This document shows, piece after piece, positions 1-64,000 of a stretch of 64,000 nt of DNA. The stretch spans positions 62,001-126,000 of the IMG/VR virus record IMGVR_UViG_3300042934_000980; one strand, given 5' to 3'. A program made the position numbers and the translations under genes. How positions within the stretch are numbered: position 1 is the first letter of the stretch; the number at the start of each line of letters is the position of its first letter. Below the pieces are notes generated by a model. That model ran no database searches. It was given only the letters and a program-made list of their open reading frames with translations, and had not been told where the DNA came from.

Positions 1-1960
1 CGTGGAAGGTGACAAAGTCTTCACCGGGGTAGTCCTTTTGGAACATGCTCAGCATGACGTCGCACATGTTCACCTTGGAGAAGAAGAACAAGCACTTGGT
101 GCCCGGCTCTCGGACATCGAGGTAATAATCCTCGTACGCCTTCTTAGCCACGTCGTAGTAGAACCGGGTCGTGACCTCGTTCTTAAGGATGCTGTCCTCC
201 CACGTCAGGTCATTGTAGCTGCCAAACTGCATCGTCTTTAGGTTGTAACGCCTTGGGTTGATGTCGTACAGGTAGGCCACAATGTCGATGTAGTTCTCAG
301 GCTCCGGCTCTTTCAGGCGGATGTTGACCGGGAACATGATCTTGTAAATCTTGTTGATAAACGGATCGTCTGCCGTCAAGGTTGCCGAGAGCAGCAAGAG
401 CTTGGGGAAGTTGCCGTACATCAACGAGATGCACACCTGGTGGATGGCCTCATGGCCTTCGTCAATGATCCTGAGGCCGCAACCTAGGCTCTTGTACAGG
501 GTGTCTAGGTCAGGGGCGTCCGGATCTTTCTTTTCATTGCGCAGGTACACATCGATCCGCGTCATGGTCAGAATAATGATCTTAGGATTCACCGCCCCCG
601 ACGCCAAAACCCCAGGCAGCCGGCTTAAGTCCTGTTCCCAGAGCAGCACATCCTCAGGTGCAAGCTTAAGGATATCCCCCAGCGCTTTAAGCCACGTGGT
701 CACGTACCGCGGTTGCACCGTGATCAACGTACGGGTGCCCATTAAGAGCATGGTGCGCAAGGCCATGTAAGTGTTGTGAGTCACCACATAGTCTTTGACC
801 ACGTACAGCTTGCTTGGGTGCTCCACGGAGATACAGCAGGTCTCCTGAGGCATCCCACGGTTGATGGAAACAATCTTGAGGGCCAAGTCAGGGTTATGAT
901 GACCACGCGCTTCAGACACCCGCTCAGGGCGTGTGAAGAACATCTCCGGGTATGGGAACTTGATGTACACGTTCGACAAGCGCGGCGTGGAGTTCAGTTC
1001 CGCAATCCCACCCAAACTCCACACCAGTTGCTGCACAAAGCTGGCCGTGCGTGGGTACTCGGTGGTGTAGGTTAAAGTGCCGTCCTGCTCCACGTACCCC
1101 CGGTTGTCCATTAAGCCTTGGAGCAGCTCCAGCCGTTGGACGGTAGAACCTTCCAAGTACTTCTCACTGAGCACTTGGTCTTCGAACCCGACCTTGTACA
1201 TGTTGCGGGCTTCGTTGCGTGGCGCTTTGCGCTCACTGTCCACCAACGGCAGGTAATAGGTCTTGCCCGACTCCACCATCTGTTGCGTGGTCAGGGTGTG
1301 GAACCCACCTTCAGCGGTGCGCACCTCCCACTGATGCTCAGGACAGCAAGTAACGTTACGACCGTCCTCCAAGATGATGATGTAGGTTTCAGTTCGGCCT
1401 TGGGGGTAGACACCGGTGACGTAGGTGTGCGAACCGTCCTGCGTCATCACCAGGTCATCCACCTGCAAGTTGCCGATGGGCACCCAGCCATTGATGGTGC
1501 GCACCGGGGTGTCCACGGCTAAAGCTTTGCCGTAGCCGGTTGAGGCGTTGTTGATCTTGATAGGCCCTGGGGCTAACTGGTAGTTGACCCACTCGTCCTG
1601 ACCTGGGCGGGTGTTTTCATACCCGGGCTGAAACTCAAAGCTTGCAGGTAACCCAAACAGCTCAGGTTCTTCGAACACTTGAATGCGGGTTGGGTTATAG
1701 CCTCGGTGCTGGGCGAAGTCTAAGAACTCCTTGAGCAACGAGGACGGAATGCGGTATTCGGTTTTGTCAAAGTTGGAACGGGCAAAGACGTGGGTCACCT
1801 TCCACGTTGTCTTGTTACGCACACCCGGTACAGGGACCTTACCCACCTTAAAAAGATGAGCTTTGCAAAAGGGCGTGATAACCTGTGCAAGGAACTCCCC
1901 GTAGAACCCAAAGATTCTCAGGTAGTTATGGGCACGGGCAATATGGGCTACATGTCTCAT
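1..1960 (-). CDS. SF2 (DExH) helicase, phiKZ gp75-like, intein-containing; 3' end beyond the window
   Basis: Hand-translated (absent from the ORF track because it is open to the edge): MRHVAHIARAHNYL...; Walker A STGYGK|T split by an intein; motif II IIDEGH (~450-470); motif III LSAT; position next to the gp74-like RNAP subunit. Confidence 0.9.
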   Translation of the reverse strand, partial: MRHVAHIARAHNYLRIFGFYGEFLAQVITPFCKAHLFKVGKVPVPGVRNKTTWKVTHVFARSNFDKTEYRIPSSLLKEFLDFAQHRGYNPTRIQVFEEPELFGLPASFEFQPGYENTRPGQDEWVNYQLAPGPIKINNASTGYGKALAVDTPVRTINGWVPIGNLQVDDLVMTQDGSHTYVTGVYPQGRTETYIIILEDGRNVTCCPEHQWEVRTAEGGFHTLTTQQMVESGKTYYLPLVDSERKAPRNEARNMYKVGFEDQVLSEKYLEGSTVQRLELLQGLMDNRGYVEQDGTLTYTTEYPRTASFVQQLVWSLGGIAELNSTPRLSNVYIKFPYPEMFFTRPERVSEARGHHNPDLALKIVSINRGMPQETCCISVEHPSKLYVVKDYVVTHNTYMALRTMLLMGTRTLITVQPRYVTTWLKALGDILKLAPEDVLLWEQDLSRLPGVLASGAVNPKIIILTMTRIDVYLRNEKKDPDAPDLDTLYKSLGCGLRIIDEGHEAIHQVCISLMYGNFPKLLLLSATLTADDPFINKIYKIMFPVNIRLKEPEPENYIDIVAYLYDINPRRYNLKTMQFGSYNDLTWEDSILKNEVTTRFYYDVAKKAYEDYYLDVREPGTKCLFFFSKVNMCDVMLSMFQKDYPGEDFVTFH
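773..1525 (-). mobile_element. Class 3 intein (251 aa) in the helicase P-loop, with a partial LAGLIDADG domain
   Basis: Starts ALAVDTPVRTINGW; block B CCPEHQW; block F ETCCISV; ends VVTHN|T; removal restores GYGKT. Confidence 0.92.
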
Positions 1961-1986
1961 ATCCGACCTTTGTTAATAGGGCATAA

Positions 1987-2004
1987 GGGAACCCGAAGGT
2001 TCCC
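1987..2004 (-). terminator. Stem-loop with a UUCG tetraloop after the nvRNAP beta' gene
   Basis: Minus strand GGGAACC-UUCG-GGUUCCC followed by UUAUGC. Confidence 0.6.
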
Positions 2005-2018
2005 CGATGCATAGCGGC

Positions 2019-4031
2019 TTAAGTTGCAGCGAGACTCCAGAAACTTTCGAGTACCGAACCCTGACGGTCCATCATCATAAAGGTCTTGGATTCGTTCAAC
2101 ACGTTTTGCTGTTTCTCGTAAATAAACAACCCACCGCCTCCACGGTTGGTGATACAGTTGACAAAGCTGGTGAAGTATTTATCGCCTGGACCATTGACCA
2201 TGGCATAGCTGAGGTTGTTGGGGTCTTTGGCCAAGCAGCAATACAACAGCGACTCGATGTGCACCGCATTGATGCCGGTGATCTCTTGGTTGATCAAGGT
2301 CCAGAACTCGGACAAGACTTCACCAAAGATCTTAGGCGTCACCACTTGGTTGCGCCAGGCGGTGTTGCGTTTGTTGAACGTCATGAAGTTCTCAACGCGG
2401 GCGCGGTGCATGTCCAAGTCTTCGCGGGTATACGGCAAGGAGAACATCGGTGCCAGCGAATTCCACTCACTGAGGTCAACCGCAATGAAGCGCTTGTCCA
2501 CTACCTTCCAGCCGCGATCCAGCACATACTTAAGGAAGTCCAGACTGAACCTGGCATTACGACTGGACACCGAAGTGGTCGCTGCGTGCTGCTGGGTAGT
2601 CTTACCGCCCATCATGATGTCTTCGACTTCATAACGGAACGTCACTTCACTGAAGTACGGCAGCTTGTCAAGCCCCACACCGTCAAGCATGTCCAGCGAC
2701 TTCAAGTCACTCAGGCTCTTAACGATGTCCGAGCGCAGCACCAACTCAGAGCCGGGTGTACAGATTTCTTCACGCAGGAAGATCTCATCGCCGTTACTGA
2801 AGATGATGTCCTTGTCACGGGTATGGGGAACAAATGCTCGCGACGTTGCATTTCGAATGAAGTGCTTGGTCGACAGCATTTTCTGACCCATCGGGTTACA
2901 CAGGGTGGTACCGGAGTACATGCCTGCGTTGGCGTCTTTGCCCATGATGGTGTTGTGCGGGATGGCCGACTTCATCATGCCGTAACATTTGCCACACGGT
3001 TTTCCGGCATTGGTAGAATTACAGAACGCCATGGAGCGCACGGTAACCGTATCGCCGGCTTTGATCTGCCCGACGTTGGTCTGGTCGATCAGCACCACCG
3101 CACCATCGTCCATGATCCGGAACTTGCCCATCAGCGACAACGCAAAGGCTAAGTTCGGGATCTTGATCGGCATGCCCACGGTGGTTCCACAGTCCACCAG
3201 ATGCCCCACACTGTGCAGCGGCGCACTGAGCAGGTGAATCTTGCGGTGGAACCATTCAGCGTCCTTCAAGCCCTTACCGTTGTTGATCAGGGATTTACCG
3301 GAGGCGTTACGCTCACCCAAGCTGTCCGCCACGTTGGTGATGCCGTGGGCGTACGGCACCATCACCGGGTTGGGGTTAATGGTGTTGTTCAAGTCAAACA
3401 CCGCCCCGCGAATGATCGTGGTTTGGAACGCTTGGTTGATACTCACCCCACCGGTACGGGCCAACAGCGCCATGGTGTTGTGGTTCAGGCTCGGTGCTTC
3501 CTTGATGTAGGTTGCAAAGAGCTTTTCACCGTCGTCGATGCTGACCTTCTTGTCGAGGATCTGCTGACGAATATCCATGATGCCGTCGTCTTCCATGAGC
3601 TCGGCCACAGACTCAGCGGTAGCCGAAATCTCATAGCCTTCACTCATGACCACGATCAGGTTGTTGAGCTTGTTCTGCCAGATGTGGATTGCCCGCTTGA
3701 TCCGATCGTTTTCCACCGGATCGTTGATGTGCGGCATCACCTGCTGCAAAGTCCAGTTCAGCGGGGTGGCAAGCGTCTTGTCCTCATAGACCACGTTCTT
3801 GCCACCGTCCGCTTTGTTGGACGGGATCAGCTCATCGACGCTGTACTTAAGGTCGTTGTACATCCGGTGAACGACCAAGCCCTGCCAAGTCAGCATCAAG
3901 GCAAAGGTGTCGGAGTTAACCTTCTTACCGAAGTCATCCTCCACCTGTGCCGCTAACCGCAACCCCCGCCAACGCAGGACTTGGGATTCATCCAGGTTAG
4001 CAAAGTCGCGTAGCTTAATGTGCATACCCAT
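2019..4031 (-). CDS. Non-virion RNA polymerase beta' C-terminal subunit (phiKZ gp74-like)
   Basis: Zn-binding motifs DCGT, FCNS and CGKCYG; trigger-loop-like GQKMLSTKHF; 670 aa; synteny. Confidence 0.88.
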   Translation of the reverse strand: MGMHIKLRDFANLDESQVLRWRGLRLAAQVEDDFGKKVNSDTFALMLTWQGLVVHRMYNDLKYSVDELIPSNKADGGKNVVYEDKTLATPLNWTLQQVMPHINDPVENDRIKRAIHIWQNKLNNLIVVMSEGYEISATAESVAELMEDDGIMDIRQQILDKKVSIDDGEKLFATYIKEAPSLNHNTMALLARTGGVSINQAFQTTIIRGAVFDLNNTINPNPVMVPYAHGITNVADSLGERNASGKSLINNGKGLKDAEWFHRKIHLLSAPLHSVGHLVDCGTTVGMPIKIPNLAFALSLMGKFRIMDDGAVVLIDQTNVGQIKAGDTVTVRSMAFCNSTNAGKPCGKCYGMMKSAIPHNTIMGKDANAGMYSGTTLCNPMGQKMLSTKHFIRNATSRAFVPHTRDKDIIFSNGDEIFLREEICTPGSELVLRSDIVKSLSDLKSLDMLDGVGLDKLPYFSEVTFRYEVEDIMMGGKTTQQHAATTSVSSRNARFSLDFLKYVLDRGWKVVDKRFIAVDLSEWNSLAPMFSLPYTREDLDMHRARVENFMTFNKRNTAWRNQVVTPKIFGEVLSEFWTLINQEITGINAVHIESLLYCCLAKDPNNLSYAMVNGPGDKYFTSFVNCITNRGGGGLFIYEKQQNVLNESKTFMMMDRQGSVLESFWSLAAT

Positions 4032-6269
4032 TTACATGTCCTCACTCTGGGTGTGGTTGGTCATGTCCAGTTCGAACGCAGAGTCCCCCAGACCGGCTGG
4101 GTTAAACTCACGGTGCCCGGTGTAACGGGGCTCGCTCAAATCAGACGGCAGCTCTTTACGGATGGTGTAACCCGAATCCGAGAGCATGCTCGAACCCATC
4201 TTCACAGCCCGGTTGCTGTCGTACTCTTCCGGCTTGATCAGCTGGTCGATGTTAAACGGATCGTCCGCGCGGATAATGCGCTGCACCATGATGTCACGCA
4301 GGTCCGGGGAATACGCCATGGCCAATTGCTTGACCGTTTCCTGCCCACCGTGCTGGCTGGTGCGTAGTCGGCCTTCGGTTTCCCCGGTGTTGCGGTTGCC
4401 CTGGTCGCGGATCCAGCTGCTGTACTTGCTGCTGTCATTGAGTTTGGCTGGCATGCCGTAGAGGTTGGACTTAGGCAGGGCCTGAGCACTCATGTCGGTA
4501 CCAAACTTATCGAGCATCATAAACGACTGGTTCGCAATCAGGATGGGGTTGGCCGTCCGGATCCGTTCGCCCAAGGAGTTAACCATCGTGGCGTGCTGCG
4601 GTTTGAAGTCATACTTCTCACGCAAGGCGTTGATGATCCCCACCCCATAGAGCTCCGTGTCGCTGCGCACATGCACGGTGATCTGCGTAGCGCACACGTG
4701 ATCGACGTGCTCCTGCTTCTCCTCGTCATTGGCATAGGTCTGGTGCACGATGCGGCCAAACTCCGGAAAGCCTGTGTCGTAGAAATCAGTCAGCTCAGCC
4801 CATGCCGACTTGTAGTCACCGGCATTACGGAAAGCGATCACCCGTTTCTGGATGTTCACGTTCACGTAGTTGATGCTAAGCTCCATGAGCATGGAATAGA
4901 TCTGACGACGAAACGCCGGAGTGTTGTTAACGATCACTTCAGCGCGGGTGCCATCGTCATAGACCGGGGCATGATCGTCTGGGATGATCTTTACGCTGAC
5001 GCCCTTGTCACCGTTGGTACCGGCAAACTTGAACTTGACCCGACCCGAGACGATTTCGCGCAGCAGGATGGTCACGTTCCAGTCTTTAAGCTTCACCCGC
5101 TTGATGCCCCGACTCAACGGGTTGATCTTGCCGGTGTTGCCATGGCGGGTATAGTTGCCGTACGCCGAACGGATGAAGTTATCCAACGCTTCGGTGATCG
5201 GGATGTCTTTATTGCCGTTGGCGCCGACCTTGCGCTCGTACCAGCGGCAGACGTTGTTCCACATCTCATTCTGCTTTTTCTCGTAGCGCTCCAGAATTTT
5301 GTTGTGGGGCTGTTCGATGTAATCGGTGCCGCGGTTGTTGGCCCGGTTCTTCATCCGGTCACTGACCACTTCGACCGACATCACTTCACAGTCACGTGGG
5401 GCGTAGAACAGCACGTCATAGGTCAGGTCCGGGGTCTGCAGTGCTTTGCGGGTCAGGCTCACCAAGGCGTTCTCAGTGACACGCTTGCGAAAGCCCATGA
5501 CAATGCCGTCTTCGCGGATGCGCTGGCCGCTGGAGGGGAAGGAGGTAGGGTTACCGTCTTCGTCCTTGTACAGCATCAGCGGAATGTACTCTTCCTCATT
5601 CCATTGATAGCCGCGTTCATGCTTGAACATGCACTTAAGCCGATCCCGTGCATAGGACTCGGTCAGCCAGATGGCATCCTCCTCCGTGCCGAAGTGGGAG
5701 ATCGCCGCCACCTTGGTATTCATGCTAAAGCACCATTCACCGCTTTCGCTGATGCGTGGCGACTTGGCAAAGAGTGTGCCTTTGGAGAAGGTGGTGCCCT
5801 GGCCTTTCATGAGCTTGCGCAGCAGCTCTTTGTCGTACACGTACTCAAAGCCGACCGAGGTGTTCTGAACGTTATAGCGCGGCATCTCCAGGATGTCGTA
5901 CATGTTCTTTTCATCGTTCTTGAACACCACATACATCTTGCTCCAAGGATCGGTAGCAAACTGTTTGTCCATGCTTGGAACGTAGAAGACTTCTTCGACC
6001 ACCATGTGGCTGGGCGCTTCGATACGCCGGGCGGTCTTGGCGTACTGGTACTCAAAGCCTGTGATCATCATGCGCTCATCAGCGCCGCTGGTGACCACCG
6101 ACTTAGGGATCATGTTACCGGCCATGTACATCCGGCCAGCCGATGCTGACCACGGAAACAGGATCAGGTTATTGCTCACCCCAATCAGGGCTGGGTGCAT
6201 CTGATTCGGTGCGCGGAGAAACTGATACTTAACTTTGGGTTTGGACGGTTCTACGACTTGGTCACTCAT
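4032..6269 (-). CDS. Non-virion RNA polymerase beta C-terminal subunit (phiKZ gp71/73-like)
   Basis: EEDAI, KFAGTNGDKGV and RNTGETEGR beta-subunit motifs; SD GGGAG before MSDQVV. Confidence 0.88.
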   Translation of the reverse strand: MSDQVVEPSKPKVKYQFLRAPNQMHPALIGVSNNLILFPWSASAGRMYMAGNMIPKSVVTSGADERMMITGFEYQYAKTARRIEAPSHMVVEEVFYVPSMDKQFATDPWSKMYVVFKNDEKNMYDILEMPRYNVQNTSVGFEYVYDKELLRKLMKGQGTTFSKGTLFAKSPRISESGEWCFSMNTKVAAISHFGTEEDAIWLTESYARDRLKCMFKHERGYQWNEEEYIPLMLYKDEDGNPTSFPSSGQRIREDGIVMGFRKRVTENALVSLTRKALQTPDLTYDVLFYAPRDCEVMSVEVVSDRMKNRANNRGTDYIEQPHNKILERYEKKQNEMWNNVCRWYERKVGANGNKDIPITEALDNFIRSAYGNYTRHGNTGKINPLSRGIKRVKLKDWNVTILLREIVSGRVKFKFAGTNGDKGVSVKIIPDDHAPVYDDGTRAEVIVNNTPAFRRQIYSMLMELSINYVNVNIQKRVIAFRNAGDYKSAWAELTDFYDTGFPEFGRIVHQTYANDEEKQEHVDHVCATQITVHVRSDTELYGVGIINALREKYDFKPQHATMVNSLGERIRTANPILIANQSFMMLDKFGTDMSAQALPKSNLYGMPAKLNDSSKYSSWIRDQGNRNTGETEGRLRTSQHGGQETVKQLAMAYSPDLRDIMVQRIIRADDPFNIDQLIKPEEYDSNRAVKMGSSMLSDSGYTIRKELPSDLSEPRYTGHREFNPAGLGDSAFELDMTNHTQSEDM

Positions 6270-6329
6270 GTGCCAATCTCCCAACTAAAAAGATGCTCTG
6301 ATACAAAGGAAAGATGTGCTACTGATTGG

Positions 6330-6348
6330 ATAATATAGATCTAAAAAT
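6330..6348 (-). promoter_or_regulatory. Early (virion RNAP) promoter
   Basis: Minus strand ATTTTTAGATCTATATTAT; matches a motif repeated 7 times in the window and the phiKZ early TATATTAC element. Confidence 0.7.
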
Positions 6349-6374
6349 GGTTAACCCTTCCAGCAGGTAGCTTT

Positions 6375-6704
6375 ATGCCCATTCCCAATAATACCATCGG
6401 TACCGACAAGGACGTGTACTTTACGGAGCGGTTTAAAACCTTGGTGCGGTCCGAAAAAGAGTTACTGGTGCGCACAGCCTCCTCCACTTCATTGCTTGAA
6501 CAGCACGTGTTGTGGGCCTACCGGAATGACTTCTACCGGTTGCTGCGCTACTACGGTATCCCGTCGCACTTGTGGTGGGTGACCGCCTACATCAACGGGA
6601 TTGAGAACCCTATGCAGGATATCTCAAAAATGGTGGCCTTCTTACGGCCTGATGAATCCACACTGTCCAACGCCATTGCCCGCAGTAATACGGTGCAAGG
6701 GTGA
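6375..6704 (+). CDS. Small conserved protein, LysM/baseplate-wedge (T4 gp53)-like
   Basis: YRNDFYRLLRYYGIPSHLWWVTAYINGIENP pattern; SD AGGT; opposite strand to its neighbours, with a shared terminator. Confidence 0.6.
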   Translation: MPIPNNTIGTDKDVYFTERFKTLVRSEKELLVRTASSTSLLEQHVLWAYRNDFYRLLRYYGIPSHLWWVTAYINGIENPMQDISKMVAFLRPDESTLSNAIARSNTVQG

Positions 6705-6728
6705 AAAATAAAGAATGCTAAACGAGTG

Positions 6729-6753
6729 GGTAGGGAGGCATTGCCTCCCTACC
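6729..6753. terminator. Bidirectional terminator hairpin between convergent genes
   Basis: GGTAGGGAGGC-ATT-GCCTCCCTACC perfect 11-bp stem. Confidence 0.7.
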
Positions 6754-6771
6754 TGCTCTATGGCCGGCTGC

Positions 6772-8226
6772 TTACCACTGCGCCGGACCACTGTGATTAC
6801 CGCTGTTGTCAGGAACCACGCTTGGTGCAATACCGCCTGCGGTGATCGGTGGCATCATCATCATGCCATTGCCCATCATGCCAGCCATCATGGGGTTCAT
6901 CATGCCCATCATGTTGGGTTGCATCCCCATCATGTTAGGCTGCATCCCCATCATGTTCATCATCTGCTGGTTCTGCAATTGCAGGCCGTTGAGCTCGGTG
7001 CGCTGGAGGAAGTTACCACGGCGGGTGCAGTGGTAGACAACCGGCGCGCCGGTTTGCTGGTTGATGGCATGGTGAAGCACACGGCCCAGCTGCTGATCGA
7101 TCTCAGTGCGCTGGTAACGGTCGCCAGCTTGCATCGGCGGCGGCGTCAGGTCGTAGTCACCGACCATCATCGACTGCTGATTGTTCTGCTGACCGTTATT
7201 GACCTGCTGCTGCATGGGCTGCTGCGACTGGGCGTTCTGGTTACTGCTGACCGAGAGCAGCCCTGCCATGTCATTGCGACCCATGGCTTGGTGCTGATGC
7301 TCTTCCTGGGTGTTGTGGCTGTTGTAGTCCATCACCGGCACTTGGCGATAGGTTTCTGGCAGCTCTTCCAGGTGCTCCACCCAGCTCAGGTCGATGTTGT
7401 AGACACCGGCCTTGTCGAAGTCCGCCCGGAACATGTTCTGGACTTTATTCAGCTGTTCAGCGATCTCGGCGTAGCAACCCAGGTAGGCGATCATGCGAGC
7501 AGCCACTGGGGTGGTGGATTCGAAACCGAACTCGCTGGGGTTGTTGACCGCAGGGATCACGGTTTGGAACAGGTGCACGGCCAGCTTGAGAGCGGCGATC
7601 GAGACGGTGTGGTTGTTGAGCTCCACCGTCTGGTTGTCGCTTTGCCCTTCGCTACGCGCCAAGCGCTTGACGATCTCGTTGTAGAACGGGAAGGTGGGCT
7701 TGGCCTTGTAGTAGACGCGCTCGCCCAGTACGTTGCGCCCGCCGCCTTTGGTGACGGTGAAGTGAATGAAACGGTTGTCCAGACCGTCTTCTTCCAGCTC
7801 GATGTGCATACGGGCAAACAGACCCTTGAGCTCATCGCGCACGGTACGCTTGGCGGTCTTGAGGGGCTCCATCATGTCAATGGTTTCTTGACGCCAGGCT
7901 TTCTTGGGCTTGGGCGCGGTGGCAATGCCGAACAGCACGATGGGGTAGGAGCGGAAGACTTCCAGCAGTTTCATGCAGGTCATCTTGCGCATGATCTTGA
8001 ACACCTCGGTCTCCTTGGAGGTGATGTTCTCACAGGCCGGGTGGAAGAAGACCTTGTTGATCACGTTGCCGTCCAGCACGTTGGAGAGCGGCAGGTGCAG
8101 GTCCATCTCGTCGATGCGGATCGGGTATTCGTTGCCATTGGCCGACAGCATGATGCGGCCGTCGTCTTTGACCACCGCGTTCCACGATTTGAGCATCGCC
8201 AAGTACAGCTTGTTCAGTTCGTTCAT
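6772..8226 (-). CDS. Conserved Chimalliviridae protein (phiKZ gp70-like) with a Q/N/M-rich C-terminal tail
   Basis: FFHPACENI motif; lies between the PicA-like gene and nvRNAP beta. Confidence 0.7.
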   Translation of the reverse strand: MNELNKLYLAMLKSWNAVVKDDGRIMLSANGNEYPIRIDEMDLHLPLSNVLDGNVINKVFFHPACENITSKETEVFKIMRKMTCMKLLEVFRSYPIVLFGIATAPKPKKAWRQETIDMMEPLKTAKRTVRDELKGLFARMHIELEEDGLDNRFIHFTVTKGGGRNVLGERVYYKAKPTFPFYNEIVKRLARSEGQSDNQTVELNNHTVSIAALKLAVHLFQTVIPAVNNPSEFGFESTTPVAARMIAYLGCYAEIAEQLNKVQNMFRADFDKAGVYNIDLSWVEHLEELPETYRQVPVMDYNSHNTQEEHQHQAMGRNDMAGLLSVSSNQNAQSQQPMQQQVNNGQQNNQQSMMVGDYDLTPPPMQAGDRYQRTEIDQQLGRVLHHAINQQTGAPVVYHCTRRGNFLQRTELNGLQLQNQQMMNMMGMQPNMMGMQPNMMGMMNPMMAGMMGNGMMMMPPITAGGIAPSVVPDNSGNHSGPAQW

Positions 8227-8236
8227 GTGCTACCCC

Positions 8237-9673
8237 TTATTCGGTGAAATGTTCGTTGATGTTTTGCAGGAAGCTCTTGGCTTGTGCCAGGCCAAGGTCT
8301 GTCCCTGAGATGTTGGTGGAGGTACGGTTGATGCAATAGGTTGCGTTGGTGAACTCACGGGTGTCGTTGTGATCCCCGTTGAACGACACCGCCACCACCG
8401 TTTCACCGAACATGTGGGAATCCACCTCGATGTTCATGATGGTGCGCGCATGCACGTGCGCCGAGTTGTACTTGCGGAAGAAGTGCGACTTGAGCAGGTT
8501 CATGAACTGCTCGACCCGGTGTTGGGTAAAGTTGTCTTGCTCCAGCACCGACATGGCCGGGCCTGGGATCACGACCACTCCGTCGTCACTACCCACCAGC
8601 CCGTTGAAGTCCATCGGGTTATTGGTGGCGCTGAAGTGGAAGCTGGTCAAGCCCACTTGCAGCAGCAAGTGCACGGTAATGAACGCAAGCTCGGTTGCGA
8701 TGATCTCGTGCATGCTGGCCGAACCATACGCCTGACTGGTGAGCAGGGTATTGTCGTCGGCAAAGTTGTTGACGTTCAGCGCAGACAGACTCAGCTCATC
8801 GACGAAGTTGGTGAAGACCCCGGCGATCTCGCCCATGGAGAAACCCATGAACCCACTGAGGTTGTACGCCCCGGTGGAGAACATCATGGTGCGGAAGAAC
8901 GGGTTATCGCTCAGCCCCATCTCACCGATCCCGGCGCCGCTCAGTCCGTCAGCCAGACCGATCTCCAAGCTGGTGCGGCTGCTGCTCATGCCCGCATCAG
9001 TGGCCAGACGTAGCAGTTCACGGGCATGGTGGGTAGGGTTCAGGTTCTGGGTCTTGGAGACGACGATGCCGTTATCCAGATCCGAGGTCACCGAACCGTG
9101 GTACTGGTCTTCACGCCCTTCGGTTTGACACGCCAACAGGCCCAGCGCCTCGTTACCAATGTCCACCGGGCGCATGGCTTTGAGGTTCTTGATCTGGTTG
9201 GGGTCGCCCATCAGAAACTGCGTGGAACTGTCGATGACGTGCTTGACCATCGGGTAGCCGTGGACGTCGGGAACGTTCTGGCTGATGGTGGACCAGGCAC
9301 GCACCGGGACAAACAGGGTGTCCGGGGAAATACCTTCGATCGACACCGAGCCGCCGTGCAGGTAACCAACGACCGACAACTCTTCTTGCAGCATGGCGTT
9401 GTTGGTCACCAGAAAGCGCAGCAGACCGATGCCGCGGCGGATGTTAAAACCGCCTTCCATGCTGACCATACCTTGCGGTTGCGTCGAGATGCCACCAGAG
9501 GCGGCTGCGATGCTGGCCAGCGTGGAGCCGGTGATGCCGCCGCTGTACTGCTCCATCTTGAGCTGATCGATGGCCATGCTGTCGGCGTGCAGCTCATTGT
9601 GCCGGTGAACGTGGTCGTAGTTTTGGTTGCCGATCCCAAACACGGCTTGGATCAGGGTAATTTCTGCAGACAT
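8237..9673 (-). CDS. picA: Phage nucleus protein importer PicA/Imp1 (phiKZ gp69-like)
   Basis: 478 aa; directly downstream of the gp68-like gene in the conserved block; LKAMRPVDI-type motif; mainly synteny. Confidence 0.65.
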   Translation of the reverse strand: MSAEITLIQAVFGIGNQNYDHVHRHNELHADSMAIDQLKMEQYSGGITGSTLASIAAASGGISTQPQGMVSMEGGFNIRRGIGLLRFLVTNNAMLQEELSVVGYLHGGSVSIEGISPDTLFVPVRAWSTISQNVPDVHGYPMVKHVIDSSTQFLMGDPNQIKNLKAMRPVDIGNEALGLLACQTEGREDQYHGSVTSDLDNGIVVSKTQNLNPTHHARELLRLATDAGMSSSRTSLEIGLADGLSGAGIGEMGLSDNPFFRTMMFSTGAYNLSGFMGFSMGEIAGVFTNFVDELSLSALNVNNFADDNTLLTSQAYGSASMHEIIATELAFITVHLLLQVGLTSFHFSATNNPMDFNGLVGSDDGVVVIPGPAMSVLEQDNFTQHRVEQFMNLLKSHFFRKYNSAHVHARTIMNIEVDSHMFGETVVAVSFNGDHNDTREFTNATYCINRTSTNISGTDLGLAQAKSFLQNINEHFTE

Positions 9674-9701
9674 GGTAACCTCTTGATAGGGTGTAATAGT
9701 G

Positions 9702-11258
9702 TTATGAGTTTACGTGTCGGTTGAGTGTCATGAACTCGTTCTTGATCTCAACTTCGATTTCGGTTGGGAACAGCGCTCCCTTGCCTACACGCAGGTAAAC
9801 CTTGGGGTCATCCAGCACCCCATATTCCAAGTTCGATTGCCAGACTCCGTTGCCCAGCTTATCGAGGAACTCAGTAGCTGCCACAATGGCCTCGTTAAAC
9901 GAACGACCCTCATTGTTCCGCGACTGCACATCACAGATCGACGTGAGGTACTCTTTGTCGTCGTTATTGAGCTTGAGCGCCTCAGACAGACTGCGCATGC
10001 CATTGGGGTTGGGGATTGCACCCAGTACGGTGGGCAAGTACTTAAAGCCCCGCTCGGCGAGCCAGACCTGACCGATCGCAATCGCTGCCATCAACTGGGT
10101 GTAGTTCATGGTCATGTACACCATGGGACTGACGTGCCCGTAGTAGGTCAGTTGCAATACCTTAAGGATATGATCCTCCAGTAAGAAATCCCAGTTCGGC
10201 GGCAACCGGTCGTACACCGCTTCTACCAGTTCAGGCTGCTTGATCCCGAAGGTCTTGCACTGGTGTGTAAAGCGGTTCTTAAACCGGGGGGCGTCTTTCT
10301 CGTCAAAGAGCCCGAAACTGAAGAACTCGGCTTGCTTGACTTCGTTGGCCCGCTTAACAGTTTCGCTGACCTGGTGGCGCTCATAGATCGAACGCTTGTC
10401 CTCGTCATCGCCTTCGGAGAAGTCTTTCTTGACCAGCCGGCTGCCCGCGGTTTCGTGTTGCTTGACCGAGGCGTTAATGGCCGTGGCCAAGTTCTTGCCT
10501 TCTTCAGTCTCTGGGATGACTGCGCAACACAAACGGTTGAAGATGGTGTTGTAGAGCACCTTCTCCACGAAGTACTCGTTGCTGGCCACCGCATCGACTT
10601 GGGCCGGAATGTCGCGCTTACCAAAGGCAAACTTGACATACCCTGCCAGTTTCTGCCAGCCCGGCATGCTGGTGATGCGCGGGTTGTTCTTCAGCAGCTC
10701 ACCGCACACCTGATCGTTGTGGCTGTCGCCCATGGTCATTTCAAACCGGTACAGCAGGCTGAAGATGATCGGGAACACCGAGCGCACCACAAAGGCCAGC
10801 TTGACCATCTCGACATAGTCCATGTCGGTGATCGTGGTTTGCTCTGGGTAGTCGCCCTTGCTGGCTGCCACGCTCAGGTCGCTTGGGATTTGCAGGTGAC
10901 GGCTGTAGTGAATGAAGCTGCAATACTTATCGATGTTGATAAAGTCCAGCAGGTCATTGACAATCGGCGTCAACTGTGCAATCTCGGTACGGTAGTCCAG
11001 AAACTTACCGTTTTCCACGATGGCGTAGGCTTTCTCGTAAAGCTTGAACAGCTCGGTCTTTTTCTCGGTGCTGAAGGTGGCCTCGACGTATTCGTTCAGG
11101 CAGTCAAACAGGTTCGACTCCTTCTCGTCTTTGTCCTTAAGCACCTTCTCCAACCGGATACTGGCTTTGCCATTGAACCGCAGCATGCGATCGTTGAGGG
11201 TAACGATGATGCCGTCAATGGTCTTTTTCGAACTCCTGCGGATCTCGATGTTAAACAT
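9702..11258 (-). CDS. Non-virion RNAP promoter-specificity subunit (phiKZ gp68-like)
   Basis: 518 aa helical protein, DEDKRSIYE-type segment, synteny. Confidence 0.7.
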   Translation of the reverse strand: MFNIEIRRSSKKTIDGIIVTLNDRMLRFNGKASIRLEKVLKDKDEKESNLFDCLNEYVEATFSTEKKTELFKLYEKAYAIVENGKFLDYRTEIAQLTPIVNDLLDFINIDKYCSFIHYSRHLQIPSDLSVAASKGDYPEQTTITDMDYVEMVKLAFVVRSVFPIIFSLLYRFEMTMGDSHNDQVCGELLKNNPRITSMPGWQKLAGYVKFAFGKRDIPAQVDAVASNEYFVEKVLYNTIFNRLCCAVIPETEEGKNLATAINASVKQHETAGSRLVKKDFSEGDDEDKRSIYERHQVSETVKRANEVKQAEFFSFGLFDEKDAPRFKNRFTHQCKTFGIKQPELVEAVYDRLPPNWDFLLEDHILKVLQLTYYGHVSPMVYMTMNYTQLMAAIAIGQVWLAERGFKYLPTVLGAIPNPNGMRSLSEALKLNNDDKEYLTSICDVQSRNNEGRSFNEAIVAATEFLDKLGNGVWQSNLEYGVLDDPKVYLRVGKGALFPTEIEVEIKNEFMTLNRHVNS

Positions 11259-11300
11259 TACACATACTCCAAATCGAAGATCGTGGTGTGACTCGGTTAA

Positions 11301-11319
11301 ATAATGTAGGTCTGAAAAA
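11301..11319 (-). promoter_or_regulatory. Early promoter
   Basis: Minus strand TTTTTCAGACCTACATTAT. Confidence 0.7.
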
Positions 11320-11405
11320 CTTTAAGCCGGCCATATCCTTTACTTTCGAATGCAGAGGTCTCCCCCTGCATCCGTCAATTGGAAGTTAGCTTTTATCGTT
11401 CCTCA

Positions 11406-12257
11406 TTAATCTTGCCATGATTCGGGTACCCGTTGGTCAGCAGATTTGAGCATGTTCAGGTGCGGCTTTAAGAACTCAGGCGGGTTGCGTGGATACACCG
11501 ACGCCTCGCCTGCTCCGAAGTACCGCGCCCGGAAAGGTGCCTTCCAAGGTTTCAAGGTTGTGGCCTGGTGGATGTACGCAGGGTCCAACCCCAGCTCAAT
11601 CATGGCTTGGTTGCCCAGCAGTACAAACTGATGGTACTCAGTGGCCGGTTCCTTGGGGTCTTGGACGCTGATCAACACCGCCCGGCGCCCGCCTTGCACC
11701 GGCTCTGCCCCGTTGGGGTCCTTGGAGTTATACACTTCCAGCACCTCGGCAGGGGGAAGCACCCACTCAAGGTTCAGCGAACTGTTGTCGTGCAGCACAC
11801 CGTTAATGTGACGAACTGCCATAGCCCCATAGCTATAATGTGCCAGTTCTTTTTCTTTTCTGACAAAGTTCTGTGCCACGGCGCGCGACAGAAACATCCA
11901 TTCCCGGTCGAACGGGTAATAGACTTCCCCATTGTCTGCAGTGTTCAAGATCAACAGGGTATCTTTGTCTAGGCTGTACAGCCGGCCTTTATTGGACAGC
12001 ATCACCGACATCAACTCGGTCAAACCAATCCAGGAATACGAGGGGTTGCGGATCCAGAATTCAAAGGAGGGGTCTTCTTTGGCTTTCTTGGCAATTTCTT
12101 CGTGCAAGATGCTGGCATGGGTTTCCCACGAGAAGTCATCCCACTGCAGCAGCAGGCTCATCGGGACAATGTCTTCTATGGTGTTATGGTCTTTCTTGAA
12201 CCGCTCGTAGTTCTGATTCCACTTGGCGATTTCGCGCAGCGTTTCATTCTGTTCCAT
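11406..12257 (-). CDS. Free-standing NUMOD4/HNH endonuclease-like protein, possibly degenerate
   Basis: LSNKGRLYS (NUMOD4-like) and VRHINGVLHDNSSLNLEWV (HNH_3-like). Confidence 0.7.
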   Translation of the reverse strand: MEQNETLREIAKWNQNYERFKKDHNTIEDIVPMSLLLQWDDFSWETHASILHEEIAKKAKEDPSFEFWIRNPSYSWIGLTELMSVMLSNKGRLYSLDKDTLLILNTADNGEVYYPFDREWMFLSRAVAQNFVRKEKELAHYSYGAMAVRHINGVLHDNSSLNLEWVLPPAEVLEVYNSKDPNGAEPVQGGRRAVLISVQDPKEPATEYHQFVLLGNQAMIELGLDPAYIHQATTLKPWKAPFRARYFGAGEASVYPRNPPEFLKPHLNMLKSADQRVPESWQD

Positions 12258-12285
12258 GATAATCTCCTAAAACGGACTATAAGGT

Positions 12286-12318
12286 TATACCTGCAGAGGC
12301 GACGCCTCTGCAGGTATA
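12286..12318 (-). terminator. Terminator hairpin after chmC
   Basis: TATACCTGCAGAGGC-GAC-GCCTCTGCAGGTATA 15-bp perfect stem. Confidence 0.7.
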
Positions 12319-12354
12319 TTCAGGACTGCTTAGAAGTCGATAATGACTTGATTT

Positions 12355-13074
12355 CTAGAAGTCTATATCGTCATCGTAGGAGTTGTCCGGCTCGAAGCTG
12401 TTGCTCGAACCACCACCGCTGCCACGGTTAGAACCGCCGCCACCGCTGCCGCCTTGACCGTCTTTAGGCTTCGGCGGCTCCCAGCCGTCGTTGTCCATGC
12501 GGTCGAGCAGAGGACGGTGGAAGTGGACCCAGGCGCGGACGTGCCAACGGCTCATCACGCCTTCGTCGACCACACGCTCACCGGCTTCGTTCTTCATGTA
12601 GATCTTGGAGTCTTTTGGACCGTGGAACTTGAACTGCACCTTGTAGTCGCCCTTGCTGTAGCCCAGGGTGATGACACCATTGGCAGCGCGGGTGATGGTG
12701 AGGTTGGCTTGCAGCACAGGCTGGTCGGACATACGACCGCTGCCGCCGGCGAACACGAACTGCTTCCACTGTACCGCGAACTGCTTAACGCCGAAGTTCT
12801 CGTTGGTGGTGGCTTCCAGCAAAGCTTCGAACAGAATACCGCGGTGCTGGTAGTCCATTTCGATTTCTTTGTGGTTGTTCTTGGCACCTTCTTTGTAGAT
12901 GCCGTCGTTGACCTTGAGCATGATCTTGCCGTTGTTGGCTTGATCCCACATCAGCTGGGCCGGGTACTTGGCGCCGTCAACCGGTTCGATCGACTGCGGG
13001 TGCGGCTGACGGTAGTCGGTCAGCAGGGTTTTCTTTCGAGGGGTGAACGCTGGACGTCCGTTGTTCTGTTGCAT
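12355..13074 (-). CDS. chmC: Shell-associated single-stranded nucleic acid-binding protein ChmC/Imp6 (phiKZ gp67-like)
   Basis: Beta-rich core, G/S linker and acidic SSB-like tail SYDDDIDF; start MQQNNG with SD AAGGTGG; synteny. Confidence 0.65.
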   Translation of the reverse strand: MQQNNGRPAFTPRKKTLLTDYRQPHPQSIEPVDGAKYPAQLMWDQANNGKIMLKVNDGIYKEGAKNNHKEIEMDYQHRGILFEALLEATTNENFGVKQFAVQWKQFVFAGGSGRMSDQPVLQANLTITRAANGVITLGYSKGDYKVQFKFHGPKDSKIYMKNEAGERVVDEGVMSRWHVRAWVHFHRPLLDRMDNDGWEPPKPKDGQGGSGGGGSNRGSGGGSSNSFEPDNSYDDDIDF

Positions 13075-13136
13075 GATCAATCCACCTTTGGAGGAATCTG
13101 AAATTTGTGTGTATAGCAATAGGGGGTTATGTGGGA

Positions 13137-13925
13137 TTAAAGCATCAGCAGTAAGCCGGCTTTGTCCACACTTTGTGGTAGACCGTTGATCGTACTCCTT
13201 ATACGACTTAAGGTCGTCGCTGAAGTCCATTTGTGGTCTTGGGCGAGTTTCTTCACCAGCTCGCGGATGCCCATCGAGGACGTCTTAAAGTTGGTGGAAC
13301 GATCGCCAAAGACTTGGATTGTCAGGCGGTTGAACGGCATGTAATGCAATTCACTTCCGCCTGTCAGTTTTGTGTACCACAACGTAAAAGGCTTTAATAA
13401 CCCCGTATGGGACTCCAAAAGGAAAAGCCTTCCGACACCTTTAACAAAGGTTAGATCGACGACGTGGTGCGTCAATACAATCCCCCGGCCTACGTACTCG
13501 GGGATCCCCATGCGTTCTGTGATGATCAACTTGCCGTACTGGGTCTTAAGCTTTTTGATCACCTGCGCGGCCAACTTGGCGTACGCCTTTTGCTTGTCGC
13601 TCGTAGGCTCCCACAATGCCGCCTTGGGGTAGTCCCGAGCAAGGGTATCGTAATCAGGGCAGTAGACTTTCATCTGCACAGGTTTACGGCCCCGGGCCTT
13701 GTCAATCCAATCACCCAGCATCCGCAGATCGGACGACACATCCTCGGCCACCCGGTCTGCATCAAACGCTTCCTTGTCCGTTTTCTCATAAGCCTCATGA
13801 GCGTTACGGACCAAGGTGTGCAGGTTAAACAGCACCGCATCGGCCGAGGGGATATCTGCAGCCCCTTGGCCTTCAAACGCTAAGGATGTCCCTACCGACA
13901 TCCCCAATGCACCGGTAGACCTCAT
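13137..13925 (-). CDS. Conserved protein (phiKZ gp66-like, PIN/5'-nuclease-like fold suspected)
   Basis: LFNLHTLVRN, LTHHVVDL, LLESHTG and QVFGD motifs; coupled to the SbcD-like gene. Confidence 0.6.
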   Translation of the reverse strand: MRSTGALGMSVGTSLAFEGQGAADIPSADAVLFNLHTLVRNAHEAYEKTDKEAFDADRVAEDVSSDLRMLGDWIDKARGRKPVQMKVYCPDYDTLARDYPKAALWEPTSDKQKAYAKLAAQVIKKLKTQYGKLIITERMGIPEYVGRGIVLTHHVVDLTFVKGVGRLFLLESHTGLLKPFTLWYTKLTGGSELHYMPFNRLTIQVFGDRSTNFKTSSMGIRELVKKLAQDHKWTSATTLSRIRSTINGLPQSVDKAGLLLML

Positions 13926-15037
13926 AGGAACTCCTTCAAGACGTCAAGCATCTCCGCTTCAGAGATGCCGTGCTTTTGCAGCTTGTCGTTGATCTCAGGC
14001 AGTAACGAGGCAACGATATTTTTCTCGTTGATCGTCACCCCTTCGTAGACTTTGCCGTCAAATAACTCATCGTCCACTTCCACTTCTTTGCTAACTTCAT
14101 TGTCAGCTTTAAAATGAAGATGGGGATAATCGTGGGCCATCACCGAGATCACCGGGTTGACGATCTCAGACTTACCGCCCTTAACCCTGACGTGGGCGTT
14201 ACGGGGTAACTTGCGCGCCTTAATAAAGGCATGCAGGTCAATCACTAGCTGTTCGGGGGTGATGGCAGGATCCACCATCATGGTGACGTAAGGCAGGGCG
14301 TTCTTGTTCTCCCAGAAGGTTAACTCAAACTTATCCGCCTTTTTGTCCACGTCCACCAGGTAGCCGCCTTTGGGGTGTTCTTCCCCATGTCCGCCACGGT
14401 CAAACGAGCCGGATGTTGCCAGCTTGCCTTTGCGCACCGGGGTGTGGATGTGCCCGGCCAAGATGAAGTATTTAACGATGGTTTCCCAACGTTCCAGCAG
14501 ATGCGCCTTGTGACGGGCCTGAGCGACCAGCTGGAAGTCAAACGCACCGTGAAAGGCGATCATGTCAACCTTGTTCAGACCGCTCTCGTGCAGCACGCTG
14601 AGGGCCTTCTCCCAGATCTCGTCTGGGGTCATAGTCCCCATGTTGTCCGGCACAAACATGATCGACAGGTTGTCAAACTGCGGGAAGACTTCAATGCACA
14701 GCGTGTCGATGTAGCGGAAGTCCAACCCTTCAGGAGCATTGAACTTCAGGTGAGCCGGCTGACGCATGTCGTGGGACGATGTACCTTCCAAAAAGATCAC
14801 AATGGTGTTGTGCTTCTTGAATTTAAGAAAAGCGGACGTAGCCCACTCCTCCACACGGTACATGTCAGGATTGGGCCGTTCCACCATTCGTTCGAAGAAG
14901 TCACCACCAAAAAGCGCAATGTCCACCTTAGCTGGATCGTGGTCCTTAAACAAAAAGGTATCCAGGTTACCCAGTACATGGGCGGTGGGGGTGTTAGCAT
15001 GCAGCGTGTGGTGATCTGAACTCCAGAGCATCCGCAT
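13922..15037 (-). CDS. SbcD/Mre11-like metallophosphoesterase nuclease (phiKZ gp65-like)
   Basis: SDHH, GGDFFE, EGTSSHD, FHG and GHIH calcineurin-like motifs. Confidence 0.85.
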   Translation of the reverse strand: MRMLWSSDHHTLHANTPTAHVLGNLDTFLFKDHDPAKVDIALFGGDFFERMVERPNPDMYRVEEWATSAFLKFKKHNTIVIFLEGTSSHDMRQPAHLKFNAPEGLDFRYIDTLCIEVFPQFDNLSIMFVPDNMGTMTPDEIWEKALSVLHESGLNKVDMIAFHGAFDFQLVAQARHKAHLLERWETIVKYFILAGHIHTPVRKGKLATSGSFDRGGHGEEHPKGGYLVDVDKKADKFELTFWENKNALPYVTMMVDPAITPEQLVIDLHAFIKARKLPRNAHVRVKGGKSEIVNPVISVMAHDYPHLHFKADNEVSKEVEVDDELFDGKVYEGVTINEKNIVASLLPEINDKLQKHGISEAEMLDVLKEFL

Positions 15038-15051
15038 AGTGGAACTACCTC

Positions 15052-15204
15052 TTACGCTTTCTTAAATACCCCAACGAACACCAGCGTATTAGACGCACGA
15101 AGGCGCTTAAACAAACGGCGTACAGCAAAGAGTTGCTTGGCGCTGGGTAACTCTTTAAAGGTGTACACGAGTCGCCCAACAAACACCAACGGATTGCTAC
15201 GCAT
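15052..15204 (-). CDS. 50-aa cationic peptide (not in the ORF track)
   Basis: MRSNPLVFVGRLVYTFKELPSAKQLFAVRRLFKRLRASNTLVFVGVFKKA; SD AAGGAG; fills the gap between its neighbours. Confidence 0.65.
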   Translation of the reverse strand: MRSNPLVFVGRLVYTFKELPSAKQLFAVRRLFKRLRASNTLVFVGVFKKA

Positions 15205-15213
15205 GATGACTCC

Positions 15214-15969
15214 TTAGCATTCCAGCGGGTTGGACGGAGGTTCGACGTCGCTGGTCTGATCGAGTGCCTGCTGCGAGACCTTGTCTTCGATAATGAACTG
15301 ACCCTTGCTCAGGGTTTCGAGGAACCGGTACTCTTCAGGCGTGACCTTCTGACGTTTGTGATCACGGTACAGGATATCACGCGAACGGTTGATGTCTTTG
15401 ATGTCCGCCGTGTTCTGGTTGATCTCGTCCTTGATGTAGTAGACCTTCTTCTCAACTTCCGGGATGATCCCGTGCCTTTCGAAGAACTCGGGCGAGACCA
15501 GGTCGGTGATGGTCAGACGCTTGGCTTCTAGGTGTTCCTTAACCGCGGTCGCAGCGCCCATCGAGGCGTTCGGATCCTTGCTACGCTGCGTGTCAGCTTG
15601 GATCTGCTGGATATGTCGGCTGACGTTGCGCAGCAGGTCGAAATCGCGCGGGGTGAGGTTGTGGGAGATCAGCGGGCGTACCAGCAGCACTGGCTCGTCA
15701 TCGTCGTTCACCACCATGACCGCTTGGGTGCCGCGGTTGCTGATGGTCAGCCACTTGGGGATGTTGAAGTAGTTGGTACCCAGGTCGTTGCCCAAGGCAA
15801 AGGGCATCATCCAGTTTTTGACGAAGTCCGATTCACGCAGCACGGTGGCCACGTTAAAGGGCAAGTTGTTGTTGCCCAGCATAAGCTTACCATCGACGGT
15901 GTGGATGGTAATGTCGTCCAGGAATTTGAAGTCTTCGGTAATGATCGCCTGACGTTCTTCTTTCTTCAT
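15214..15969 (-). CDS. Conserved hypothetical protein (phiKZ gp62-like)
   Basis: 251 aa, normal codon bias, synteny. Confidence 0.6.
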   Translation of the reverse strand: MKKEERQAIITEDFKFLDDITIHTVDGKLMLGNNNLPFNVATVLRESDFVKNWMMPFALGNDLGTNYFNIPKWLTISNRGTQAVMVVNDDDEPVLLVRPLISHNLTPRDFDLLRNVSRHIQQIQADTQRSKDPNASMGAATAVKEHLEAKRLTITDLVSPEFFERHGIIPEVEKKVYYIKDEINQNTADIKDINRSRDILYRDHKRQKVTPEEYRFLETLSKGQFIIEDKVSQQALDQTSDVEPPSNPLEC

Positions 15970-16370
15970 CGCAGCCTCTGCGCATCCAGCAGTTTATATT
16001 CTTCGCCTGTTACCAGAACAGAACGAGCAAGGTCATACGCCACGTTATCACTGACGATACGTGCGGCGATTATGAGTGTGTATTGATTGGTCTTCCCAGT
16101 AAGATTTTCTCGGGTGACAGTAACAGAACAGACCGGAAAGAGCTCTTTAATATACTGCTCCAGTTCCATATTGCATTTTTCGAGCAGGGTTTCTGGTTTG
16201 CCACCGTACTGTTTGATCAGGTAATAAAAGCTTGGGACATTGCCCATTACCTTGCCCTGGTTTCTACGGCTTTGAAACCAGTAGGTGATATGCTTGGCCA
16301 GTGCATCGGGTGGGGATTGTGTTTCCCAGCCGCTGGCAGTGGTCATTGTGCCGACAATAAAAGAAGCCAT
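15966..16370 (-). CDS. Conserved hypothetical protein (phiKZ gp61-like)
   Basis: 134 aa; VGTMTTASGW N-terminus; SD GGAGG. Confidence 0.6.
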   Translation of the reverse strand: MASFIVGTMTTASGWETQSPPDALAKHITYWFQSRRNQGKVMGNVPSFYYLIKQYGGKPETLLEKCNMELEQYIKELFPVCSVTVTRENLTGKTNQYTLIIAARIVSDNVAYDLARSVLVTGEEYKLLDAQRLR

Positions 16371-16431
16371 GGTAATCCTCCGAAACCTTCAATAACCTTC
16401 GTAGGATGCCCTAACGCTGACAAAAATAAAA

Positions 16432-16464
16432 ACCAAACAGGAAGGGATTACCCTCCTGTCTGGT
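16432..16464 (-). terminator. Terminator hairpin followed by a U-tract
   Basis: ACCAAACAGGAAGGG-ATTA-CCCTCCTGTCTGGT, then minus-strand TTTTTATTTTT. Confidence 0.65.
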
Positions 16465-16472
16465 CTATAGGC

Positions 16473-17114
16473 TTATTCCGCCTCAGGATCGTCCTGGTGC
16501 GATTTTCGCTTATTACCCTCCTCACTGGTCAGGTCAAAGAGAGTCGACGCCATGTGGTGCGTAATAGCCGCGTGGGTCTTGTGGCTGTCCACCTTCTCCC
16601 GGAAGCTATACTTGCCGCCAATGGTGTCTCTGAAGTGAGTATGACGCAATTGGTTTACGCCATCCACTTGCTCCAGGTTCAACGCCCCGTCCCACATCTT
16701 GCGATAGAACAGGTTGTCTTGCCCGACACCTGTACACCAAGCACTGAACTCGCCGCCGTAGCCGCTGATTTCACCGTCCAGGTACAGTTGCTGCAACACA
16801 GGGTGCGCCATGATCACATCACGCATAAAGCCCTGTGCATTTTGAAGCGCTTCGATGCTGCCCAGATAACCGACCTCGTACCGCGGCACAAAGTCACCAT
16901 CGGAGTTGCCCAGCAAGCGTCGACCCATTTCCCACGCTCGGGAATTGAGGAACTTGTCGAACGTTTGCAGCGTCTTATTGGCCTGATCCGACAGCCAACC
17001 ACCCAGACCTTGCAGCGCGGCTGCGCTTTGGTTGATGTAGTCGCCATACCGGCTCATTTGATCTTCGGTATAACTCCCCGAGATCGCATAGCTAAACGCA
17101 TTCGCGCTTTTCAT
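16473..17114 (-). CDS. Conserved protein, phiKZ gp59/Imp3-like
   Basis: IMAHPVLQQLYLDGEISGYG segment; directly follows the gp55-like gene. Confidence 0.55.
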   Translation of the reverse strand: MKSANAFSYAISGSYTEDQMSRYGDYINQSAAALQGLGGWLSDQANKTLQTFDKFLNSRAWEMGRRLLGNSDGDFVPRYEVGYLGSIEALQNAQGFMRDVIMAHPVLQQLYLDGEISGYGGEFSAWCTGVGQDNLFYRKMWDGALNLEQVDGVNQLRHTHFRDTIGGKYSFREKVDSHKTHAAITHHMASTLFDLTSEEGNKRKSHQDDPEAE

Positions 17115-18751
17115 GGTTGCTCCATAAGCTCTACTTGGGCCATCAGCGTGTTCAGGTTCATCAAGTTAGTAGCCGCCTGACCTGCATAGTCACCCACCCG
17201 GAACGGGATGTTCTTGTCGAGTGTTTGGTGATGACCGAAACCACCGTACGCTTTGGCTTTGGACTCGTTGTCGAAGATGAGGACGATGTACATCTGATCG
17301 CCATCAAAGTCGGCATTCAACTGTTTAACCGCAGTGATCGGGATCTTGATACTTTCATCGGTCAGGTCACGGTTGACCGACAAGAAGAAGGCCCGAAGAC
17401 TCAAGTACTCGATCGACGGATTTCGACCCGTCTCTACAATGCACTTGTAGTTATCTTCCATGTCCTTGATGATTGCATCGATCTCAGGGACGACTTCAAA
17501 CGCTGCCCGGTTGATCAATGCCGCCGTTTGCCATGGACTGAACCCCTGACGGTACAGCTGCCCCGTGATGTGGTAGTCCAGCATGGTGATGACCATCTTC
17601 CACGGCACGATCAGCTTGTCGCTGTCAATGATCCCCGTCTGACTGGTGATCACCGAACGCCCGGTCCAGGGGATGGAGCCCGAACAGATGTGCTTGCGGG
17701 AGATGCCTTGCTTGTTGAACAGGGCTTTGGGGTTGTTGGTCTGCTTGTACTGATCCGACAACTGCACCAAGGTCTTGCCGACGATCTCAACGTTCTTGCG
17801 CTGTTCCTTATCCGTCAGCTTGTGACAGGTGTTGCTCTTTAAGGTGTCAGCGATGGCGTAATAGAGCTGCGCGGTTTCCGGGTGGTGCGAATACGCATAC
17901 ACGTCTTTACCGGTGCGCTCAAACACCGTGCAATACCGCTTAGGCACTTTGAGGTAATTGCAGAACGCCAAGTGCTTGTACTTCTTGTAGAACGCAAGAA
18001 ACCGATGCCCCTCCTGCGGCTGTTTGCTGTAGCGTTTACCCGGGCCTACGAGGATCCACTGCATGATGTCATCGCAGCGGTCGTAGAACACGTTCAGGTT
18101 GGGATCCTGGATACCCAATGCTTCAAGCATCTGGTACAAGATGATCATGGTGCCGTTTTTCATTTTCTTTTGTGCGGCGCGGTAAACAGGGTCAATGAAG
18201 AACCGCGGGACCGACACTTTGGGGCTGGGGTTACCGATGCTGATGTTGTTAAAGAAAGTGGTAAAGAACCCGATGTTGACAAACGCTTTCACACCCTCTG
18301 GGCATCGCAGCCACATGTTGGTGTCTTCACCCTTGTCCAGAAACTGCTGGGCTTCATCGCCACAGCGCGAACAGACGCGGCCGCTGTTGAGCAGGTAGTT
18401 ACCTTGCAAACCACCGGTCCCAGGCGGACAGCTGCACCGGGCAATGGTGTCAAAGGTGTTGTTCTCAAAGTCCAACCGGGTCATGCGTTCGATAGCTTCT
18501 CGATCGTCTTCCAGGTTGAAGTCGTAGTCGTTCAGGTACACATGCGTCAACCGGCTGGTATCGTGCAGGTAATTGAAGTCCTCGAAATCTGGGTACAACG
18601 GTTCGGAAAACTTGGGATCATCAAACAGTATCCCGCCGAAGTTTTTCGCATAGCTGTGAAAGTGCGTAATGGGGTCGAGCTCTGCAGGCTTGGCGGTTGT
18701 GAGTGCTTGAATGGCCCTTTCGTTGGAAGGAGTTAGTTCAGGGAATTTCAT
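17111..18751 (-). CDS. Non-virion RNA polymerase beta' N-terminal catalytic subunit (phiKZ gp55/56.1-like)
   Basis: Catalytic NADFDGD, GRSVIT, RNPS and a Zn finger CSC...CSRC. Confidence 0.92.
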   Translation of the reverse strand: MKFPELTPSNERAIQALTTAKPAELDPITHFHSYAKNFGGILFDDPKFSEPLYPDFEDFNYLHDTSRLTHVYLNDYDFNLEDDREAIERMTRLDFENNTFDTIARCSCPPGTGGLQGNYLLNSGRVCSRCGDEAQQFLDKGEDTNMWLRCPEGVKAFVNIGFFTTFFNNISIGNPSPKVSVPRFFIDPVYRAAQKKMKNGTMIILYQMLEALGIQDPNLNVFYDRCDDIMQWILVGPGKRYSKQPQEGHRFLAFYKKYKHLAFCNYLKVPKRYCTVFERTGKDVYAYSHHPETAQLYYAIADTLKSNTCHKLTDKEQRKNVEIVGKTLVQLSDQYKQTNNPKALFNKQGISRKHICSGSIPWTGRSVITSQTGIIDSDKLIVPWKMVITMLDYHITGQLYRQGFSPWQTAALINRAAFEVVPEIDAIIKDMEDNYKCIVETGRNPSIEYLSLRAFFLSVNRDLTDESIKIPITAVKQLNADFDGDQMYIVLIFDNESKAKAYGGFGHHQTLDKNIPFRVGDYAGQAATNLMNLNTLMAQVELMEQP

Positions 18752-18788
18752 ACGGCTAATAACTCCAAAAATAAAACGGTAAAGAAAA

Positions 18789-18816
18789 GGTTAGGAAAGC
18801 CGAAGCCTTCCTAACC
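18789..18816 (-). terminator. Terminator after chmA
   Basis: 12-bp stem with a UUCG loop on the minus strand, then UUUUCUUU. Confidence 0.75.
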
Positions 18817-18843
18817 CCCTCATTTAACTAACCGCAGTCGGCC

Positions 18844-20853
18844 TTAGCCGAACGACTGATTCAGGCCGTAGGAGGCGCTGATGTTGCTGCCGTTCGGGTT
18901 GTTGGAACCCACAGACGCGTAGGTTGCCAGACCGGCGCCCGGTGCGTACACCAGGTTGTTGGTGCGGAAGCTGCCCAGGTTGTTGGCGACGTTCAGAGTA
19001 CCGATGCCGTCCATTGCTTCGCCGATTGCCGACATCAGCAGCGGATCCCAGATGTGAGTCTGGGAGAACGAGTTGATGTGCACCGCGCCGTCGAAGACGG
19101 ATTGGTTCAGCTCGATACGCAGCTTCTGGCAACGCGCCTTGAAGTCTTCCTGGGTCATGCCGTACTGGGTGGCCAGGTATTGCTGGATGGCCTGAGTACC
19201 GCCTTTGCCCTTGAGGTGACCGAGCATCATCTCGTCCAGCTCCTGGGTGTTCAGCTTCTTGCCACCGATCTCGGCCAGGCCGTTCACGGTGATCACCGGA
19301 GTACGGTGCAGAACCGGCAGCGATGGGTTCCAGCCGCTGTTGGCCTTGATGTTGCGCTCGATGATCGCGCTGAATGCGTTGTTGGACAGCGCGTTCAGGA
19401 TGGCGACCATGGTCTGCACTTCTTCCTTGCGGTTCTTGCCAGCCAGACCGACCAGGAAGTTCTGGATCGGTGCATGCGGGCCGCACGGGTTGATGTTGAC
19501 CTGGAAGGTTGCATGCGGGCTGACGTTCTGACGGATCCACTGGTTCACCAGATCGGTGTCGGATACGGTCTTCTCGGTCAGCACGATGCGGTTCGGGATC
19601 ACGCCGACTTGCGCCAGCATCTCGTCGATACGCACTTCCAGGTTGGCCAGGTTACCGCGAGCGCCGACACTTTGCTTGCGCAGAGCTTCAGCGAACACGA
19701 AGTTGTTGTTGGTCGACATCAGCAGGTACAGACCGAAGAAGTACGGGTACAGACCTTGGTTGTACGACATCATCTCACCAGCCACCGCTTCTTCGATGGT
19801 GATGACCGGCGCCAGAGGACGGTAGCCCTGTGGGTAGATACCGCCGCCCAGGTTCATCATGCGCTGCAGAGCTTCCTGCTGCTGACGACCGCTGCTCGCT
19901 TGCAGACCGGCAATGTAAGCCTGGAACGATTGCGCGTTCAGGGAAACGGTTGCGGTCACACGGGCGATCTCTTTCGAGTTGGCCGACGATGCCTGCTGGT
20001 TGTTGATGTTGTTCATGGTGGAAGCGATCACTTCCATGTTGGCTGCCGACAGAGTCTTGCCAACGGTGACGCGGCCGCTGATGGCCGAGACGCGCGCTTC
20101 AGCATGACCGTCTTTGCCGTACGGAGTGGCCTTGAGGGCGAACGGGGAAGGCAGCTCAACGCCACCCACAGCCAGTTCTTGCGGAACCTTGACCAGGATC
20201 GCTTCTTCCCACTGACCGGTCAGGTAGGCCGCCAGGGTGTGAGCACGGTCTTTGACTTCGCCAGCTTCTGGGTGATCCAGCATTTCCAAGTCGACCACGA
20301 CCAGGTTGATGACGGTAACCAGTTTGCTGCCTTTGGCCTCGCCCACTTTGGTGTAGTGTGCTTTGAGGTTGTCGACCAGGTTTTTGTCAGCGTAGCTAGC
20401 CGGAGGCAGCGGCGCGGATACGGACTGCGAAACGCCGCCGTAGTTCATGCTGTTGACGCGGATGTACTCGGAGCTGATGCACAGCTGACGGTTGGAGAAC
20501 AGCGCACCCATGACGTACATGGTGCCGCCGATTTCGCGGTAGAAGCACAGGCCAGGCAGAACAGGGCTGATCGCAGAGGTCATGTTTTCGACTTCTGGGA
20601 TGATGCGCAGTTGCAGTTCGGCGGTGGTGGAGTTCTTGGCGCGCTTGTAGATTTCTTGGATCTGTTCCAGGGTGTCGGACACTTCGCGCAGGTTGCGGTT
20701 GTCAGAGGTCATGGAAGGGATGGTGAACAGACCGCCGAGGCCGCCTTTAGCCAGACCCGAAGTCAGGGTTGCGTTCGACGCTTCTTCTGCGCTCGGGTTC
20801 TGCTTGTCTTTTTCCCACGAAGAACCTGGGTTGTTGCCAGTATTTACAGCCAT
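18844..20853 (-). CDS. chmA: Chimallin, major phage nuclear shell protein (phiKZ gp54-like)
   Basis: 669 aa from MAVNTG (SD GGAG); strong highly-expressed codon bias; directly upstream of nvRNAP beta' and divergent from the gp52-like gene; own early promoter and terminator. Confidence 0.82.
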   Translation of the reverse strand: MAVNTGNNPGSSWEKDKQNPSAEEASNATLTSGLAKGGLGGLFTIPSMTSDNRNLREVSDTLEQIQEIYKRAKNSTTAELQLRIIPEVENMTSAISPVLPGLCFYREIGGTMYVMGALFSNRQLCISSEYIRVNSMNYGGVSQSVSAPLPPASYADKNLVDNLKAHYTKVGEAKGSKLVTVINLVVVDLEMLDHPEAGEVKDRAHTLAAYLTGQWEEAILVKVPQELAVGGVELPSPFALKATPYGKDGHAEARVSAISGRVTVGKTLSAANMEVIASTMNNINNQQASSANSKEIARVTATVSLNAQSFQAYIAGLQASSGRQQQEALQRMMNLGGGIYPQGYRPLAPVITIEEAVAGEMMSYNQGLYPYFFGLYLLMSTNNNFVFAEALRKQSVGARGNLANLEVRIDEMLAQVGVIPNRIVLTEKTVSDTDLVNQWIRQNVSPHATFQVNINPCGPHAPIQNFLVGLAGKNRKEEVQTMVAILNALSNNAFSAIIERNIKANSGWNPSLPVLHRTPVITVNGLAEIGGKKLNTQELDEMMLGHLKGKGGTQAIQQYLATQYGMTQEDFKARCQKLRIELNQSVFDGAVHINSFSQTHIWDPLLMSAIGEAMDGIGTLNVANNLGSFRTNNLVYAPGAGLATYASVGSNNPNGSNISASYGLNQSFG

Positions 20854-20951
20854 GGTGTTACTCCATTTGCTCTGAAGAATTTGGGTTAGGTAGTGCTGAA
20901 TCGTGTTGGTGTGATGCGTCAACTATAGATCTTCTAACGATTCACCCCTAA

Positions 20952-20970
20952 ATGATATAGGCGTCAAATA
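20952..20970 (-). promoter_or_regulatory. Early promoter of chmA
   Basis: Minus strand TATTTGACGCCTATATCAT. Confidence 0.7.
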
Positions 20971-21075
20971 TTCTAGGCCCACACCAAAATTGGTAAATTG
21001 CGCTATGGATCCCTCCTGAATTTCTTCAGGAGTCGTAGTTGTGTATAACATAGAACATAAATTGGAAAATTACTC

Positions 21076-22182
21076 ATGCTCACTTTGTCACTACCGAAGC
21101 CGAGTAACTTTGTTTATCCCACAACAAGGTTCGGACGGCTCAACGATGTGCGTCGGCATGCCGACTTTAACCGCAAGGCTTTTCGCGACTATGTGAGTAT
21201 GAACGCGCTGGATCTTGAGAATCAGCACATGCTGGTAGGATTGCTCCAACAGTTAAGTATTGATCCTGCATGGGACCTTCGCTACGTAGTTGAGTACACG
21301 CGCTTTCGGTCTAATTCATTGTGCACCCTGTTTAAGATTACCTCCATCAGTCATGTGGGGGAAGCGACCTACGCAGGGTTCTACCGTGAGGGGGTACGCG
21401 AACACTGGGTGCTTCTGGAAAAGGACTACGATTATAGCAAGCCGTTTGATCTGGAGTACAGCCAACCGATCGTGCCGCTCTACTCCACAGTCACCGCGCA
21501 CAGCTATAAACATAACGTGCAGCGCAAGACCTTCAAGCAAGTACCACCTGAGGACATTGCCATCATTGGGGTGAACCTTGTGGAGCTGGCCGTGGGTTGG
21601 TGGCACTACATGCAGGCGCCGGAGAACGACGGCACCGGTATCAGCCGTTACCTGTGTCAAGGCCCCTTGATCAACGCCCAGCTGATCCAGAACCAACTGG
21701 CCATCCAGAACGTGATGTACGAGCACTTGGTCAAGCACGGGGAGTTGAAGGAACTCATCCATACTGACAACGTGACCTTCATCACCAGCGCTGAGAAACC
21801 GTTGCTGGTTGACTACTGCACCTTTCTGGCTGATCGGCTAACGGCGAACCGGATGGTGGACCTCGGTCAGGTGGTCGATCGGTTTGACAGCCTGTACACC
21901 CGACCGTTCTTTAACTACCACCTTGCCGGGCGCAATGCCTTGTTTGCCCAAACCTCGTGGGCGTTTGAACCCCAAGTGTTGCAGTTGTACGCCATCTACT
22001 TGGCCGTGGCTAATGCCGGGGGTTACCGTGCCAGCGACATCACCAGCCGCATTGATCGAGCCTATCAAGGGATCCAGCAAAACTACCGCCGGCTTCAAGA
22101 TGACTACTTTCAAGCCCAGTTGTCAGCACTCGCTACACAGGTGTTTGAACTGAGTAAAGAGAACTTAGGCATAAAAGCATAG
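21076..22182 (+). CDS. Virion structural protein (phiKZ gp52-like)
   Basis: 368 aa on the opposite strand between chmA and the DNA polymerase cluster; synteny. Confidence 0.6.
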   Translation: MLTLSLPKPSNFVYPTTRFGRLNDVRRHADFNRKAFRDYVSMNALDLENQHMLVGLLQQLSIDPAWDLRYVVEYTRFRSNSLCTLFKITSISHVGEATYAGFYREGVREHWVLLEKDYDYSKPFDLEYSQPIVPLYSTVTAHSYKHNVQRKTFKQVPPEDIAIIGVNLVELAVGWWHYMQAPENDGTGISRYLCQGPLINAQLIQNQLAIQNVMYEHLVKHGELKELIHTDNVTFITSAEKPLLVDYCTFLADRLTANRMVDLGQVVDRFDSLYTRPFFNYHLAGRNALFAQTSWAFEPQVLQLYAIYLAVANAGGYRASDITSRIDRAYQGIQQNYRRLQDDYFQAQLSALATQVFELSKENLGIKA

Positions 22183-22309
22183 GTTTGGCTCAACAATCTA
22201 TGGGAGAGTCCACTGGTTAACACCGGAGGCTCATGCCCGAGAGATAATTAAAAATGGTTAAAGAACCTACTTTGAGGAGGCAGGCTTTAGGCCTCCTCCT
22301 CGTAGTGGG

Positions 22310-22693
22310 TTATGTTTGCTTGGGTGGTTTTGGGGTTAAGTCGGTAAGAGGTACAGATGTCACAAAGAACCAAAAACCGTTCTCTTTGGAGAGGGTGAAC
22401 TCTTCGATCAATTTACGACCCAGATCGGTACTGACCACCTCTACCTTGTTGCGGACGTCACATACCACACGAAGCTTGCGACCTTCAACATCGGTGATAT
22501 GCATCACCGTAAACGGATCCAGCGGACACTTGCAATCCGGCTGGTTAAATTTCAGAATGATGGGAAAGTCGGCAGGGTTTTTGGTTTCGTCAGGTATCGG
22601 ATTACCCAGGCAATCGCCGGTGATCTGCGGTTGATCAACATAGTAACCGTGAGGGCCTTTCTTGATAGTAGTAGCAGCAATTGGCATAGGCAT
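22310..22693 (-). CDS. Hypothetical protein
   Basis: 127-aa ORF in a tightly packed operon. Confidence 0.55.
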   Translation of the reverse strand: MPMPIAATTIKKGPHGYYVDQPQITGDCLGNPIPDETKNPADFPIILKFNQPDCKCPLDPFTVMHITDVEGRKLRVVCDVRNKVEVVSTDLGRKLIEEFTLSKENGFWFFVTSVPLTDLTPKPPKQT

Positions 22694-22697
22694 GCGG

Positions 22698-23021
22698 TCA
22701 CCATTTCATGAATTGGTCGTATTGATCGGGGTGGACCACGATGTAAGGGAGCAGGTGTGGATTAACCAACCTGAAAAACATCGGGATCTTGTCGATGGTT
22801 TGTGCATACAGGATGTGTTCTTGATTACCCAACATGTACCTGACTGTGACCGCAGAGTTAACGGTGGTCCATGTGTTGGGTATGGTTACCACCTCCCCTA
22901 CAAACGAGGTCCGTAAGAACTCACCAAATAGGAAAGGACCCTCTCCTGCGAATTGCAGTCCACTGACCTTATCAATGAACAGAGTAAGATCTTCATCGTC
23001 TTTGGTAGATTTGAGTAGCAT
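22698..23021 (-). CDS. Hypothetical protein
   Basis: 107 aa, SD AAGGAG. Confidence 0.6.
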   Translation of the reverse strand: MLLKSTKDDEDLTLFIDKVSGLQFAGEGPFLFGEFLRTSFVGEVVTIPNTWTTVNSAVTVRYMLGNQEHILYAQTIDKIPMFFRLVNPHLLPYIVVHPDQYDQFMKW

Positions 23022-23032
23022 ACGTCATCTCC

Positions 23033-23479
23033 TTAGAACTCGACGGCATCCCAAATAGGGGTTCCGTAGATGAGCTTAACTTTGGACAAGGTATCCTTGC
23101 TCAGGATAATGTCGGTGAGTTCACGCTCTGCCAATTGAGGGAACGTTACTCGGCGCAGTTTGGAGATCAGCATGTGCTCGCGATTCTCCAAGATAACGTT
23201 TATCGGTAAATCCAAATGCAGGTCAATAGCCCTGCCTCCTTCATCCGTGGCATGGATGCAATCTACGTGCGCTGCTGTTGCGTCGAATGCATCTTCGGCA
23301 GAGCGCCATGCCACAAAAGCAATGACCTCATCGACCCGAATATTACCGTGCATAGCAGCGTGGTGACCGTTAGGGCCGTTGCTGTAATACCCGTAAACAC
23401 CTTTGATCAACCGGGCGTCGTCTTCGCGCATCCCGGTAATCTTTTCAAACTTGCGGCTGAACCAACCCCGTTTAGGCAT
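23033..23479 (-). CDS. Hypothetical protein
   Basis: 148 aa, SD AGGAG. Confidence 0.6.
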   Translation of the reverse strand: MPKRGWFSRKFEKITGMREDDARLIKGVYGYYSNGPNGHHAAMHGNIRVDEVIAFVAWRSAEDAFDATAAHVDCIHATDEGGRAIDLHLDLPINVILENREHMLISKLRRVTFPQLAERELTDIILSKDTLSKVKLIYGTPIWDAVEF

Positions 23480-23491
23480 ACCTATCTCCTG

Positions 23492-23830
23492 TTAGCGTGT
23501 CATACGGTAGGCTGCTTCAAACACCTCACGGGTAACAGCTACCTCGTACTTGGTGGACGGGGAGTACTGTTCGAGTAAGTTCATTGCGCTTCGCAAACTG
23601 GAGGGGCAAGGCGCGTAGATCTCATAGCCACTGCCGTCCAGAATGCGGATCCTTGAATCGGCAAGGCACAGGATATGGTCACCCTCTTCTAGCTCGGTGC
23701 ACTCAGAGAGATAGTTACGGATATCCCCCTCACCTTTGGCGCCGAAATGCATGCCTGTACTGTTGTGCCGGTAGAGCACGATGCCTTCAGGGTTGACGGT
23801 AGGTAACGCCACTTTACGTCCAATAGCCAT
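23492..23830 (-). CDS. Hypothetical protein
   Basis: 112 aa, SD AAGGA. Confidence 0.6.
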   Translation of the reverse strand: MAIGRKVALPTVNPEGIVLYRHNSTGMHFGAKGEGDIRNYLSECTELEEGDHILCLADSRIRILDGSGYEIYAPCPSSLRSAMNLLEQYSPSTKYEVAVTREVFEAAYRMTR

Positions 23831-23873
23831 AATAATCCTTAAGGGATGAGGTCACCCCTCATCCCTGTATTGG

Positions 23874-25952
23874 TTAATGTTCGTCTGAGACCAAACGAGT
23901 GGTTTTGCTGTTCATGATAAACAAGCCCAGGGTTTCCAGAATGGCGTAGATGGACTTGAAGTTCTGCGAGATCAACAAACGGACGTCCACAATCGGAAGG
24001 ATCTCCTCAGGGATACCGCCTAAGGCAATCATCAGGTCCGTGGGGATGTACGCTGAGGTCAGTGAACTGCGGGCACTGATAAACGACTCCAGACGAGCCA
24101 CCACTGCATTGCTCCGGTGCGCGTCAAAGAAGCGTTTGATCTTGGTCTTGTTAGAGAGATCCAAGTTGACCTTGTACGCTTTATACGGCAGTTCAGGGGC
24201 CTTGCCGTACTTCTCTGCAAACACTTGCTCCCACATCTCGTGGTAGAAGTAGATCGAGGAGTCTGGGGTGCTGTACGCAGATTCTTCTTTGATCCCGTTC
24301 TTGGTCAACCAGGTGTAGCCACCTTCTTCGATGTCCTTGATCAAGTTGCGCTCGATGTTGCCCACTTCATGCAGCAGCTGCGCCGCATCGAGTTGCCGGC
24401 GGTCGTACAACGCGTCCAAGATATCACGCATCAGCTTGTTGGTGAACTCTCGCACCTTCAAGGCAATCTTCACGCCGCGCAAGTGCACCCCTTTAAGCTC
24501 CAAGTCCGGCTCATCGTTCAACACCCCTTCGACCATCAGCTGCAGGGCAAAGTAGTGCTTGGACATCGAGGTCGTCACGTAAGAAGCAAACAAGAACTCG
24601 TTCTTCATGTTCAGGCGATACAAGTACTTGTTCGCCACGTTCATGTTCTTGCTCAGCCGCGCGTGCTGATCCACCGCAATGCAGCGGATGAAATAGGTCA
24701 ACACCCCGTTCAAAGCCAAGATCGAATCCGGACCGTTGGCGATGTCATCAATGATGAGGTCAACGCTGTAGATCGAGGAGTCGGTGTCGGAGGTCACCAC
24801 GCTTTCACGCACCAACTCTTTAACGTCAAAGAGTCCGGTTGGGGGAATCCTAGACTTTAAGAACGCCTTGATGAACTTCCCGTACTTAAACTCCAGTGCT
24901 ACGTGGTGGGCGTTCAAGTGGTTCATCGCCAGGGCTTTAGCCCCTTTGGGCAACTTGGTGACGCACAGGTTCTTGTAGTCGCCATTACCAGGCTTGGGGA
25001 AGTCCTCGGCCACAGCGTCTTCAGGGATCTTAGGCACCGCCGCCCATTCAGCAAAGAACTGCTTCATGTACACCGGGTTGGTGGTGTACAACCCGCGCAA
25101 GTCCATGCAGCACAAGAGGATCGTCAGTTCCAGCTTGTTCAAGCTTTCCAGAAACAGCTTGATGGCTTGCAGCTTGGATTCGTTGCGCCAGTAGTAGTGG
25201 GTGCAACGCCTGACCATGTCAAACACTTGGTCAACGGTTGCGTAATTCAACTGGTTCTCGGTAATGACCTCTTGGATCAACTTCTGATCCGCGCACTTAA
25301 GCTGGGCAATGAAGTATTCCATTGTCCGGTTGTAACTGAGCAGCAAGCGGTTACCGGTGATCAGTCGCTCGTTGGTCAAGTTCGCCGTACTGGTCAGTGC
25401 CCGGGTGGTGCTGGTCAGGGACGTATGGCCCGATTTGTTAAACAGCGGGGTACCCGAAGACGACATGCCGCCAGACTGGGCGTTGTTAAAGATCTTCAGG
25501 GCGTTCTGGATTTCGTTGAAGGCGGTGTACAGTTCACCGTGCTTGGGTACTTCTGAGCGCTTGTGTTTGTACAGACGACGGTGGTCAATAAAGATCTCAG
25601 TGCCCGAGGCGTTGACCGATTGTTCCTCGTTACTGTTTTTGTACGCTACCAACGACGGGGAAAGGTGCCAGTTGTTTTCCTCCACCTTGGTGAAGAACTC
25701 GCGGGCAGGCATCACCACCGGCACCCGGTCGCCGTGCTTGTTCTTTTCAAACACCCGGAACTTGGCTTCTTTAAAGCCGTTCTCGTTGGGCACGAAAATT
25801 TGCTGCATCAGTTCGAGTAGGTAGTCTTCGTCCCAGTTGTAGACCTTGGACAAAAACAGCGCCGCTTGACGGTGATAGTGCTTCAATACGTTACGGTCAG
25901 CTTTGTATACGCCCTCGACAAAAGGCGACATCTGTTGCACTTGAGCGCCCAT
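23874..25952 (-). CDS. Family B DNA polymerase, catalytic subunit (phiKZ gp50-like, split polymerase)
   Basis: QNALKIFNNAQSG (motif B), SDTDS (motif C), KHYFA and ELKGV. Confidence 0.9.
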   Translation of the reverse strand: MGAQVQQMSPFVEGVYKADRNVLKHYHRQAALFLSKVYNWDEDYLLELMQQIFVPNENGFKEAKFRVFEKNKHGDRVPVVMPAREFFTKVEENNWHLSPSLVAYKNSNEEQSVNASGTEIFIDHRRLYKHKRSEVPKHGELYTAFNEIQNALKIFNNAQSGGMSSSGTPLFNKSGHTSLTSTTRALTSTANLTNERLITGNRLLLSYNRTMEYFIAQLKCADQKLIQEVITENQLNYATVDQVFDMVRRCTHYYWRNESKLQAIKLFLESLNKLELTILLCCMDLRGLYTTNPVYMKQFFAEWAAVPKIPEDAVAEDFPKPGNGDYKNLCVTKLPKGAKALAMNHLNAHHVALEFKYGKFIKAFLKSRIPPTGLFDVKELVRESVVTSDTDSSIYSVDLIIDDIANGPDSILALNGVLTYFIRCIAVDQHARLSKNMNVANKYLYRLNMKNEFLFASYVTTSMSKHYFALQLMVEGVLNDEPDLELKGVHLRGVKIALKVREFTNKLMRDILDALYDRRQLDAAQLLHEVGNIERNLIKDIEEGGYTWLTKNGIKEESAYSTPDSSIYFYHEMWEQVFAEKYGKAPELPYKAYKVNLDLSNKTKIKRFFDAHRSNAVVARLESFISARSSLTSAYIPTDLMIALGGIPEEILPIVDVRLLISQNFKSIYAILETLGLFIMNSKTTRLVSDEH

Positions 25953-26052
25953 AAGTCCTCGCTTCGGAAAATGTCGTTAACACTAAAAAATAGAAGATGG
26001 CAAAAATAAAAATAAATCTACGCCCTCTACGAATAGAGAGCGTAGTTTTTGG

Positions 26053-26469
26053 TTACGTTTCTGTGCCGGTGATGGTGTAGCTGGCGCCCAGGTTTTTCAG
26101 GAAGGTCAGCAGCGGCCCTCTGAACTCTTCGCGGAAGTTGGTGATCTGGATGGTTTCGATCCGACCGTCAACAATACGGTAGGTCGCCTCCTTGATCCAC
26201 GGCACACCGATGACTTCGATGGCGCCGTTGGCCAGCTGGAAGGTTACGTACTTGTACGCACTGGGGTTGTCGATGCCACCGACCGCGTCCTTGAAATACG
26301 GGAACAAGGTGGTGTGCTTGACGTTGAGCTGGGGGTCGATCAGCTTAGCAGTCTGGTAGTCCACGTCTGCTGCCGACACCCGCACCTGCACACGCTCATC
26401 GCCCAGCAGGCCATTTTGCACCAGCTGGAAACTGACAATGTCGCCAGATTTGGGGGTTGCAATTGCCAT
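26053..26469 (-). CDS. Conserved SH3-fold-like protein (phiKZ gp49-like)
   Basis: GDIVSF...VIGVPWI pattern; upstream of the DNA polymerase. Confidence 0.6.
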   Translation of the reverse strand: MAIATPKSGDIVSFQLVQNGLLGDERVQVRVSAADVDYQTAKLIDPQLNVKHTTLFPYFKDAVGGIDNPSAYKYVTFQLANGAIEVIGVPWIKEATYRIVDGRIETIQITNFREEFRGPLLTFLKNLGASYTITGTET

Positions 26470-26485
26470 AGGGAACAAAGCTCCT

Positions 26486-26809
26486 TCAGTATTCGACTTC
26501 GATCAGGACCAAGGGTAGGGTATACACCTGGCCTTCGCTGCGCACCACCCGGCCGGCTGAGTGGGTGACATGAACGTCCACCACTGCACCGTGCAGGTAA
26601 TCGCGCAGCATGATTTGGGTAAGGGTTGGATCACGATCGTCCTCCCGCTCATCCATCAGCCGATCTACGTGGTCTACCAGAACACCCCTGTAATGATGAA
26701 AGATCGCCATGTCGGGGAGTGCATCGTCCTGGCTACCAGGGTCGTAGTTGTGCTGAAGGTGATAAGCCAGTTGTTCGTAATCCAGTCCCGCAACATGCGT
26801 TCGTCTCAT
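26486..26809 (-). CDS. Hypothetical protein (gp43-48-like cluster)
   Basis: Start MRRTHV; tightly packed operon. Confidence 0.55.
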   Translation of the reverse strand: MRRTHVAGLDYEQLAYHLQHNYDPGSQDDALPDMAIFHHYRGVLVDHVDRLMDEREDDRDPTLTQIMLRDYLHGAVVDVHVTHSAGRVVRSEGQVYTLPLVLIEVEY

Positions 26810-26813
26810 AGAA

Positions 26814-27110
26814 CTACTCGTTGTAACTGAACACAAAGACCACCTGACTCCCGTGCATCCGGGTGTCTGTCAACGTGAGCTCACCGTGATTCATTCCCAT
26901 GATAGAGAGAAGGTTCATGGTGGAAAAGAACTCGTTGGTCAGCTTGGTGTTCTCGTGTTCAATGGGATGTGTAAAACAGGCCTGGGGCTCGAAAGGCATG
27001 GTAGCTTTGATCCCGATTTGTAGGAACAAGCTGAGGTAGGCCCCCATCATTTCCGGCACGTCCGTCAGCGCCGGTATGCTCACTTGGTGGCTGAAGTATT
27101 TCGTGGCCAT
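26814..27110 (-). CDS. Hypothetical protein (gp43-48-like cluster)
   Basis: MATKYF with SD GGAG; overlaps the upstream gene. Confidence 0.55.
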   Translation of the reverse strand: MATKYFSHQVSIPALTDVPEMMGAYLSLFLQIGIKATMPFEPQACFTHPIEHENTKLTNEFFSTMNLLSIMGMNHGELTLTDTRMHGSQVVFVFSYNE

Positions 27111-27423
27111 CAATTATCTCCAACATGATTGCGTACGGTAACACCCGCCAGGAGATGAGCTCCATGCTAGCTGAGTACGCCCTTACATGATTGACCAGTT
27201 CAGTTAAAAGACCCCCGGCTTGCATCACCAACATGGTGCACGCCAAAGGCTCTAGGTCCATTTCGCTTATGACGTCTTCCACCGTAACGTCAAACGGCAT
27301 ACCGGGCATCTTCCACGCCTCAACCAACCCGAACAGGATGTTAAGCATCTCATGTTGGGTAAAGCCCAGCTGCTGGAAGATCGAGGGTATCGCCCCCAAA
27401 GGGATCGACTTGTAATGAGTCAT
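26959..27423 (-). CDS. Hypothetical protein (gp43-48-like cluster)
   Basis: MTHYKS with SD AGGGAG. Confidence 0.55.
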   Translation of the reverse strand: MTHYKSIPLGAIPSIFQQLGFTQHEMLNILFGLVEAWKMPGMPFDVTVEDVISEMDLEPLACTMLVMQAGGLLTELVNHVRAYSASMELISWRVLPYAIMLEIIDGHEILQPPSEHTGADGRAGNDGGLPQLVPTNRDQSYHAFRAPGLFYTSH

Positions 27424-27835
27424 CTTCAAACTCCCTTGGGTCTAATCCAATCAACACGTCGTAGTTCCACAAAATGCGGTAACCAAAACGATGCTCGATC
27501 TGGGTGGTGGGTAAAATGCGGGTAACTTGGGTGTGCAACGCCGATACAATGTTTTGAACAATTTCTGCACGGTCTTCAAACAAAGTGTAACGTCGAACTA
27601 AGGCCGTGTTGTAACCGGTTGAATCTAGGGACACACCTTTACCTTGGGCAAACGTGTCCACCCCTAGCTGTAGCATACCTGCAACCAACGCTTCGTGGTC
27701 TTTAAAGCCTGGGGGTAGCCCGGTGCTAGCGCCACCGGTTTCCGTCCTTATCATCTCTAACAAACTGCGCGTTTCGATCTGATAGTAGCGGAGTTCTACG
27801 CTGAGATTGGCGAGAAACGACTCGATCGAGTTCAT
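27350..27835 (-). CDS. Hypothetical protein (gp43-48-like cluster)
   Basis: 161-aa ORF overlapping both neighbours. Confidence 0.55.
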   Translation of the reverse strand: MNSIESFLANLSVELRYYQIETRSLLEMIRTETGGASTGLPPGFKDHEALVAGMLQLGVDTFAQGKGVSLDSTGYNTALVRRYTLFEDRAEIVQNIVSALHTQVTRILPTTQIEHRFGYRILWNYDVLIGLDPREFEDDSLQVDPFGGDTLDLPAAGLYPT

Positions 27836-28280
27836 TGATCAACTCAACTCCGGGGTTGTCTGATACCACGTCCGCAATCTTGGTTTCGCGCACCTTGCGG
27901 GTTTTCTTTTGTTGGGTGGTTTGAACGACAGCTTTAACCGTGGCGTCCAAGTCCATGCAGACAATGGCGCGGTGGTAGGTGTTGCTGAGCTTGCGTTCTT
28001 CCAAGCGGATCTTCATGCGAGGATCCCAGCCGGCGTTACGCATGTCTTGACGAATGCGCTCGACAATGCCCATGACCCGATCATCGACCCGGTTCATCCC
28101 CATCTCCAGCTCGTAGATGTCAATCATGGGCAGCAGCAGCTGTTCGGTCAGGTTTGGCTCGTTGATGATGTCAACCGCTGTTTCTACTAAGCGCAGGGCC
28201 ACGGTCTCGCGAAAGCTGCGGTGTTGTTCCTCAGGAAAGAACAACTCATTGCCCATGACTTTAATGTCAAACATTGACAT
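27726..28280 (-). CDS. Hypothetical protein (gp43-48-like cluster)
   Basis: 184-aa ORF with typical codon bias. Confidence 0.6.
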   Translation of the reverse strand: MSMFDIKVMGNELFFPEEQHRSFRETVALRLVETAVDIINEPNLTEQLLLPMIDIYELEMGMNRVDDRVMGIVERIRQDMRNAGWDPRMKIRLEERKLSNTYHRAIVCMDLDATVKAVVQTTQQKKTRKVRETKIADVVSDNPGVELINELDRVVSRQSQRRTPLLSDRNAQFVRDDKDGNRWR

Positions 28281-28294
28281 ATCCCGTACATCCT

Positions 28295-28591
28295 CTAATA
28301 GGTGAATGTCAGCAGCAACTTACTGCGCTGTCCGCCTAGGCGCCGAAGCGAAACCACGGCGGTACTTGGGATGCCCAAGGTGGCCTTTTCCAGTTCGGTA
28401 TCTAGGCTAAAGATCGTCCCAAATTGATGGGGAACAACCTCGCTAAACGAGTCCACGTTGCTGTAACCCAATTTGCTTAAGGCGTGGGCGACGTCATAAG
28501 CGCCTACAGTCCTCTGTAAGATCGTTTGTTGACTTCCTATAGCCCGACACAGGTTGTAGGATTTTAAGTCGATAGAGAAGCTCTTAGACAC
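28295..28591 (-). CDS. Hypothetical protein
   Basis: 98 aa, GTG start with SD AAGGGG. Confidence 0.55.
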   Translation of the reverse strand: MSKSFSIDLKSYNLCRAIGSQQTILQRTVGAYDVAHALSKLGYSNVDSFSEVVPHQFGTIFSLDTELEKATLGIPSTAVVSLRRLGGQRSKLLLTFTY

Positions 28592-28676
28592 GTTCTAGCC
28601 CCCTTTATGAGTTCAGGTCTATACAAATGCGTTCTGCGGTAATAAATCAGCTATAATAGGAAAACAGAAGAAAGGT

Positions 28677-28710
28677 ATAACCTGGAGGAGCAATTGCTCC
28701 TCCAGGTTAT
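28677..28710 (-). terminator. Perfect 34-bp palindrome, terminator after phuZ
   Basis: ATAACCTGGAGGAGCAATTGCTCCTCCAGGTTAT, followed on the minus strand by a U-rich run. Confidence 0.75.
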
Positions 28711-28724
28711 TTAACCGTCAGGTA

Positions 28725-29702
28725 TTAGCCGAAGTCGATACCGTTGGCATCGGCGTTGTTGCTGCCCAGGTCTTTCTGCTTGACGTAGGTCACGGCCTGG
28801 TTGCTCTTGTGGTCTTCCAGGCTTTGGATCTGCGCTTGCAACTTCTCGATCGCTTCACCGTGGTCCAGAACCATGTGCAACTGGGTCATGCCCTTTGGCT
28901 TTGTGATGTCAGGCTGGAACACACCCGTGGTGCGGTAGGTGGTACCTTGGAACATCGGGATCACCGAGTCGCTGTCTTCGAACAGCGACGCCACCGCCAC
29001 CGGAGTCTTGCCCTGGTAGCGTGCAGCGCTGTCTTGATCGTAGAAGCTGACTTCAGACATCGCAGGCGGTACGTTGGAGACGCGGTTGTAGAAGAAGAAG
29101 TTCTTCACGTCAGCGTAGTCCATTTCGCCATTGGCGCCGGTGAAGAACAGGCTGGCCAGGTCCAGACGTTCTACCACTTTGGCGTTGACTTCGCCGCGGT
29201 TGCTGTTGGCGTCGTTGACGTTGTCCAGGAACGCGATTGGCGCGTCGAGCAGTTCTTTCTTGACCTGGTTGGAGATGTTGCGCAGCGTGCCGACGGCGTT
29301 ACCGAACTCGATAGTGGAGGTGTGGTCGCTGATCGCGCAGAACAGGGTTGGGATGCCTTGAGCAATCAGGTGACGGATCACCAGCAGCGAGAACATCGAA
29401 CCCGAACCGCCCGCGGTGTTAGCCACCACCACAGCGTATTTGCCGGACCGGTACTTGGCCATGACGTTCTTGACAAACGGCTGGGCCGCTTCGTAGTTTT
29501 CAGCCTGACGCTTGCCCGAACCTTCGGTGCCTGGCATGCGTTCAACTGGGAACTTCTCGTCGGAGCTGTTGGCGTCGCTGGTGTCCAGACCCACGAGGGT
29601 GGCGTTCTGGTTTTGGGAAGTGCGCGAATTGGCCTTCAGGGCCAGACCGATGTTGATGCCGGTGCCACCGCAGAGGAAGTACGTGATATCGCTTTTTACC
29701 AT
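28725..29702 (-). CDS. phuZ: Phage tubulin PhuZ
   Basis: CGGTGINIG, LDTS, tubulin signature AGGSGS, EMDYAD T7 loop, C-terminal knuckle ADANGIDFG. Confidence 0.95.
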   Translation of the reverse strand: MVKSDITYFLCGGTGINIGLALKANSRTSQNQNATLVGLDTSDANSSDEKFPVERMPGTEGSGKRQAENYEAAQPFVKNVMAKYRSGKYAVVVANTAGGSGSMFSLLVIRHLIAQGIPTLFCAISDHTSTIEFGNAVGTLRNISNQVKKELLDAPIAFLDNVNDANSNRGEVNAKVVERLDLASLFFTGANGEMDYADVKNFFFYNRVSNVPPAMSEVSFYDQDSAARYQGKTPVAVASLFEDSDSVIPMFQGTTYRTTGVFQPDITKPKGMTQLHMVLDHGEAIEKLQAQIQSLEDHKSNQAVTYVKQKDLGSNNADANGIDFG

Positions 29703-29764
29703 GGTGAAAGGTCTCTTCAGTGTTTACGGGAATTCGTATAAACCCATTGCTGGATTACCCACTA

Positions 29765-29783
29765 GTAATGTAGGCTTAAAATA
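29765..29783 (-). promoter_or_regulatory. Early promoter of phuZ
   Basis: Minus strand TATTTTAAGCCTACATTAC. Confidence 0.72.
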
Positions 29784-29797
29784 TTCTTGGCTAGCGG

Positions 29798-29957
29798 AAT
29801 AAAAAGATCCCCACTGCAGCGTTCAGAGCATAAACCCTGCAGGGGGACATTCTCACACTTGGGGTGGAGAATCAGTATCAAGAGTTACCACAGCCTATGA
29901 ACGTGCCCGAGTCGGTACTAGCCAGACCTCCCGCGCGTGCCCATCAGCAATAACATA
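29798..29957 (-). ncRNA. Candidate small structured RNA A
   Basis: No credible ORF; starts at TATGTTAT, has an internal hairpin and ends in a stem-loop plus U-tract. Confidence 0.4.
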
Positions 29958-29974
29958 ACGCCCCATTAACAAAA

Positions 29975-30194
29975 AAGTAATCAAGCAGACATAACCCCCT
30001 TACCCACCAGGCCTGAGGAGCCGGCAGATAAGGAGGTTATGAATGCAGGTGGGGTTTTGCACACTCGTTCGGGACCGACTATGGGGAACGCCCCGACGAT
30101 TGCGGCAGGGTGTTATCCCCTAACCTTACCGCGAACACACACCACACCAGGGACTTAACAACGCTTCTTCAGAACATCATCGAGTCATAACATA
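29975..30194 (-). ncRNA. Candidate small structured RNA B
   Basis: No credible ORF; starts at TATGTTAT, has several hairpins and ends in a 19-bp G-U-containing stem. Confidence 0.4.
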
Positions 30195-30215
30195 GGGGTG
30201 GGTGGTTCGCGTCCT

Positions 30216-30371
30216 CTAAGGGGCTTTGGTGGGTTCTGCTTGGGTTTGCACTGGCTGCTCGTCGAACAGGCGGTTGCGCACCTCTTCTACTAACTTATCA
30301 GCCGTCACCACCCCAGGCTTTTTCTTGCCCACAGTGACCTTGACCTTCTTACGCCCCAGCTGGCTTAGCAT
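30216..30371 (-). CDS. 51-aa basic peptide (not in the ORF track)
   Basis: MLSQLGRKKVKVTVGKKKPGVVTADKLVEEVRNRLFDEQPVQTQAEPTKAP; SD AGGAGG; overlaps the end of the peptidase gene. Confidence 0.6.
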   Translation of the reverse strand: MLSQLGRKKVKVTVGKKKPGVVTADKLVEEVRNRLFDEQPVQTQAEPTKAP

Positions 30372-31053
30372 CAACTACCTCCTGCTTAATGTCTTCTTGA
30401 GCGCGTACAACATTACTGCCGTTTTCGTCCTCAGGGTCACACTTAGGCACGGCATTAGCCTTCCTGATGGCCGCGTCGACGATCTCTTTAACCTGTTCGG
30501 GGGTAAAGGGGGTGTTTTCCGGCAGCTGGGGTAAAGGCCTTTTGCTAAGCACCTCCGGAACCCCTGGGTGGGTCCAGGTCTGCACTTCCCCGCCGCTGCT
30601 AACGTCCAACCGGATCGCCTGCTCAATGGCCTTCACCGAAGACCCTGTCACGCTCATCACCGCATGGGCAATGATCTGCCCACTACCCGCTGAACACGGC
30701 CCGGCATTGGGAGACAACACGTTCATGTCCACCGGCCGCCTGTGGTTACGGTCCACGCCCCAATACCAGCAAATCCCCTGCTCACTGACCGCCATGATCA
30801 GAAAGTCCAAGTACTCAGGCCCCACAATCCGAGTACGGTGGGTAACCCCTTTTTGCAGTTCTTCAAAGATGTAAGGCAACGCTTCAGGATTACCGCACAA
30901 AGCGATTGCCAAAATACGCTGGCCCTGAATTTCCCAGTACTGCTCGTCAGTGGGGGTAAAGATCTTCTTGTGGTCATAGAGCATGACCATTTCGTGTTGG
31001 GTGGCCTGTGAATCTGTGGCAAGGACTTTACCGTTCCAAGCAAGCGTTGTCAT
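30349..31053 (-). CDS. HslV/proteasome-type Ntn-hydrolase peptidase
   Basis: N-terminal MTTLAW...ATDSQAT, KKIF, AGSG, LDVSSGG. Confidence 0.8.
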   Translation of the reverse strand: MTTLAWNGKVLATDSQATQHEMVMLYDHKKIFTPTDEQYWEIQGQRILAIALCGNPEALPYIFEELQKGVTHRTRIVGPEYLDFLIMAVSEQGICWYWGVDRNHRRPVDMNVLSPNAGPCSAGSGQIIAHAVMSVTGSSVKAIEQAIRLDVSSGGEVQTWTHPGVPEVLSKRPLPQLPENTPFTPEQVKEIVDAAIRKANAVPKCDPEDENGSNVVRAQEDIKQEVVDAKPAGA

Positions 31054-31131
31054 GTTTACTCCTTTCCATACACAAGTGTTATTTACATGAATTTTTAGAC
31101 AGTATTATTAATGATTCAGTTATCTAAAGGA

Positions 31132-31150
31132 GTAATATAGACCTGTCTTT
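31132..31150 (-). promoter_or_regulatory. Early promoter (variant upstream half)
   Basis: Minus strand AAAGACAGGTCTATATTAC. Confidence 0.6.
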
Positions 31151-31235
31151 TTCCATTGAGGAGTGCGCTGCTACCCGCAGGGGGTAATCACGTTTCTTTG
31201 CGTCGTCCCTGCTCCTTGCAGTCGCATAAGGAAGC

Positions 31236-31253
31236 GCATAGCTTAAGCTATGC
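31236..31253. repeat. Perfect 18-bp palindrome at the apex of a larger imperfect inverted repeat
   Basis: GCATAGCTTAAGCTATGC. Confidence 0.8.
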
Positions 31254-31408
31254 TTAAAGAGCAGATCAAGAGCACAAGCAAAAAGGAAGCCACACTCTCT
31301 CCCCCTGCTTTCGCAAGAAGATCACACTGACGGTATACAATAGTTCTTCATTAGAAAAACATTCAAATGCTATAGACCCCTTTATACCCGTCCCCTAGGA
31401 GACAACAT

Positions 31409-32254
31409 ATGAACCCGGTAGACTACGCCATCAACAGGGTGATGGGAGCAGACTTGGATGAATACATCCTCAAGCTTGCTTTTGAAAACCCCAACACCAA
31501 CTACATGGGCAACTGGTACAACGTAGCCAGCCCCACCTCTATCCAACAAGGCATTCGTGAACAGGTGATCTTTCGCACTGTTCTACCCATGTGCAACGTC
31601 AACGGTGGTAAGACCGAATTCATTGACCTCTCTGGCAGCCAGATGATGGACAAGGGTAACGGTTGCGTTGAAGTTAACGTGCCTGATGTCTGGACTGGGG
31701 GACGCAAGATCATTTCGGTCAGCGAAGTCTACCTAGGCTCTATGACCTCAGCCACCGGCATGCTGGGCATGAGCATCAACGATGGCGGTAACTGTGGGCA
31801 GGGTTCGATCTCGGACATGATGCAGGGGATGATCGACGGACTCTCCCCATCGCGTTCAATGCCAATCACGTACACCAACATCCAGATGACGGGCAACAAC
31901 TGCTTTGTGATCTTTGGGTTGAACTCCGGTACGTTCTCTATGACTGCCAAGTGCATCCTAGAGTATGACGAAGGGATGTCCAGCATCCACCCGCGTCACT
32001 ACGACTACTTTGCTGAGTTGGTCGAGCTGGCGGTGAAGGCTTACATCTACCGCAAGTGCCGGCGTCCAACCCAGGAAGCGGTGATCCGTTCGGGTGTGGC
32101 GATTGAAGCCATTAAAGACGACATCGAAGAGATGCGCGACTCCTGGACTCAGTACAAGGAATACTTTGACACTGTATGGAAACGCTGCATGGCGTACAGT
32201 GATACCCAACTTAAAGTCGAGGCTGTACGCATGAGTGTGCCGCGTCGCATGTAA
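31409..32254 (+). CDS. Conserved virion-associated protein (phiKZ gp42-like)
   Basis: MNPVDYAINRV N-terminus, ELAVKAYIY motif, SD AGGAG. Confidence 0.6.
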   Translation: MNPVDYAINRVMGADLDEYILKLAFENPNTNYMGNWYNVASPTSIQQGIREQVIFRTVLPMCNVNGGKTEFIDLSGSQMMDKGNGCVEVNVPDVWTGGRKIISVSEVYLGSMTSATGMLGMSINDGGNCGQGSISDMMQGMIDGLSPSRSMPITYTNIQMTGNNCFVIFGLNSGTFSMTAKCILEYDEGMSSIHPRHYDYFAELVELAVKAYIYRKCRRPTQEAVIRSGVAIEAIKDDIEEMRDSWTQYKEYFDTVWKRCMAYSDTQLKVEAVRMSVPRRM

Positions 32255-32265
32255 GGAACTCCTTC

Positions 32266-33699
32266 ATGTTAAAAGATCAATACGACCCGTCTGACCTAAG
32301 CCATGAACCGGTCACGGACTGGACAGGGATTGAAGCGAGCGTTTCCAGTTTGTTTGAAGGGGCGGAAGAACATTCCTACCTCGCCCGCCAAGGCCTGTAC
32401 GCGTACCCGCTGTTCGCCGATGAAGTTCAACAGGTGCACGGCAACGAAGCTTTGCTGACCGGGGTAAACTTTGAGTCAGACAAAGCCATCCTGAACGTGT
32501 GTGAGAACTTTGGCGCCGAGCTTCAGATTACCCCTAAGTGGGCAAGCTTGGTACGCAAGTACGTCTACAACTTCATCACCCGCAAGGTGGGGTTGGTGGA
32601 CTACATGGAGTTCTTTGGCAGCCCTTACCTGGGTTTGCAGAAGATCACCTTTACCACCGGCGACCGTAACCAGTGGTTCACCGAGATCTTTGACGTGGAC
32701 GAGGAGGAACTCAAAGAGAACCTCCACGCCTGCAAAGCGGTCAATGCGGAATGGTCGGTGGTGGGGGATACCTTCAACCTGACCATTCCGTACCTGCTGT
32801 ACCGGATCTACCACAGCAAGCTGGACAAAGACACCAAGCACCAAGCGATGGTCGATGTCTTGTGCATGTACCACTACAAGTGCCTGACCTCCATCATCCA
32901 CAACGACTACCCGTTTACCGCGCGGCGTGAAGTGGTGCTGGAAACCTACAACCGCTTGAGTCTCAAATACGACATCAAGCGTTACGGGTCGTGGCGAGCA
33001 CTGATTGAGGCACGGGCGGAGTTTATCCTAAACCCCAGAACAGGCATTCACTTTGAAGCCTTCACCGCCATGACCGATGACAAGAAGATTGTCTACATGG
33101 TGGGGGATATCCAGAACCGGTTGCGTCGGGCGATTAACGACATCAACAAGGTGTTTCACGAAGTCAAGACCCGCACCAACATTGTGAAGGTGGACAACTC
33201 CAAGGTGAACTTGGGTGATGAGCTGACCATTAAGTCAGTGACCAAGGAAGTCACCCAGCATGCGATGTACATCGATCGCATCTTGGCGGAGGAAACCTCG
33301 TTCTTCAAAGAGGAGCTTGTGACTTATGCTGCCAGTGTCTTGGATAACGTACCCAGAGATAAACTCGCTTTTGTACTCCAGCAATTTCCGGCCGTCTACA
33401 AGAATCCGCGAAAGCCGCAGTACAAAGATTTTGTTGATGCTGTTACGATCCATCTCTTTGAGTACCTGCACACCAACAGCATCAAAAAGACCAAGGTCTA
33501 CGACGTGCTCACCAAAATGCGGGGCGCGTACGGGGCCCCGCGTAGCAAGAACGACACGGTCAAAATTATTCGAACGCTGGGCGACGGGATCGTCATGGAA
33601 CAGACGGGTGTTAAAACCCCTCAGACGATCACGGTGCTACGAACGGCGCTGAGTCTTTACTTTGTCCTGCGCATTTTGTCCAAGGACTATTACGAGTAA
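32266..33699 (+). CDS. Conserved virion/head protein (phiKZ gp32-like)
   Basis: FFGSPYLG, KYDIKRYGSW, RTALSLYFVLR; acidic N-terminal propeptide-like region. Confidence 0.65.
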   Translation: MLKDQYDPSDLSHEPVTDWTGIEASVSSLFEGAEEHSYLARQGLYAYPLFADEVQQVHGNEALLTGVNFESDKAILNVCENFGAELQITPKWASLVRKYVYNFITRKVGLVDYMEFFGSPYLGLQKITFTTGDRNQWFTEIFDVDEEELKENLHACKAVNAEWSVVGDTFNLTIPYLLYRIYHSKLDKDTKHQAMVDVLCMYHYKCLTSIIHNDYPFTARREVVLETYNRLSLKYDIKRYGSWRALIEARAEFILNPRTGIHFEAFTAMTDDKKIVYMVGDIQNRLRRAINDINKVFHEVKTRTNIVKVDNSKVNLGDELTIKSVTKEVTQHAMYIDRILAEETSFFKEELVTYAASVLDNVPRDKLAFVLQQFPAVYKNPRKPQYKDFVDAVTIHLFEYLHTNSIKKTKVYDVLTKMRGAYGAPRSKNDTVKIIRTLGDGIVMEQTGVKTPQTITVLRTALSLYFVLRILSKDYYE

Positions 33700-33711
33700 A
33701 AGGAACGCGGT

Positions 33712-34272
33712 ATGCATTACTTCCTGGTCAACGGTACCAACTTCACAGTCACCGAAGCTGTGTGTGACAAAATCTCCGAGGTGCTGTCAGTTCAGTACAA
33801 GGCGAAGGTTGAAACCATCACCGACCCGTGGCTCGATTCTCAGAACTCGGACTCGGAGGCTAAAGAGCTGCGGGTAAAACTGACCCACATGGACGTCAAG
33901 CCCCAGGAAAAGCTTAGCCTGATCTTGGACTGGCGCGAGCGGCTCATGAAAGAGGTGGTGGTGCCTGCCATGGGTGAAGGCAACATTGTGCTGTACCACG
34001 GCGGCTTCTTGCAGGATGACCTGTTTATTGACAAAACCCAGATCCCGTTTGATTTGGTGTTGCGCGAGAACCTGGAAATGCTGCAAAGCATCGGTGGGAT
34101 TGCCTACCCTGCAGGGTCGGTGGTGGTGCAGTCCACGCTTAACAAGCTGGAAGAGATCACCCTGTTTGAAGAAAAGGCGCGTAAGCTTGGGGAAAGCATG
34201 TCCCGGTTTAAACGCTTGCGTCACACCGTCAGAACGTCCAACGAAGACCTTCAAATGCTACTCAATGCGTAA
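33712..34272 (+). CDS. Thymidylate kinase-like protein lacking the catalytic motifs
   Basis: Colinear by-eye similarity to the Tmk at 49300-49971, but no P-loop GK and no DR motif. Confidence 0.6.
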   Translation: MHYFLVNGTNFTVTEAVCDKISEVLSVQYKAKVETITDPWLDSQNSDSEAKELRVKLTHMDVKPQEKLSLILDWRERLMKEVVVPAMGEGNIVLYHGGFLQDDLFIDKTQIPFDLVLRENLEMLQSIGGIAYPAGSVVVQSTLNKLEEITLFEEKARKLGESMSRFKRLRHTVRTSNEDLQMLLNA

Positions 34273-34281
34273 AGCAAACAT

Positions 34282-34317
34282 ACCCCCTACCCCAGCCTTG
34301 CGGTCGGGGTAGGGGGT
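34282..34317. terminator. Bidirectional terminator between convergent genes
   Basis: ACCCCCTACCCC...GGGGTAGGGGGT 12-bp stem. Confidence 0.7.
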
Positions 34318-34320
34318 TAT

Positions 34321-37300
34321 TCACGCTGCTAGTGCGTTGTTGCGGGCAATCAACATCCGTTTGTTGCGTTCGATTTTCGCCTCCTCCAGCAAGACGTCGA
34401 TGGTCATGAACCGTGCAGCCTCTGGTGGCAACACACGTGTCAGTTTCCTGATCTCAGCTTCAAGCCTGACGGCCAGCAGGTTGTCGTTGGTCTGTAGAAG
34501 CTCCTCGGTCAACTGCTGAGCACGGGCCTTGACTTTGTTCAGGAACTGGGCAACGTGGGGCTCCAGCTCTGCTTGCTGACGACCGTTAGCCTGGTTCATG
34601 ATGTTCTTGGTATCGGTTAAGGCAATGCCTGCCGAAATCCCATACAACGACTTGTTCATCCCAAGCTTGATAAACCAATAGGTCAACAGCCAGCTGATCA
34701 CCAAGTCATCGTGCATCTTCGTATCGTGGTCAATCCGCCCGCCTTTGGTGCGCAGGTTGATCAACTCATCGGCCAGCTTGTCGTAGTTAATCCCGTAACC
34801 GGTGTTAGCCACCGCTTCTTGGATCAGCCCGTACAGTGTTTCACGTGACCGACTGGTGGTGTTAAAGCCAAAGTACTGCTTAAACTTCAGGTAGAAGTTC
34901 TTCTGGCGATACGCAAACTTGGTGTTTTGAACCTCCTTGAACTCCTTCTCATGGCTGACCGTGTCTTGGTAGATCTGGTTATAGATCCGGGTGAACGGGT
35001 CCATGCCCTTTGCCGGCAACATGATCAACAGGTTATCGATCATGTGGTGGGCGTAGTTGCGTTCAATCACCAGCAGGCTGTTGTTCAACACCCCCAACAG
35101 GTCCACAATGATGGAAGTCACATCGTCCAAGAAGGCCAACGGGTAACGCCCCACCCCAACCACCTTGCCCGTCTTCATGCTGCGAATGATGATGGTGCAG
35201 GCGTCCTTGTTGATAGCAGAGGAGGTGTCCACCCCGATCAGGAAGTAATCGTTGTAGTCTTTACGCCCCATTTCAATCAACTGCTGCTGCGTGACGAAGA
35301 AGTCCATGAACAGGCCGCTGGAAACGTACTCCTTGCTCCAGACCACCTGGTTTTTGCAGTTGTTGATGGCCTCACGCGTCACGTCATCAAACAGGCGGTT
35401 CTCCCCGTCTTCCACCCACATCAACAGCAAGTCGATCTTAGCCTTGCTAAGGCTTAGGTTCAGGCTGTCGATCGTTTCCTTTACCCAATCTTTATCCTTA
35501 CCCAACTGCATGTAGTTGTACACCATGGCCACTGAAGGCGCGGTGGTTTCCTTAGGCGAGGCACGCAATAGCCGTTCTTTCAAATGGCTTTCGCTAAACG
35601 AGTCAAAGAACTTCTCCCGCCATTCGGTTGAGTTCATCAACTTCTCAAACATGAACTTCCCGCTTGGGTGCAGGGTGGTGTTTGGGGTGGTGATGAAACT
35701 GATCCCGTACGGCTTGCCTTGGATGCGGGCGTTGGCCATGGCGGTCAGAGCCGACGGCGCACAGCCGTTGATGATCTCCTCGATAAAGCTGATGTACGCA
35801 GGCTCGTCATAAGTCGTGGTTTCAACCGTCAAACCCCGCCCCAAGTCCCCCGCCGCATCACGCCCCATTTGCGGTACGTTGATGTTCAAGCTGTTGGTGT
35901 ATTCCTCACCAAAGGCCTTGTAGGTCAGGTAGTTACCGCTGTCCTTGTCCCGCCACGTGGGGTTAACCAAGTAGCTGGGCATACAGGTACGGATCTTCTT
36001 GACCGCGTCAATGAACTGCGCCCGGTTATCGTTTTTCAGGGTGATCAGGTGACTCTTGTAACCCCGCCCGTTGATGTAGGTCAGCCAGAAGTTAATCACC
36101 TGCACCGACACCGTGTTGTGGGTCACGATAAAGTCGTCGGTGATGTACAGGTGATCTTGGCTGTCCACCTCAATGCAGGTGGCCTCATCGTCACCGCTAA
36201 AGGCGATGCTTTCCAACCACAACCGATTGTCCACCTCAGGCTGCTTGTCCTTACGGAAGCGGAAATACGCCAGCTCCTTAGGCAAGGTGACTGTCAAGGT
36301 ATCCCGGATAGGCCGTGCCGTTCCGCCAAGTCCTCGAATCACATACGCCAGCTGATTGGCTATAAGCTCGTTAGGCGCCTTTAAGGTCAAAGTCTTACCG
36401 ATCTTCAGCCCTTCATCGAAAAACGCCTGTACAAGCTTCAGGCGGTCTTCTAGCGCACCTTCGAGGTAGTGCTGGGGCAACCCCACGCTTAAATCGAAGT
36501 TGAACGCGTTCCCGTCCCGGCGTTTAACCGTACGCAGCTTCTTGTCCTTGCTGGTCATCAGGGTCTGGGGCAGGACTTCTTCTAAGTACGCGTCTTGCTC
36601 CTTGCTCAGGCTTCGCCCTTGCAGGTTGCCTTCAACCAAGCCTGCATTGACCATCCAGCCAAAGAGGTACGGGTCCAAGGTAAACTTCTGCTCCCGACCC
36701 TTCTCAGCTTTGATCAGCGGCGCTTCATAGGCATGCCCTTGCGCCAGCCCGGTGATCAGATCCGCTGTGGTGTAGTCGTCGGTAATCCCACGGCGTGAAG
36801 AAGTGCCTCGGGAATAGTCCTTCAACGTCCACAGGTGTTCAGCGCCCGCCTCGGTGGTGCGTCCGTCACTGAAGGTCAGAGTGTACATCCGAAGCTTGCC
36901 TTGGGGGTGTACCCCAATCACCGTGCTGGTCTTACCGTTGGGCGCAATCAGCACATCCCCGGTACGCACCTCCCCAATCTTCTTCCACACATCCTTGAAG
37001 ACCAGGTTCCCGCTCTTCTCGCACTTGACCCGAACCAAGCTGCGGTTAGGCTGCATCTTGCCCTGCTGACGGGGCATGATCATGTAGGTGGTGATGTGGT
37101 TTAAGTAGTTCCAGATAAAACTGATGTTGCCCCGATTGGCCATAAAGCTTTGGTCGGGCTTGAGCATGCACACTTCACGCAGGAAGTACCAGAAGTTAGT
37201 CCGGCACTCTTCGGCGATCATGAGCTTTTGCTCGTTGGTCAGATCGTCAGCGTGCGGGTCCACCCCTTGCAGCATGCGGTTATTGAGCTGCAGCAGGAAA

Positions 37301-37599
37301 TAGTAGTTCTTAATCCCCTGTTGACGGAAGACCTCGGCAGTGCGCAGAAAACTGGTATTACCGGTCTTAAGGTCCGGGGCTGCCTTGTAGTTGTAAAAGT
37401 CTTTGAGAAAGCGCACAGTCTTGATGCTGTGCAAACTGTCCTCGTTAAAGTGCGCCAGCAACAGTTCGTCTTCGGTGCGAGTGTCGGAATCAATCCGTAA
37501 CCGCTTATCGTCCATCAACGTTCTGGGTAGATTCTGGGCACCCAAGTAGTTCACCAACTTCTTGGCAAACTCAAGCTTTGCGTCAATCACTTCACCCAT
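34321..37599 (-). CDS. terL: Terminase large subunit (phiKZ gp25-like), intein-containing
   Basis: Walker A MPRQQGK|T, GRGLT, Walker B YDEP, ITTP, RNase H-like IGVDTS, VIERN, HDDLVISW; start MGEVID with SD AAGGGG. Confidence 0.93.
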   Translation of the reverse strand: MGEVIDAKLEFAKKLVNYLGAQNLPRTLMDDKRLRIDSDTRTEDELLLAHFNEDSLHSIKTVRFLKDFYNYKAAPDLKTGNTSFLRTAEVFRQQGIKNYYFLLQLNNRMLQGVDPHADDLTNEQKLMIAEECRTNFWYFLREVCMLKPDQSFMANRGNISFIWNYLNHITTYMIMPRQQGKMQPNRSLVRVKCEKSGNLVFKDVWKKIGEVRTGDVLIAPNGKTSTVIGVHPQGKLRMYTLTFSDGRTTEAGAEHLWTLKDYSRGTSSRRGITDDYTTADLITGLAQGHAYEAPLIKAEKGREQKFTLDPYLFGWMVNAGLVEGNLQGRSLSKEQDAYLEEVLPQTLMTSKDKKLRTVKRRDGNAFNFDLSVGLPQHYLEGALEDRLKLVQAFFDEGLKIGKTLTLKAPNELIANQLAYVIRGLGGTARPIRDTLTVTLPKELAYFRFRKDKQPEVDNRLWLESIAFSGDDEATCIEVDSQDHLYITDDFIVTHNTVSVQVINFWLTYINGRGYKSHLITLKNDNRAQFIDAVKKIRTCMPSYLVNPTWRDKDSGNYLTYKAFGEEYTNSLNINVPQMGRDAAGDLGRGLTVETTTYDEPAYISFIEEIINGCAPSALTAMANARIQGKPYGISFITTPNTTLHPSGKFMFEKLMNSTEWREKFFDSFSESHLKERLLRASPKETTAPSVAMVYNYMQLGKDKDWVKETIDSLNLSLSKAKIDLLLMWVEDGENRLFDDVTREAINNCKNQVVWSKEYVSSGLFMDFFVTQQQLIEMGRKDYNDYFLIGVDTSSAINKDACTIIIRSMKTGKVVGVGRYPLAFLDDVTSIIVDLLGVLNNSLLVIERNYAHHMIDNLLIMLPAKGMDPFTRIYNQIYQDTVSHEKEFKEVQNTKFAYRQKNFYLKFKQYFGFNTTSRSRETLYGLIQEAVANTGYGINYDKLADELINLRTKGGRIDHDTKMHDDLVISWLLTYWFIKLGMNKSLYGISAGIALTDTKNIMNQANGRQQAELEPHVAQFLNKVKARAQQLTEELLQTNDNLLAVRLEAEIRKLTRVLPPEAARFMTIDVLLEEAKIERNKRMLIARNNALAA
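36115..37056 (-). mobile_element. Class 3 intein (314 aa) in the terminase P-loop, with a degenerate LAGLIDADG domain
   Basis: Starts MQPNRS; block B AGAEHLW; block F EATCIEV; ends IVTHN|T. Confidence 0.92.
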
Positions 37600-37694
37600 G
37601 AGTGAACCCCTTGCGTTAAAAATATCCAAATGCAAAAAATAAAGGGTAGGCACAGCCTGAGGTTTCCCCCAGGCTGCTTTTCGCTACCGAACCG

Positions 37695-38417
37695 TTACCG
37701 GTCTGGGTTGTTACGGATGCCATCGGTGTTGTTCACCGCATCGGCTTCCACTTGATCAACAGAGCCGTTGGTCGCGGTGGAGCCTTCGCCGGCTTCCGGC
37801 GCGGTAGGTTTGCCATGGGCTTCGAGGATCGCGTTGCGGTCTTCTGGGCGCACGGCGTAGTTACGGGTCACAGGATCAACATCCTGATTACCGGCACTGT
37901 CTACCAGCGGGTTCAACGTGTCGGACTTGGCCAAACGTTCTTTGACATCGTCCGGCACCGGGCGACCTTCGCGTTCACAACGAATGCGAGTGTCGCCGTC
38001 ACGGATGGCTTGTTGCAGGCGGTACTGAGCATCAGACCCGGTTTCGAGCATGGTGGCTTGGCCCGCATGCTCAGGATGCTGCCAGTCCCCGTTACGGTTC
38101 TGCAGATGGCCATCCTGGGTCTTACCGTGGTGAGCATCTTTATCGAGCTCGCCCGGATTCATCGGAGCATGAGTGCGGACCTCGCCACGTTTCTGGTCAG
38201 AGACCAGATCGGTGTTGCTGTCGTTGTCATGCTCGCCAGCCGGTTCCCCGACAGGTTGATGTCCAGCAGGCTGACTGCGACCCAGTTCACGGTCCTGTTG
38301 ACGAGGATCCTGATCTTGGCCACCGTTTTTCAGGGTGTCGGTCTTGTTGCTAACAACCGGGTCACCCTTGTCGCCTGCACGTTTGGCGGTTTCGGTACTT
38401 TTGCTTTTGCTGCCCAT
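37695..38417 (-). CDS. Hydrophilic, largely disordered hypothetical protein
   Basis: 240 aa, D/G/Q/N-rich; SD GAGG; downstream terminator at ~37653-37676. Confidence 0.6.
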   Translation of the reverse strand: MGSKSKSTETAKRAGDKGDPVVSNKTDTLKNGGQDQDPRQQDRELGRSQPAGHQPVGEPAGEHDNDSNTDLVSDQKRGEVRTHAPMNPGELDKDAHHGKTQDGHLQNRNGDWQHPEHAGQATMLETGSDAQYRLQQAIRDGDTRIRCEREGRPVPDDVKERLAKSDTLNPLVDSAGNQDVDPVTRNYAVRPEDRNAILEAHGKPTAPEAGEGSTATNGSVDQVEADAVNNTDGIRNNPDR

Positions 38418-38481
38418 AATTCAACCTCTTTCTGGTTGGAACGCTTTAAGCCTTACGCCGTAGGGCGAAAGACACCACCAT

Positions 38482-38820
38482 TTACTGGTCTTGCTTTTGC
38501 TGACCTTCACCGCGGTATTCAGTCTGTTCTCTGAACTCGCGAAGAGTGTTGCTGGCATTGCTGCCAGAACGTTGTTCTTCCGACTGCTCGCCGTCTTGCG
38601 CTTGCTCGTCACCGCCTTCTTGACTTTCGTCGGGCTGGTCGGTGGCTTTCAGGCGCTCGGTGGTGGCCAGCGTCAGGTCGTCGTAGATGTTCTTCTCGGT
38701 GGACTGGCCATTTTGAAGAACGATCTCTTCTTTCACTTCGTTCGTTTTCGAATCGAAGATCTTGACAACAACTTCCTTGTCGTCGGAACAATGTGCAGCT
38801 ACCTTTACTACAGAAGTCAT
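38482..38820 (-). CDS. Small beta-rich protein with an acidic/Q-rich tail
   Basis: MTSVVKVAAHC...LQNGQSTEKNIYDD; SD AGGAG. Confidence 0.65.
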   Translation of the reverse strand: MTSVVKVAAHCSDDKEVVVKIFDSKTNEVKEEIVLQNGQSTEKNIYDDLTLATTERLKATDQPDESQEGGDEQAQDGEQSEEQRSGSNASNTLREFREQTEYRGEGQQKQDQ

Positions 38821-38848
38821 GGTGTTCTCCTAGTTTAAGGGCATAGCA

Positions 38849-40576
38849 TTAAACAGGCTCAACGACAACGCCGGTCAGACCCAATTGCAGTTCTGCTCCG
38901 CTGCTGTCACGATTCACCCAACTGATGAACCAGGTCTTCCCTTTCTGCAACTCAATGCCGATCAGGTTATCCGTGTTCCAGTTGGCCAACGGGAAGCGCC
39001 ATTTCTGACCCGCTTCATTCATGAAGTCGAAGTGGGTTGGGTCAGGCGCCTTGTCCTCGTTGCGTGGGTCGTACGCAGGCGAGATCGCACGGTACAAGTC
39101 TTTGAGCCAGTCCACTTGATCGCGCTGGCCGTTACCGCTGGCCAGGTTGAAGGTGGTCTTGGAACCACTGTTCTTGACGTTGACCACTTTGCCGCCAAAG
39201 TACGGCATGTCTTGCGAGTAGCTCACCTCCCAACGCTTGCCCGGGCCGTTCACGTCTTTGTACAGAGTGATGCCGGTGTGCTGGATGAAGATCACGCTCT
39301 CGTAAGTGGGCGCAACGTCTCTGAGGTTCAGGTTGAAGATCATCGATTGGGCCACACCGTAAGAACGCGGACGGTAGGCTGGGCTCTTGTCATTCAACGT
39401 AACGAACTCGGTAACGTCGATCCGCGTTTTGCGGTCAAGGTCGAACAGGTAGTGCTTGAGGATGTAACCACCAGTTTCCGCATCCCACTGCGGGTAGGTG
39501 TAAATCTTGGGCGTGTACGCCCCGATAGGATCACCGGCTTGCAGGTAATACAAGCGGCTTTCATGGTCGGGGCTGCCTGGCTTGGCAATCTGGTGCTGCT
39601 CATCAGCGTCAAGTTTGTAAGTCAGGCTCAACTCACTCACTTGCCCAGGCCAGGTCGGGCGGTAAGCACCCAACCCGTACAGGTTGAACTTGGTGCCGTT
39701 TACCGGCATGGGTTCCGACTGACTGCCGTCACTGTAATGAACAATAGCACGCAGCTCTACCGACAGCAACTCGACGTTGATCGGGACGATCATCCGGTTC
39801 GGGTCGGTGGTGTTGGTAAACCACGGCGACAGCAGTTCGATCCCGGTAACATACTTGATCCCGATCTCGTGGTCACGCATGTACGCACAGTGTTGGACCA
39901 TCAACGGTTGAGCCGGTGGGATGAAGTTACCCCCCTCATCGTAGAACACCAGCCAGCAACGAGTGCCGTCAATAAGGCTTTGCTCATTTTCAGTGACGCT
40001 GAAAGTACCGGTGGTCATGATCGACAGGTTGGTGCGATCGACGATCTCGGCCAACTTGCACGGCACTTTGTTGTTGAGCAGGTTCAGGCTCTTGTCGTAC
40101 TGAGCGCTGATGATCTTGCCGTTCTCGCTGGCATCGTTGCCCAGAAAGACGTAGGCGTACGCAGCCCCTGGACGCATGATGGTGGAATCGCAGCGCGCCA
40201 CGTTAGGACGCACACTGTAATCCACGCTCAGCAACGCTTCACCCAGCAGAGGACCACCACGCAGGCCAAAGATCCAGTCCTGCTCGCTGGTGTTGCCTTC
40301 GTCGATGTTGGTGATGCGCCACGGTAGCAGGGTCGACTTAAGTGTTGCCTGCCAGTCCACCTTGTCCACGATGTAGATCACCCCATTAGGTGGGTCGAAC
40401 ACCAACTCCCCTTCCTGAGGCACCACGTACTTGTTGAGGTCATCCACCGGGTGCTTGTCCGGGTCGTAGATGTTGTGGATGTAGTGGAAGTTCTTACGTT
40501 CCCCCGTGTTCAGGACACTGGCGGCCACAGCCGCCACTGCACCTGTTGCGGTGGAATTGGGTTTACTATCGAACAT
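38849..40576 (-). CDS. Virion structural protein (phiKZ gp26-like, baseplate-associated)
   Basis: 575 aa, beta-rich, between terL and the gp27-like gene; synteny. Confidence 0.7.
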   Translation of the reverse strand: MFDSKPNSTATGAVAAVAASVLNTGERKNFHYIHNIYDPDKHPVDDLNKYVVPQEGELVFDPPNGVIYIVDKVDWQATLKSTLLPWRITNIDEGNTSEQDWIFGLRGGPLLGEALLSVDYSVRPNVARCDSTIMRPGAAYAYVFLGNDASENGKIISAQYDKSLNLLNNKVPCKLAEIVDRTNLSIMTTGTFSVTENEQSLIDGTRCWLVFYDEGGNFIPPAQPLMVQHCAYMRDHEIGIKYVTGIELLSPWFTNTTDPNRMIVPINVELLSVELRAIVHYSDGSQSEPMPVNGTKFNLYGLGAYRPTWPGQVSELSLTYKLDADEQHQIAKPGSPDHESRLYYLQAGDPIGAYTPKIYTYPQWDAETGGYILKHYLFDLDRKTRIDVTEFVTLNDKSPAYRPRSYGVAQSMIFNLNLRDVAPTYESVIFIQHTGITLYKDVNGPGKRWEVSYSQDMPYFGGKVVNVKNSGSKTTFNLASGNGQRDQVDWLKDLYRAISPAYDPRNEDKAPDPTHFDFMNEAGQKWRFPLANWNTDNLIGIELQKGKTWFISWVNRDSSGAELQLGLTGVVVEPV

Positions 40577-43184
40577 TATCGTTCACCTCGTAATGGCCTT
40601 CAATAACGCAAACTGACTGGAGGTAGCTGTCGTTCACCTGCTTGATGAACAAAAGCTCGTTGGAGGTCATCGTGAGTTTACCGACATTGGCAAACGGCAT
40701 GATGGCAAAGTAGCGACGGTCATACCCCAGCTGCACAGGGTCGTATTCCAGCCACCAGAGGTAGGGCTTTACCAGATCGCGGATGGCCTGCTCAGTGAAC
40801 ACCGAACTGTCTTCAGCCAGCTCAGGCAATTCAATAAAGCGGTTGATCAAGCCGTTGGTGATCACGTTCAAGAACGGGCTGTAAAGCCGGTACTTGTCTT
40901 GCAGGGTGGGCAACACCTTAGGTGGGGCGTTGGGTTTCTCCAGCCACTCGGTCAAGTAGTCACTGACCCGTTGATCCACATCCCGTGAACGTTGGTACAG
41001 GGGATAAGTGGCGTACGGTTCGATAAACTTCACCGGGGCGTAGACGTGCTTGACCATGTAGGGCTTGCCGTTGAGGCTTGCCGCCAGATCAGCACCTGAC
41101 CGTGTTTCGGCATTTGGAACCTCGTCGGTGAGGTAGAGGGCTCCATTGATAACCGTGCGAGTAACTCGATCATCGCGCAGGTTATACCGATCAAAGTTAC
41201 CGATAACCCCACCTTGCACAAACCCCAACTCGGTTTCAAACTTAGGCGTGTCTTGGTCATTGTGAAACCCATGCGCCCGTACCGTGATGGTTTGCGGACC
41301 GTCCACGATAAATTCCTTGTTGTGGATGTAGATGTACTTGTCCTTGTACATCCAGTCAACGAAGTCCACCAGTGGGTGACGGTTCAGCCACACGTCCACC
41401 TGAGCAAAGCTGATCGGGAAGATCAACCCACCGTCCTCGTAGATCACCGTCAGCGCAAACGCCAAGCTGTGGTCCATGTGGTCCAGTTCAAAGGTGTAAC
41501 TCAGGCTGGCCGAGTTAAACAACAGCACCCCGCGTTCGTTGACCTGGTCCAATGCCTTCCACTTGATCACCCCATCGATGACTTCGTAGAACCGGTCGTT
41601 ACCGGTGATGTCCGTCAGCTCCCCCACCACCGTCTGCAGATCGACGTTGTACGCACTCTTGTAGACCCGGAAGTCCACCTCAGGGTCCAAGGTGACGTCT
41701 TGGTTGGTGATGAGGTAGTCCACCTGCCGACCGGTTTGGCCAAAGGTAAATTCCACCATCACACAGCCTGAGTACTTGGGTGCGTAGTAACGTACGTTCT
41801 TCTGGTTCATCGACCCGAGCAGCAAACCTTCGGCGTCGTACTCCCAAGCGGTAAAGCTTTTGCGGTAGGTCGGTGGAACTTCAAAACCCCGAGTCCCCTG
41901 TTCGCTGAAGCTGACCCGTACCGGGGTTTCACTCACCACCCGCGTGGCTGCATTGTACCCCAGTGCGAGCGATGCGTTCTCACGTTTAACCGCCGGGTAC
42001 TGCGCCCGAGTCAACGCCATCACCGTACCACTTTCCAAGCCGTCAGCCGTCCACTCAGGTACCGTAGCCCGTTCACCGGTCATGGCCTTGACAATCCCCA
42101 CGTCATCCAAGCGGTACAGGTAACGGATGCGCTGGTGTTCGTGCGGCCACTGATGGTGCCAGTCGGTTTCACGCACCAACACCACCACCTTGACCTGAGA
42201 CAGGTCCTTAAGGTCTGCATGGAACTCACTGGCCCCTTGGATGGCATCGTCGGCCACTGCCACATCAGCATGGGTCAGCTGACGCACCGTGGTATTGCTG
42301 TTACGGTGCAGGTACAAGCCTTTACCTTTCGGACCGACCAGGTAGTAGTCATTGTCGTCAAAGTACCGGAAGGTGAAGTCGCCGTCCACTTTGGGTGGGT
42401 GCAGGATCAGCTTGCGCTTTTTGTCCAGGCTTGAGTAGTAATCGCGCAGCGTGTTGTACGCGTAACGCTCTACCCGAATGACCGTGGGGTCGTGCCAGAC
42501 CTCAACCGTGTCACCGACCACCAAGTTGGTCAAGGTGTTGGGAGCGCCGTCATGAAACACCCCGTTATGGAAACACCCGGTGTAACCAGGCAGCGCCTTG
42601 AACTTGCTGTACAGCGAAGTGAAGGCTGCCAGTTCTGAGGCGTTCTCATACGTCATGGTCTGGTAGTTGTAAGGGTTATGCGAGTTGTCCAGCGCACTAT
42701 CCCCGTAATCCACCCCCACGCTTGCTTGGTAGCAGCGAAAGAACATGTCGTCTTTGCTGGGGATCTTGTAACTGCCCAGCTTTTGCAACGCGATCAACAC
42801 CAAGCCGTCGTAGGTGACCATCGCCCACGCATGCGCCCGGCTGTACTGGAACCCACGGGTGTTGTAGATGTCCAGTTGCACACCACGCACTTTAAGCAAG
42901 GCTGCCACATTCACCCAACGGTCCAGCGGGTTGCGATTGAGCACCGCGTTCTTGATGTTCCAGTAGCCTGGGTGCAGACCGCCAACACTGAACACATGGT
43001 AAAACGTGTCACGCTTGGGCAGAGTGCGCCATTTACCCATGTAACTCCAGTTCAGCGTCACCCCGTACTCGTCCGAGATACGAACCAGTTTCACCTGGTG
43101 CTGGTGGTTCTCTTCAGGGTTGCCCCAGAGGTTGTCTTCCACGTACCGAACAACCGGGTTATTACTGTCGTAAACGGTCGTCAT
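40566..43184 (-). CDS. Virion structural protein (phiKZ gp27-like)
   Basis: 872 aa; NLWGNPEE, LILHPPK and RYFDDND motifs; synteny. Confidence 0.7.
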   Translation of the reverse strand: MTTVYDSNNPVVRYVEDNLWGNPEENHQHQVKLVRISDEYGVTLNWSYMGKWRTLPKRDTFYHVFSVGGLHPGYWNIKNAVLNRNPLDRWVNVAALLKVRGVQLDIYNTRGFQYSRAHAWAMVTYDGLVLIALQKLGSYKIPSKDDMFFRCYQASVGVDYGDSALDNSHNPYNYQTMTYENASELAAFTSLYSKFKALPGYTGCFHNGVFHDGAPNTLTNLVVGDTVEVWHDPTVIRVERYAYNTLRDYYSSLDKKRKLILHPPKVDGDFTFRYFDDNDYYLVGPKGKGLYLHRNSNTTVRQLTHADVAVADDAIQGASEFHADLKDLSQVKVVVLVRETDWHHQWPHEHQRIRYLYRLDDVGIVKAMTGERATVPEWTADGLESGTVMALTRAQYPAVKRENASLALGYNAATRVVSETPVRVSFSEQGTRGFEVPPTYRKSFTAWEYDAEGLLLGSMNQKNVRYYAPKYSGCVMVEFTFGQTGRQVDYLITNQDVTLDPEVDFRVYKSAYNVDLQTVVGELTDITGNDRFYEVIDGVIKWKALDQVNERGVLLFNSASLSYTFELDHMDHSLAFALTVIYEDGGLIFPISFAQVDVWLNRHPLVDFVDWMYKDKYIYIHNKEFIVDGPQTITVRAHGFHNDQDTPKFETELGFVQGGVIGNFDRYNLRDDRVTRTVINGALYLTDEVPNAETRSGADLAASLNGKPYMVKHVYAPVKFIEPYATYPLYQRSRDVDQRVSDYLTEWLEKPNAPPKVLPTLQDKYRLYSPFLNVITNGLINRFIELPELAEDSSVFTEQAIRDLVKPYLWWLEYDPVQLGYDRRYFAIMPFANVGKLTMTSNELLFIKQVNDSYLQSVCVIEGHYEVNDNVR

Positions 43185-43195
43185 AGTCCACCCAC

Positions 43196-44071
43196 TTAAG
43201 TCAGGTCGTAGGTGTAGTCGATGTTCTTGGTGAACGACTCCAACACACCCTTGTTGTATTTGGGATCCAGCGAAATGCCCAGCTGGGTTTTACCGTACAC
43301 TTTAAAGCGGGTCACGCCATACACCAACGCGGTGAACAGGCACGGCGCTTCAGAGGCGGCTGCAATGACCTTGTTGCCCATCGAGGCAAAGCTGATCCCG
43401 CCCACGACGCTGATGAAGTCTTTAAGGCTCAGCGTCTTAAGCTTGTACAGGATCGGGTTGGCATGAATACCCGCCAACAAGTCAGGGAGCATCGGCATAC
43501 GCGGCAGGTCTTCGATCACCCCCAGGATGTAATCCTTCTCGGTGCCAAAGATGCTGCGGATCACGTTGATGCCGATGAAGGTCACATCTTCGGTGGGGTT
43601 TTCTTGCAGCGAAAGAAAGTAGTAGGCCAGCAGCACCTTAAGGGTCAAGGCCTCGTTAAGGTCCAGCCCTGCACCACGAATCAACCGTGCCGAAACCGCT
43701 TCAGAGAACGCCTTGGTGGCAAGCAGCCGGCTGTTTTTCAAAGGGGTCATGTAGTTCTCGGCAACGTCCTGTTGCAAGAAGGCTGCTAGACGCGCAATCG
43801 TGATCTCGTTGGAGTGCACAATGGCGTTATTTTTGTTACGGTACGGGCGCTCATCGTAGACCGTAATCATCTGGCGATTGAGTGCTTGCAAAGTTATGGG
43901 GAAGGCAAAGATAGGAATCGGTAGATCCGTCTCATTGGTGACGGTGAAAACATTCGACTTTTTGGTCGGTGTGAGGTTGCGGGTCAAGTGCAAAGTCTTG
44001 ATCGTATTCTCAACCCGATCCGTTGCTTTATATTGCTGCCCGACCGTTGTGTCATAAGCATTAGTCAGCAT
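43196..44071 (-). CDS. Virion structural protein (phiKZ gp28-like)
   Basis: MLTNAYDTT start with SD GAGG; IPIFAFP, VYDERPY and EAPCLF motifs; divergent from the sheath gene. Confidence 0.7.
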   Translation of the reverse strand: MLTNAYDTTVGQQYKATDRVENTIKTLHLTRNLTPTKKSNVFTVTNETDLPIPIFAFPITLQALNRQMITVYDERPYRNKNNAIVHSNEITIARLAAFLQQDVAENYMTPLKNSRLLATKAFSEAVSARLIRGAGLDLNEALTLKVLLAYYFLSLQENPTEDVTFIGINVIRSIFGTEKDYILGVIEDLPRMPMLPDLLAGIHANPILYKLKTLSLKDFISVVGGISFASMGNKVIAAASEAPCLFTALVYGVTRFKVYGKTQLGISLDPKYNKGVLESFTKNIDYTYDLT

Positions 44072-44176
44072 CGTGTGGGTCCTCAAAATAACATGTTATG
44101 TGCCAGATGTATATGACACTGTACGGCCCTAATTTGGGTTGCATACGATTGCTCCAGGCCACTTACGAGGTTTTCC

Positions 44177-46342
44177 ATGACCATCTTCAACCAGATTGTA
44201 CCTGGGAAAGTTAACAACCGGGGGATCAACGACAAGTCGATCCCCGAGTACACGGTTAACTACCCTGTTTACCCGCTCCACCTCCCGGTGGTCTCGCTCG
44301 TCACTGCCAAGGGCGAAATTGCCGGCGAGAAAGGCACCCAGTTCATCAACCTTGCCAACTTCGATCAGATCTTCGGCAAGGTGAATGACCACAAGACGCC
44401 GTACTACAACCCCATCGCACTGCTGATTCAACAGCTGGGTCTGGGTGGTCAGTCGGTGATCGGTGTGCGTCGTCTGAGCGCCAACACCGCCATGTCCCGT
44501 GTGGCTCTGTCTGCCTTCGTGCAGAAAGTCACCGTCCAAGACTTCGAACGCGACCTGTCGGGCGCCTTCAAGCGTGACGAGAACGGCGACAAGATCGCAA
44601 CCGGTACCACGTTCGAAGGTATCAAGATTTCTGTCAAGCCTGACCCAGAAGCTGCAAAAGGTCAGTATGGCAAACTCGCCAATCGCGTTATCCCAGGCAC
44701 TCCTGCCCAAGGTGACACCCCCGCCGTGCCTGAAATCCAGGTGTTCCCTCTGGTAGAATACGCAGCCGGTATCGGCGACGCGTACAACGCCAGCGGTCTG
44801 AACATGGGTGTGACCAACTCGGCGCTGAACTGGAAGTCGGTTTCGTCTTTCGTCAAGGCGACCGGTGTGTTCCCGTACGAGCTCAAGATGTTCACCGACA
44901 GCGACGCTGGCGTGCGCACCTACAGCAAGACCACCGAAAAGCGCGAAAGCGCGCAGTTCACCTTCTTCCCAACTGAACTGAATGGCACTCAGTACAGCGT
45001 GAAGCGTGGCGTGGGCCTGTTCACCAACACCAACCAGAACCGCAAAGTGGTGCCAACCCCTTCGCCGTTCAAAGAAGCGTACGTCTACGATACCAACATC
45101 GACACCATCTGCCAGCTGATGTACGTCGTGGAGAAAGACCACAACGACACACTGGTTGAAGTGAGCGATCGTCCGTACCAGCAGATGAACTTCCTGACCT
45201 GCACCAACCACCTGGGCGCGCCGTACTACGCCGTGGTCGGCGACGACACCCCGCTGTGGGACCTGTCGGGTTCGGTGAAGTCTTCGGGCGGTATCAACCC
45301 GTTCTACAACGACAAGGGCGAACTGCCTGACTACGTGACCAAGCCGGAGATCAAAGATCCGTTCGGTTTGCTCGAAGGCGTCAAGCAACCGCTGTCGTCC
45401 ACCCAGGCCTGGGAAATCACCAACAAACTGTTGGCTGCCGACCTCAAGACCTACGTGAACGGCTCGGAGATCAAGAACTACACCCGCAACCGCCAGTCGG
45501 TCATGTGGGACGTAGGCTTCAGCAAAGAAGTCAAAGACATCGCGGTTCAGCTGCTCGCCAGCCGTCGTGACATCTTCGTCTTCCAGGACGCCACCGTCTG
45601 GGACCCAACCCTGGGCAACGACCTGGGCACTGTGTACTCGCGCTTCTCGTCGCTTGCGGCCGCAGCTCGGATGTACCCAGAGTCTGAGCAGTGGGGCACG
45701 GCAACCTGCCGTTCGGCGATCAACCTGATCGAAGCGAAACTGACCAACGAGCTGACCGGTAGCTACTTCTCCGGTAACCTCGACCTGGCCTACGCCTTCG
45801 CCGCCTTCGCGGGCAACAGCGCCGGCATCATCGTTCCAGCAGCTTCGCCGGACCACGGTGATAACCGTATCCTGCGCACCATGCACTCTCCGAACATCGA
45901 GTTCGAAGAAGACGAGATCGCCAACGACAACTTCGAGAACGGCGGCATCACGCTGCGTCCGTACGACGTCGAACAGCTGTTCCGTCCAGCCCTGATCACC
46001 GTTTACAACAACGATGATTCGGTCCTCAAAGACGCAGTCACTGCGTTCCTGTGCGTGTGCATCGAGAAGATCGTGCAAGACGAGTGGAACACTGTGTGCG
46101 GCGACACCAGCTACAGTGCGGCCAACTACGCAGCGCTGGTCAAAGACGGTGCCGAGCGTAAGCTGCGTGACCGCCTTGGCGGGCTGGTACCACAGATGAC
46201 CGTGGAGACGTCTTACGACGAAACCCGTCCAGGTGGTCGTGCGATCCTCAACACCGTCGTGAACGCTTACTTCAACAAGGGTAAGTACATGATGAACATG
46301 GACTTGTACGCTTACAACGAACAAGACCTGGCCACAGCCTAA
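44177..46342 (+). CDS. Major tail sheath protein (phiKZ gp29-like)
   Basis: 721 aa; GINDKS, PLHLP and WDVGFS...RRDI motifs; high-expression codon bias. Confidence 0.85.
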   Translation: MTIFNQIVPGKVNNRGINDKSIPEYTVNYPVYPLHLPVVSLVTAKGEIAGEKGTQFINLANFDQIFGKVNDHKTPYYNPIALLIQQLGLGGQSVIGVRRLSANTAMSRVALSAFVQKVTVQDFERDLSGAFKRDENGDKIATGTTFEGIKISVKPDPEAAKGQYGKLANRVIPGTPAQGDTPAVPEIQVFPLVEYAAGIGDAYNASGLNMGVTNSALNWKSVSSFVKATGVFPYELKMFTDSDAGVRTYSKTTEKRESAQFTFFPTELNGTQYSVKRGVGLFTNTNQNRKVVPTPSPFKEAYVYDTNIDTICQLMYVVEKDHNDTLVEVSDRPYQQMNFLTCTNHLGAPYYAVVGDDTPLWDLSGSVKSSGGINPFYNDKGELPDYVTKPEIKDPFGLLEGVKQPLSSTQAWEITNKLLAADLKTYVNGSEIKNYTRNRQSVMWDVGFSKEVKDIAVQLLASRRDIFVFQDATVWDPTLGNDLGTVYSRFSSLAAAARMYPESEQWGTATCRSAINLIEAKLTNELTGSYFSGNLDLAYAFAAFAGNSAGIIVPAASPDHGDNRILRTMHSPNIEFEEDEIANDNFENGGITLRPYDVEQLFRPALITVYNNDDSVLKDAVTAFLCVCIEKIVQDEWNTVCGDTSYSAANYAALVKDGAERKLRDRLGGLVPQMTVETSYDETRPGGRAILNTVVNAYFNKGKYMMNMDLYAYNEQDLATA

Positions 46343-46355
46343 GGGGTAAAGCAAC

Positions 46356-47258
46356 ATGGCAAATACCAACTACCCGCATCGGGATAACGATACGCTGCTG
46401 CCCCAGAGCGATCCGTTTGTCCAGGCGCTGGACCTCAGCAAACGCCCCGTCATCAACGCCGAGTCTGGCGGTATGTATGGCTGGGCGGGTAACGTCTTCG
46501 AGTACATCAGTGCTCAACCACACGTCTCGCAACAGAGCTGGTGCATCCTGCTGAGCTCGCCTGCGATGTTCTCCAAGCTGCCAGGTGGCGATCGTCTGCA
46601 CGCGCTGACCAAGGCGTTCTTCGAGAACCGCTCGCAGTCCTTCGAAGGTCTGCAGGACCGTACCGAACACGCCTTCGGGCGTCAGGAATGGACTGGTCAC
46701 GTCATGTCCATCCCAACCGGTGCTACCCGTACCCTGGGTTCGGTGACCCACACCGTGATCGACGTTGAAGGCGAGTCCTTCACCAAGCTGATCAAGATCT
46801 GGGGTCAGTGGGGCGTCATGGACCCTGAAATCCAGAACGCCAAGCTGGTGATCCTGGACGATCCGGGCGACATGCTGCTGGACGACGTCTCTGCGGCGGC
46901 TTGCTACTTTGAGCCTACCCGCAACATGCGCGATGTGGCTCACGCTGCGATCGTGGTCGGGATGATGCCCACCACCACCGTGCCGATCGAGCTCAAGCGC
47001 AACAAGGCAGAAGAGAACACCATCCGCACCATTCAGATGGAGTTCACCGGGGTTGTTGAAATGGACACCCTGGCGGTTAAGCAGATTGCTCGTCAACTGC
47101 TGGCCCTGCTCCCGCTGTACAACCCTGACGCAGTTGATGCGCCAGAAGGTTTCCGCAGCCGTACGTCGGTTCTGGAAGGTCTGCAGAACGCTGGTACCAT
47201 CGAGCGTATGACCAACCAGAAAGCGAAGGTGACTTCGGCCACCACGTACATGGGTTAA
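46356..47258 (+). CDS. Tail tube protein (phiKZ gp30-like)
   Basis: 300 aa, directly after the sheath gene; FEPT, GMMP and MEFTG motifs. Confidence 0.8.
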   Translation: MANTNYPHRDNDTLLPQSDPFVQALDLSKRPVINAESGGMYGWAGNVFEYISAQPHVSQQSWCILLSSPAMFSKLPGGDRLHALTKAFFENRSQSFEGLQDRTEHAFGRQEWTGHVMSIPTGATRTLGSVTHTVIDVEGESFTKLIKIWGQWGVMDPEIQNAKLVILDDPGDMLLDDVSAAACYFEPTRNMRDVAHAAIVVGMMPTTTVPIELKRNKAEENTIRTIQMEFTGVVEMDTLAVKQIARQLLALLPLYNPDAVDAPEGFRSRTSVLEGLQNAGTIERMTNQKAKVTSATTYMG

Positions 47259-47280
47259 GCTTCAAAAGACGGTCATGGAT

Positions 47281-47314
47281 AACCCTACCCACCCTTAACG
47301 GGGTGGGTAGGGTT
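47281..47314. terminator. Bidirectional terminator
   Basis: AACCCTACCCACCC-TTAAC-GGGGTGGGTAGGGTT. Confidence 0.75.
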
Positions 47315-47330
47315 TATTCACGCTTGACCA

Positions 47331-47765
47331 CTAACGCGGGTTCTTACGCCGATCCCCTGTGTAGAGCTTGCCGCCAATCGACATCAGGTTATCGTTGTTC
47401 TTAAGCACCACTTGCCGAAATATTTCAAAGTCATTGGCATGCGATGCTGTCTTGGCAACGTTGGGATCGTTGTTCAAGATGTAGCGGTGGATCTGGCCGT
47501 CCGTGTACCACGCAGGGAAGATGACTTGCCACCCATCAGACTTCTTGAAAATGATGGGCTCTTCAGCATCTTTATCCCGGGTGATACGGATACAACCAGC
47601 GTAAATCCCCAACGAGTACTTAAAAACCAACCCGTCAGGTGTCTTCATCACGTGATAGGTAAACTCACGCTTCTCCATCATCCGTTGTACTACGAGTAAC
47701 GCAAGCACTACGTAAACCACAACGAGTACGGAGTTCATGGTTAGTTCATAAGCCAAAGGGGACAT
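47331..47765 (-). CDS. Membrane-anchored hypothetical protein
   Basis: N-terminal TM segment VLVVVYVVLALLVV; SD AGGAGG. Confidence 0.65.
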   Translation of the reverse strand: MSPLAYELTMNSVLVVVYVVLALLVVQRMMEKREFTYHVMKTPDGLVFKYSLGIYAGCIRITRDKDAEEPIIFKKSDGWQVIFPAWYTDGQIHRYILNNDPNVAKTASHANDFEIFRQVVLKNNDNLMSIGGKLYTGDRRKNPR

Positions 47766-47924
47766 ATGGGCCTCCTAGGCGGACATGCCTAGCGTTAAGT
47801 GAGTGGGAACATCCTGTTAAGTTCTGGCACCTCCATCGTGGCAATACACGTAGCATGGTTGCAAATTTTAAACAAAAAAAAAAATAAAGAGTAAGGGAAG
47901 GACCGAGGGCCCAAGCCCTCGTCC

Positions 47925-48377
47925 TCAGTCGACTTCTGTCAAGTTCTTAAACAACTCGTAGTCGCCAAACTTACTCTTTACCGTTCCCTGGGTGCAGTCT
48001 TCGTAGACCAGTTCGGTAGTGGATTCGGTCAACAGGAAATACCCTGAGATCACCCCTGCCTTGTCCACGTACCCCACGGTGTAGAACTTCTCGCCTACGG
48101 TAAAGTAGACTTCCCGCCCCACACTGTTTTCAGGACCACTTTGGTGCAGGCTGGTACCCATGTTGTTGCCCAACTTGATAACCTGCTCACTGGGTGCTGA
48201 TAGGTCAGTCCCATAGCGCAAAGTAAACATGTCAGTCTTTGGGTTACGACTGACTTCAAGCTTTGAGCCATTGGCAAACCCACAGCTAAAAACCACATCG
48301 TTAACCTGCGGCGCTGCACGGACTAACTCCGCACCCATCGCCCAGATCACTATTACCCAGAACGCAATCCACTTCAT
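47925..48377 (-). CDS. Secreted/periplasmic protein
   Basis: Sec signal peptide MKWIAFWVIVIWAMGAELVRA-A; beta-rich mature domain with two Cys. Confidence 0.7.
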   Translation of the reverse strand: MKWIAFWVIVIWAMGAELVRAAPQVNDVVFSCGFANGSKLEVSRNPKTDMFTLRYGTDLSAPSEQVIKLGNNMGTSLHQSGPENSVGREVYFTVGEKFYTVGYVDKAGVISGYFLLTESTTELVYEDCTQGTVKSKFGDYELFKNLTEVD

Positions 48378-48706
48378 GCTGCTACCCCTACTTCATCAAT
48401 GGCCAGACCAAAGTTCAACACCTTCTTGTGACTAAAGAAGTTGCCGGTGAACTTTTTGATCGAGTTAAACGAACGTACCCGGGGCGTCAGGTAAACAGTA
48501 CCTGTGCGCCAGAAGCCATCGGGATCTTGACGGGGGAGTACAAACCCCACCGCTTTGCCATCCACCACAAACACATACAACTCGTGAATGTGACGGATCC
48601 AAGACGCGACATCGGCCATCCAACGATCCTTTTTGGATTCGTCTACTAGCCACTGGTCACTCTTGTTACCGCGGCGAATGTAGCCGACATCTGTCTTGTA
48701 TTCCAT
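48374..48706 (-). CDS. GNAT-fold-like small protein
   Basis: YVFVVDGKAVGF...WRTGTVYLTPRVR. Confidence 0.5.
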   Translation of the reverse strand: MEYKTDVGYIRRGNKSDQWLVDESKKDRWMADVASWIRHIHELYVFVVDGKAVGFVLPRQDPDGFWRTGTVYLTPRVRSFNSIKKFTGNFFSHKKVLNFGLAIDEVGVAA

Positions 48707-48728
48707 AAGTTACTCCTGTAATGGTTGA

Positions 48729-49139
48729 TTATGCTGCTTCTGTGCTTACCTCCGTATGAGGTTCGGCGTAAAACATCCACTCCACCGCCACACCGATATT
48801 GGCGTGAATATTGGCGGTATCGATGATTCGGTCCAAGTCCTGTAGGGTTAACGTCCCCATCGGAATAATGAACCGAAGAGACTGGGGTGCGTTGCAGATC
48901 ACCCCGCCTTGGCCTTCAAACAAACTGACCGTCCCCAACCGGGTTCCCACCAGTACTGTCTTACGACCGTACAGATCCTGAGCCTTCGCCACTTCCCCCG
49001 GGCACAGGTCGGTTTCAATAAAGCGGTGTACTTTGTCGCCACCCTGAATCCATTCAGGTTCAAATTCAAACTCCACATTGATCTGTTGCCAGAGCGTATT
49101 GAACGCACTGCAAACCACCTCATTCATCATGGTGCTCAC
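48729..49139 (-). CDS. Early hypothetical protein
   Basis: 136 aa; first gene after an early promoter. Confidence 0.6.
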   Translation of the reverse strand: MSTMMNEVVCSAFNTLWQQINVEFEFEPEWIQGGDKVHRFIETDLCPGEVAKAQDLYGRKTVLVGTRLGTVSLFEGQGGVICNAPQSLRFIIPMGTLTLQDLDRIIDTANIHANIGVAVEWMFYAEPHTEVSTEAA

Positions 49140-49190
49140 CGGGGCTGCTCCAAAGATTGATGCAAGCTTAATTGGTTGTTATACCCGACA

Positions 49191-49209
49191 GTGATATAGG
49201 TCTGAATTC
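49191..49209 (-). promoter_or_regulatory. Early promoter
   Basis: Minus strand GAATTCAGACCTATATCAC. Confidence 0.7.
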
Positions 49210-49299
49210 GAATGTAAGTTAAAAATAAAAGAACAAACATAACCCCTACCCCAGTGACCGCAGTCACCGGAGTAGGAGAATGAATGAGGGGTGAGGTGG

Positions 49300-49971
49300 T
49301 CAGGCTTCTTGCTGCATCTTGACTTCAGCAATCAATGCATCGGCGTACGCTTTGACGTGGAGCCAGACGTTGTCTTCTGGCAAGTCCGCCGGGATCAGCC
49401 TGTAGGCGTGCGGCTTAGCCCTGTAGGCGCCCAAGTAGACCTCACGCATACGTTCGGCCTTGGTGGTCTGCAAAACGTCCAGAGCGTCCTTCTGGCCCCG
49501 TTGCTCAAGGCGTGAGGCAAACAGGCTGGGGTGCCCGTCGAGCAGGAACGTGACATCTGGGTAGGCCGGACCGTGAACCAAACGGTGCAGCGTGTTCAAT
49601 ACGCTAAGGTCCACCCCACCCGAACCGCCTTGGTAGGCAAGTGTGGAATCCAAGAAGCGGTCAGTGATCACCATGTAACCGCGAGCCAGGTACGGTTGCA
49701 CGACCTTCTCCAAATGATCTGCTCGCGCAGCGTTCATTAGCAAGGCCAAGGTGGTCGACGAAAGGTTAAGCTCCTTGTTGTCCAGCCCAGGAAAATAGCC
49801 TTTAACCCCGTCGCGGATAAATTCTGCAAACGGAGTGCCGCCCGGCTCACGGGTACGGATCACTTTGATACCCGCTTCTTTCATGTATTCAAAAAGCCGG
49901 TCCACCACGGTGGTCTTTCCGGAGCCATCCAACCCTTCTACTGCAATAAACTTACCCTTTGGTACTGGCAT
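49300..49971 (-). CDS. tmk: Thymidylate kinase
   Basis: EGLDGSGKT, TREPGGT, DRFLDSTLAYQG. Confidence 0.95.
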   Translation of the reverse strand: MPVPKGKFIAVEGLDGSGKTTVVDRLFEYMKEAGIKVIRTREPGGTPFAEFIRDGVKGYFPGLDNKELNLSSTTLALLMNAARADHLEKVVQPYLARGYMVITDRFLDSTLAYQGGSGGVDLSVLNTLHRLVHGPAYPDVTFLLDGHPSLFASRLEQRGQKDALDVLQTTKAERMREVYLGAYRAKPHAYRLIPADLPEDNVWLHVKAYADALIAEVKMQQEA

Positions 49972-50058
49972 TCCCACATCCTTAAAAATATAAAAATCGT
50001 AATAAATCCCTCCCCTCCAAAAGAGGGGAGGGATCGAGCTTACTGCTTGCGAACCGAC

Positions 50059-50202
50059 TTACTTAGTCGGTTTGGCAACCCCGATGGTGCCGCTGCTACC
50101 AGGACCTGCCGGAAGGCTGGTTGGACGCTGCGACGGCATCGTTTCTTGTTGACGACCCAGGCCTTTGAGCAAATCAGGGTTAACCTTGGTTTCTTGAGTC
50201 AT
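50059..50202 (-). CDS. 47-aa micropeptide, paralog of 50262-50444 (not in the ORF track)
   Basis: MTQETKVNPDLLKGLGRQQETMPSQRPTSLPAGPGSSGTIGVAKPTK; SD AAGAAGG; terminator at ~50006-50034. Confidence 0.7.
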   Translation of the reverse strand: MTQETKVNPDLLKGLGRQQETMPSQRPTSLPAGPGSSGTIGVAKPTK

Positions 50203-50261
50203 AGCAATGCCTTCTTTCAGTTTAAGGAGTGGGGTGTTCCTTAAAATGGCTAGAGGATCCG

Positions 50262-50444
50262 TTACTTCTTTGGCGGCTGAAGAGGCATGCCAAAGTCAAA
50301 GTGCTTGGGAGGTCCATTGGACTTAATGATCCCCGTGGTTCCCTGACTGTGAGGGTCGTACGGGTTTCGTTCAGGCGGGACTGTGGAGTGCAACTTACCC
50401 AAGCCTTTGAGCAGTTCAGGATCGATGGTGGTTTCGTTTGACAT
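50262..50444 (-). CDS. 60-aa micropeptide
   Basis: MSNETTIDPELLKGLG...; SD AGGT; homologous to the downstream peptide. Confidence 0.7.
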   Translation of the reverse strand: MSNETTIDPELLKGLGKLHSTVPPERNPYDPHSQGTTGIIKSNGPPKHFDFGMPLQPPKK

Positions 50445-50477
50445 ACCGTTTACCTGCGCAGAGTATCCTTAGGATGC

Positions 50478-51332
50478 TCAGGCCGTTTTGTGGTACGTTT
50501 CCAGCAGGTGAGTTTGCACGTCTGCCAGACGCTCTACGATAAAGCGGGTCCAGGGTTCGAAGTCGCCGTCTTCGGTGTGCTGCTTGACAAAGGCGTCAAT
50601 CCCGCCGGCTTCTTCGATGTCCGCCAGACCGAACCACCCCAGGGCGTCGTTCATTTCTTCGGCCATGTCGAAGGTTTCGGTGTCAGTCGGAATTTCCAAC
50701 GCGTAGACCACACCAAAGTGCGAGCTGCCCACGTAGTTCGGTTGCTCTTCAGGAACGCCGTCCCAGACAAAACCCAGACGCTGCAGACCTTGAGCAACGT
50801 TCACCCCGGCCACCGCTTCAGAGATGTTGACCGCTGACATCTTGGCGGAGAACAGGTGCACTTCTTCGGACCATTCACGCAGCATGGACTCGTCTAGCGT
50901 TTCCATCAGGTCCATAGCGCCGGTGTCGAGCAGTTCGCTGTCAGGCGTGCGCGGCTCATCGGCGCACAGCAAGTGGGGCTGGAAGTCTAGGTACTCCACA
51001 TGACCGCCAGCGCCCATGCTCAGCATGCCCGACATACGGCCTTCACCGTTCTTCTTGTTGCGGCGGTACAGGAAGAAGCGCACGTACGCGCCTTCCGGAC
51101 CGTGGAAGACCTGGTAGCCCAACGTGTAGGCAATGGCTTGACGCAGCAGGCACAGCTTGCCGATCAAGGAGCGACGCGCACCCATGACGTATTCTTCCAG
51201 ACCCTTGAGCACTTCTACCGTCTGGGTATTGCCCAGCAACGAGAACCCGGCGCTTGGGACCAGGTCAGTCAGGCCTTGGTGGTGAATACCGAAGGTGAAT
51301 TCAGAGTGCTTAACTTTTTGTTTCAGGATCAT
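50478..51332 (-). CDS. Nudix-family hydrolase (COG4112-like)
   Basis: SMGAGGHVE...LREWSEEV, HFGVVY, FEPWT. Confidence 0.75.
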   Translation of the reverse strand: MILKQKVKHSEFTFGIHHQGLTDLVPSAGFSLLGNTQTVEVLKGLEEYVMGARRSLIGKLCLLRQAIAYTLGYQVFHGPEGAYVRFFLYRRNKKNGEGRMSGMLSMGAGGHVEYLDFQPHLLCADEPRTPDSELLDTGAMDLMETLDESMLREWSEEVHLFSAKMSAVNISEAVAGVNVAQGLQRLGFVWDGVPEEQPNYVGSSHFGVVYALEIPTDTETFDMAEEMNDALGWFGLADIEEAGGIDAFVKQHTEDGDFEPWTRFIVERLADVQTHLLETYHKTA

Positions 51333-51673
51333 TGAACTGCTTCCGTGGTAGAGAGATGTTGTACGCGTTGCGCAATGCCGTCGGCAATCTTGAGCATGGC
51401 GATGTTGGCGTCTTGTTGATTGAAAACCGACGGGTCAGCAAGGTTTACAACCATGCCTTTGTCCGAGTCGGAGTCGATGATCGTGGCCAGCACACGACCG
51501 TTGTGTTCGATGTAGAAATTGTGGTCCCGTCGCCCATGGCGGAAGGACATGGTCAATTCTTCACCCTGGCTGGCCTGGGTGTGGATCTTGAAGTCGAAGT
51601 TGAAAGGGGAACTAGGGCGAGCACTTTTCTTACCAACACCTACTTCGGCAAACGGCAAGGCTACAGGTTCCAT
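51329..51673 (-). CDS. Hypothetical protein
   Basis: 114 aa, SD AAGGAG. Confidence 0.6.
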   Translation of the reverse strand: MEPVALPFAEVGVGKKSARPSSPFNFDFKIHTQASQGEELTMSFRHGRRDHNFYIEHNGRVLATIIDSDSDKGMVVNLADPSVFNQQDANIAMLKIADGIAQRVQHLSTTEAVQ

Positions 51674-51683
51674 ACAGCACTCC

Positions 51684-51968
51684 TTACGACAACTGAGCGA
51701 TTACTTTCTTAAGCACAGACTTTACCCCGTGCTCGGTGATCTCACGGTATTCGATGACGTTGATCTCACCGTCTTTGACTTCGGCGTAACGTCGCAAGCC
51801 ATAGGTGGTGCGCTCGATGTAGCTGCGGATCACGACGGTGTTGTCATCACCGACTGAGACCACATAACGACCGACAAAGTGTGGAATGTTGGGGCGGTCG
51901 AAAAAGTGCAAAGCACCCAACTGGTCGGTCAAGTCCTTTACGGTTACAGCTTGTTCTACAAGTTCCAC
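51684..51968 (-). CDS. Hypothetical protein
   Basis: 94 aa, GTG start with SD GAGGA. Confidence 0.55.
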   Translation of the reverse strand: MELVEQAVTVKDLTDQLGALHFFDRPNIPHFVGRYVVSVGDDNTVVIRSYIERTTYGLRRYAEVKDGEINVIEYREITEHGVKSVLKKVIAQLS

Positions 51969-51971
51969 AGT

Positions 51972-53231
51972 TTATTCCTCTACTGCTGGGCCGGGTTTAC
52001 GCTGCCAAGTTGCGTAAACATGTGCATCTTTCCAAGAGACGTCTGTTTGGTAACGTATATGGATGACGTATCCCAGCGATAAATGACCGGTACTGGTCCA
52101 GATATTGGAGGGTACTTCTTCATCCAAGTGCGCTGCAGTACGGTACGGCTCTTTCTCCAAGATCGAAATGAGCTGCAGGCGCAAACCATGAAAGGTGGCC
52201 CGAAGAGAGATGCGTTGGTCGTTACGCTTTTTCCAAGTCATCCAAGGAAAGCCACCATTTTCAAAGGGGCTAGGTTCATCCGGCTTAGGGATGTAGTGAC
52301 CGTCCTTCATTTGAGGAATGAACGAACTATCGATGATATCTTCTTCGTTGGTGCGCATAACGTGGGCATTACGCACCATCACCTCGTTACCCAGTTCGGT
52401 CAATACCTTGATCAACAGCTCGGGTCCAAATACTTCTGGATCAAAGTAAGTTTGATTGGTAGAATTTAGATTGAGTGTGGCCAACAGGGGTCCAAACGAC
52501 CATTCCTTACCGGCAAGTAAGCCTGGGATCAAATTGATCTTTTGATGCACATGGATGCACTTTGTACCTACGTCAAGCCTGACGTCAAACTGTGAAAGGA
52601 TGTGACGTTCCCGAGCCTCTTGAAAGAGAGGGAGACTTTCCAAAACTTTCATTGCCTCGTCGACGGCGTAGGTGACTTCTGGATTAAGAAGTCTTGGCTT
52701 CAGTAGCCCCGGTATGATAGGATACATCTGATCCAGTTCTTCACAGCTTAGTTTGTGTAAGTCGGGATTGTAAACACCGTTAGGACAGAAAGAAGGATTG
52801 GAGCCAGCCGTCTCATGAATCATTGCCTGCATGTCCTCTTCGGTGAGAACAGGACCCTCACTTGCTGACAGGTCTGATGCCAGCTCAGTAAGTTTTGTAG
52901 CAAACTGACCGCTAGCCTCCTTAATCCTTTCAAGACCGCTGCTAATATTGTCCAGACGCTCCAGCAATCGTTGAACCGGAAACTCTTGGAGCATAAACCC
53001 AACCAGGGCAATGATGATGTCGTTTTCCACCACCCAACCTTGGTGCCAGGAATGACTGTTGCCCTCAAGCTTAAAGGTGTACAACAACGTTCCGTCCTCA
53101 CTGACCGACAGCTGATCAGTGAGGCAGCACGTTTCAATGGTGTATTGCCGGAACACCACCTTACGATCCTCGCCATTAAACAAACCCAACATGACCAACT
53201 GCTGAATAAGCTTGCCCAGTAGACTTTCCAT
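51972..53231 (-). CDS. Hypothetical protein
   Basis: 419 aa, more AT-rich codons than the core genes; SD AGGGG. Confidence 0.65.
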   Translation of the reverse strand: MESLLGKLIQQLVMLGLFNGEDRKVVFRQYTIETCCLTDQLSVSEDGTLLYTFKLEGNSHSWHQGWVVENDIIIALVGFMLQEFPVQRLLERLDNISSGLERIKEASGQFATKLTELASDLSASEGPVLTEEDMQAMIHETAGSNPSFCPNGVYNPDLHKLSCEELDQMYPIIPGLLKPRLLNPEVTYAVDEAMKVLESLPLFQEARERHILSQFDVRLDVGTKCIHVHQKINLIPGLLAGKEWSFGPLLATLNLNSTNQTYFDPEVFGPELLIKVLTELGNEVMVRNAHVMRTNEEDIIDSSFIPQMKDGHYIPKPDEPSPFENGGFPWMTWKKRNDQRISLRATFHGLRLQLISILEKEPYRTAAHLDEEVPSNIWTSTGHLSLGYVIHIRYQTDVSWKDAHVYATWQRKPGPAVEE

Positions 53232-53303
53232 TTTAATCCCCTACAAAAATAAAAATGCGGCTATAAGGAATGACCAAGGATTGCTCCCTGGTCATTACTT
53301 TGC

Positions 53304-53663
53304 TTAGTGCTTTGTCTCGCCAGCACGCTTTTCTTCGAGTTCTAAACGCTTCTCGATGTGGTCAGCAAGTGCTTGCAACATGGGTTTGATCTTTTTTGCA
53401 ATAGCGTCCGGATCATTACCGCCGAACGCATGGCCTTGAGATGTTGCCATATAGATGACCTCATGCGCCCCACCACTGGAAGGGACGGCCAACGTAATGT
53501 ACGGGGACTTACGCCAGTACTCAGCCACAAAAGGGGTAGGGTCGCTGGCAGTTCCCTGCTTAAACTCCACCGCCGATTTGTCCGCCATATTGAACCGAAG
53601 AGTGCCTTTAACAATGATCTCGGTAAGGGCCGAGATTTGATGTTTATCGGACTGAAGCATCAC
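53304..53663 (-). CDS. Hypothetical protein
   Basis: 119 aa, SD AAGGAG; terminator hairpin downstream. Confidence 0.6.
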   Translation of the reverse strand: MMLQSDKHQISALTEIIVKGTLRFNMADKSAVEFKQGTASDPTPFVAEYWRKSPYITLAVPSSGGAHEVIYMATSQGHAFGGNDPDAIAKKIKPMLQALADHIEKRLELEEKRAGETKH

Positions 53664-53671
53664 GTTCTCCT

Positions 53672-54112
53672 TTAGCCGAACAGTTTTTCTGCCAGGTCTT
53701 GGCTGGACTTGCGCTGGGTTTCCAGCCAGTCAGCCGCTTCGGTGCTGTGCACGTAGTCGATCACAGTGGTCGACTGACCGTACAGATATTCTTCGCCCAC
53801 CTGCTGCTTGAGGTGATGCTGGGAGTTGATGGAGAACGCACCCATGTTCAGGGTACCGTCGATGGTGGTCAGCTTGTCGTTGTTGGCGAACTGCTCACGG
53901 GCCACTTGGGCAGTTGCCTGCTCAGTCAGCGTACCCAGGTCGTTGAAGAACTCGACGTGGGTTTTGATGCTGTCGGTGGTCACGCCTTCAGGCATGTCCA
54001 GCTTGCTGGCATCGAAGGTGGCGTGGTTGGTGGCCTTGTCGTAGGAGCTGTTCTTAACCAGTTCCTGCAAACCCTTGTCCATGTACTCGCCGTAGTTTTT
54101 GTTAACAGCCAT
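53672..54112 (-). CDS. Abundant early protein, probably phiKZ gp171 (Nlp2)-like
   Basis: 146 aa from MAVNKN (SD GAGG); MPEGVTTDSI motif; high-expression codon bias; own early promoter; synteny with the gp174-178-like genes. Confidence 0.55.
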   Translation of the reverse strand: MAVNKNYGEYMDKGLQELVKNSSYDKATNHATFDASKLDMPEGVTTDSIKTHVEFFNDLGTLTEQATAQVAREQFANNDKLTTIDGTLNMGAFSINSQHHLKQQVGEEYLYGQSTTVIDYVHSTEAADWLETQRKSSQDLAEKLFG

Positions 54113-54238
54113 TTCGCAAACCTCATTGTGTGGAAAAATGTAAGGGAACAAACAAAGAGAGAGTAGATCACTCCCGTCCAAGGAAAAAGCGGAACAGTAT
54201 GGCACTGCCGCCCAGGTGGTGAACCTGTGCTCAACTAA

Positions 54239-54257
54239 GTAATATAGGCTTGAAATA
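54239..54257 (-). promoter_or_regulatory. Early promoter
   Basis: Minus strand TATTTCAAGCCTATATTAC. Confidence 0.75.
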
Positions 54258-54288
54258 TTCTTAGCCCAGACGGGAGCTTTGCTACCGG

Positions 54289-54591
54289 TTAACGATCAAC
54301 CGGCTTTTTATTGGCCCGGGCGTTGGCAATGAAATCGGTGATCTCTTTGCCTATGGCGTCCGTCTTGCTCACCGCTTCTTCAGCCGAGGCATGACCTTCG
54401 TAGGTCACCTTGAATTCCAGACCCAAAGCCTTTTGTTCAGCCGCAATGGCATCAAGTTCTTGGACACACAGCTGGGTGATCTCGTAACTGGCAGGAACCG
54501 TGACGTGAACATCACCGTACTCCTTGACCACCACCTTGATGGTCGCCAGCGGATCCACGTCGTCGTCATCCAGTTTAAATTCGTAAGCCAC
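54289..54591 (-). CDS. Hypothetical acidic protein
   Basis: 100 aa, GTG start with SD AAGGAG. Confidence 0.6.
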   Translation of the reverse strand: MAYEFKLDDDDVDPLATIKVVVKEYGDVHVTVPASYEITQLCVQELDAIAAEQKALGLEFKVTYEGHASAEEAVSKTDAIGKEITDFIANARANKKPVDR

Positions 54592-54601
54592 AGGCTACTC
54601 C

Positions 54602-55483
54602 TTACTTAACGTCGATGCCGTCGTTGAAATCCAAAGCCATTGGCTTCTCACCGGCTTGCGCCGCTTCCAGGACCGGCTTGATCAGCGGGGTCTTTTCGAT
54701 GTTGGTGTCCCGGAACTCCAACTCCAGCGGTTGCACCAGTTGACGACCGTCCGACACCAGACCTTGGCTGACGTTGTGCGCCACGCGGTGCTCGGCGTTG
54801 ACTTCAACGATCGGTTGCAGCAGCTCGAAGGTGTCCCAGTGGTTGCTGACAGGGCCGGTGAAGACTTCGAAGTGCTTGGACGCGTGGTAGATGTGCGCGG
54901 TGTAGAACTCAGGGGTGAAGCCACCCTCTTGCAACAGTTCGCTCATCACCCGCACCTGGTCGAAGTACATTTCGTGCGCAGGGGTGCCTTGTACCGACAG
55001 GTCGAACTGGCCGGAGAGGTAGTTGACCAGCAGTTGAGCCCGTTTGACTACATCAGTGGACAGCGAGAAACGCAGCAGGGTTTCGTCGTAACCCATCAGG
55101 CGGCCGGCAATGAGCATGAACAGCTCTTCGTTGGTGCGGAACTCGGTGGCGGCGATACGGTTGCTGATGGCCACGTTGGTGGCGTTTTCGCTGGCAATGG
55201 TGTCTTTGGTCCAGGCTGTCAGGTGCCCGCCTTGGGAGATCATGTGCACGTTGATCAGCTTGGAGATGTAGATGCGAATGGCATCGGACTTCTGCGCGCT
55301 GGTGAACACCCCTTGGATCAGGTGCGTGCCGGTGTCCAGGTCGGTGGAACGAGCCCACTCTTCGTCTGAAACCTTGTACAGCGCCTGGATCAAGGTGGCA
55401 CCACTGACCACTTCGCGCATGCGGGTGATGAAGGTAGTGTAGTCCAGGAACAGGTTCAGGTTAGGCTGGTGTGCGGTGGTCAT
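54602..55483 (-). CDS. Conserved hypothetical protein (position of phiKZ gp174)
   Basis: 293 aa, SD AGGAG, strong codon bias. Confidence 0.6.
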   Translation of the reverse strand: MTTAHQPNLNLFLDYTTFITRMREVVSGATLIQALYKVSDEEWARSTDLDTGTHLIQGVFTSAQKSDAIRIYISKLINVHMISQGGHLTAWTKDTIASENATNVAISNRIAATEFRTNEELFMLIAGRLMGYDETLLRFSLSTDVVKRAQLLVNYLSGQFDLSVQGTPAHEMYFDQVRVMSELLQEGGFTPEFYTAHIYHASKHFEVFTGPVSNHWDTFELLQPIVEVNAEHRVAHNVSQGLVSDGRQLVQPLELEFRDTNIEKTPLIKPVLEAAQAGEKPMALDFNDGIDVK

Positions 55484-55600
55484 TGTACATCTCCTAGGAA
55501 AAATTAACCCCGTCGGGCAATAAGAAGCACTTCAGGTACATAAAAATAGAAAGCCTAAGACCAGTGGGTTGCCCCACCGGTCCTAGGTCTCTTAAAGGTA

Positions 55601-56449
55601 TTACCGGAACACGTCGAGCGAGTTGCTGCTAACCAGACGAATTGGCGCGCTGCGCTGCATCTTCATCAGCACGCCCATCATCTCGTTAACACGGTTGAAG
55701 CTTTCAGTGCCTTCAAAACGCGCCATGATAGCGTCGTTCTTAAAGCCCTTGTCCACGGCATGGATCAACTCATCCAGCGTGGTGGTCATCTCGTTGAAGC
55801 CATCGTTGATAGCCCCGTCCAGATAACTTTCCAGGCCCGCTGAGAGGTGCTTGCACGCCCGCATCACACCTTGTTCGACCACGACGTCGTAGGTGGAAAG
55901 GTATTCCACCTCGCGCACCATGTCGCCCATTTTCTGCGGTTTGGTAACCGAGCGCAGGGAGATGGCAAAGTTGATGTCCGGATTGGCCAGCGCATCTGCC
56001 GTCCAGGCCTTGTGCTCACCGAAAGGGGTCAGCTCCACTTCGTTGTGCACAGGGTCCTTATCACCGCCGGTCATGGTCCAGTGGATCTTGCGTATGTGCG
56101 CACACACGTTCGGCATCATGATCGTGCGCAAGCGGTTGATCCACTCAAACAGTTCGGTGATCGGCGTACGCACCACCACCCCGTTGACCCGCTCGAAGTA
56201 AAACTGCGGCGGGTGACCCAGCTCGCAGAACACTTGGCCTTCACTGACGCGGCGGTTCAGGTCGCTGTCAGGGGACATGCACTCTTTGAGGTAGTTGTTG
56301 AAGCTGTAGACCACACCACCCCGGTTAGGGATGTTGAAGCCGCCCGCGTTCATGCGGGTATAGCCTGAGCCGTCGCTCATGGGTTTGAGAATGCCACGCT
56401 TGCCGCTGCCGGCCAGGATGGTGTTCCCGAAGGTAATGACCTGAGTCAT
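55601..56449 (-). CDS. Prohead (head maturation) serine protease (phiKZ gp175-like)
   Basis: ELGHP (His), ISLRS (Ser), TYDVV (Asp). Confidence 0.85.
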   Translation of the reverse strand: MTQVITFGNTILAGSGKRGILKPMSDGSGYTRMNAGGFNIPNRGGVVYSFNNYLKECMSPDSDLNRRVSEGQVFCELGHPPQFYFERVNGVVVRTPITELFEWINRLRTIMMPNVCAHIRKIHWTMTGGDKDPVHNEVELTPFGEHKAWTADALANPDINFAISLRSVTKPQKMGDMVREVEYLSTYDVVVEQGVMRACKHLSAGLESYLDGAINDGFNEMTTTLDELIHAVDKGFKNDAIMARFEGTESFNRVNEMMGVLMKMQRSAPIRLVSSNSLDVFR

Positions 56450-57171
56450 CGTGGAACTCCTTTAATGATCTCTTCAAGATCCGTGACTTTGGTGTCGGGG
56501 TTGACGATGGCCGCCAAGGTGTTGTCTTGCAGATAGCCACCGAGCAATTTAGGGAACGTGCCGTCAATCAACATCGAGGTGTTGTTTAACCCCACGATCA
56601 ACGGGGGTCGCCCTTCCAGCATGGCTTTGCTGTGCCGGTAGGCGACGTCCGGGTTTTCAGGATCACGGAACTGCAACGAGTTGAAGACCCGCATCACCTG
56701 AGGACTGCTCCCCACTTTACCGCCACACTCGTATTGCGCGTAGTCATAAAGGGAAGTCAGGTCGTCCTTGTTCATGTACCACGGCAGCTTTGCGTACAGG
56801 TTGAACTCCAGGTAGTACGCATGGGGTTTGTTGGGGTCTTGGAGCACATCCAGGTTCTCAATGAGGGTATCCCCCTTTTCAAACCCCAGCACCAAGTACT
56901 GCACCCCTTTAATGGCCACTTCCCGGATGCTCAATGGCACCAAGGTAATGTCCATCATGGCCAACAGGGGAGCGTAACACTCCCCAGGAATGACCAACCC
57001 CAGTACAGCCGACGTCCACACCTTCTCCCCCACCGTGGCCATCCCGTTTTCCACAAACCGTTTAGGCAAGTGGACCTCAAGAGGACCATTGGCAACCACC
57101 GAGTTGTCCTCAAGGACCGTGTAGGCTTTGTGGATACGTGCGGAGTTCCTGATCAGTTGGCCAACTTCCAT
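56446..57171 (-). CDS. Conserved protein (phiKZ gp176-like)
   Basis: 241 aa; KLPWYM and KLLGGYL motifs; synteny. Confidence 0.65.
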   Translation of the reverse strand: MEVGQLIRNSARIHKAYTVLEDNSVVANGPLEVHLPKRFVENGMATVGEKVWTSAVLGLVIPGECYAPLLAMMDITLVPLSIREVAIKGVQYLVLGFEKGDTLIENLDVLQDPNKPHAYYLEFNLYAKLPWYMNKDDLTSLYDYAQYECGGKVGSSPQVMRVFNSLQFRDPENPDVAYRHSKAMLEGRPPLIVGLNNTSMLIDGTFPKLLGGYLQDNTLAAIVNPDTKVTDLEEIIKGVPR

Positions 57172-57174
57172 GCG

Positions 57175-58737
57175 TTAGACCCCCACGCAGTTTCTGACGA
57201 TCAACTTGATCAGCGACACATGCAGGCGCTGACGCTTGTCCACGATGTTGTCGGAACCATCACCGGTGATGAAGGTTTCTTCAACGATCGATGCCGCCAT
57301 GTTGCAGTTCATGGCCCGCAGGAACGTCGGGACCAAGGTGCTCGACAGCAGGGCTTCTTGGATCAACACGCTTGGGCTGACTGGAGAGATCGTGTCGCGG
57401 GTGGTGGAGATGTCCGCTTCATGCTCAGCCTGCATGATGGCCTTGGCCACCGTGTGGTAAGCCTTCTCGTACTCCAGACCCATCTGCTCGTTGAACCAGA
57501 CTTCAGGCAAGCCTTCGGCCGGCACCAGTTGCAGCATGCGGGCTTTGAGCGCTGGGGTTTCGTAGATGTAACGCAGTGCCCGCTCTTGCGCGGTCTTGAC
57601 GAACACCTGTTGCGCCCGCTGGGTCAGCGCGCTGTTGATCGAGTTGTAGTAGGCGTTAGCCCCTTCACGCACCCGGATTGGATCGGACAGCAGTGGTACC
57701 GGTTCCAGCGACCCGCCGTTGAAGCGCGAGTACAGCAGCGCAATCAACCACTCGTTGAAGCTGATCCCGTTCTTTTCCAGCATGGCCAAGGCCTGGTTGG
57801 AGTAGAACACCTGGACATTGCCGGCCATGAAACGAGCACCCGAGTAGTCGGGGTTTTCATGACTGGAGATGGTCACAGGTTCCATCTCGCCGATGGCCAC
57901 CGTGCGGTGCACGTAAGCGTTGGCGATTTGCTTCAGACCGATCAGGTAACGCGTCAGGCCGTTCCACAGGGTGGAGACGTATTCGCGGTAGTCGGTGAGC
58001 GAGCCTTTGACCAACCACTTGACCGGGTCATCGTCGGTGTACATCTTGGTCAACACCACGTACATCTTGAGCAGGCGATTGATCTCCAAGCTCTTGATGG
58101 TGGTGAAGTTGAACAGGTACTGACCGTTGTTGACAAACAGCTGACGCAGGTCGTAGATCTCGCCGATGCCGTTAGTCGCTTCGGTGAGTTCGTAGTCGGT
58201 GGACTTGAGGATCTCCACCACATCAGGGTGCGAGGCGTTGATGTATTCCAGCACTTCAGTGCCGTCTACCCAACGGAACTCCAGCCGCTCTTTGACCGCC
58301 AACGAGACGCTGGTGAAGTCCAAGACGGTGTTCTTCATCTCCACCGGGTACAGCGGGGACTGGAAGAACGGGTCTTCCACGTTGATGAAGTTGTAACGGA
58401 TCTTGCTGAACGCCAGGTGCTTGAGGCGGTCGGGGGTGTAAAGCACCGACAGTTCACCGGCCAAGGTTTTGGCAAACGGCACACCAAAGGTCTTGACCAC
58501 ATCGAACGCCCCACGGATCGCTTCAGCCAGCTTGGTGCTGGTAGCGTCCAAGATTGCACTGTGGGAGTTGTTGGCGGTGACCTGTTCGAGCTCTTGACGA
58601 AACAGCTCGTTGTACTGCGCCGAACCGTGGCTCTGTTCGTTCAGGCCTTGCACCAGCGGTTTGGCTGGGAAGGGGGTGGCTTTGTTCACCGAAATGGCGA
58701 TGGCTTCACCCAAGGCAATGCTTTGACCACGGATCAT
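57175..58737 (-). CDS. Conserved protein (phiKZ gp177-like)
   Basis: 520 aa; synteny. Confidence 0.6.
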   Translation of the reverse strand: MIRGQSIALGEAIAISVNKATPFPAKPLVQGLNEQSHGSAQYNELFRQELEQVTANNSHSAILDATSTKLAEAIRGAFDVVKTFGVPFAKTLAGELSVLYTPDRLKHLAFSKIRYNFINVEDPFFQSPLYPVEMKNTVLDFTSVSLAVKERLEFRWVDGTEVLEYINASHPDVVEILKSTDYELTEATNGIGEIYDLRQLFVNNGQYLFNFTTIKSLEINRLLKMYVVLTKMYTDDDPVKWLVKGSLTDYREYVSTLWNGLTRYLIGLKQIANAYVHRTVAIGEMEPVTISSHENPDYSGARFMAGNVQVFYSNQALAMLEKNGISFNEWLIALLYSRFNGGSLEPVPLLSDPIRVREGANAYYNSINSALTQRAQQVFVKTAQERALRYIYETPALKARMLQLVPAEGLPEVWFNEQMGLEYEKAYHTVAKAIMQAEHEADISTTRDTISPVSPSVLIQEALLSSTLVPTFLRAMNCNMAASIVEETFITGDGSDNIVDKRQRLHVSLIKLIVRNCVGV

Positions 58738-58910
58738 GCTGCACCCCCATTGACCTGAGCCACGATCGCTTTGGAGATCTGCTCTTCCTGCGTGGCGTTA
58801 TCCAGTGGGGCGATGTATTCCAACCCGACCTTGTTGATGGTGGCCTGGACCAGCTCCACCGTGTTGGCGAAGGTGATAGTGTCAGCCACCAGAGTTTCTT
58901 TATTGACCAT
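58734..58910 (-). CDS. Small hypothetical protein
   Basis: MVNKETL..., SD AAGGG, overlapping stop/start with the next gene. Confidence 0.55.
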   Translation of the reverse strand: MVNKETLVADTITFANTVELVQATINKVGLEYIAPLDNATQEEQISKAIVAQVNGGAA

Positions 58911-58933
58911 GATCAAACCCTTTGTTGAAATGT

Positions 58934-59821
58934 TCAGAGAATAACGCGGTTGGCCGTGTCCATCCCCGAGTAGAAGGTGTCGTACAGCCGGGACGAGATT
59001 TCACCCACGGTGATCTTCCCGTCCCTGTCAAAGTCAAAGCCTTTGTTCTGGGTGTAAGCTTTCAGGTGCGCCGAGTTACTGCGATCGAACAACACCTGGT
59101 CCGCTGACATGCCCACCGCTTTGGGGTAAAAGATGGTCAGGTAGAAGTCTTCCAGCTGGTTGTACTCCTTGCCCCACTTGGCCCACAGGTCAAAGTAGGC
59201 AAAGACTAGGTCCAGCTGATCCATCTGGGACATGCGCTTGATTTGGTCAAGCGTAGTCCCTAGGTCCTTAGCAGCACCGGCCATGAACTGAATCAGGCCG
59301 TAGGCTTGAGAGCCTGCCGCGTTTTGAATGTCAGGACGGAATGTACCGGCCGACTCAAAACACATGCAGGCCATCAGCCAATGCACCGCCTCTGGTGGAT
59401 GGCCCCGCATTTTGACCCACGCGCGGATCTTGGCGATAAACGCCTTGGTCACACGCTTGCTCCAGGCTGCGTCGTAGGCTGGGACGTTGTTCTGGGTGAT
59501 GAACGACATGTAAGGCACGTAGACACCGTTGTAGGTGCCGTTGCCATAAATGCCGTCTACTTTACCAGGATACGTTCCAGCGGCCTTGAGCAGGTCCTGA
59601 ACGCGTCCAATGGCCTGATCCACCTCATCCCCGGCAATCGCCGTGTAGGTGGGTGCAGGCATGGGACGGCCCGTGGTGGAGCGGTGGTGAAAGTCCAGCA
59701 TCTGCTGCAAACCTTTCAACGTGCCAGGACCCATCTTGCCGTCAATACTGCCGGCATACAGCGCCGCTTCCTTCGTCATTACCTGGACGGTCCGTAGCCC
59801 GTTGAGGTTTTTGTACTTCAT
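58934..59821 (-). CDS. Modular endolysin, EL188-like (two peptidoglycan-binding repeats plus a lytic transglycosylase-type domain)
   Basis: IDGKMGPGT and VDGIYGNGT PG-binding repeats; WLMACMCFES (catalytic Glu), YGLIQFM, EF-hand-like DFDRDGKIT; no signal peptide. Confidence 0.92.
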   Translation of the reverse strand: MKYKNLNGLRTVQVMTKEAALYAGSIDGKMGPGTLKGLQQMLDFHHRSTTGRPMPAPTYTAIAGDEVDQAIGRVQDLLKAAGTYPGKVDGIYGNGTYNGVYVPYMSFITQNNVPAYDAAWSKRVTKAFIAKIRAWVKMRGHPPEAVHWLMACMCFESAGTFRPDIQNAAGSQAYGLIQFMAGAAKDLGTTLDQIKRMSQMDQLDLVFAYFDLWAKWGKEYNQLEDFYLTIFYPKAVGMSADQVLFDRSNSAHLKAYTQNKGFDFDRDGKITVGEISSRLYDTFYSGMDTANRVIL

Positions 59822-62800
59822 TTGTTGGTACCCCTGTAAATGGCAATGGCTTGGCCAGTAACGGCAATGGTGAGCTCACAGCTGATCAACTTGTTCCGGT
59901 AACTGAGTACCATCCGGTTGAACATCCCTTTCATACTGGATTTGATCAGCACTTCGCGCCCGTCCTCAGTCATGAGTGGCTTGTGCATGATGCTGCCCAC
60001 GGTGCCTTTCATCTGGTTGGCAATCACGTATTTGTCAGCGTTGGTACTGGGGTCCATGGATTCGACGTAGATGGTGATGAACGCCTTGCCCGGAGAGAGC
60101 ATCGGTTTGTTCACGTTAAGCACGGTTGATACCGCACCCTTTTCCACCTCAGAGCCTTCGATACCGGCAAGGCGCTTACGCTTTCTGTCCTGGCTCCCGA
60201 TAAACTTCTCAACGCTTTTGGACATCTGCTCAGGCGTGGCGTTGTAGACCACATCGATGTCGACCACTTTACCGTGGTGATTGGAGCGGATCTGCTTAAT
60301 GCCAATGCGGTTAATGTCCATTGCCAACTCGTTTTCTGTGTAATCGCCCACTAGGTGGGGCTCCTCCACATCGCATAAAATCGAGTCGTAATCAACAGAA
60401 TCACCCACTTTAACCTTAAGGTCGATGTTCCAATCCACATCGATTGCAAAGCGCTTGACCTTGATGAACGGGGTTACCGACTCGTCAGCCAAGGATTTTG
60501 CAATGGCCAAACTGTCCTCGTACACGTCTTGGTCTTCCACCAGCGCAATGCGTGCCATGCGCCCCACTTTCAAGGCCACCTGACCTGGGCAGAACGGGTC
60601 GCGGTCAAACCACTGAACGTCCCAACCCACCACATCACCCTTGCTGAACTTATCCCCCACCTTCAGGTCCGTTACCCGAGTATGACGATGATACTCACCC
60701 GACGCCTCACCGATCTTCAGCCCCAAGGGGTAGGTGTCGGTGGTGCCGTCTTTGTAGGTGATCTTGAGGAACTCATCGCTGACCTCAGTGACCTTACCGT
60801 CTTGCGCCGCCACTTTGCTGTACAGCTCGCTGGTACGGTGCGCCACGATGTTGTCCATCCCGGTGCGCAGGATGTTGGGTACGTAGTTCTGAGCACTGAC
60901 CGCCTGACTGGCCTGAGTCGAGGTAAAGGTACCCCGTTTCGGGTCGTCATGCGCCACGCCGTACATCAGGTTACCAGTGATCGAGGCCAGGCCTGTGTTG
61001 GTCGGCTTTTCGTCCAACGCCAAGTTACCGCGAAAGTCCTTGATGGTCGGGTCAGAGGTGAGGTAGGTCACAAACCCTACTTTACCGCTGTCCTTGTTGG
61101 CTTCCGATACCCGCCCTTTGTAGGTGTCAAGCTGTTGCCGTGCGCGCTTGACCATGGTGATCTCGCTGCGCCCACCGGTGCCACCGAACGTCATCTCCTC
61201 TTGGTCTTTCAACTGGTGAATCGGGTTCACCTCTTCCACCAAGTTCACCGAGGTATCGGTAATGATGTTGAGGATCACCGCTTCAGGGTTGATGTCCAGG
61301 GTGTGCTTGCGCTCACCGCCCTTGTTGCGGTACTGCCGGGTGGACTTGACCAGTTCACGGTACACGTGCCCTGCAAAGCGCTCGTAGCCCACGATCCGCT
61401 GCTCTTCGATCTCCACCTCATGACGAGAGAAGTCGGTCTCCAGCAACTTGACCGCATCGATCAGCAGGTAGTGGAAGTCTTCCGAGTACCCCAGGCGCTT
61501 GAGTTCGTCCTTGGTGATCGGGTCGATGAACAGGTCAAACAGCAGCTTCATTTCCTTGAACTGCTGCGGCCGCACCTTAGGGTCACCCATCAGCGGCACC
61601 CAGATACCCTTCTCGTTCAGATCAGAGCGGCTGAAGTTGCTGATGTTGTTAAGCTTAGGCATGCCCCCAAAGATCAGGCTGGCCAGCTTCTCACGGCGGT
61701 TAAAGATCAGGTACTCATCGTTAAACGCGATGGCGTACTCATCGGGGTCCAGTTTAGGGCGCGTCCCCATGGGCACCGAACGGGTGGTAGCCTTGACCAC
61801 CTTGATCAGCTCGTCGATCCCAAAGTAGTAGCACAGCACCACGCCAATGGGGAACAGGAAACCGCTGATGTTGATGACCGCGTACTCGATCGGGGCTTTG
61901 CTCAAGCTGATCCCCATCAAGCCTTCGACCGTGTTGATCTCCTCGGTGCCCTTGTACAGGTTACCAAAGCTGTCCACCCACAGCGGCTCGCCGTCCTTCA
62001 CCCCCACCAGGAAACTTTCTTTCTTGGTGTACTTCTTAAAGTCGGGGTGTTCTTTGAGCAGCTCATCGATGTTGAAGTTCAAGGTGAGGTCACCCACCTG
62101 GATAAAGCTGAACTTCTTGGCCAGGATGCTGTAGATGCGCGGGGAGACGTAGTCGGGGTTGTACCCAGAACCCAAACTGTAACTGAGGGTTGCCGGTACC
62201 CCGTCTTTGGTTTCCCCACGGGCGCGGATCTGCTTGACCAACCAGAGGGAGTAGTCATCGACCACTTTCTGACTGCGGCTGATCATCAGCTTGCGGTCGT
62301 AGTAGCTGGTCAAGGCCACCTTCACCGGGCTGATCTTGCGGATCGGCAGTTCCATGCGCTGCAGCTGCAAGTGCTGCTTAACCCCGTCCACGGTAAACGT
62401 GGCATCCTTCTGCACCCGTGGCAGGCGAATCTCCGAGGTGCTTTGTGCCCCATTGACCGGATGACGCTGGAACTTGTACACGTCATAACTGCCTTCAACC
62501 CCGTTGACCACCCGGTGTTCCAAGGCCGTCAGACAGATCCCGGCGTTCTGGATCCCGACAAACATACGAGCAATGTCTTTGTGCAGGAACTTCTCAGCGT
62601 ACTCGCGCTTAAGCACTGCAGCGCGGCTGCGCAGCATGCTCTCATCCAACACGGTGATGAAGTTGCCTTCGATCTTACCGTCCAGGCTGTTGAGCTCTTC
62701 AGGGGAGATGGTCATGAACTCGGCCAAGGTTTGACCGTTTTCCATTTCAATCTGCTGATAGCTCATGGCCTTGCGCATGAAGTGCTGCTGCTCGGCGACT

Positions 62801-64000
62801 GTCAAGACGCCGTCACGGGCCCGCTCTTCCAAGGCCAGCTGCACGCCGCTTTCCGGGGTCGGGAAGGCGTTGCGTTTAACCGTGATGTCGGCGGCGGTGG
62901 TTTCAACCTCCAGCAGCTTATCGTCTACGGCGCTGGTCCAATCCCCAGCATCTTCAGGATCAGGTACGTTTGCCGCGTCTCCTTGTCCCGCGTCCAGGTG
63001 TTCGTGATGTCCCGGGTCACCTCGGAGAACATCAGCGAGGCTACCACCAGTGCCAGAATCACCCAGATGCTCAGGCGAGCGAGGAACTTGTCCTTCTTCT
63101 CCGTCACCGGATGCTCGTCTTTGCTTTTGCGCAGCTCCTGTCGATCCTGGAGCCACTTGGCCAGCTTCTTTTTCGTCGCCGGCTTCTCCTCTTCCATCAC
63201 TGCTCTCCTCGGCCAGCTCTTTCTCGGTGGCCACCATACCAGAGAGTGTCATCAAGGCCAGATAAAAACGCTTAGTTACGTTCAGACGTTTGGACGACGA
63301 CATGGGGTGGCTGCCGTCTTTGGGGTTGAGCTCATCAAGCCACTCTTGTAGAGTTTTGACGTTGATCACCAGCGCTTTACTGTTGGCGGTAAAGATCCAG
63401 TGCAAGTCTTCCCGAGCTTGTGGGGTGAGCTTGCCGAATTGACTGTGGGTATAGTCGCCCAGCAAGAAAGCCATCAGGTCCAGCAACCAGTAAGAGTTCT
63501 GTGCCTTGGTTACCCGAATAACCGGGTTAGAAGGAACTGGAAGGCCGTCTTTAAAGCTTCCCACAAACTTTTCATAGTCCACCATCAGGTCGTTGTAGCG
63601 AGGTAGGTTAAGCGGCAGTTCAATACGAACGTACTGCTTGCGTCGGTTGCTACGCTCAGCCTCAACGTTAATCCCCTCGATCAACATGTTGAGGCGGTTG
63701 TAGCTTTGCTCAAACGCCATGAACATGGCAGAGCGCTGCGCCCAGGTCTTTTCGGCCAAGGCGTAGTTCTTCACCACCAACACGTCGGCTTTGTTCCAGA
63801 CGGTGTTGATGTCTTTGGTCCAGTTGTAGGTGTAGTGGCTGGCCCGGTACGCTTGGATGGCTTTACGCGCATCAAAGGTCAGAAGCCGCCCGCTGCCCAA
63901 GACCGGTTGGAACTTGGTCTCAAACTGGATGAAGACATTGTCCGGGCAGTTGGCAATGAACGCCTCAGACGTTGAAGGACCCAAGTCTTCAGCTAACTTG
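59818..64000 (-). CDS. Virion RNA polymerase beta subunit (phiKZ gp178-like); 5' end beyond the window
   Basis: Frame stays open to the edge (...KLAEDLGPSTSE); GGTGGRS, HDDPKR, VYEDS and ADKYVIANQMKGTV beta-subunit motifs. Confidence 0.92.
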   Translation of the reverse strand, partial: KLAEDLGPSTSEAFIANCPDNVFIQFETKFQPVLGSGRLLTFDARKAIQAYRASHYTYNWTKDINTVWNKADVLVVKNYALAEKTWAQRSAMFMAFEQSYNRLNMLIEGINVEAERSNRRKQYVRIELPLNLPRYNDLMVDYEKFVGSFKDGLPVPSNPVIRVTKAQNSYWLLDLMAFLLGDYTHSQFGKLTPQAREDLHWIFTANSKALVINVKTLQEWLDELNPKDGSHPMSSSKRLNVTKRFYLALMTLSGMVATEKELAEESSDGRGEAGDEKEAGQVAPGSTGAAQKQRRASGDGEEGQVPRSPEHLGDSGTGGSLADVLRGDPGHHEHLDAGQGDAANVPDPEDAGDWTSAVDDKLLEVETTAADITVKRNAFPTPESGVQLALEERARDGVLTVAEQQHFMRKAMSYQQIEMENGQTLAEFMTISPEELNSLDGKIEGNFITVLDESMLRSRAAVLKREYAEKFLHKDIARMFVGIQNAGICLTALEHRVVNGVEGSYDVYKFQRHPVNGAQSTSEIRLPRVQKDATFTVDGVKQHLQLQRMELPIRKISPVKVALTSYYDRKLMISRSQKVVDDYSLWLVKQIRARGETKDGVPATLSYSLGSGYNPDYVSPRIYSILAKKFSFIQVGDLTLNFNIDELLKEHPDFKKYTKKESFLVGVKDGEPLWVDSFGNLYKGTEEINTVEGLMGISLSKAPIEYAVINISGFLFPIGVVLCYYFGIDELIKVVKATTRSVPMGTRPKLDPDEYAIAFNDEYLIFNRREKLASLIFGGMPKLNNISNFSRSDLNEKGIWVPLMGDPKVRPQQFKEMKLLFDLFIDPITKDELKRLGYSEDFHYLLIDAVKLLETDFSRHEVEIEEQRIVGYERFAGHVYRELVKSTRQYRNKGGERKHTLDINPEAVILNIITDTSVNLVEEVNPIHQLKDQEEMTFGGTGGRSEITMVKRARQQLDTYKGRVSEANKDSGKVGFVTYLTSDPTIKDFRGNLALDEKPTNTGLASITGNLMYGVAHDDPKRGTFTSTQASQAVSAQNYVPNILRTGMDNIVAHRTSELYSKVAAQDGKVTEVSDEFLKITYKDGTTDTYPLGLKIGEASGEYHRHTRVTDLKVGDKFSKGDVVGWDVQWFDRDPFCPGQVALKVGRMARIALVEDQDVYEDSLAIAKSLADESVTPFIKVKRFAIDVDWNIDLKVKVGDSVDYDSILCDVEEPHLVGDYTENELAMDINRIGIKQIRSNHHGKVVDIDVVYNATPEQMSKSVEKFIGSQDRKRKRLAGIEGSEVEKGAVSTVLNVNKPMLSPGKAFITIYVESMDPSTNADKYVIANQMKGTVGSIMHKPLMTEDGREVLIKSSMKGMFNRMVLSYRNKLISCELTIAVTGQAIAIYRGTNK
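62925..63197 (-). CDS. Nested +1-frame single-pass membrane protein inside vRNAP beta (candidate holin or lysis regulator)
   Basis: SD GAGGAG 7 nt before ATG; genome-typical G/C-ending codons; TM segment LSIWVILALVVASLMF; the host frame is a low-complexity linker exactly over this span. Confidence 0.7.
   Translation of the reverse strand: MEEEKPATKKKLAKWLQDRQELRKSKDEHPVTEKKDKFLARLSIWVILALVVASLMFSEVTRDITNTWTRDKETRQTYLILKMLGIGPAP

What the first reader, a model, noticed from the sequence alone, without database searches (positions are those of the whole stretch)
33712..34272. Catalytically dead thymidylate kinase paralog in a late virion operon
Seen: colinear similarity to the intact Tmk in this window: YFLVNGTNFTVTEAVCDKI vs FIAVEGLDGSGKTTVVDRL; VETITDPW vs VIRTREPG; LSLILDWRERLMKEVVVPAMGEGNIVLYHGGFLQD vs LALLMNAARADHLEKVVQPYLARGYMVITDRFLDS; AYPAGSVVV vs AYPDVTFLL. 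The P-loop Lys and the DR motif are lost while the frame stays intact. Inference: a pseudokinase repurposed as a nucleotide or signal sponge, a Tmk regulator via heterodimers, or a structural protein.
Basis: partly seen in the sequence, partly recalled or inferred. Interest (0 to 1): 0.6.

Follow-up and report, generated by a model that had tools for sequence, protein, structure and literature searches.

The report
Dead thymidylate kinase in jumbo phage
A soil jumbo phage related to Pseudomonas phage EL keeps, in the place where its relatives carry their thymidylate kinase, a well-conserved copy of that enzyme that has lost every part needed for catalysis, while a second, normal thymidylate kinase sits 15 kb away.

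Summary
The ORF at 33712-34272 (+) is real and encodes 186 aa. It descends from thymidylate kinase (Tmk). Its similarity to the window's own Tmk is no better than chance. It is clearly related to the Tmk that other nucleus-forming jumbo phages (Chimalliviridae) encode at the same genomic position: Smith-Waterman z about 16, hhalign 97.8%, and the only hits outside its own family among 1.84 billion proteins. The AlphaFold model matches only Tmk structures (Z 12-13.6). The P-loop GK[ST], the DR motif, the YQ pair and the whole LID are gone in all 11 family representatives. The family forms one clade on a long stem inside the positional Tmk clade. It evolves under purifying selection (dN/dS 0.11-0.25). 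All 9 near-complete genomes that carry it also carry exactly one canonical, bacterial-type Tmk. Six relatives with an intact positional Tmk have no second copy. The likeliest history is that a second kinase took over catalysis and the dead original was retained for a non-catalytic role. That role is unknown. New conservation lies outside the old ATP site, which favours a binding role. "Paralog of the window's Tmk" and the inference from the virion operon are not.

The parts
33712..34272 (+). Dead thymidylate-kinase homolog (186 aa), positional ortholog of the Chimalliviridae core Tmk
   Evidence: ORF. Homology to positional Tmks. TMPK fold. dN/dS 0.11-0.25.
33733..33759 (+). Remnant of the P-loop (residues 8-16, GTNFTVTEA). 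In Tmks this is G-x-D-x-x-G-K-[ST]-T. It is not conserved within the dead family.
   Evidence: Column table; alignments.
33934..33936 (+). Arg75, the retained helix-3 arginine, invariant in the dead family and in all Tmks compared
33997..34017 (+). Remnant of the D-R-[FYS]...S-T segment, now H-G-G-F-L-Q-D. Gly97 is nearly invariant and Gly98 and Asp102 are invariant in the dead family.
34048..34116 (+). Newly conserved block, residues 113-135 (F..VLRENLEMLQSIGGIAYPAG): helix before strand 4 plus the loop. It is variable in active positional Tmks.
   Evidence: Conservation table; secondary structure of the model.
33700..33704 (+). Ribosome-binding site AAGGA, 7 nt before the ATG
   Evidence: Sequence read.
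34283..34316 (.). GC-rich hairpin between the convergent stops of the dead Tmk and the terminase; likely a bidirectional terminator
   Evidence: Fold dG -36.8, z -4.2; unique in the window.
31409..32254 (+). DUF7484 gene (phrog_3179), first gene of the conserved three-gene row
   Evidence: synteny.
32266..33699 (+). 477-aa gene (phrog_2921; annotated as a virion or head structural protein in some relatives), immediately upstream
34321..37653 (-). Terminase large subunit, convergent with the dead Tmk
   Evidence: PHROG hits; EL gp011 in the same arrangement.
49300..49977 (-). Intact canonical thymidylate kinase (P-loop GLDGSGKTT, DRF, YQ, LID arginines). The likely true start is the ATG at 49971.
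   Evidence: PF02223 E 9.5e-42; only Pfam-level Tmk in the 220-kb genome; nearest relatives are orthologs in related phages, then bacterial dTMP kinases at 37-44% identity.

Best explanation
The gene is the vertically inherited ortholog of the core thymidylate kinase of nucleus-forming jumbo phages (Chimalliviridae core gene cg32, the homolog of RAY gp311). On the stem of the EL-like clade it lost its ATP site (P-loop and LID) and its phosphoryl-transfer and dTMP-contact residues (DR, S-T, Y-Q). Every genome in this clade also carries a second, canonical bacterial-type Tmk about 12-20 kb away. That second enzyme is assumed to do the kinase work. After a burst of change the dead copy settled into a conserved 178-189 aa family under purifying selection, so it is not a pseudogene. 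It most likely acts without catalysis, by binding. New constraint appears at residues 113-135 and 155-171 and at the N-terminus (M-H-Y). By the topology of the parallel sheet, these lie at the N-terminal ends of the neighbouring strands 1, 4 and 5, on the face opposite the old active site. A remodelled remnant of the dTMP cleft (Asp38, Arg75, Gly97-Gly98, Asp102) is also kept.

Shown: descent, fold, loss of motifs, selection, and co-occurrence with a second Tmk.
Inferred: loss of kinase activity, displacement as the cause, and a binding role.
Unknown: the partner or ligand.
For: Homology and orthology:
- Smith-Waterman against RisingSun gp6 scores 111 against shuffles of 31 +/- 5.
- The family HMM scores 36 bits; hhalign gives 97.8%.
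- The profile search of 1.84e9 proteins returns only the family and four RisingSun-type Tmks.
- The row DUF7484 / 477-aa gene / Tmk is found in RisingSun, FishSpeaker, Aphrodite1, Kc263, PS1 and OBP. The same row carries the dead copy in L019, L021 and L027.
- In the Tmk tree the dead family is monophyletic (100/100) on a stem of 2.98 substitutions per site. It is nested with RisingSun-type positional Tmks (97/96).
- In the neighbour-gene tree, EL plus 12 phages with the dead copy form one clade (SH-aLRT 99), sister to RisingSun and FishSpeaker.

Fold: AlphaFold model with pLDDT 80 and pTM 0.81. The top 50 Foldseek hits are all Tmk. Z is 12.3-13.6. ESM Atlas TM is 0.70.

Motif loss.

Selection: dN/dS is 0.13 for L019 against L021 and 0.11-0.25 in 7 unsaturated pairs. 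The 477-aa neighbour gives 0.05-0.09.

Co-occurrence: 9 of 9 genomes at least 90% complete that carry the dead copy have exactly one Pfam-level Tmk elsewhere. 6 of 6 phages with an intact positional Tmk have no other.

Origin of the intact Tmk: it is as close to bacterial dTMP kinases (37-44%) as to EL's Tmk (39%).

Literature: Tmk is a cytoplasmic core gene of the family (PMC10299810). It is dispensable in phage PCH45 (bioRxiv 10.64898/2025.12.19.695335).
Against: There is no biochemical evidence, so loss of activity is inferred from motifs alone. EL, a member of the same clade, has no detectable copy at this position. The retained function is therefore dispensable in at least one lineage. 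No partner or ligand is identified. The placement of the newly conserved patch rests on fold topology and the model's secondary structure, not on coordinates, which the tools did not provide. The order of events (second Tmk first, decay second) is not resolved. Both changes map to the same stem.
Confidence: 0.6

Rival explanations
1. It is a regulatory or oligomerisation subunit of the intact Tmk. The dead copy would form hetero-oligomers with the canonical Tmk and tune its activity, as the inactive rPPK3 subunit does for cPPK3 in Sulfolobus.
For: Strict co-occurrence with one intact Tmk in 9 of 9 near-complete genomes. There is a precedent for an inactive Tmk-superfamily subunit that activates an active one (PMC12995831).
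Against: The two genes are 12-20 kb apart, on opposite strands in this window, and not in one operon. EL has the intact Tmk without the dead copy. The intact Tmk locus swaps alleles between close phages while the dead copy stays put, which is unexpected for a co-adapted pair. The two proteins belong to distant Tmk lineages.
Confidence: 0.12
2. It is a ligand binder: a nucleotide or signal sponge or sensor. The remodelled NMP cleft would bind a nucleotide-like molecule without turnover, for example to counter a host defence signal.
For: Asp38, Arg75, Gly97-Gly98 and Asp102 are conserved around the former dTMP site. Phage sponges exist as a class (general knowledge).
Against: Most cationic phosphate-binding residues are gone: the P-loop Lys, the DR Arg, Arg54 and the LID arginines. 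The cleft gained acidic residues, and the family pI is 4.9-5.3. There is no similarity to any PADLOC, Pfam or PHROG family. The strongest new conservation lies away from the cleft.
Confidence: 0.08
3. It is an enzyme with new chemistry that uses the conserved acidic residues (Asp38, Asp102, Glu122) on the old scaffold.
For: Invariant Asp, Glu and Arg residues and two invariant glycines are typical of active sites. A long stem followed by tight conservation fits a gain of new function.
Against: No known enzyme family matches by sequence or fold other than Tmk. No cofactor motif is present.
Confidence: 0.1
4. It is a virion or assembly protein, as its position after two putative structural genes and before the terminase suggested to the first reader.
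For: It is co-directional and tightly spaced (12-nt gaps) with two genes annotated as virion structural in OBP, Aphrodite1 and RisingSun.
Against: Active Tmks occupy the same position in relatives and are cytoplasmic metabolic enzymes (PMC10299810, PMC12908238). The crude-lysate proteome table of RisingSun read does not list gp6, the Tmk at this position. The context is inherited, not acquired.
Confidence: 0.05
5. It is a decaying relic with no function.
For: All catalytic motifs are lost. The gene is absent from EL. Tmk is dispensable in PCH45 (bioRxiv 10.64898/2025.12.19.695335).
Against: The ORF is intact in all 10 genomes examined and in 11 cluster representatives down to 23% identity. dN/dS is 0.11-0.25. 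There are 14 invariant columns, and new conserved motifs appear that active Tmks lack.
Confidence: 0.05

Closest known systems
Chimalliviridae core thymidylate kinase (cg32; RAY gp311, RisingSun gp6, FishSpeaker/OBP/Aphrodite1 Tmk)
   Same: Same genomic position after the DUF7484 and phrog_2921 genes. Same fold. Significant profile similarity. The gene tree is congruent with the phage tree.
   Different: It lacks the P-loop GK[ST], DR, S-T, Y-Q and the LID. It is about 20-50 residues shorter. It carries new conserved motifs (residues 113-135 and 155-171). No Pfam PF02223 hit.
Canonical bacterial-type Tmk (PF02223; the window's own Tmk at 49300-49977, and EL Tmk)
   Same: Same superfamily and fold, with a colinear alignment.
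   Different: Pairwise similarity is at chance level. It is a different Tmk lineage, and it is catalytically complete.
rPPK3 (Saci_2020), the inactive Tmk-superfamily regulatory subunit of the Sulfolobus polyphosphate kinase (PMC12995831)
   Same: A member of the Tmk superfamily without activity of its own, kept beside an active relative in the same genome.
   Different: rPPK3 is encoded next to its partner and is shown to form hetero-oligomers. Here the genes are 15 kb apart, no complex is shown, and there is no link to polyphosphate.
MAGUK guanylate-kinase-like domain (from general knowledge, not tested here)
   Same: An NMP-kinase fold that lost the P-loop and catalysis and is used as a binding module.
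   Different: It is a eukaryotic domain derived from GMP kinase inside multidomain scaffolds. It has no sequence relation to this stand-alone phage protein.

Membership tests
Thymidylate kinase (PF02223, EC 2.7.4.9) | NMP-kinase / TMPK alpha-beta fold | tested here: met
   Model pLDDT 80. Top 50 Foldseek hits are all Tmk, E about 1e-6. Z 12.3-13.6, rmsd 3.1-3.9 A over 156-168 residues. ESM Atlas TM 0.70.
Thymidylate kinase (PF02223, EC 2.7.4.9) | Match to the curated family model | tested here: not met
   No PF02223 hit for any of 5 members at E up to 10. No NCBIfam hit. Homology shows only through profiles of phage positional Tmks.
Thymidylate kinase (PF02223, EC 2.7.4.9) | P-loop G-x-x-G-x-G-K-[ST] | tested here: not met
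   The positions read VTE, LTE, NVI, TVS and so on, and are not conserved in the 11 members.
Thymidylate kinase (PF02223, EC 2.7.4.9) | D-R-[YFH] motif after strand 3 and the Y-Q pair of the dTMP site | tested here: not met
   DR is replaced by [HDRKAV]-G and YQ by [FWY]-[IMVA].
Thymidylate kinase (PF02223, EC 2.7.4.9) | LID segment with arginines after strand 4 | tested here: not met
   About 15-20 residues are deleted relative to all Tmks aligned. The model has no LID helix.
Thymidylate kinase (PF02223, EC 2.7.4.9) | dTMP + ATP phosphotransfer activity | not testable with these tools
   Needs a coupled enzyme assay on purified protein.
Ortholog of the Chimalliviridae core Tmk (cg32) | Conserved position after the DUF7484 and phrog_2921 genes | tested here: met
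   active Tmks; dead copies.
Ortholog of the Chimalliviridae core Tmk (cg32) | Gene tree nested in the positional Tmk clade and congruent with the phage tree | tested here: met
   97/96 and 100/100; SH-aLRT 99. The long stem is a caveat for exact placement.
Regulatory pseudo-subunit of an active Tmk-like enzyme (rPPK3 type) | Physical complex with the active relative | tested here: inconclusive
   Complex prediction gave no answer. This is evidence neither for nor against.
Regulatory pseudo-subunit of an active Tmk-like enzyme (rPPK3 type) | Encoded adjacent to the active subunit | tested here: not met
   The genes are 15 kb apart and on opposite strands in the window, and 12-20 kb apart in relatives.
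Known anti-defence sponges / defence-associated families | Sequence similarity to a described family | tested here: not met
   No significant PADLOC, Pfam or PHROG match.

The most novel reading that the evidence does not exclude
The dead Tmk is the founder of a previously undescribed viral pseudo-NMP-kinase family. After its catalytic job was taken over, it gained a new function through a new surface opposite the old active site. It might act as an adaptor, a regulator or a sensor specific to EL-like soil jumbo phages.
Probability: 0.35. Interest if true: 0.6.

Novelty: new variant of a known kind. Interest (0 to 1): 0.45.

Why it matters
This is a clean natural example of gene displacement inside a phage core genome. 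The core enzyme's position is kept, its chemistry is erased, and the protein still evolves under constraint. It warns that counts of core genes based on homology can include non-enzymes. It suggests that the chimallivirus Tmk may have a second, non-catalytic role that explains its fixed place beside the head and terminase genes. It also offers a small, foldable protein on which to study how an NMP kinase becomes a pseudoenzyme. No curated family currently covers it.

Tried and rejected
- Nucleotide and protein BLAST of the ORF against 50,697 phage records found no match.
- Pfam, PHROG, NCBIfam and PADLOC scans found nothing significant.
- A profile search of PDB sequences returned only noise. 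The best hit was Lpg1083 at E 0.084, and no Tmk appeared.
- Direct comparison with the window's own Tmk was not significant.
- I tested whether EL gp012 and the EL intergenic stretch at this position are a remnant of the dead copy. No signal appeared in six frames (z < 2).
- The heterodimer prediction of the dead Tmk with the window's intact Tmk returned 'no answer' (score 0.00, controls not run). I do not count this as evidence either way.
The same contig was reached through IMG/VR as L041/G008.
- Expression: the only holders are soil DNA runs from 4 studies, and no RNA run holds the stretch. Contigs laid on the stretch show no differences inside the gene.
- The idea that the dead copy is a recent duplicate of the intact Tmk was rejected on the tree and the bit scores.

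Full report
**What the window is.** The window is bases 62001-126000 of a 220,495-bp IMG/VR virus record that is 96% complete. The 477-aa protein encoded at 32266-33699 is 73% identical to its homolog in Pseudomonas phage EL. It is 65% identical to that of Erwinia phage RisingSun and 41-58% identical to those of many other nucleus-forming jumbo phages. The same DNA occurs in soil metagenomes from four studies.

**The observation.** The ORF at 33712-34272 (+) encodes 186 aa. It has an AAGGA site 7 nt upstream of the ATG. It lies 12 nt after the stop of the preceding gene. A strong hairpin at 34283-34316 separates it from the convergent terminase gene (dG -36.8 kcal/mol, z -4.2). Taken alone, the similarity between the two proteins is not above chance. 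BLASTP gives E 0.25 and 1.8. Smith-Waterman scores 35 against 30 +/- 4.7 for shuffles. No Pfam, PHROG, NCBIfam or PADLOC model hits the ORF. A profile search of PDB sequences finds no Tmk.

**How homology was established.** In RisingSun, the gene downstream of the 477-aa homolog region is an annotated Tmk, gp6, with an intact P-loop.
- Smith-Waterman of the ORF against gp6 scores 111 against 31 +/- 5 for shuffles, with 0 of 1000 as high.
- An HMM of the ORF's family scores 36 bits on gp6 and lower on other chimallivirus Tmks.
- hhalign of the family against ten such Tmks gives 97.8% probability and E 1.3e-12 over 139 columns.
- An exhaustive profile search of 1.84 billion representative proteins returns only 11 hits. 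Seven are family members of 178-188 aa, none with GK[ST]. Four are intact RisingSun-type Tmks, at E 5e-7 to 5e-4.
- The AlphaFold2 model (pLDDT 80, pTM 0.81) matches only thymidylate kinases among its top 50 Foldseek hits. VIA-align gives Z 12.3-13.6 at rmsd 3.1-3.9 A over 156-168 residues.
- The ESM Atlas agrees, both by language-model features (0.93) and by structure (TM 0.70).

**Synteny.** The row DUF7484 gene / phrog_2921 gene / Tmk is present in RisingSun, FishSpeaker, Aphrodite1, Kc263, PS1 and OBP. Metagenomic contigs that carry relatives of the ORF show the same row with the dead copy in the Tmk position. Tmk is a published core gene of Chimalliviridae. It is cytoplasmic (RAY gp311; PMC10299810, PMC12908238). 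It is dispensable in phage PCH45 (gp50, cg32; bioRxiv 10.64898/2025.12.19.695335).

**What is lost and what is kept.** The column-by-column comparison covers 11 dead-family members, 13 positional Tmks and 7 canonical Tmks.
- The P-loop Asp and G-K-[ST]-T become variable residues.
- The Glu before the P-loop becomes Asn or Asp.
- The Pro of the E-P motif and Arg54 are lost.
- D-R becomes x-Gly.
- S-T becomes x-Asp.
- Y-Q becomes aromatic plus Ile, Met or Val.
- P-D becomes P-Ala.
- The LID is deleted.
- Kept: Tyr3, Val6, Asp/Glu38, Arg75, Pro85, Asn120, Pro133 and Phe152.
- Newly conserved and variable in active Tmks: Gly98, Asp102, Phe113, L-R-E-N-x-E-M-L-Q (117-125), G-G-x-A-Y-P-x-G (128-135), Lys155, R-F-K (165-167) and Tyr171.
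- Fourteen columns are invariant across members that are only 23-66% identical to the window's protein.

By the model's secondary structure, M-H-Y, G-G-x-A-Y-P-x-G and R-F-K precede strands 1, 4 and 5. In the parallel 2-3-1-4-5 sheet of NMP kinases these ends are neighbours, on the side opposite the catalytic cleft. This is an inference from topology. I had no coordinates to check it.

**Evolution.** In a maximum-likelihood tree of 41 Tmk-family proteins, the dead family is monophyletic (100/100) on a stem of 2.98 substitutions per site. It is nested with RisingSun-type and FishSpeaker positional Tmks (97/96). The canonical Tmks of the window, of EL and of related phages lie with bacterial dTMP kinases, outside the positional clade. 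A tree of the neighbouring 477-aa gene places EL and 12 phages with the dead copy in one clade (SH-aLRT 99), sister to RisingSun and FishSpeaker. The gene tree therefore follows the phage tree, and the loss of motifs maps to one stem.

dN/dS for the dead gene is 0.13 for L019 against L021. It is 0.11-0.25 in seven unsaturated genome pairs. The neighbour gene gives 0.05-0.09 and the canonical Tmk 0.04-0.24.

**Co-occurrence.** Ten IMG/VR contigs carry the dead gene. Eight of them are at least 90% complete. Each of those eight, and the window's own genome, has exactly one Pfam-level Tmk, 12-20 kb away. The only record without one is an 18%-complete fragment. RisingSun, FishSpeaker, Aphrodite1, Kc263, PS1 and OBP each have only the positional Tmk. 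EL has only the canonical Tmk, at the equivalent distance. It has an unrelated 98-aa ORF in the position of the dead copy. The window's canonical Tmk is 37-44% identical to bacterial dTMP kinases and 39% identical to EL's.

**Interpretation.** The likeliest history is functional displacement. A canonical Tmk is present throughout the EL-like clade. In that clade the ancestral core Tmk lost catalysis, and it was then retained under purifying selection. It was lost altogether in EL. Loss of kinase activity is inferred with high confidence. The ATP phosphate-binding loop is not merely mutated but unconstrained, and the LID is absent.

The retained role is not shown. I favour non-catalytic binding through the newly conserved surface. 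I rank the alternatives as follows:
- A regulatory partnership with the intact Tmk. It has a precedent in rPPK3 (PMC12995831). It is weakened by EL, by the gene distance and by allele exchange at the intact Tmk locus.
- A ligand sponge or sensor. This is weakened by the loss of cationic phosphate-binding residues.
- New chemistry on the old scaffold.
- A virion role. The context is inherited from active cytoplasmic Tmks.
- A functionless relic. This is contradicted by the selection data.

'Catalytically dead Tmk-like protein with an intact frame' is right, and the TMPK-fold prediction is met. 'Paralog of the intact Tmk' is better stated the other way round. The dead gene is the resident ortholog, and the intact gene belongs to another lineage. 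The 'late virion operon' is a conserved row that also holds active Tmks in relatives, so it is not evidence for a structural role.

**Novelty.** Two full-text searches found no described dead Tmk in phages. Pseudoenzymes on NMP-kinase folds are known elsewhere: rPPK3, and MAGUK GK domains from general knowledge. I rate this a new variant of a known kind, of moderate interest.

**Limits.** There is no biochemistry, no expression data and no model coordinates. The long stem makes the exact sister group uncertain. The complex prediction gave no answer.

Noticed in passing
window 34321-37653 (-): The terminase large subunit is 1110 aa. The PHROG terminase match stops at residue 199, just after '...RQQGK'. 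Residues about 209-370 hit unrelated PHROGs (helicase loader, primase). The sequence '...IVTHN' followed by 'TVSV' comes next. This looks like an intein-type insert inside the Walker A motif (GK|T). Pfam found no intein domain. EL's terminase is similarly long (3267 bp).
   Followed up: no
Loci L042-L050 (intact Tmk of genomes G001-G009) against L032-L041: The intact Tmk differs strongly between otherwise close phages. Between G002 and G003/G004/G007 its dN is 0.54-0.56. The dead Tmk shows dN 0.05-0.12 and the 477-aa gene 0.05-0.06 in the same comparisons. This suggests allele exchange or replacement at the intact-Tmk locus.
   Followed up: partly
L027:9313-9984, L026:737-1420, L028:11-457: In some relatives an Alginate_lyase2 (PF08787) gene, with or without a 110-aa ORF, is inserted next to the dead Tmk inside the conserved row.
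   Followed up: no
window 34280-34316: The terminator hairpin is unique in the window. Soil contigs of the same phage carry near-copies of it at other loci, with 2 differences and 1 gap. It may be a reused terminator motif.
   Followed up: partly
window 30349-31053 (-): An HslV-family peptidase homolog (phrog_1040, E 8e-23) lies upstream and divergent from the three-gene row, as in EL (gp015).
   Followed up: no
L003:6612-7337 (RisingSun gp6) and L010:3498-4130 (FishSpeaker Tmk): The closest intact relatives of the dead family already lack the Asp of the D-R motif (S-R-S and N-R-S), although the P-loop and the Arg are kept. This may be a first step of relaxed constraint in that lineage.
   Followed up: no
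L009 (EL 49940-50149, inside a 776-aa open frame): A weak PF02223 match (E 1.5e-4, below the cut-off) lies inside a long EL ORF, with the same in phage vB_PQ1.
   Followed up: no

Follow-up and report, generated by a model that had tools for sequence, protein, structure and literature searches.

Does the linker of a phage virion RNA polymerase gene encode a second protein in another reading frame, and could this protein be the holin that has been missing from these phages? We analysed a window of 64,000 nucleotides (positions 62,001 to 126,000 of IMG/VR record IMGVR_UViG_3300042934_000980), in which an earlier note had proposed an overprinted membrane-protein gene as a candidate holin or lysis regulator. 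What the note observed in the sequence is there, in every statement that we checked. Its interpretation is partly supported: the evidence for an overprinted membrane-protein gene that annotation misses, with selection acting on the nested frame, is strong, whereas a role in lysis is an inference from topology and context.

Architecture of the nested reading frame

The ORF lies in the +1 frame relative to the virion RNA polymerase (RNAP) gene. The locus comprises the following features, all on the minus strand:

59818-63984 (-), host gene, virion RNAP beta-like subunit (phiKZ gp178 orthologue), 1388 aa.
62925-63230 (-), acidic, Gly/Ser-rich, poorly conserved linker of the RNAP frame, which evolves almost neutrally and carries the overprinted gene.
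63205-63210 (-), Shine-Dalgarno (SD)-like GAGGAG, 7 nt upstream of the ATG.
62925-63197 (-), nested +1-frame ORF, 90 codons plus the stop TAG (62925-62927), starting at the ATG at 63197; an alternative GTG lies at 63200.
63075-63197 (-), basic N-terminal domain, residues 1-41 (12 K+R), with the conserved WL-(K/Q)-(E/D)-R and FLAR motifs, predicted to be cytoplasmic; AF2 helix at residues 9-26.
63027-63074 (-), predicted single transmembrane (TM) helix LSIWVILALVVASLMF, residues 42-57, best 17-residue hydropathy window 2.46; L55 and F57 are nearly invariant in the family.
62928-63026 (-), C-terminal tail of 33 residues with a conserved Arg and an L-I-L-K-like motif, predicted to be periplasmic; AF2 helix at residues 73-83.
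58934-59821 (-), soluble modular endolysin of the EL188/OBPgp279 type (PG-binding domain plus transglycosylase-like domain), whose ATG (59821) overlaps the RNAP stop as ATGA.
55601-58916 (-), downstream head-morphogenesis block: a 60-aa gp177.1-position protein, then gp177-like and gp176-like virion proteins, then the head maturation protease; none has a TM segment.

The endolysin has a PG_binding_1 domain, a weak SLT match and no hydrophobic N-terminus, in agreement with the earlier note, which had described it as lacking a signal or SAR sequence. Two details of the note require correction. The tandem GTG-ATG start is not conserved; relatives align on the ATG, so that the protein has 90 rather than 91 residues, and a lambda-style dual start is not supported. 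By our reading of the upstream sequences, about 16 of 21 orthologues have a GGAG/GAGG/AGGA core 4-15 nt upstream of the aligned ATG, but the purine-rich SD partly follows from the GAG/GAA repeats of the acidic linker and is not independent evidence. An ATG aligns across the family, and conservation continues right after it.

Conservation, selection and codon usage in the overlap

ORF length plus a hydrophobic stretch is not significant by itself in this 55% GC window: 35 genes contain 19 same-strand alternative-frame runs of at least 90 codons, and 2 of these carry a hydrophobic stretch. The decisive evidence comes from codon usage, conservation and selection. The codon adaptation index (CAI) of the nested frame is 0.67, against 0.71 +/- 0.08 for genuine-gene windows and 0.32 +/- 0.03 for +1 frames elsewhere in the RNAP gene. 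The RNAP frame across the overlap has a CAI of 0.41, the lowest in the gene, and GGA (RSCU 0.10) occurs 9 times in those 90 codons, which bears out the contrast between genome-typical and uncommon codons drawn in the earlier note. Among 89 alternative-frame runs of at least 60 codons, this one has the top CAI (0.62; others 0.385 +/- 0.049, maximum 0.48) and is the only run that exceeds its host frame.

Translation of the alternative frames in orthologous RNAP genes had been put forward in advance as a check, with frequent stops in close relatives as the outcome that would speak against the gene. The same ORF, in the same frame, at the same site and with the same architecture, is present in 21 of 21 sampled relatives (EL, OBP, RisingSun, Miami, Aeromonas and Vibrio jumbo phages; GC 37-56%), with stop-free runs of 93-153 codons. 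At a fixed site, a stop-free run of that length has a probability of about 1e-2 to 1e-4 per lineage. Carriers and non-carriers split at one 100/100-supported branch of the RNAP tree, and the 10 outgroups, including phiKZ, lack the ORF. The modelled ORFs are 75-144 aa, each with one conserved TM domain (TMD; best 19-residue hydropathy window 1.8-2.8). Three lineages (L020-L022) appeared to encode a two-TMD variant; however, their N-terminal extension shows RNAP-type and not nested-type substitution, and the true start is probably the internal ATG at codon 43, giving about 99 aa.

An analysis of synonymous-site constraint, likewise proposed beforehand, shows that purifying selection inside the overlap acts on the nested frame. 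For the closest pair of relatives (L005/L007), differences at RNAP codon positions 1/2/3 are 20/6/3 inside the overlap, where changes synonymous only in RNAP number 2 and changes synonymous only in the nested frame number 22; outside, the figures are 45/22/170 and 155 versus 24 (Fisher p = 1e-14). In the same pair, amino-acid identity in the overlap is 0.71 for the RNAP frame and 0.94 for the nested frame. For the window's own lineage (window versus relative L042), the counts are 33/21/12 and 10 versus 26 inside, and 67/44/162 and 142 versus 35 outside (p = 2e-9). Codon-model likelihoods for overlapping genes were not fitted. That the similarity is a passive by-product of RNAP conservation is rejected, as the RNAP frame is the less conserved one in the overlap. 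A compensated double frameshift or sequencing error, with the nested frame as the true RNAP frame, is rejected as well: the RNAP frame stays open and the nested frame is bounded by stops in all 21 lineages, and outgroups such as phiKZ also have an acidic linker in the RNAP frame.

None of the GenBank records examined annotates the ORF or any other gene inside the RNAP gene. Searches of Pfam (no family at E of 0.1 or below apart from scattered noise), PHROGs, PDB sequences and BFVD folds gave no match; the family profile was built from IMG/VR rows only, and the AF2 model is only moderate (pLDDT 65). Only six fragment-derived entries were found among 1.84 billion representative proteins.

Candidate functions of the nested protein

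We consider it very likely that the ORF is a genuine, translated gene created by overprinting the disordered acidic linker. In this view, an internal ribosome-binding site and ATG on the RNAP-endolysin mRNA would give a 90-aa single-pass inner-membrane protein; the gene would have arisen once, at the base of the EL/OBP/RisingSun/Miami/Aeromonas/Vibrio branch of nucleus-forming jumbo phages, and every sampled descendant has kept it, while the RNAP frame drifts almost freely in the overlap. The ORF, its conservation, the frame-specific selection and the codon adaptation follow directly from the sequences, whereas translation, topology and function are inferred. There is no direct evidence of translation, membrane insertion or lethality; neither ribosome profiling nor proteomic data were examined, and neither timed, PMF-sensitive lethality nor release of a soluble endolysin was assayed. 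The role that we consider most likely, although only tentatively, is a holin or holin-like lysis-timing protein that lets the adjacent soluble endolysin reach the cell wall; taken as a whole, this explanation is about as likely as not. If the holin reading is true, which is possible but less likely than not, the long-missing holin of the EL/OBP/RisingSun/Aeromonas/Vibrio branch was born de novo on the linker, where GAG/GAA repeats would supply a ribosome-binding site and a Lys/Arg-rich cytoplasmic domain for free, and its synthesis would share a message with the virion RNAP and the endolysin.

Several properties agree with a holin. The ORF is small with a single TMD, and flank charges mostly favour an N-in orientation, although the positive-inside signal is modest in several members. 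It lies 3.1 kb upstream of the endolysin gene on the same strand, without another gene start in between, and a scan found no minus-strand terminator-like site there; a sigma-70 promoter scan also found nothing but is not informative for a phage with its own RNAP. This adjacency held in all 10 carrier lineages checked, but it is inherited from an RNAP-endolysin synteny that also exists in Agricanvirus phages without the nested ORF, so that linkage to the endolysin does not settle the assignment either way. The missing-holin context described in the earlier note is real: the endolysin is soluble, the genes downstream have no TM segment, and the two carrier-clade genome papers that we checked do not mention a holin. 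No similarity to any holin family was found in the sequence and profile searches, and no spanin genes lie nearby; whole-genome censuses of TM proteins and spanins were not part of the analysis. Another N-terminally anchored membrane protein (47331-47765 (-)) exists in the window and in EL-like phages and remains a possible alternative holin candidate.

The most serious rival, which we regard as less likely, is that the gene is real and overprinted but serves head or virion morphogenesis (for example, anchoring procapsid assembly at the membrane), superinfection exclusion or another membrane-linked step of infection by nucleus-forming phages. It lies in a conserved head block (RNAP beta', RNAP beta, (endolysin), a gp177.1-position protein, gp177-like, gp176-like, head protease), which fits a non-lysis role equally well, chimallivirus procapsids assemble at the inner membrane, and the Agricanvirus phages show that adjacency does not require the ORF. 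On the other hand, no homology supports such a role, phiKZ-type phages share the head block and do without the ORF, its size and charge layout are typical of small holins, and the carrier clade has no other reported holin. It is unlikely, though not excluded, that the protein is lysis-related without being the hole-former, that is, an antiholin, a lysis-timing regulator or a cationic membrane-disrupting substitute for spanins. The strongly basic, predicted helical N-domain, the absence of spanin genes near the endolysin and the extra regulator acting on the cytoplasmic domain of the holin in phiKZ lysis would fit this reading. A second, N-terminally anchored membrane protein (47331-47765 (-)) could then be the true holin; tblastn found it only in EL-like phages, a much narrower distribution than that of the nested gene, and no partner has been identified.

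We regard it as very unlikely that the ORF is not translated from its own start, being either a non-functional by-product of linker composition or reached by +1 ribosomal frameshifting to give a membrane-anchored N-terminal RNAP fragment. Acidic linkers do give K/R-rich, stop-poor +1 frames even in outgroups (Noxifer 119 codons, RSL2 98, LPKP23 75), long alternative-frame runs are common in the window, and SD-like motifs can stimulate frameshifting, as in prfB. However, the outgroup runs have no TM helix, a by-product cannot explain substitutions concentrated at nested codon position 3, the difference in identity between the frames or the CAI of 0.67, and we saw no slippery site or in-frame stop in the RNAP frame.

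Comparison with known systems

The earlier note had cited the T4 holin as a precedent, but the closer analogue is the phiKZ class IIIB holin gp142 (Manohar et al. 2026, PMC12894885). Gp142 is from the same phage family, has a single TMD with predicted N-in/C-out topology, the larger soluble domain at the cytoplasmic N-terminus and a short periplasmic tail, and serves a soluble transglycosylase-type endolysin; it shows that a class III holin of this layout works in this phage family. The predicted layout of the window protein (41 residues, the TMD, 33 residues) resembles it, with N-side charge higher in most members. We detected no homology between the two (hhalign probability 0.4%). Gp142 is a free-standing 131-aa gene in a cassette with spanins and the regulator gp143, whereas the nested protein is 90 aa and overprinted. 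The two were found in different branches of the family, by tblastn and ORF scans: tblastn found gp142 homologues only in the phiKZ/PhiPA3/201phi2-1/Noxifer/Phabio group, which does not carry the nested ORF in the two members checked. T4 gp t (class III) shares the single TMD and N-in/C-out topology, but it has a large periplasmic regulatory domain, which the 33-residue tail does not match, and no Pfam hit links the two.

Lysis genes nested in other genes are already known. Gene E of phiX174, within gene D, is a lysis gene of about 91 codons, wholly embedded in the +1 frame of an essential gene, and encodes a single-TMD membrane protein missed by length-based gene calling. E is a single-gene lysis protein (an MraY inhibitor) with an N-terminal TMD in a phage without an endolysin; here the TMD is central, an endolysin gene is adjacent and the host gene is a virion RNA polymerase. 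Lambda Rz1, nested in the +1 frame within Rz, is a lysis-cassette gene of a dsDNA phage and shows that overprinting is a recurrent route to lysis functions, but Rz1 is an outer-membrane lipoprotein with a lipobox nested in its functional partner, whereas the nested protein has no lipobox or signal peptide and a functionally unrelated host gene.

The carriers include long-studied or applied phages, namely EL, OBP, RisingSun, and Klebsiella, Aeromonas and Vibrio jumbo phages considered for therapy or biocontrol, and the ORF sits in one of their core genes, absent from the annotations examined and the protein-family libraries searched. It provides a testable candidate for how these phages release their well-known endolysins (EL188, OBPgp279). 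As a case of gene birth, a new gene on a disordered linker has taken over the selective constraint from an essential gene, its single origin can be placed on a phylogeny, and outgroups preserve proto-gene-like states. Mutations, tags or deletions placed in the seemingly dispensable RNAP linker of these phages would hit a second gene. Elsewhere in the window, the apparent multi-TM ORFs at 37752-38838 (+), considered as other holin candidates, are antisense shadows of hydrophilic minus-strand genes.

The nested ORF and its codon usage

On the minus strand, the beta-like subunit of a phiKZ-type virion RNA polymerase (RNAP) is encoded by a 1388-codon gene, whose orthologues were found by tblastn in 136-303 jumbo-phage records. 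The +1 frame of this gene holds the ORF described in the earlier note, and that observation held. The following features are relevant here:
59818-63984 (-), RNAP beta-like gene, 1388 codons
63205-63210 (-), GAGGAG, 7 nt before the ATG of the nested ORF
63200 (-), GTG, and 63197 (-), ATG, starts of the nested ORF
62925-62927 (-), TAG stop of the nested ORF
58934-59821 (-), endolysin gene, starting on the RNAP stop as ATGA

The 90-aa product comprises a Lys/Arg-rich N-terminal region (residues 1-41), a hydrophobic helix (residues 42-57), and a 33-residue tail. The endolysin is soluble and modular and of the EL188/OBPgp279 type, with a PG_binding_1 domain, a weak SLT match and no hydrophobic N-terminus. 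The window is part of the 220-kb IMG/VR contig UViG_3300042934_000980, and its nearest named relatives are EL-like Pseudomonas phages, at about 70% DNA identity and only outside the nested ORF.

Taken alone in this 55% GC window, the ORF is not more than chance would provide: same-strand alternative-frame runs of at least 90 codons occur 19 times in 35 genes, and two of them contain a hydrophobic stretch. The earlier note had further argued from codon usage that selection appears to act on the nested frame, and this argument holds up. The nested frame has a CAI of 0.67, compared to 0.71 +/- 0.08 for genuine 90-codon gene windows and 0.32 +/- 0.03 for +1 frames elsewhere in the RNAP gene, while the RNAP frame drops to 0.41 across exactly this span, where the rare codon GGA (RSCU 0.10) is used nine times. 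Among 89 alternative-frame runs of at least 60 codons in the window, this run ranks first (0.62; others 0.385 +/- 0.049) and is the only one that beats its host frame. Another alternative-frame run with a hydrophobic stretch (117 codons, +1 frame of 40566-43184 (-) at aa offset 600; best 17-residue window 2.05), which was not examined in relatives, has a CAI that is not among the top values and so looks like chance.

Conservation and frame-specific selection

A tblastn search with the 91-aa translation gave only weak hits, and in six phage genera the hit lay inside their own vRNAP beta gene. In Yubaba and OBP it lies in the same +1 frame, in an open ORF of 94-98 codons with the same layout. 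We then sampled orthologous RNAP genes using the RNAP, not the nested ORF, as the query. Every one of 21 lineages had a +1 stop-free run of 93-153 codons at the same place, with a TM helix: the window clade; EL, RisingSun, Miami and PDCC-1; AerS_266, PS2 and LAh10; Yubaba, OBP and pEt-SU; and several uncultured contigs. Their GC content ranges from 37% to 56%, and the conserved motifs are WL-(K/Q)-(E/D)-R, FLAR/FLGR, L55, F57, and an L-I-L-K-like tail. Given each gene's own +1 stop density, a stop-free run of that length at a fixed site has a probability of 1e-2 to 1e-4 per lineage. Ten outgroups have no such ORF (phiKZ, Noxifer, Goslar, Eowyn, Xoo-sp14, RSL2, SpecialG, PhiEaH1, PCH45 and LPKP23). 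On an RNAP tree, carriers and non-carriers are the two sides of a single branch with 100/100 support, which fits one origin.

We classified each substitution by whether it is synonymous in (i) the RNAP frame, (ii) the nested frame, (iii) both or (iv) neither, inside the overlap and in the flanks, an analysis of synonymous constraint that the earlier note had proposed. The results are given for the closest pair of sampled lineages (L005/L007) and for the window and L042, a pair representing the window's own lineage.

Table. Substitutions inside and outside the overlap. Columns: pair and region; differences at RNAP codon positions 1/2/3; RNAP-synonymous-only changes; nested-synonymous-only changes; amino-acid identity, RNAP frame; amino-acid identity, +1 (nested) frame.
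L005/L007, inside; 20/6/3; 2; 22; 0.71; 0.94
L005/L007, outside; 45/22/170; 155; 24; 0.90; 0.63
Window/L042, inside; 33/21/12; 10; 26; 0.52; 0.67
Window/L042, outside; 67/44/162; 142; 35; 0.81; 0.52

Fisher p is 1e-14 for L005/L007 and 2e-9 for window/L042. For L005/L007 inside the overlap, the per-opportunity rates give dN/dS of about 0.08 for the nested frame and about 1 for the RNAP frame; the other pairs show the same direction, weakening with saturation. So the nested frame carries the constraint, and the polymerase linker is close to neutral. In L020-L022 (IMG/VR OBP-like contigs), the +1 ORF extends about 45 codons further upstream (nested ORF codons 1-44) and would add a second hydrophobic helix. 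Substitutions in this extension follow the RNAP frame and do not show the nested-frame pattern, while the core does. The extension is therefore probably not translated, the start is probably internal, and the one-TMD layout is general.

None of the GenBank records fetched annotates a gene inside the RNAP gene. A search of 5.8 billion protein clusters found one relative, and a profile search of 1.84 billion representatives found six, all 60-90 aa. The two that we traced lie on contigs of 706 and 1538 nt, where the RNAP ORF is truncated, so that the gene caller fell back on the nested ORF. Searches for a Pfam or PHROG family, a PDB relative or a BFVD fold match returned none, and literature searches found no description of the gene.

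Inferred origin and function

The RNAP linker is acidic in outgroups too, for example in phiKZ gp178. GAG/GAA repeats read in +1 give AGG/AAG, which yields Lys/Arg-rich, stop-poor sequence and SD-like motifs. Outgroups show such K/R-rich +1 runs without any TM helix (Noxifer, 119 codons; RSL2, 98; LPKP23, 75), showing that acidic linkers generically offer stop-poor basic alternative frames. This is the expected substrate for gene birth by overprinting, although the step from these runs to the gene is inference. In the outgroup phage Goslar, a 57-codon +1 ORF with a basic start and a weakly hydrophobic end sits at the homologous linker position (RNAP aa offset 280), and may be chance or a proto-gene-like state.

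The open frame, its conservation and the constraint on it are read directly from the sequence comparisons, whereas the function is inferred. We consider it very likely that this is a real, translated, overprinted gene. The earlier note's interpretation, an overprinted lysis component that standard annotation would miss, is partly supported; a holin is the leading but still tentative assignment. The protein is small with a single TMD, and its N-side is more basic in most members, which favours N-in/C-out. It lies on the same strand as a soluble endolysin and 3.1 kb upstream of it, with no other gene start between them and no minus-strand terminator-like site found by the scan, and the endolysin follows the RNAP gene in all ten carrier lineages checked. 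The genome papers for Miami and ZPAH34 do not mention a holin. phiKZ, which lacks the nested ORF, has a separate cassette of spanins gp141/141.1, holin gp142, regulator gp143 and endolysin gp144, where gp142 has been shown experimentally to be a class III holin with a long cytoplasmic N-domain and a short periplasmic tail (PMC12894885), the layout predicted here. tblastn finds gp142 homologues only in the phiKZ/PhiPA3/201phi2-1/Noxifer/Phabio group, so that the two families look complementary within the sensitivity of that search.

Other evidence weighs against a holin. There is no homology to gp142, Agricanvirus phages keep the RNAP-endolysin adjacency without the nested ORF, no spanins are nearby, and the block is also the head-morphogenesis operon, ending in the head protease. 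A non-lysis membrane role is the next candidate, less likely than a holin; another lysis role is unlikely, and an ORF that is untranslated or reached by frameshifting is very unlikely. Another membrane-anchored protein also exists in the window and in EL-like phages: 47331-47765 (-) encodes 144 aa with an N-terminal TM anchor and was found by tblastn only in EL-like phages (37% identity), while the neighbouring gene, 47925-48377 (-), encodes a 150-aa protein with a signal-peptide-like N-terminus. Apart from the nested gene, these are the only other credible membrane or secreted proteins in the 64 kb, and are possible lysis or envelope functions.

Further features of the RNAP locus and the window

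A small (60-66 aa) non-membrane protein gene sits at the equivalent position in Miami, SpecialG, phiKZ (gp177.1, 31622-31819 of the phiKZ sequence) and the window (58734-58916 (-)), that is, after the endolysin or, in phiKZ, directly after the RNAP beta gene. The window protein matches phrog_17945 (unknown function); homology between the four was not tested directly. Very long antisense ORFs of 940, 708 and 746 aa lie opposite real genes at 60529-63351 (+), 56632-58758 (+) and 44129-46369 (-), respectively. The 940-aa ORF is exactly in codon register with the RNAP gene, and its stops would therefore correspond to the sense codons TTA, CTA and TCA, which are rare here (1.3, 2.0 and 2.4 per 1000). 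These are shadow ORFs, not genes. In phage EL (NC_007623, 194056-202295), the vRNAP genes are interrupted: an HNH endonuclease gene sits between two RNAP-annotated CDSs, and a 458-nt gap splits the beta gene into gp186 and gp187, which suggests an intron or homing element.
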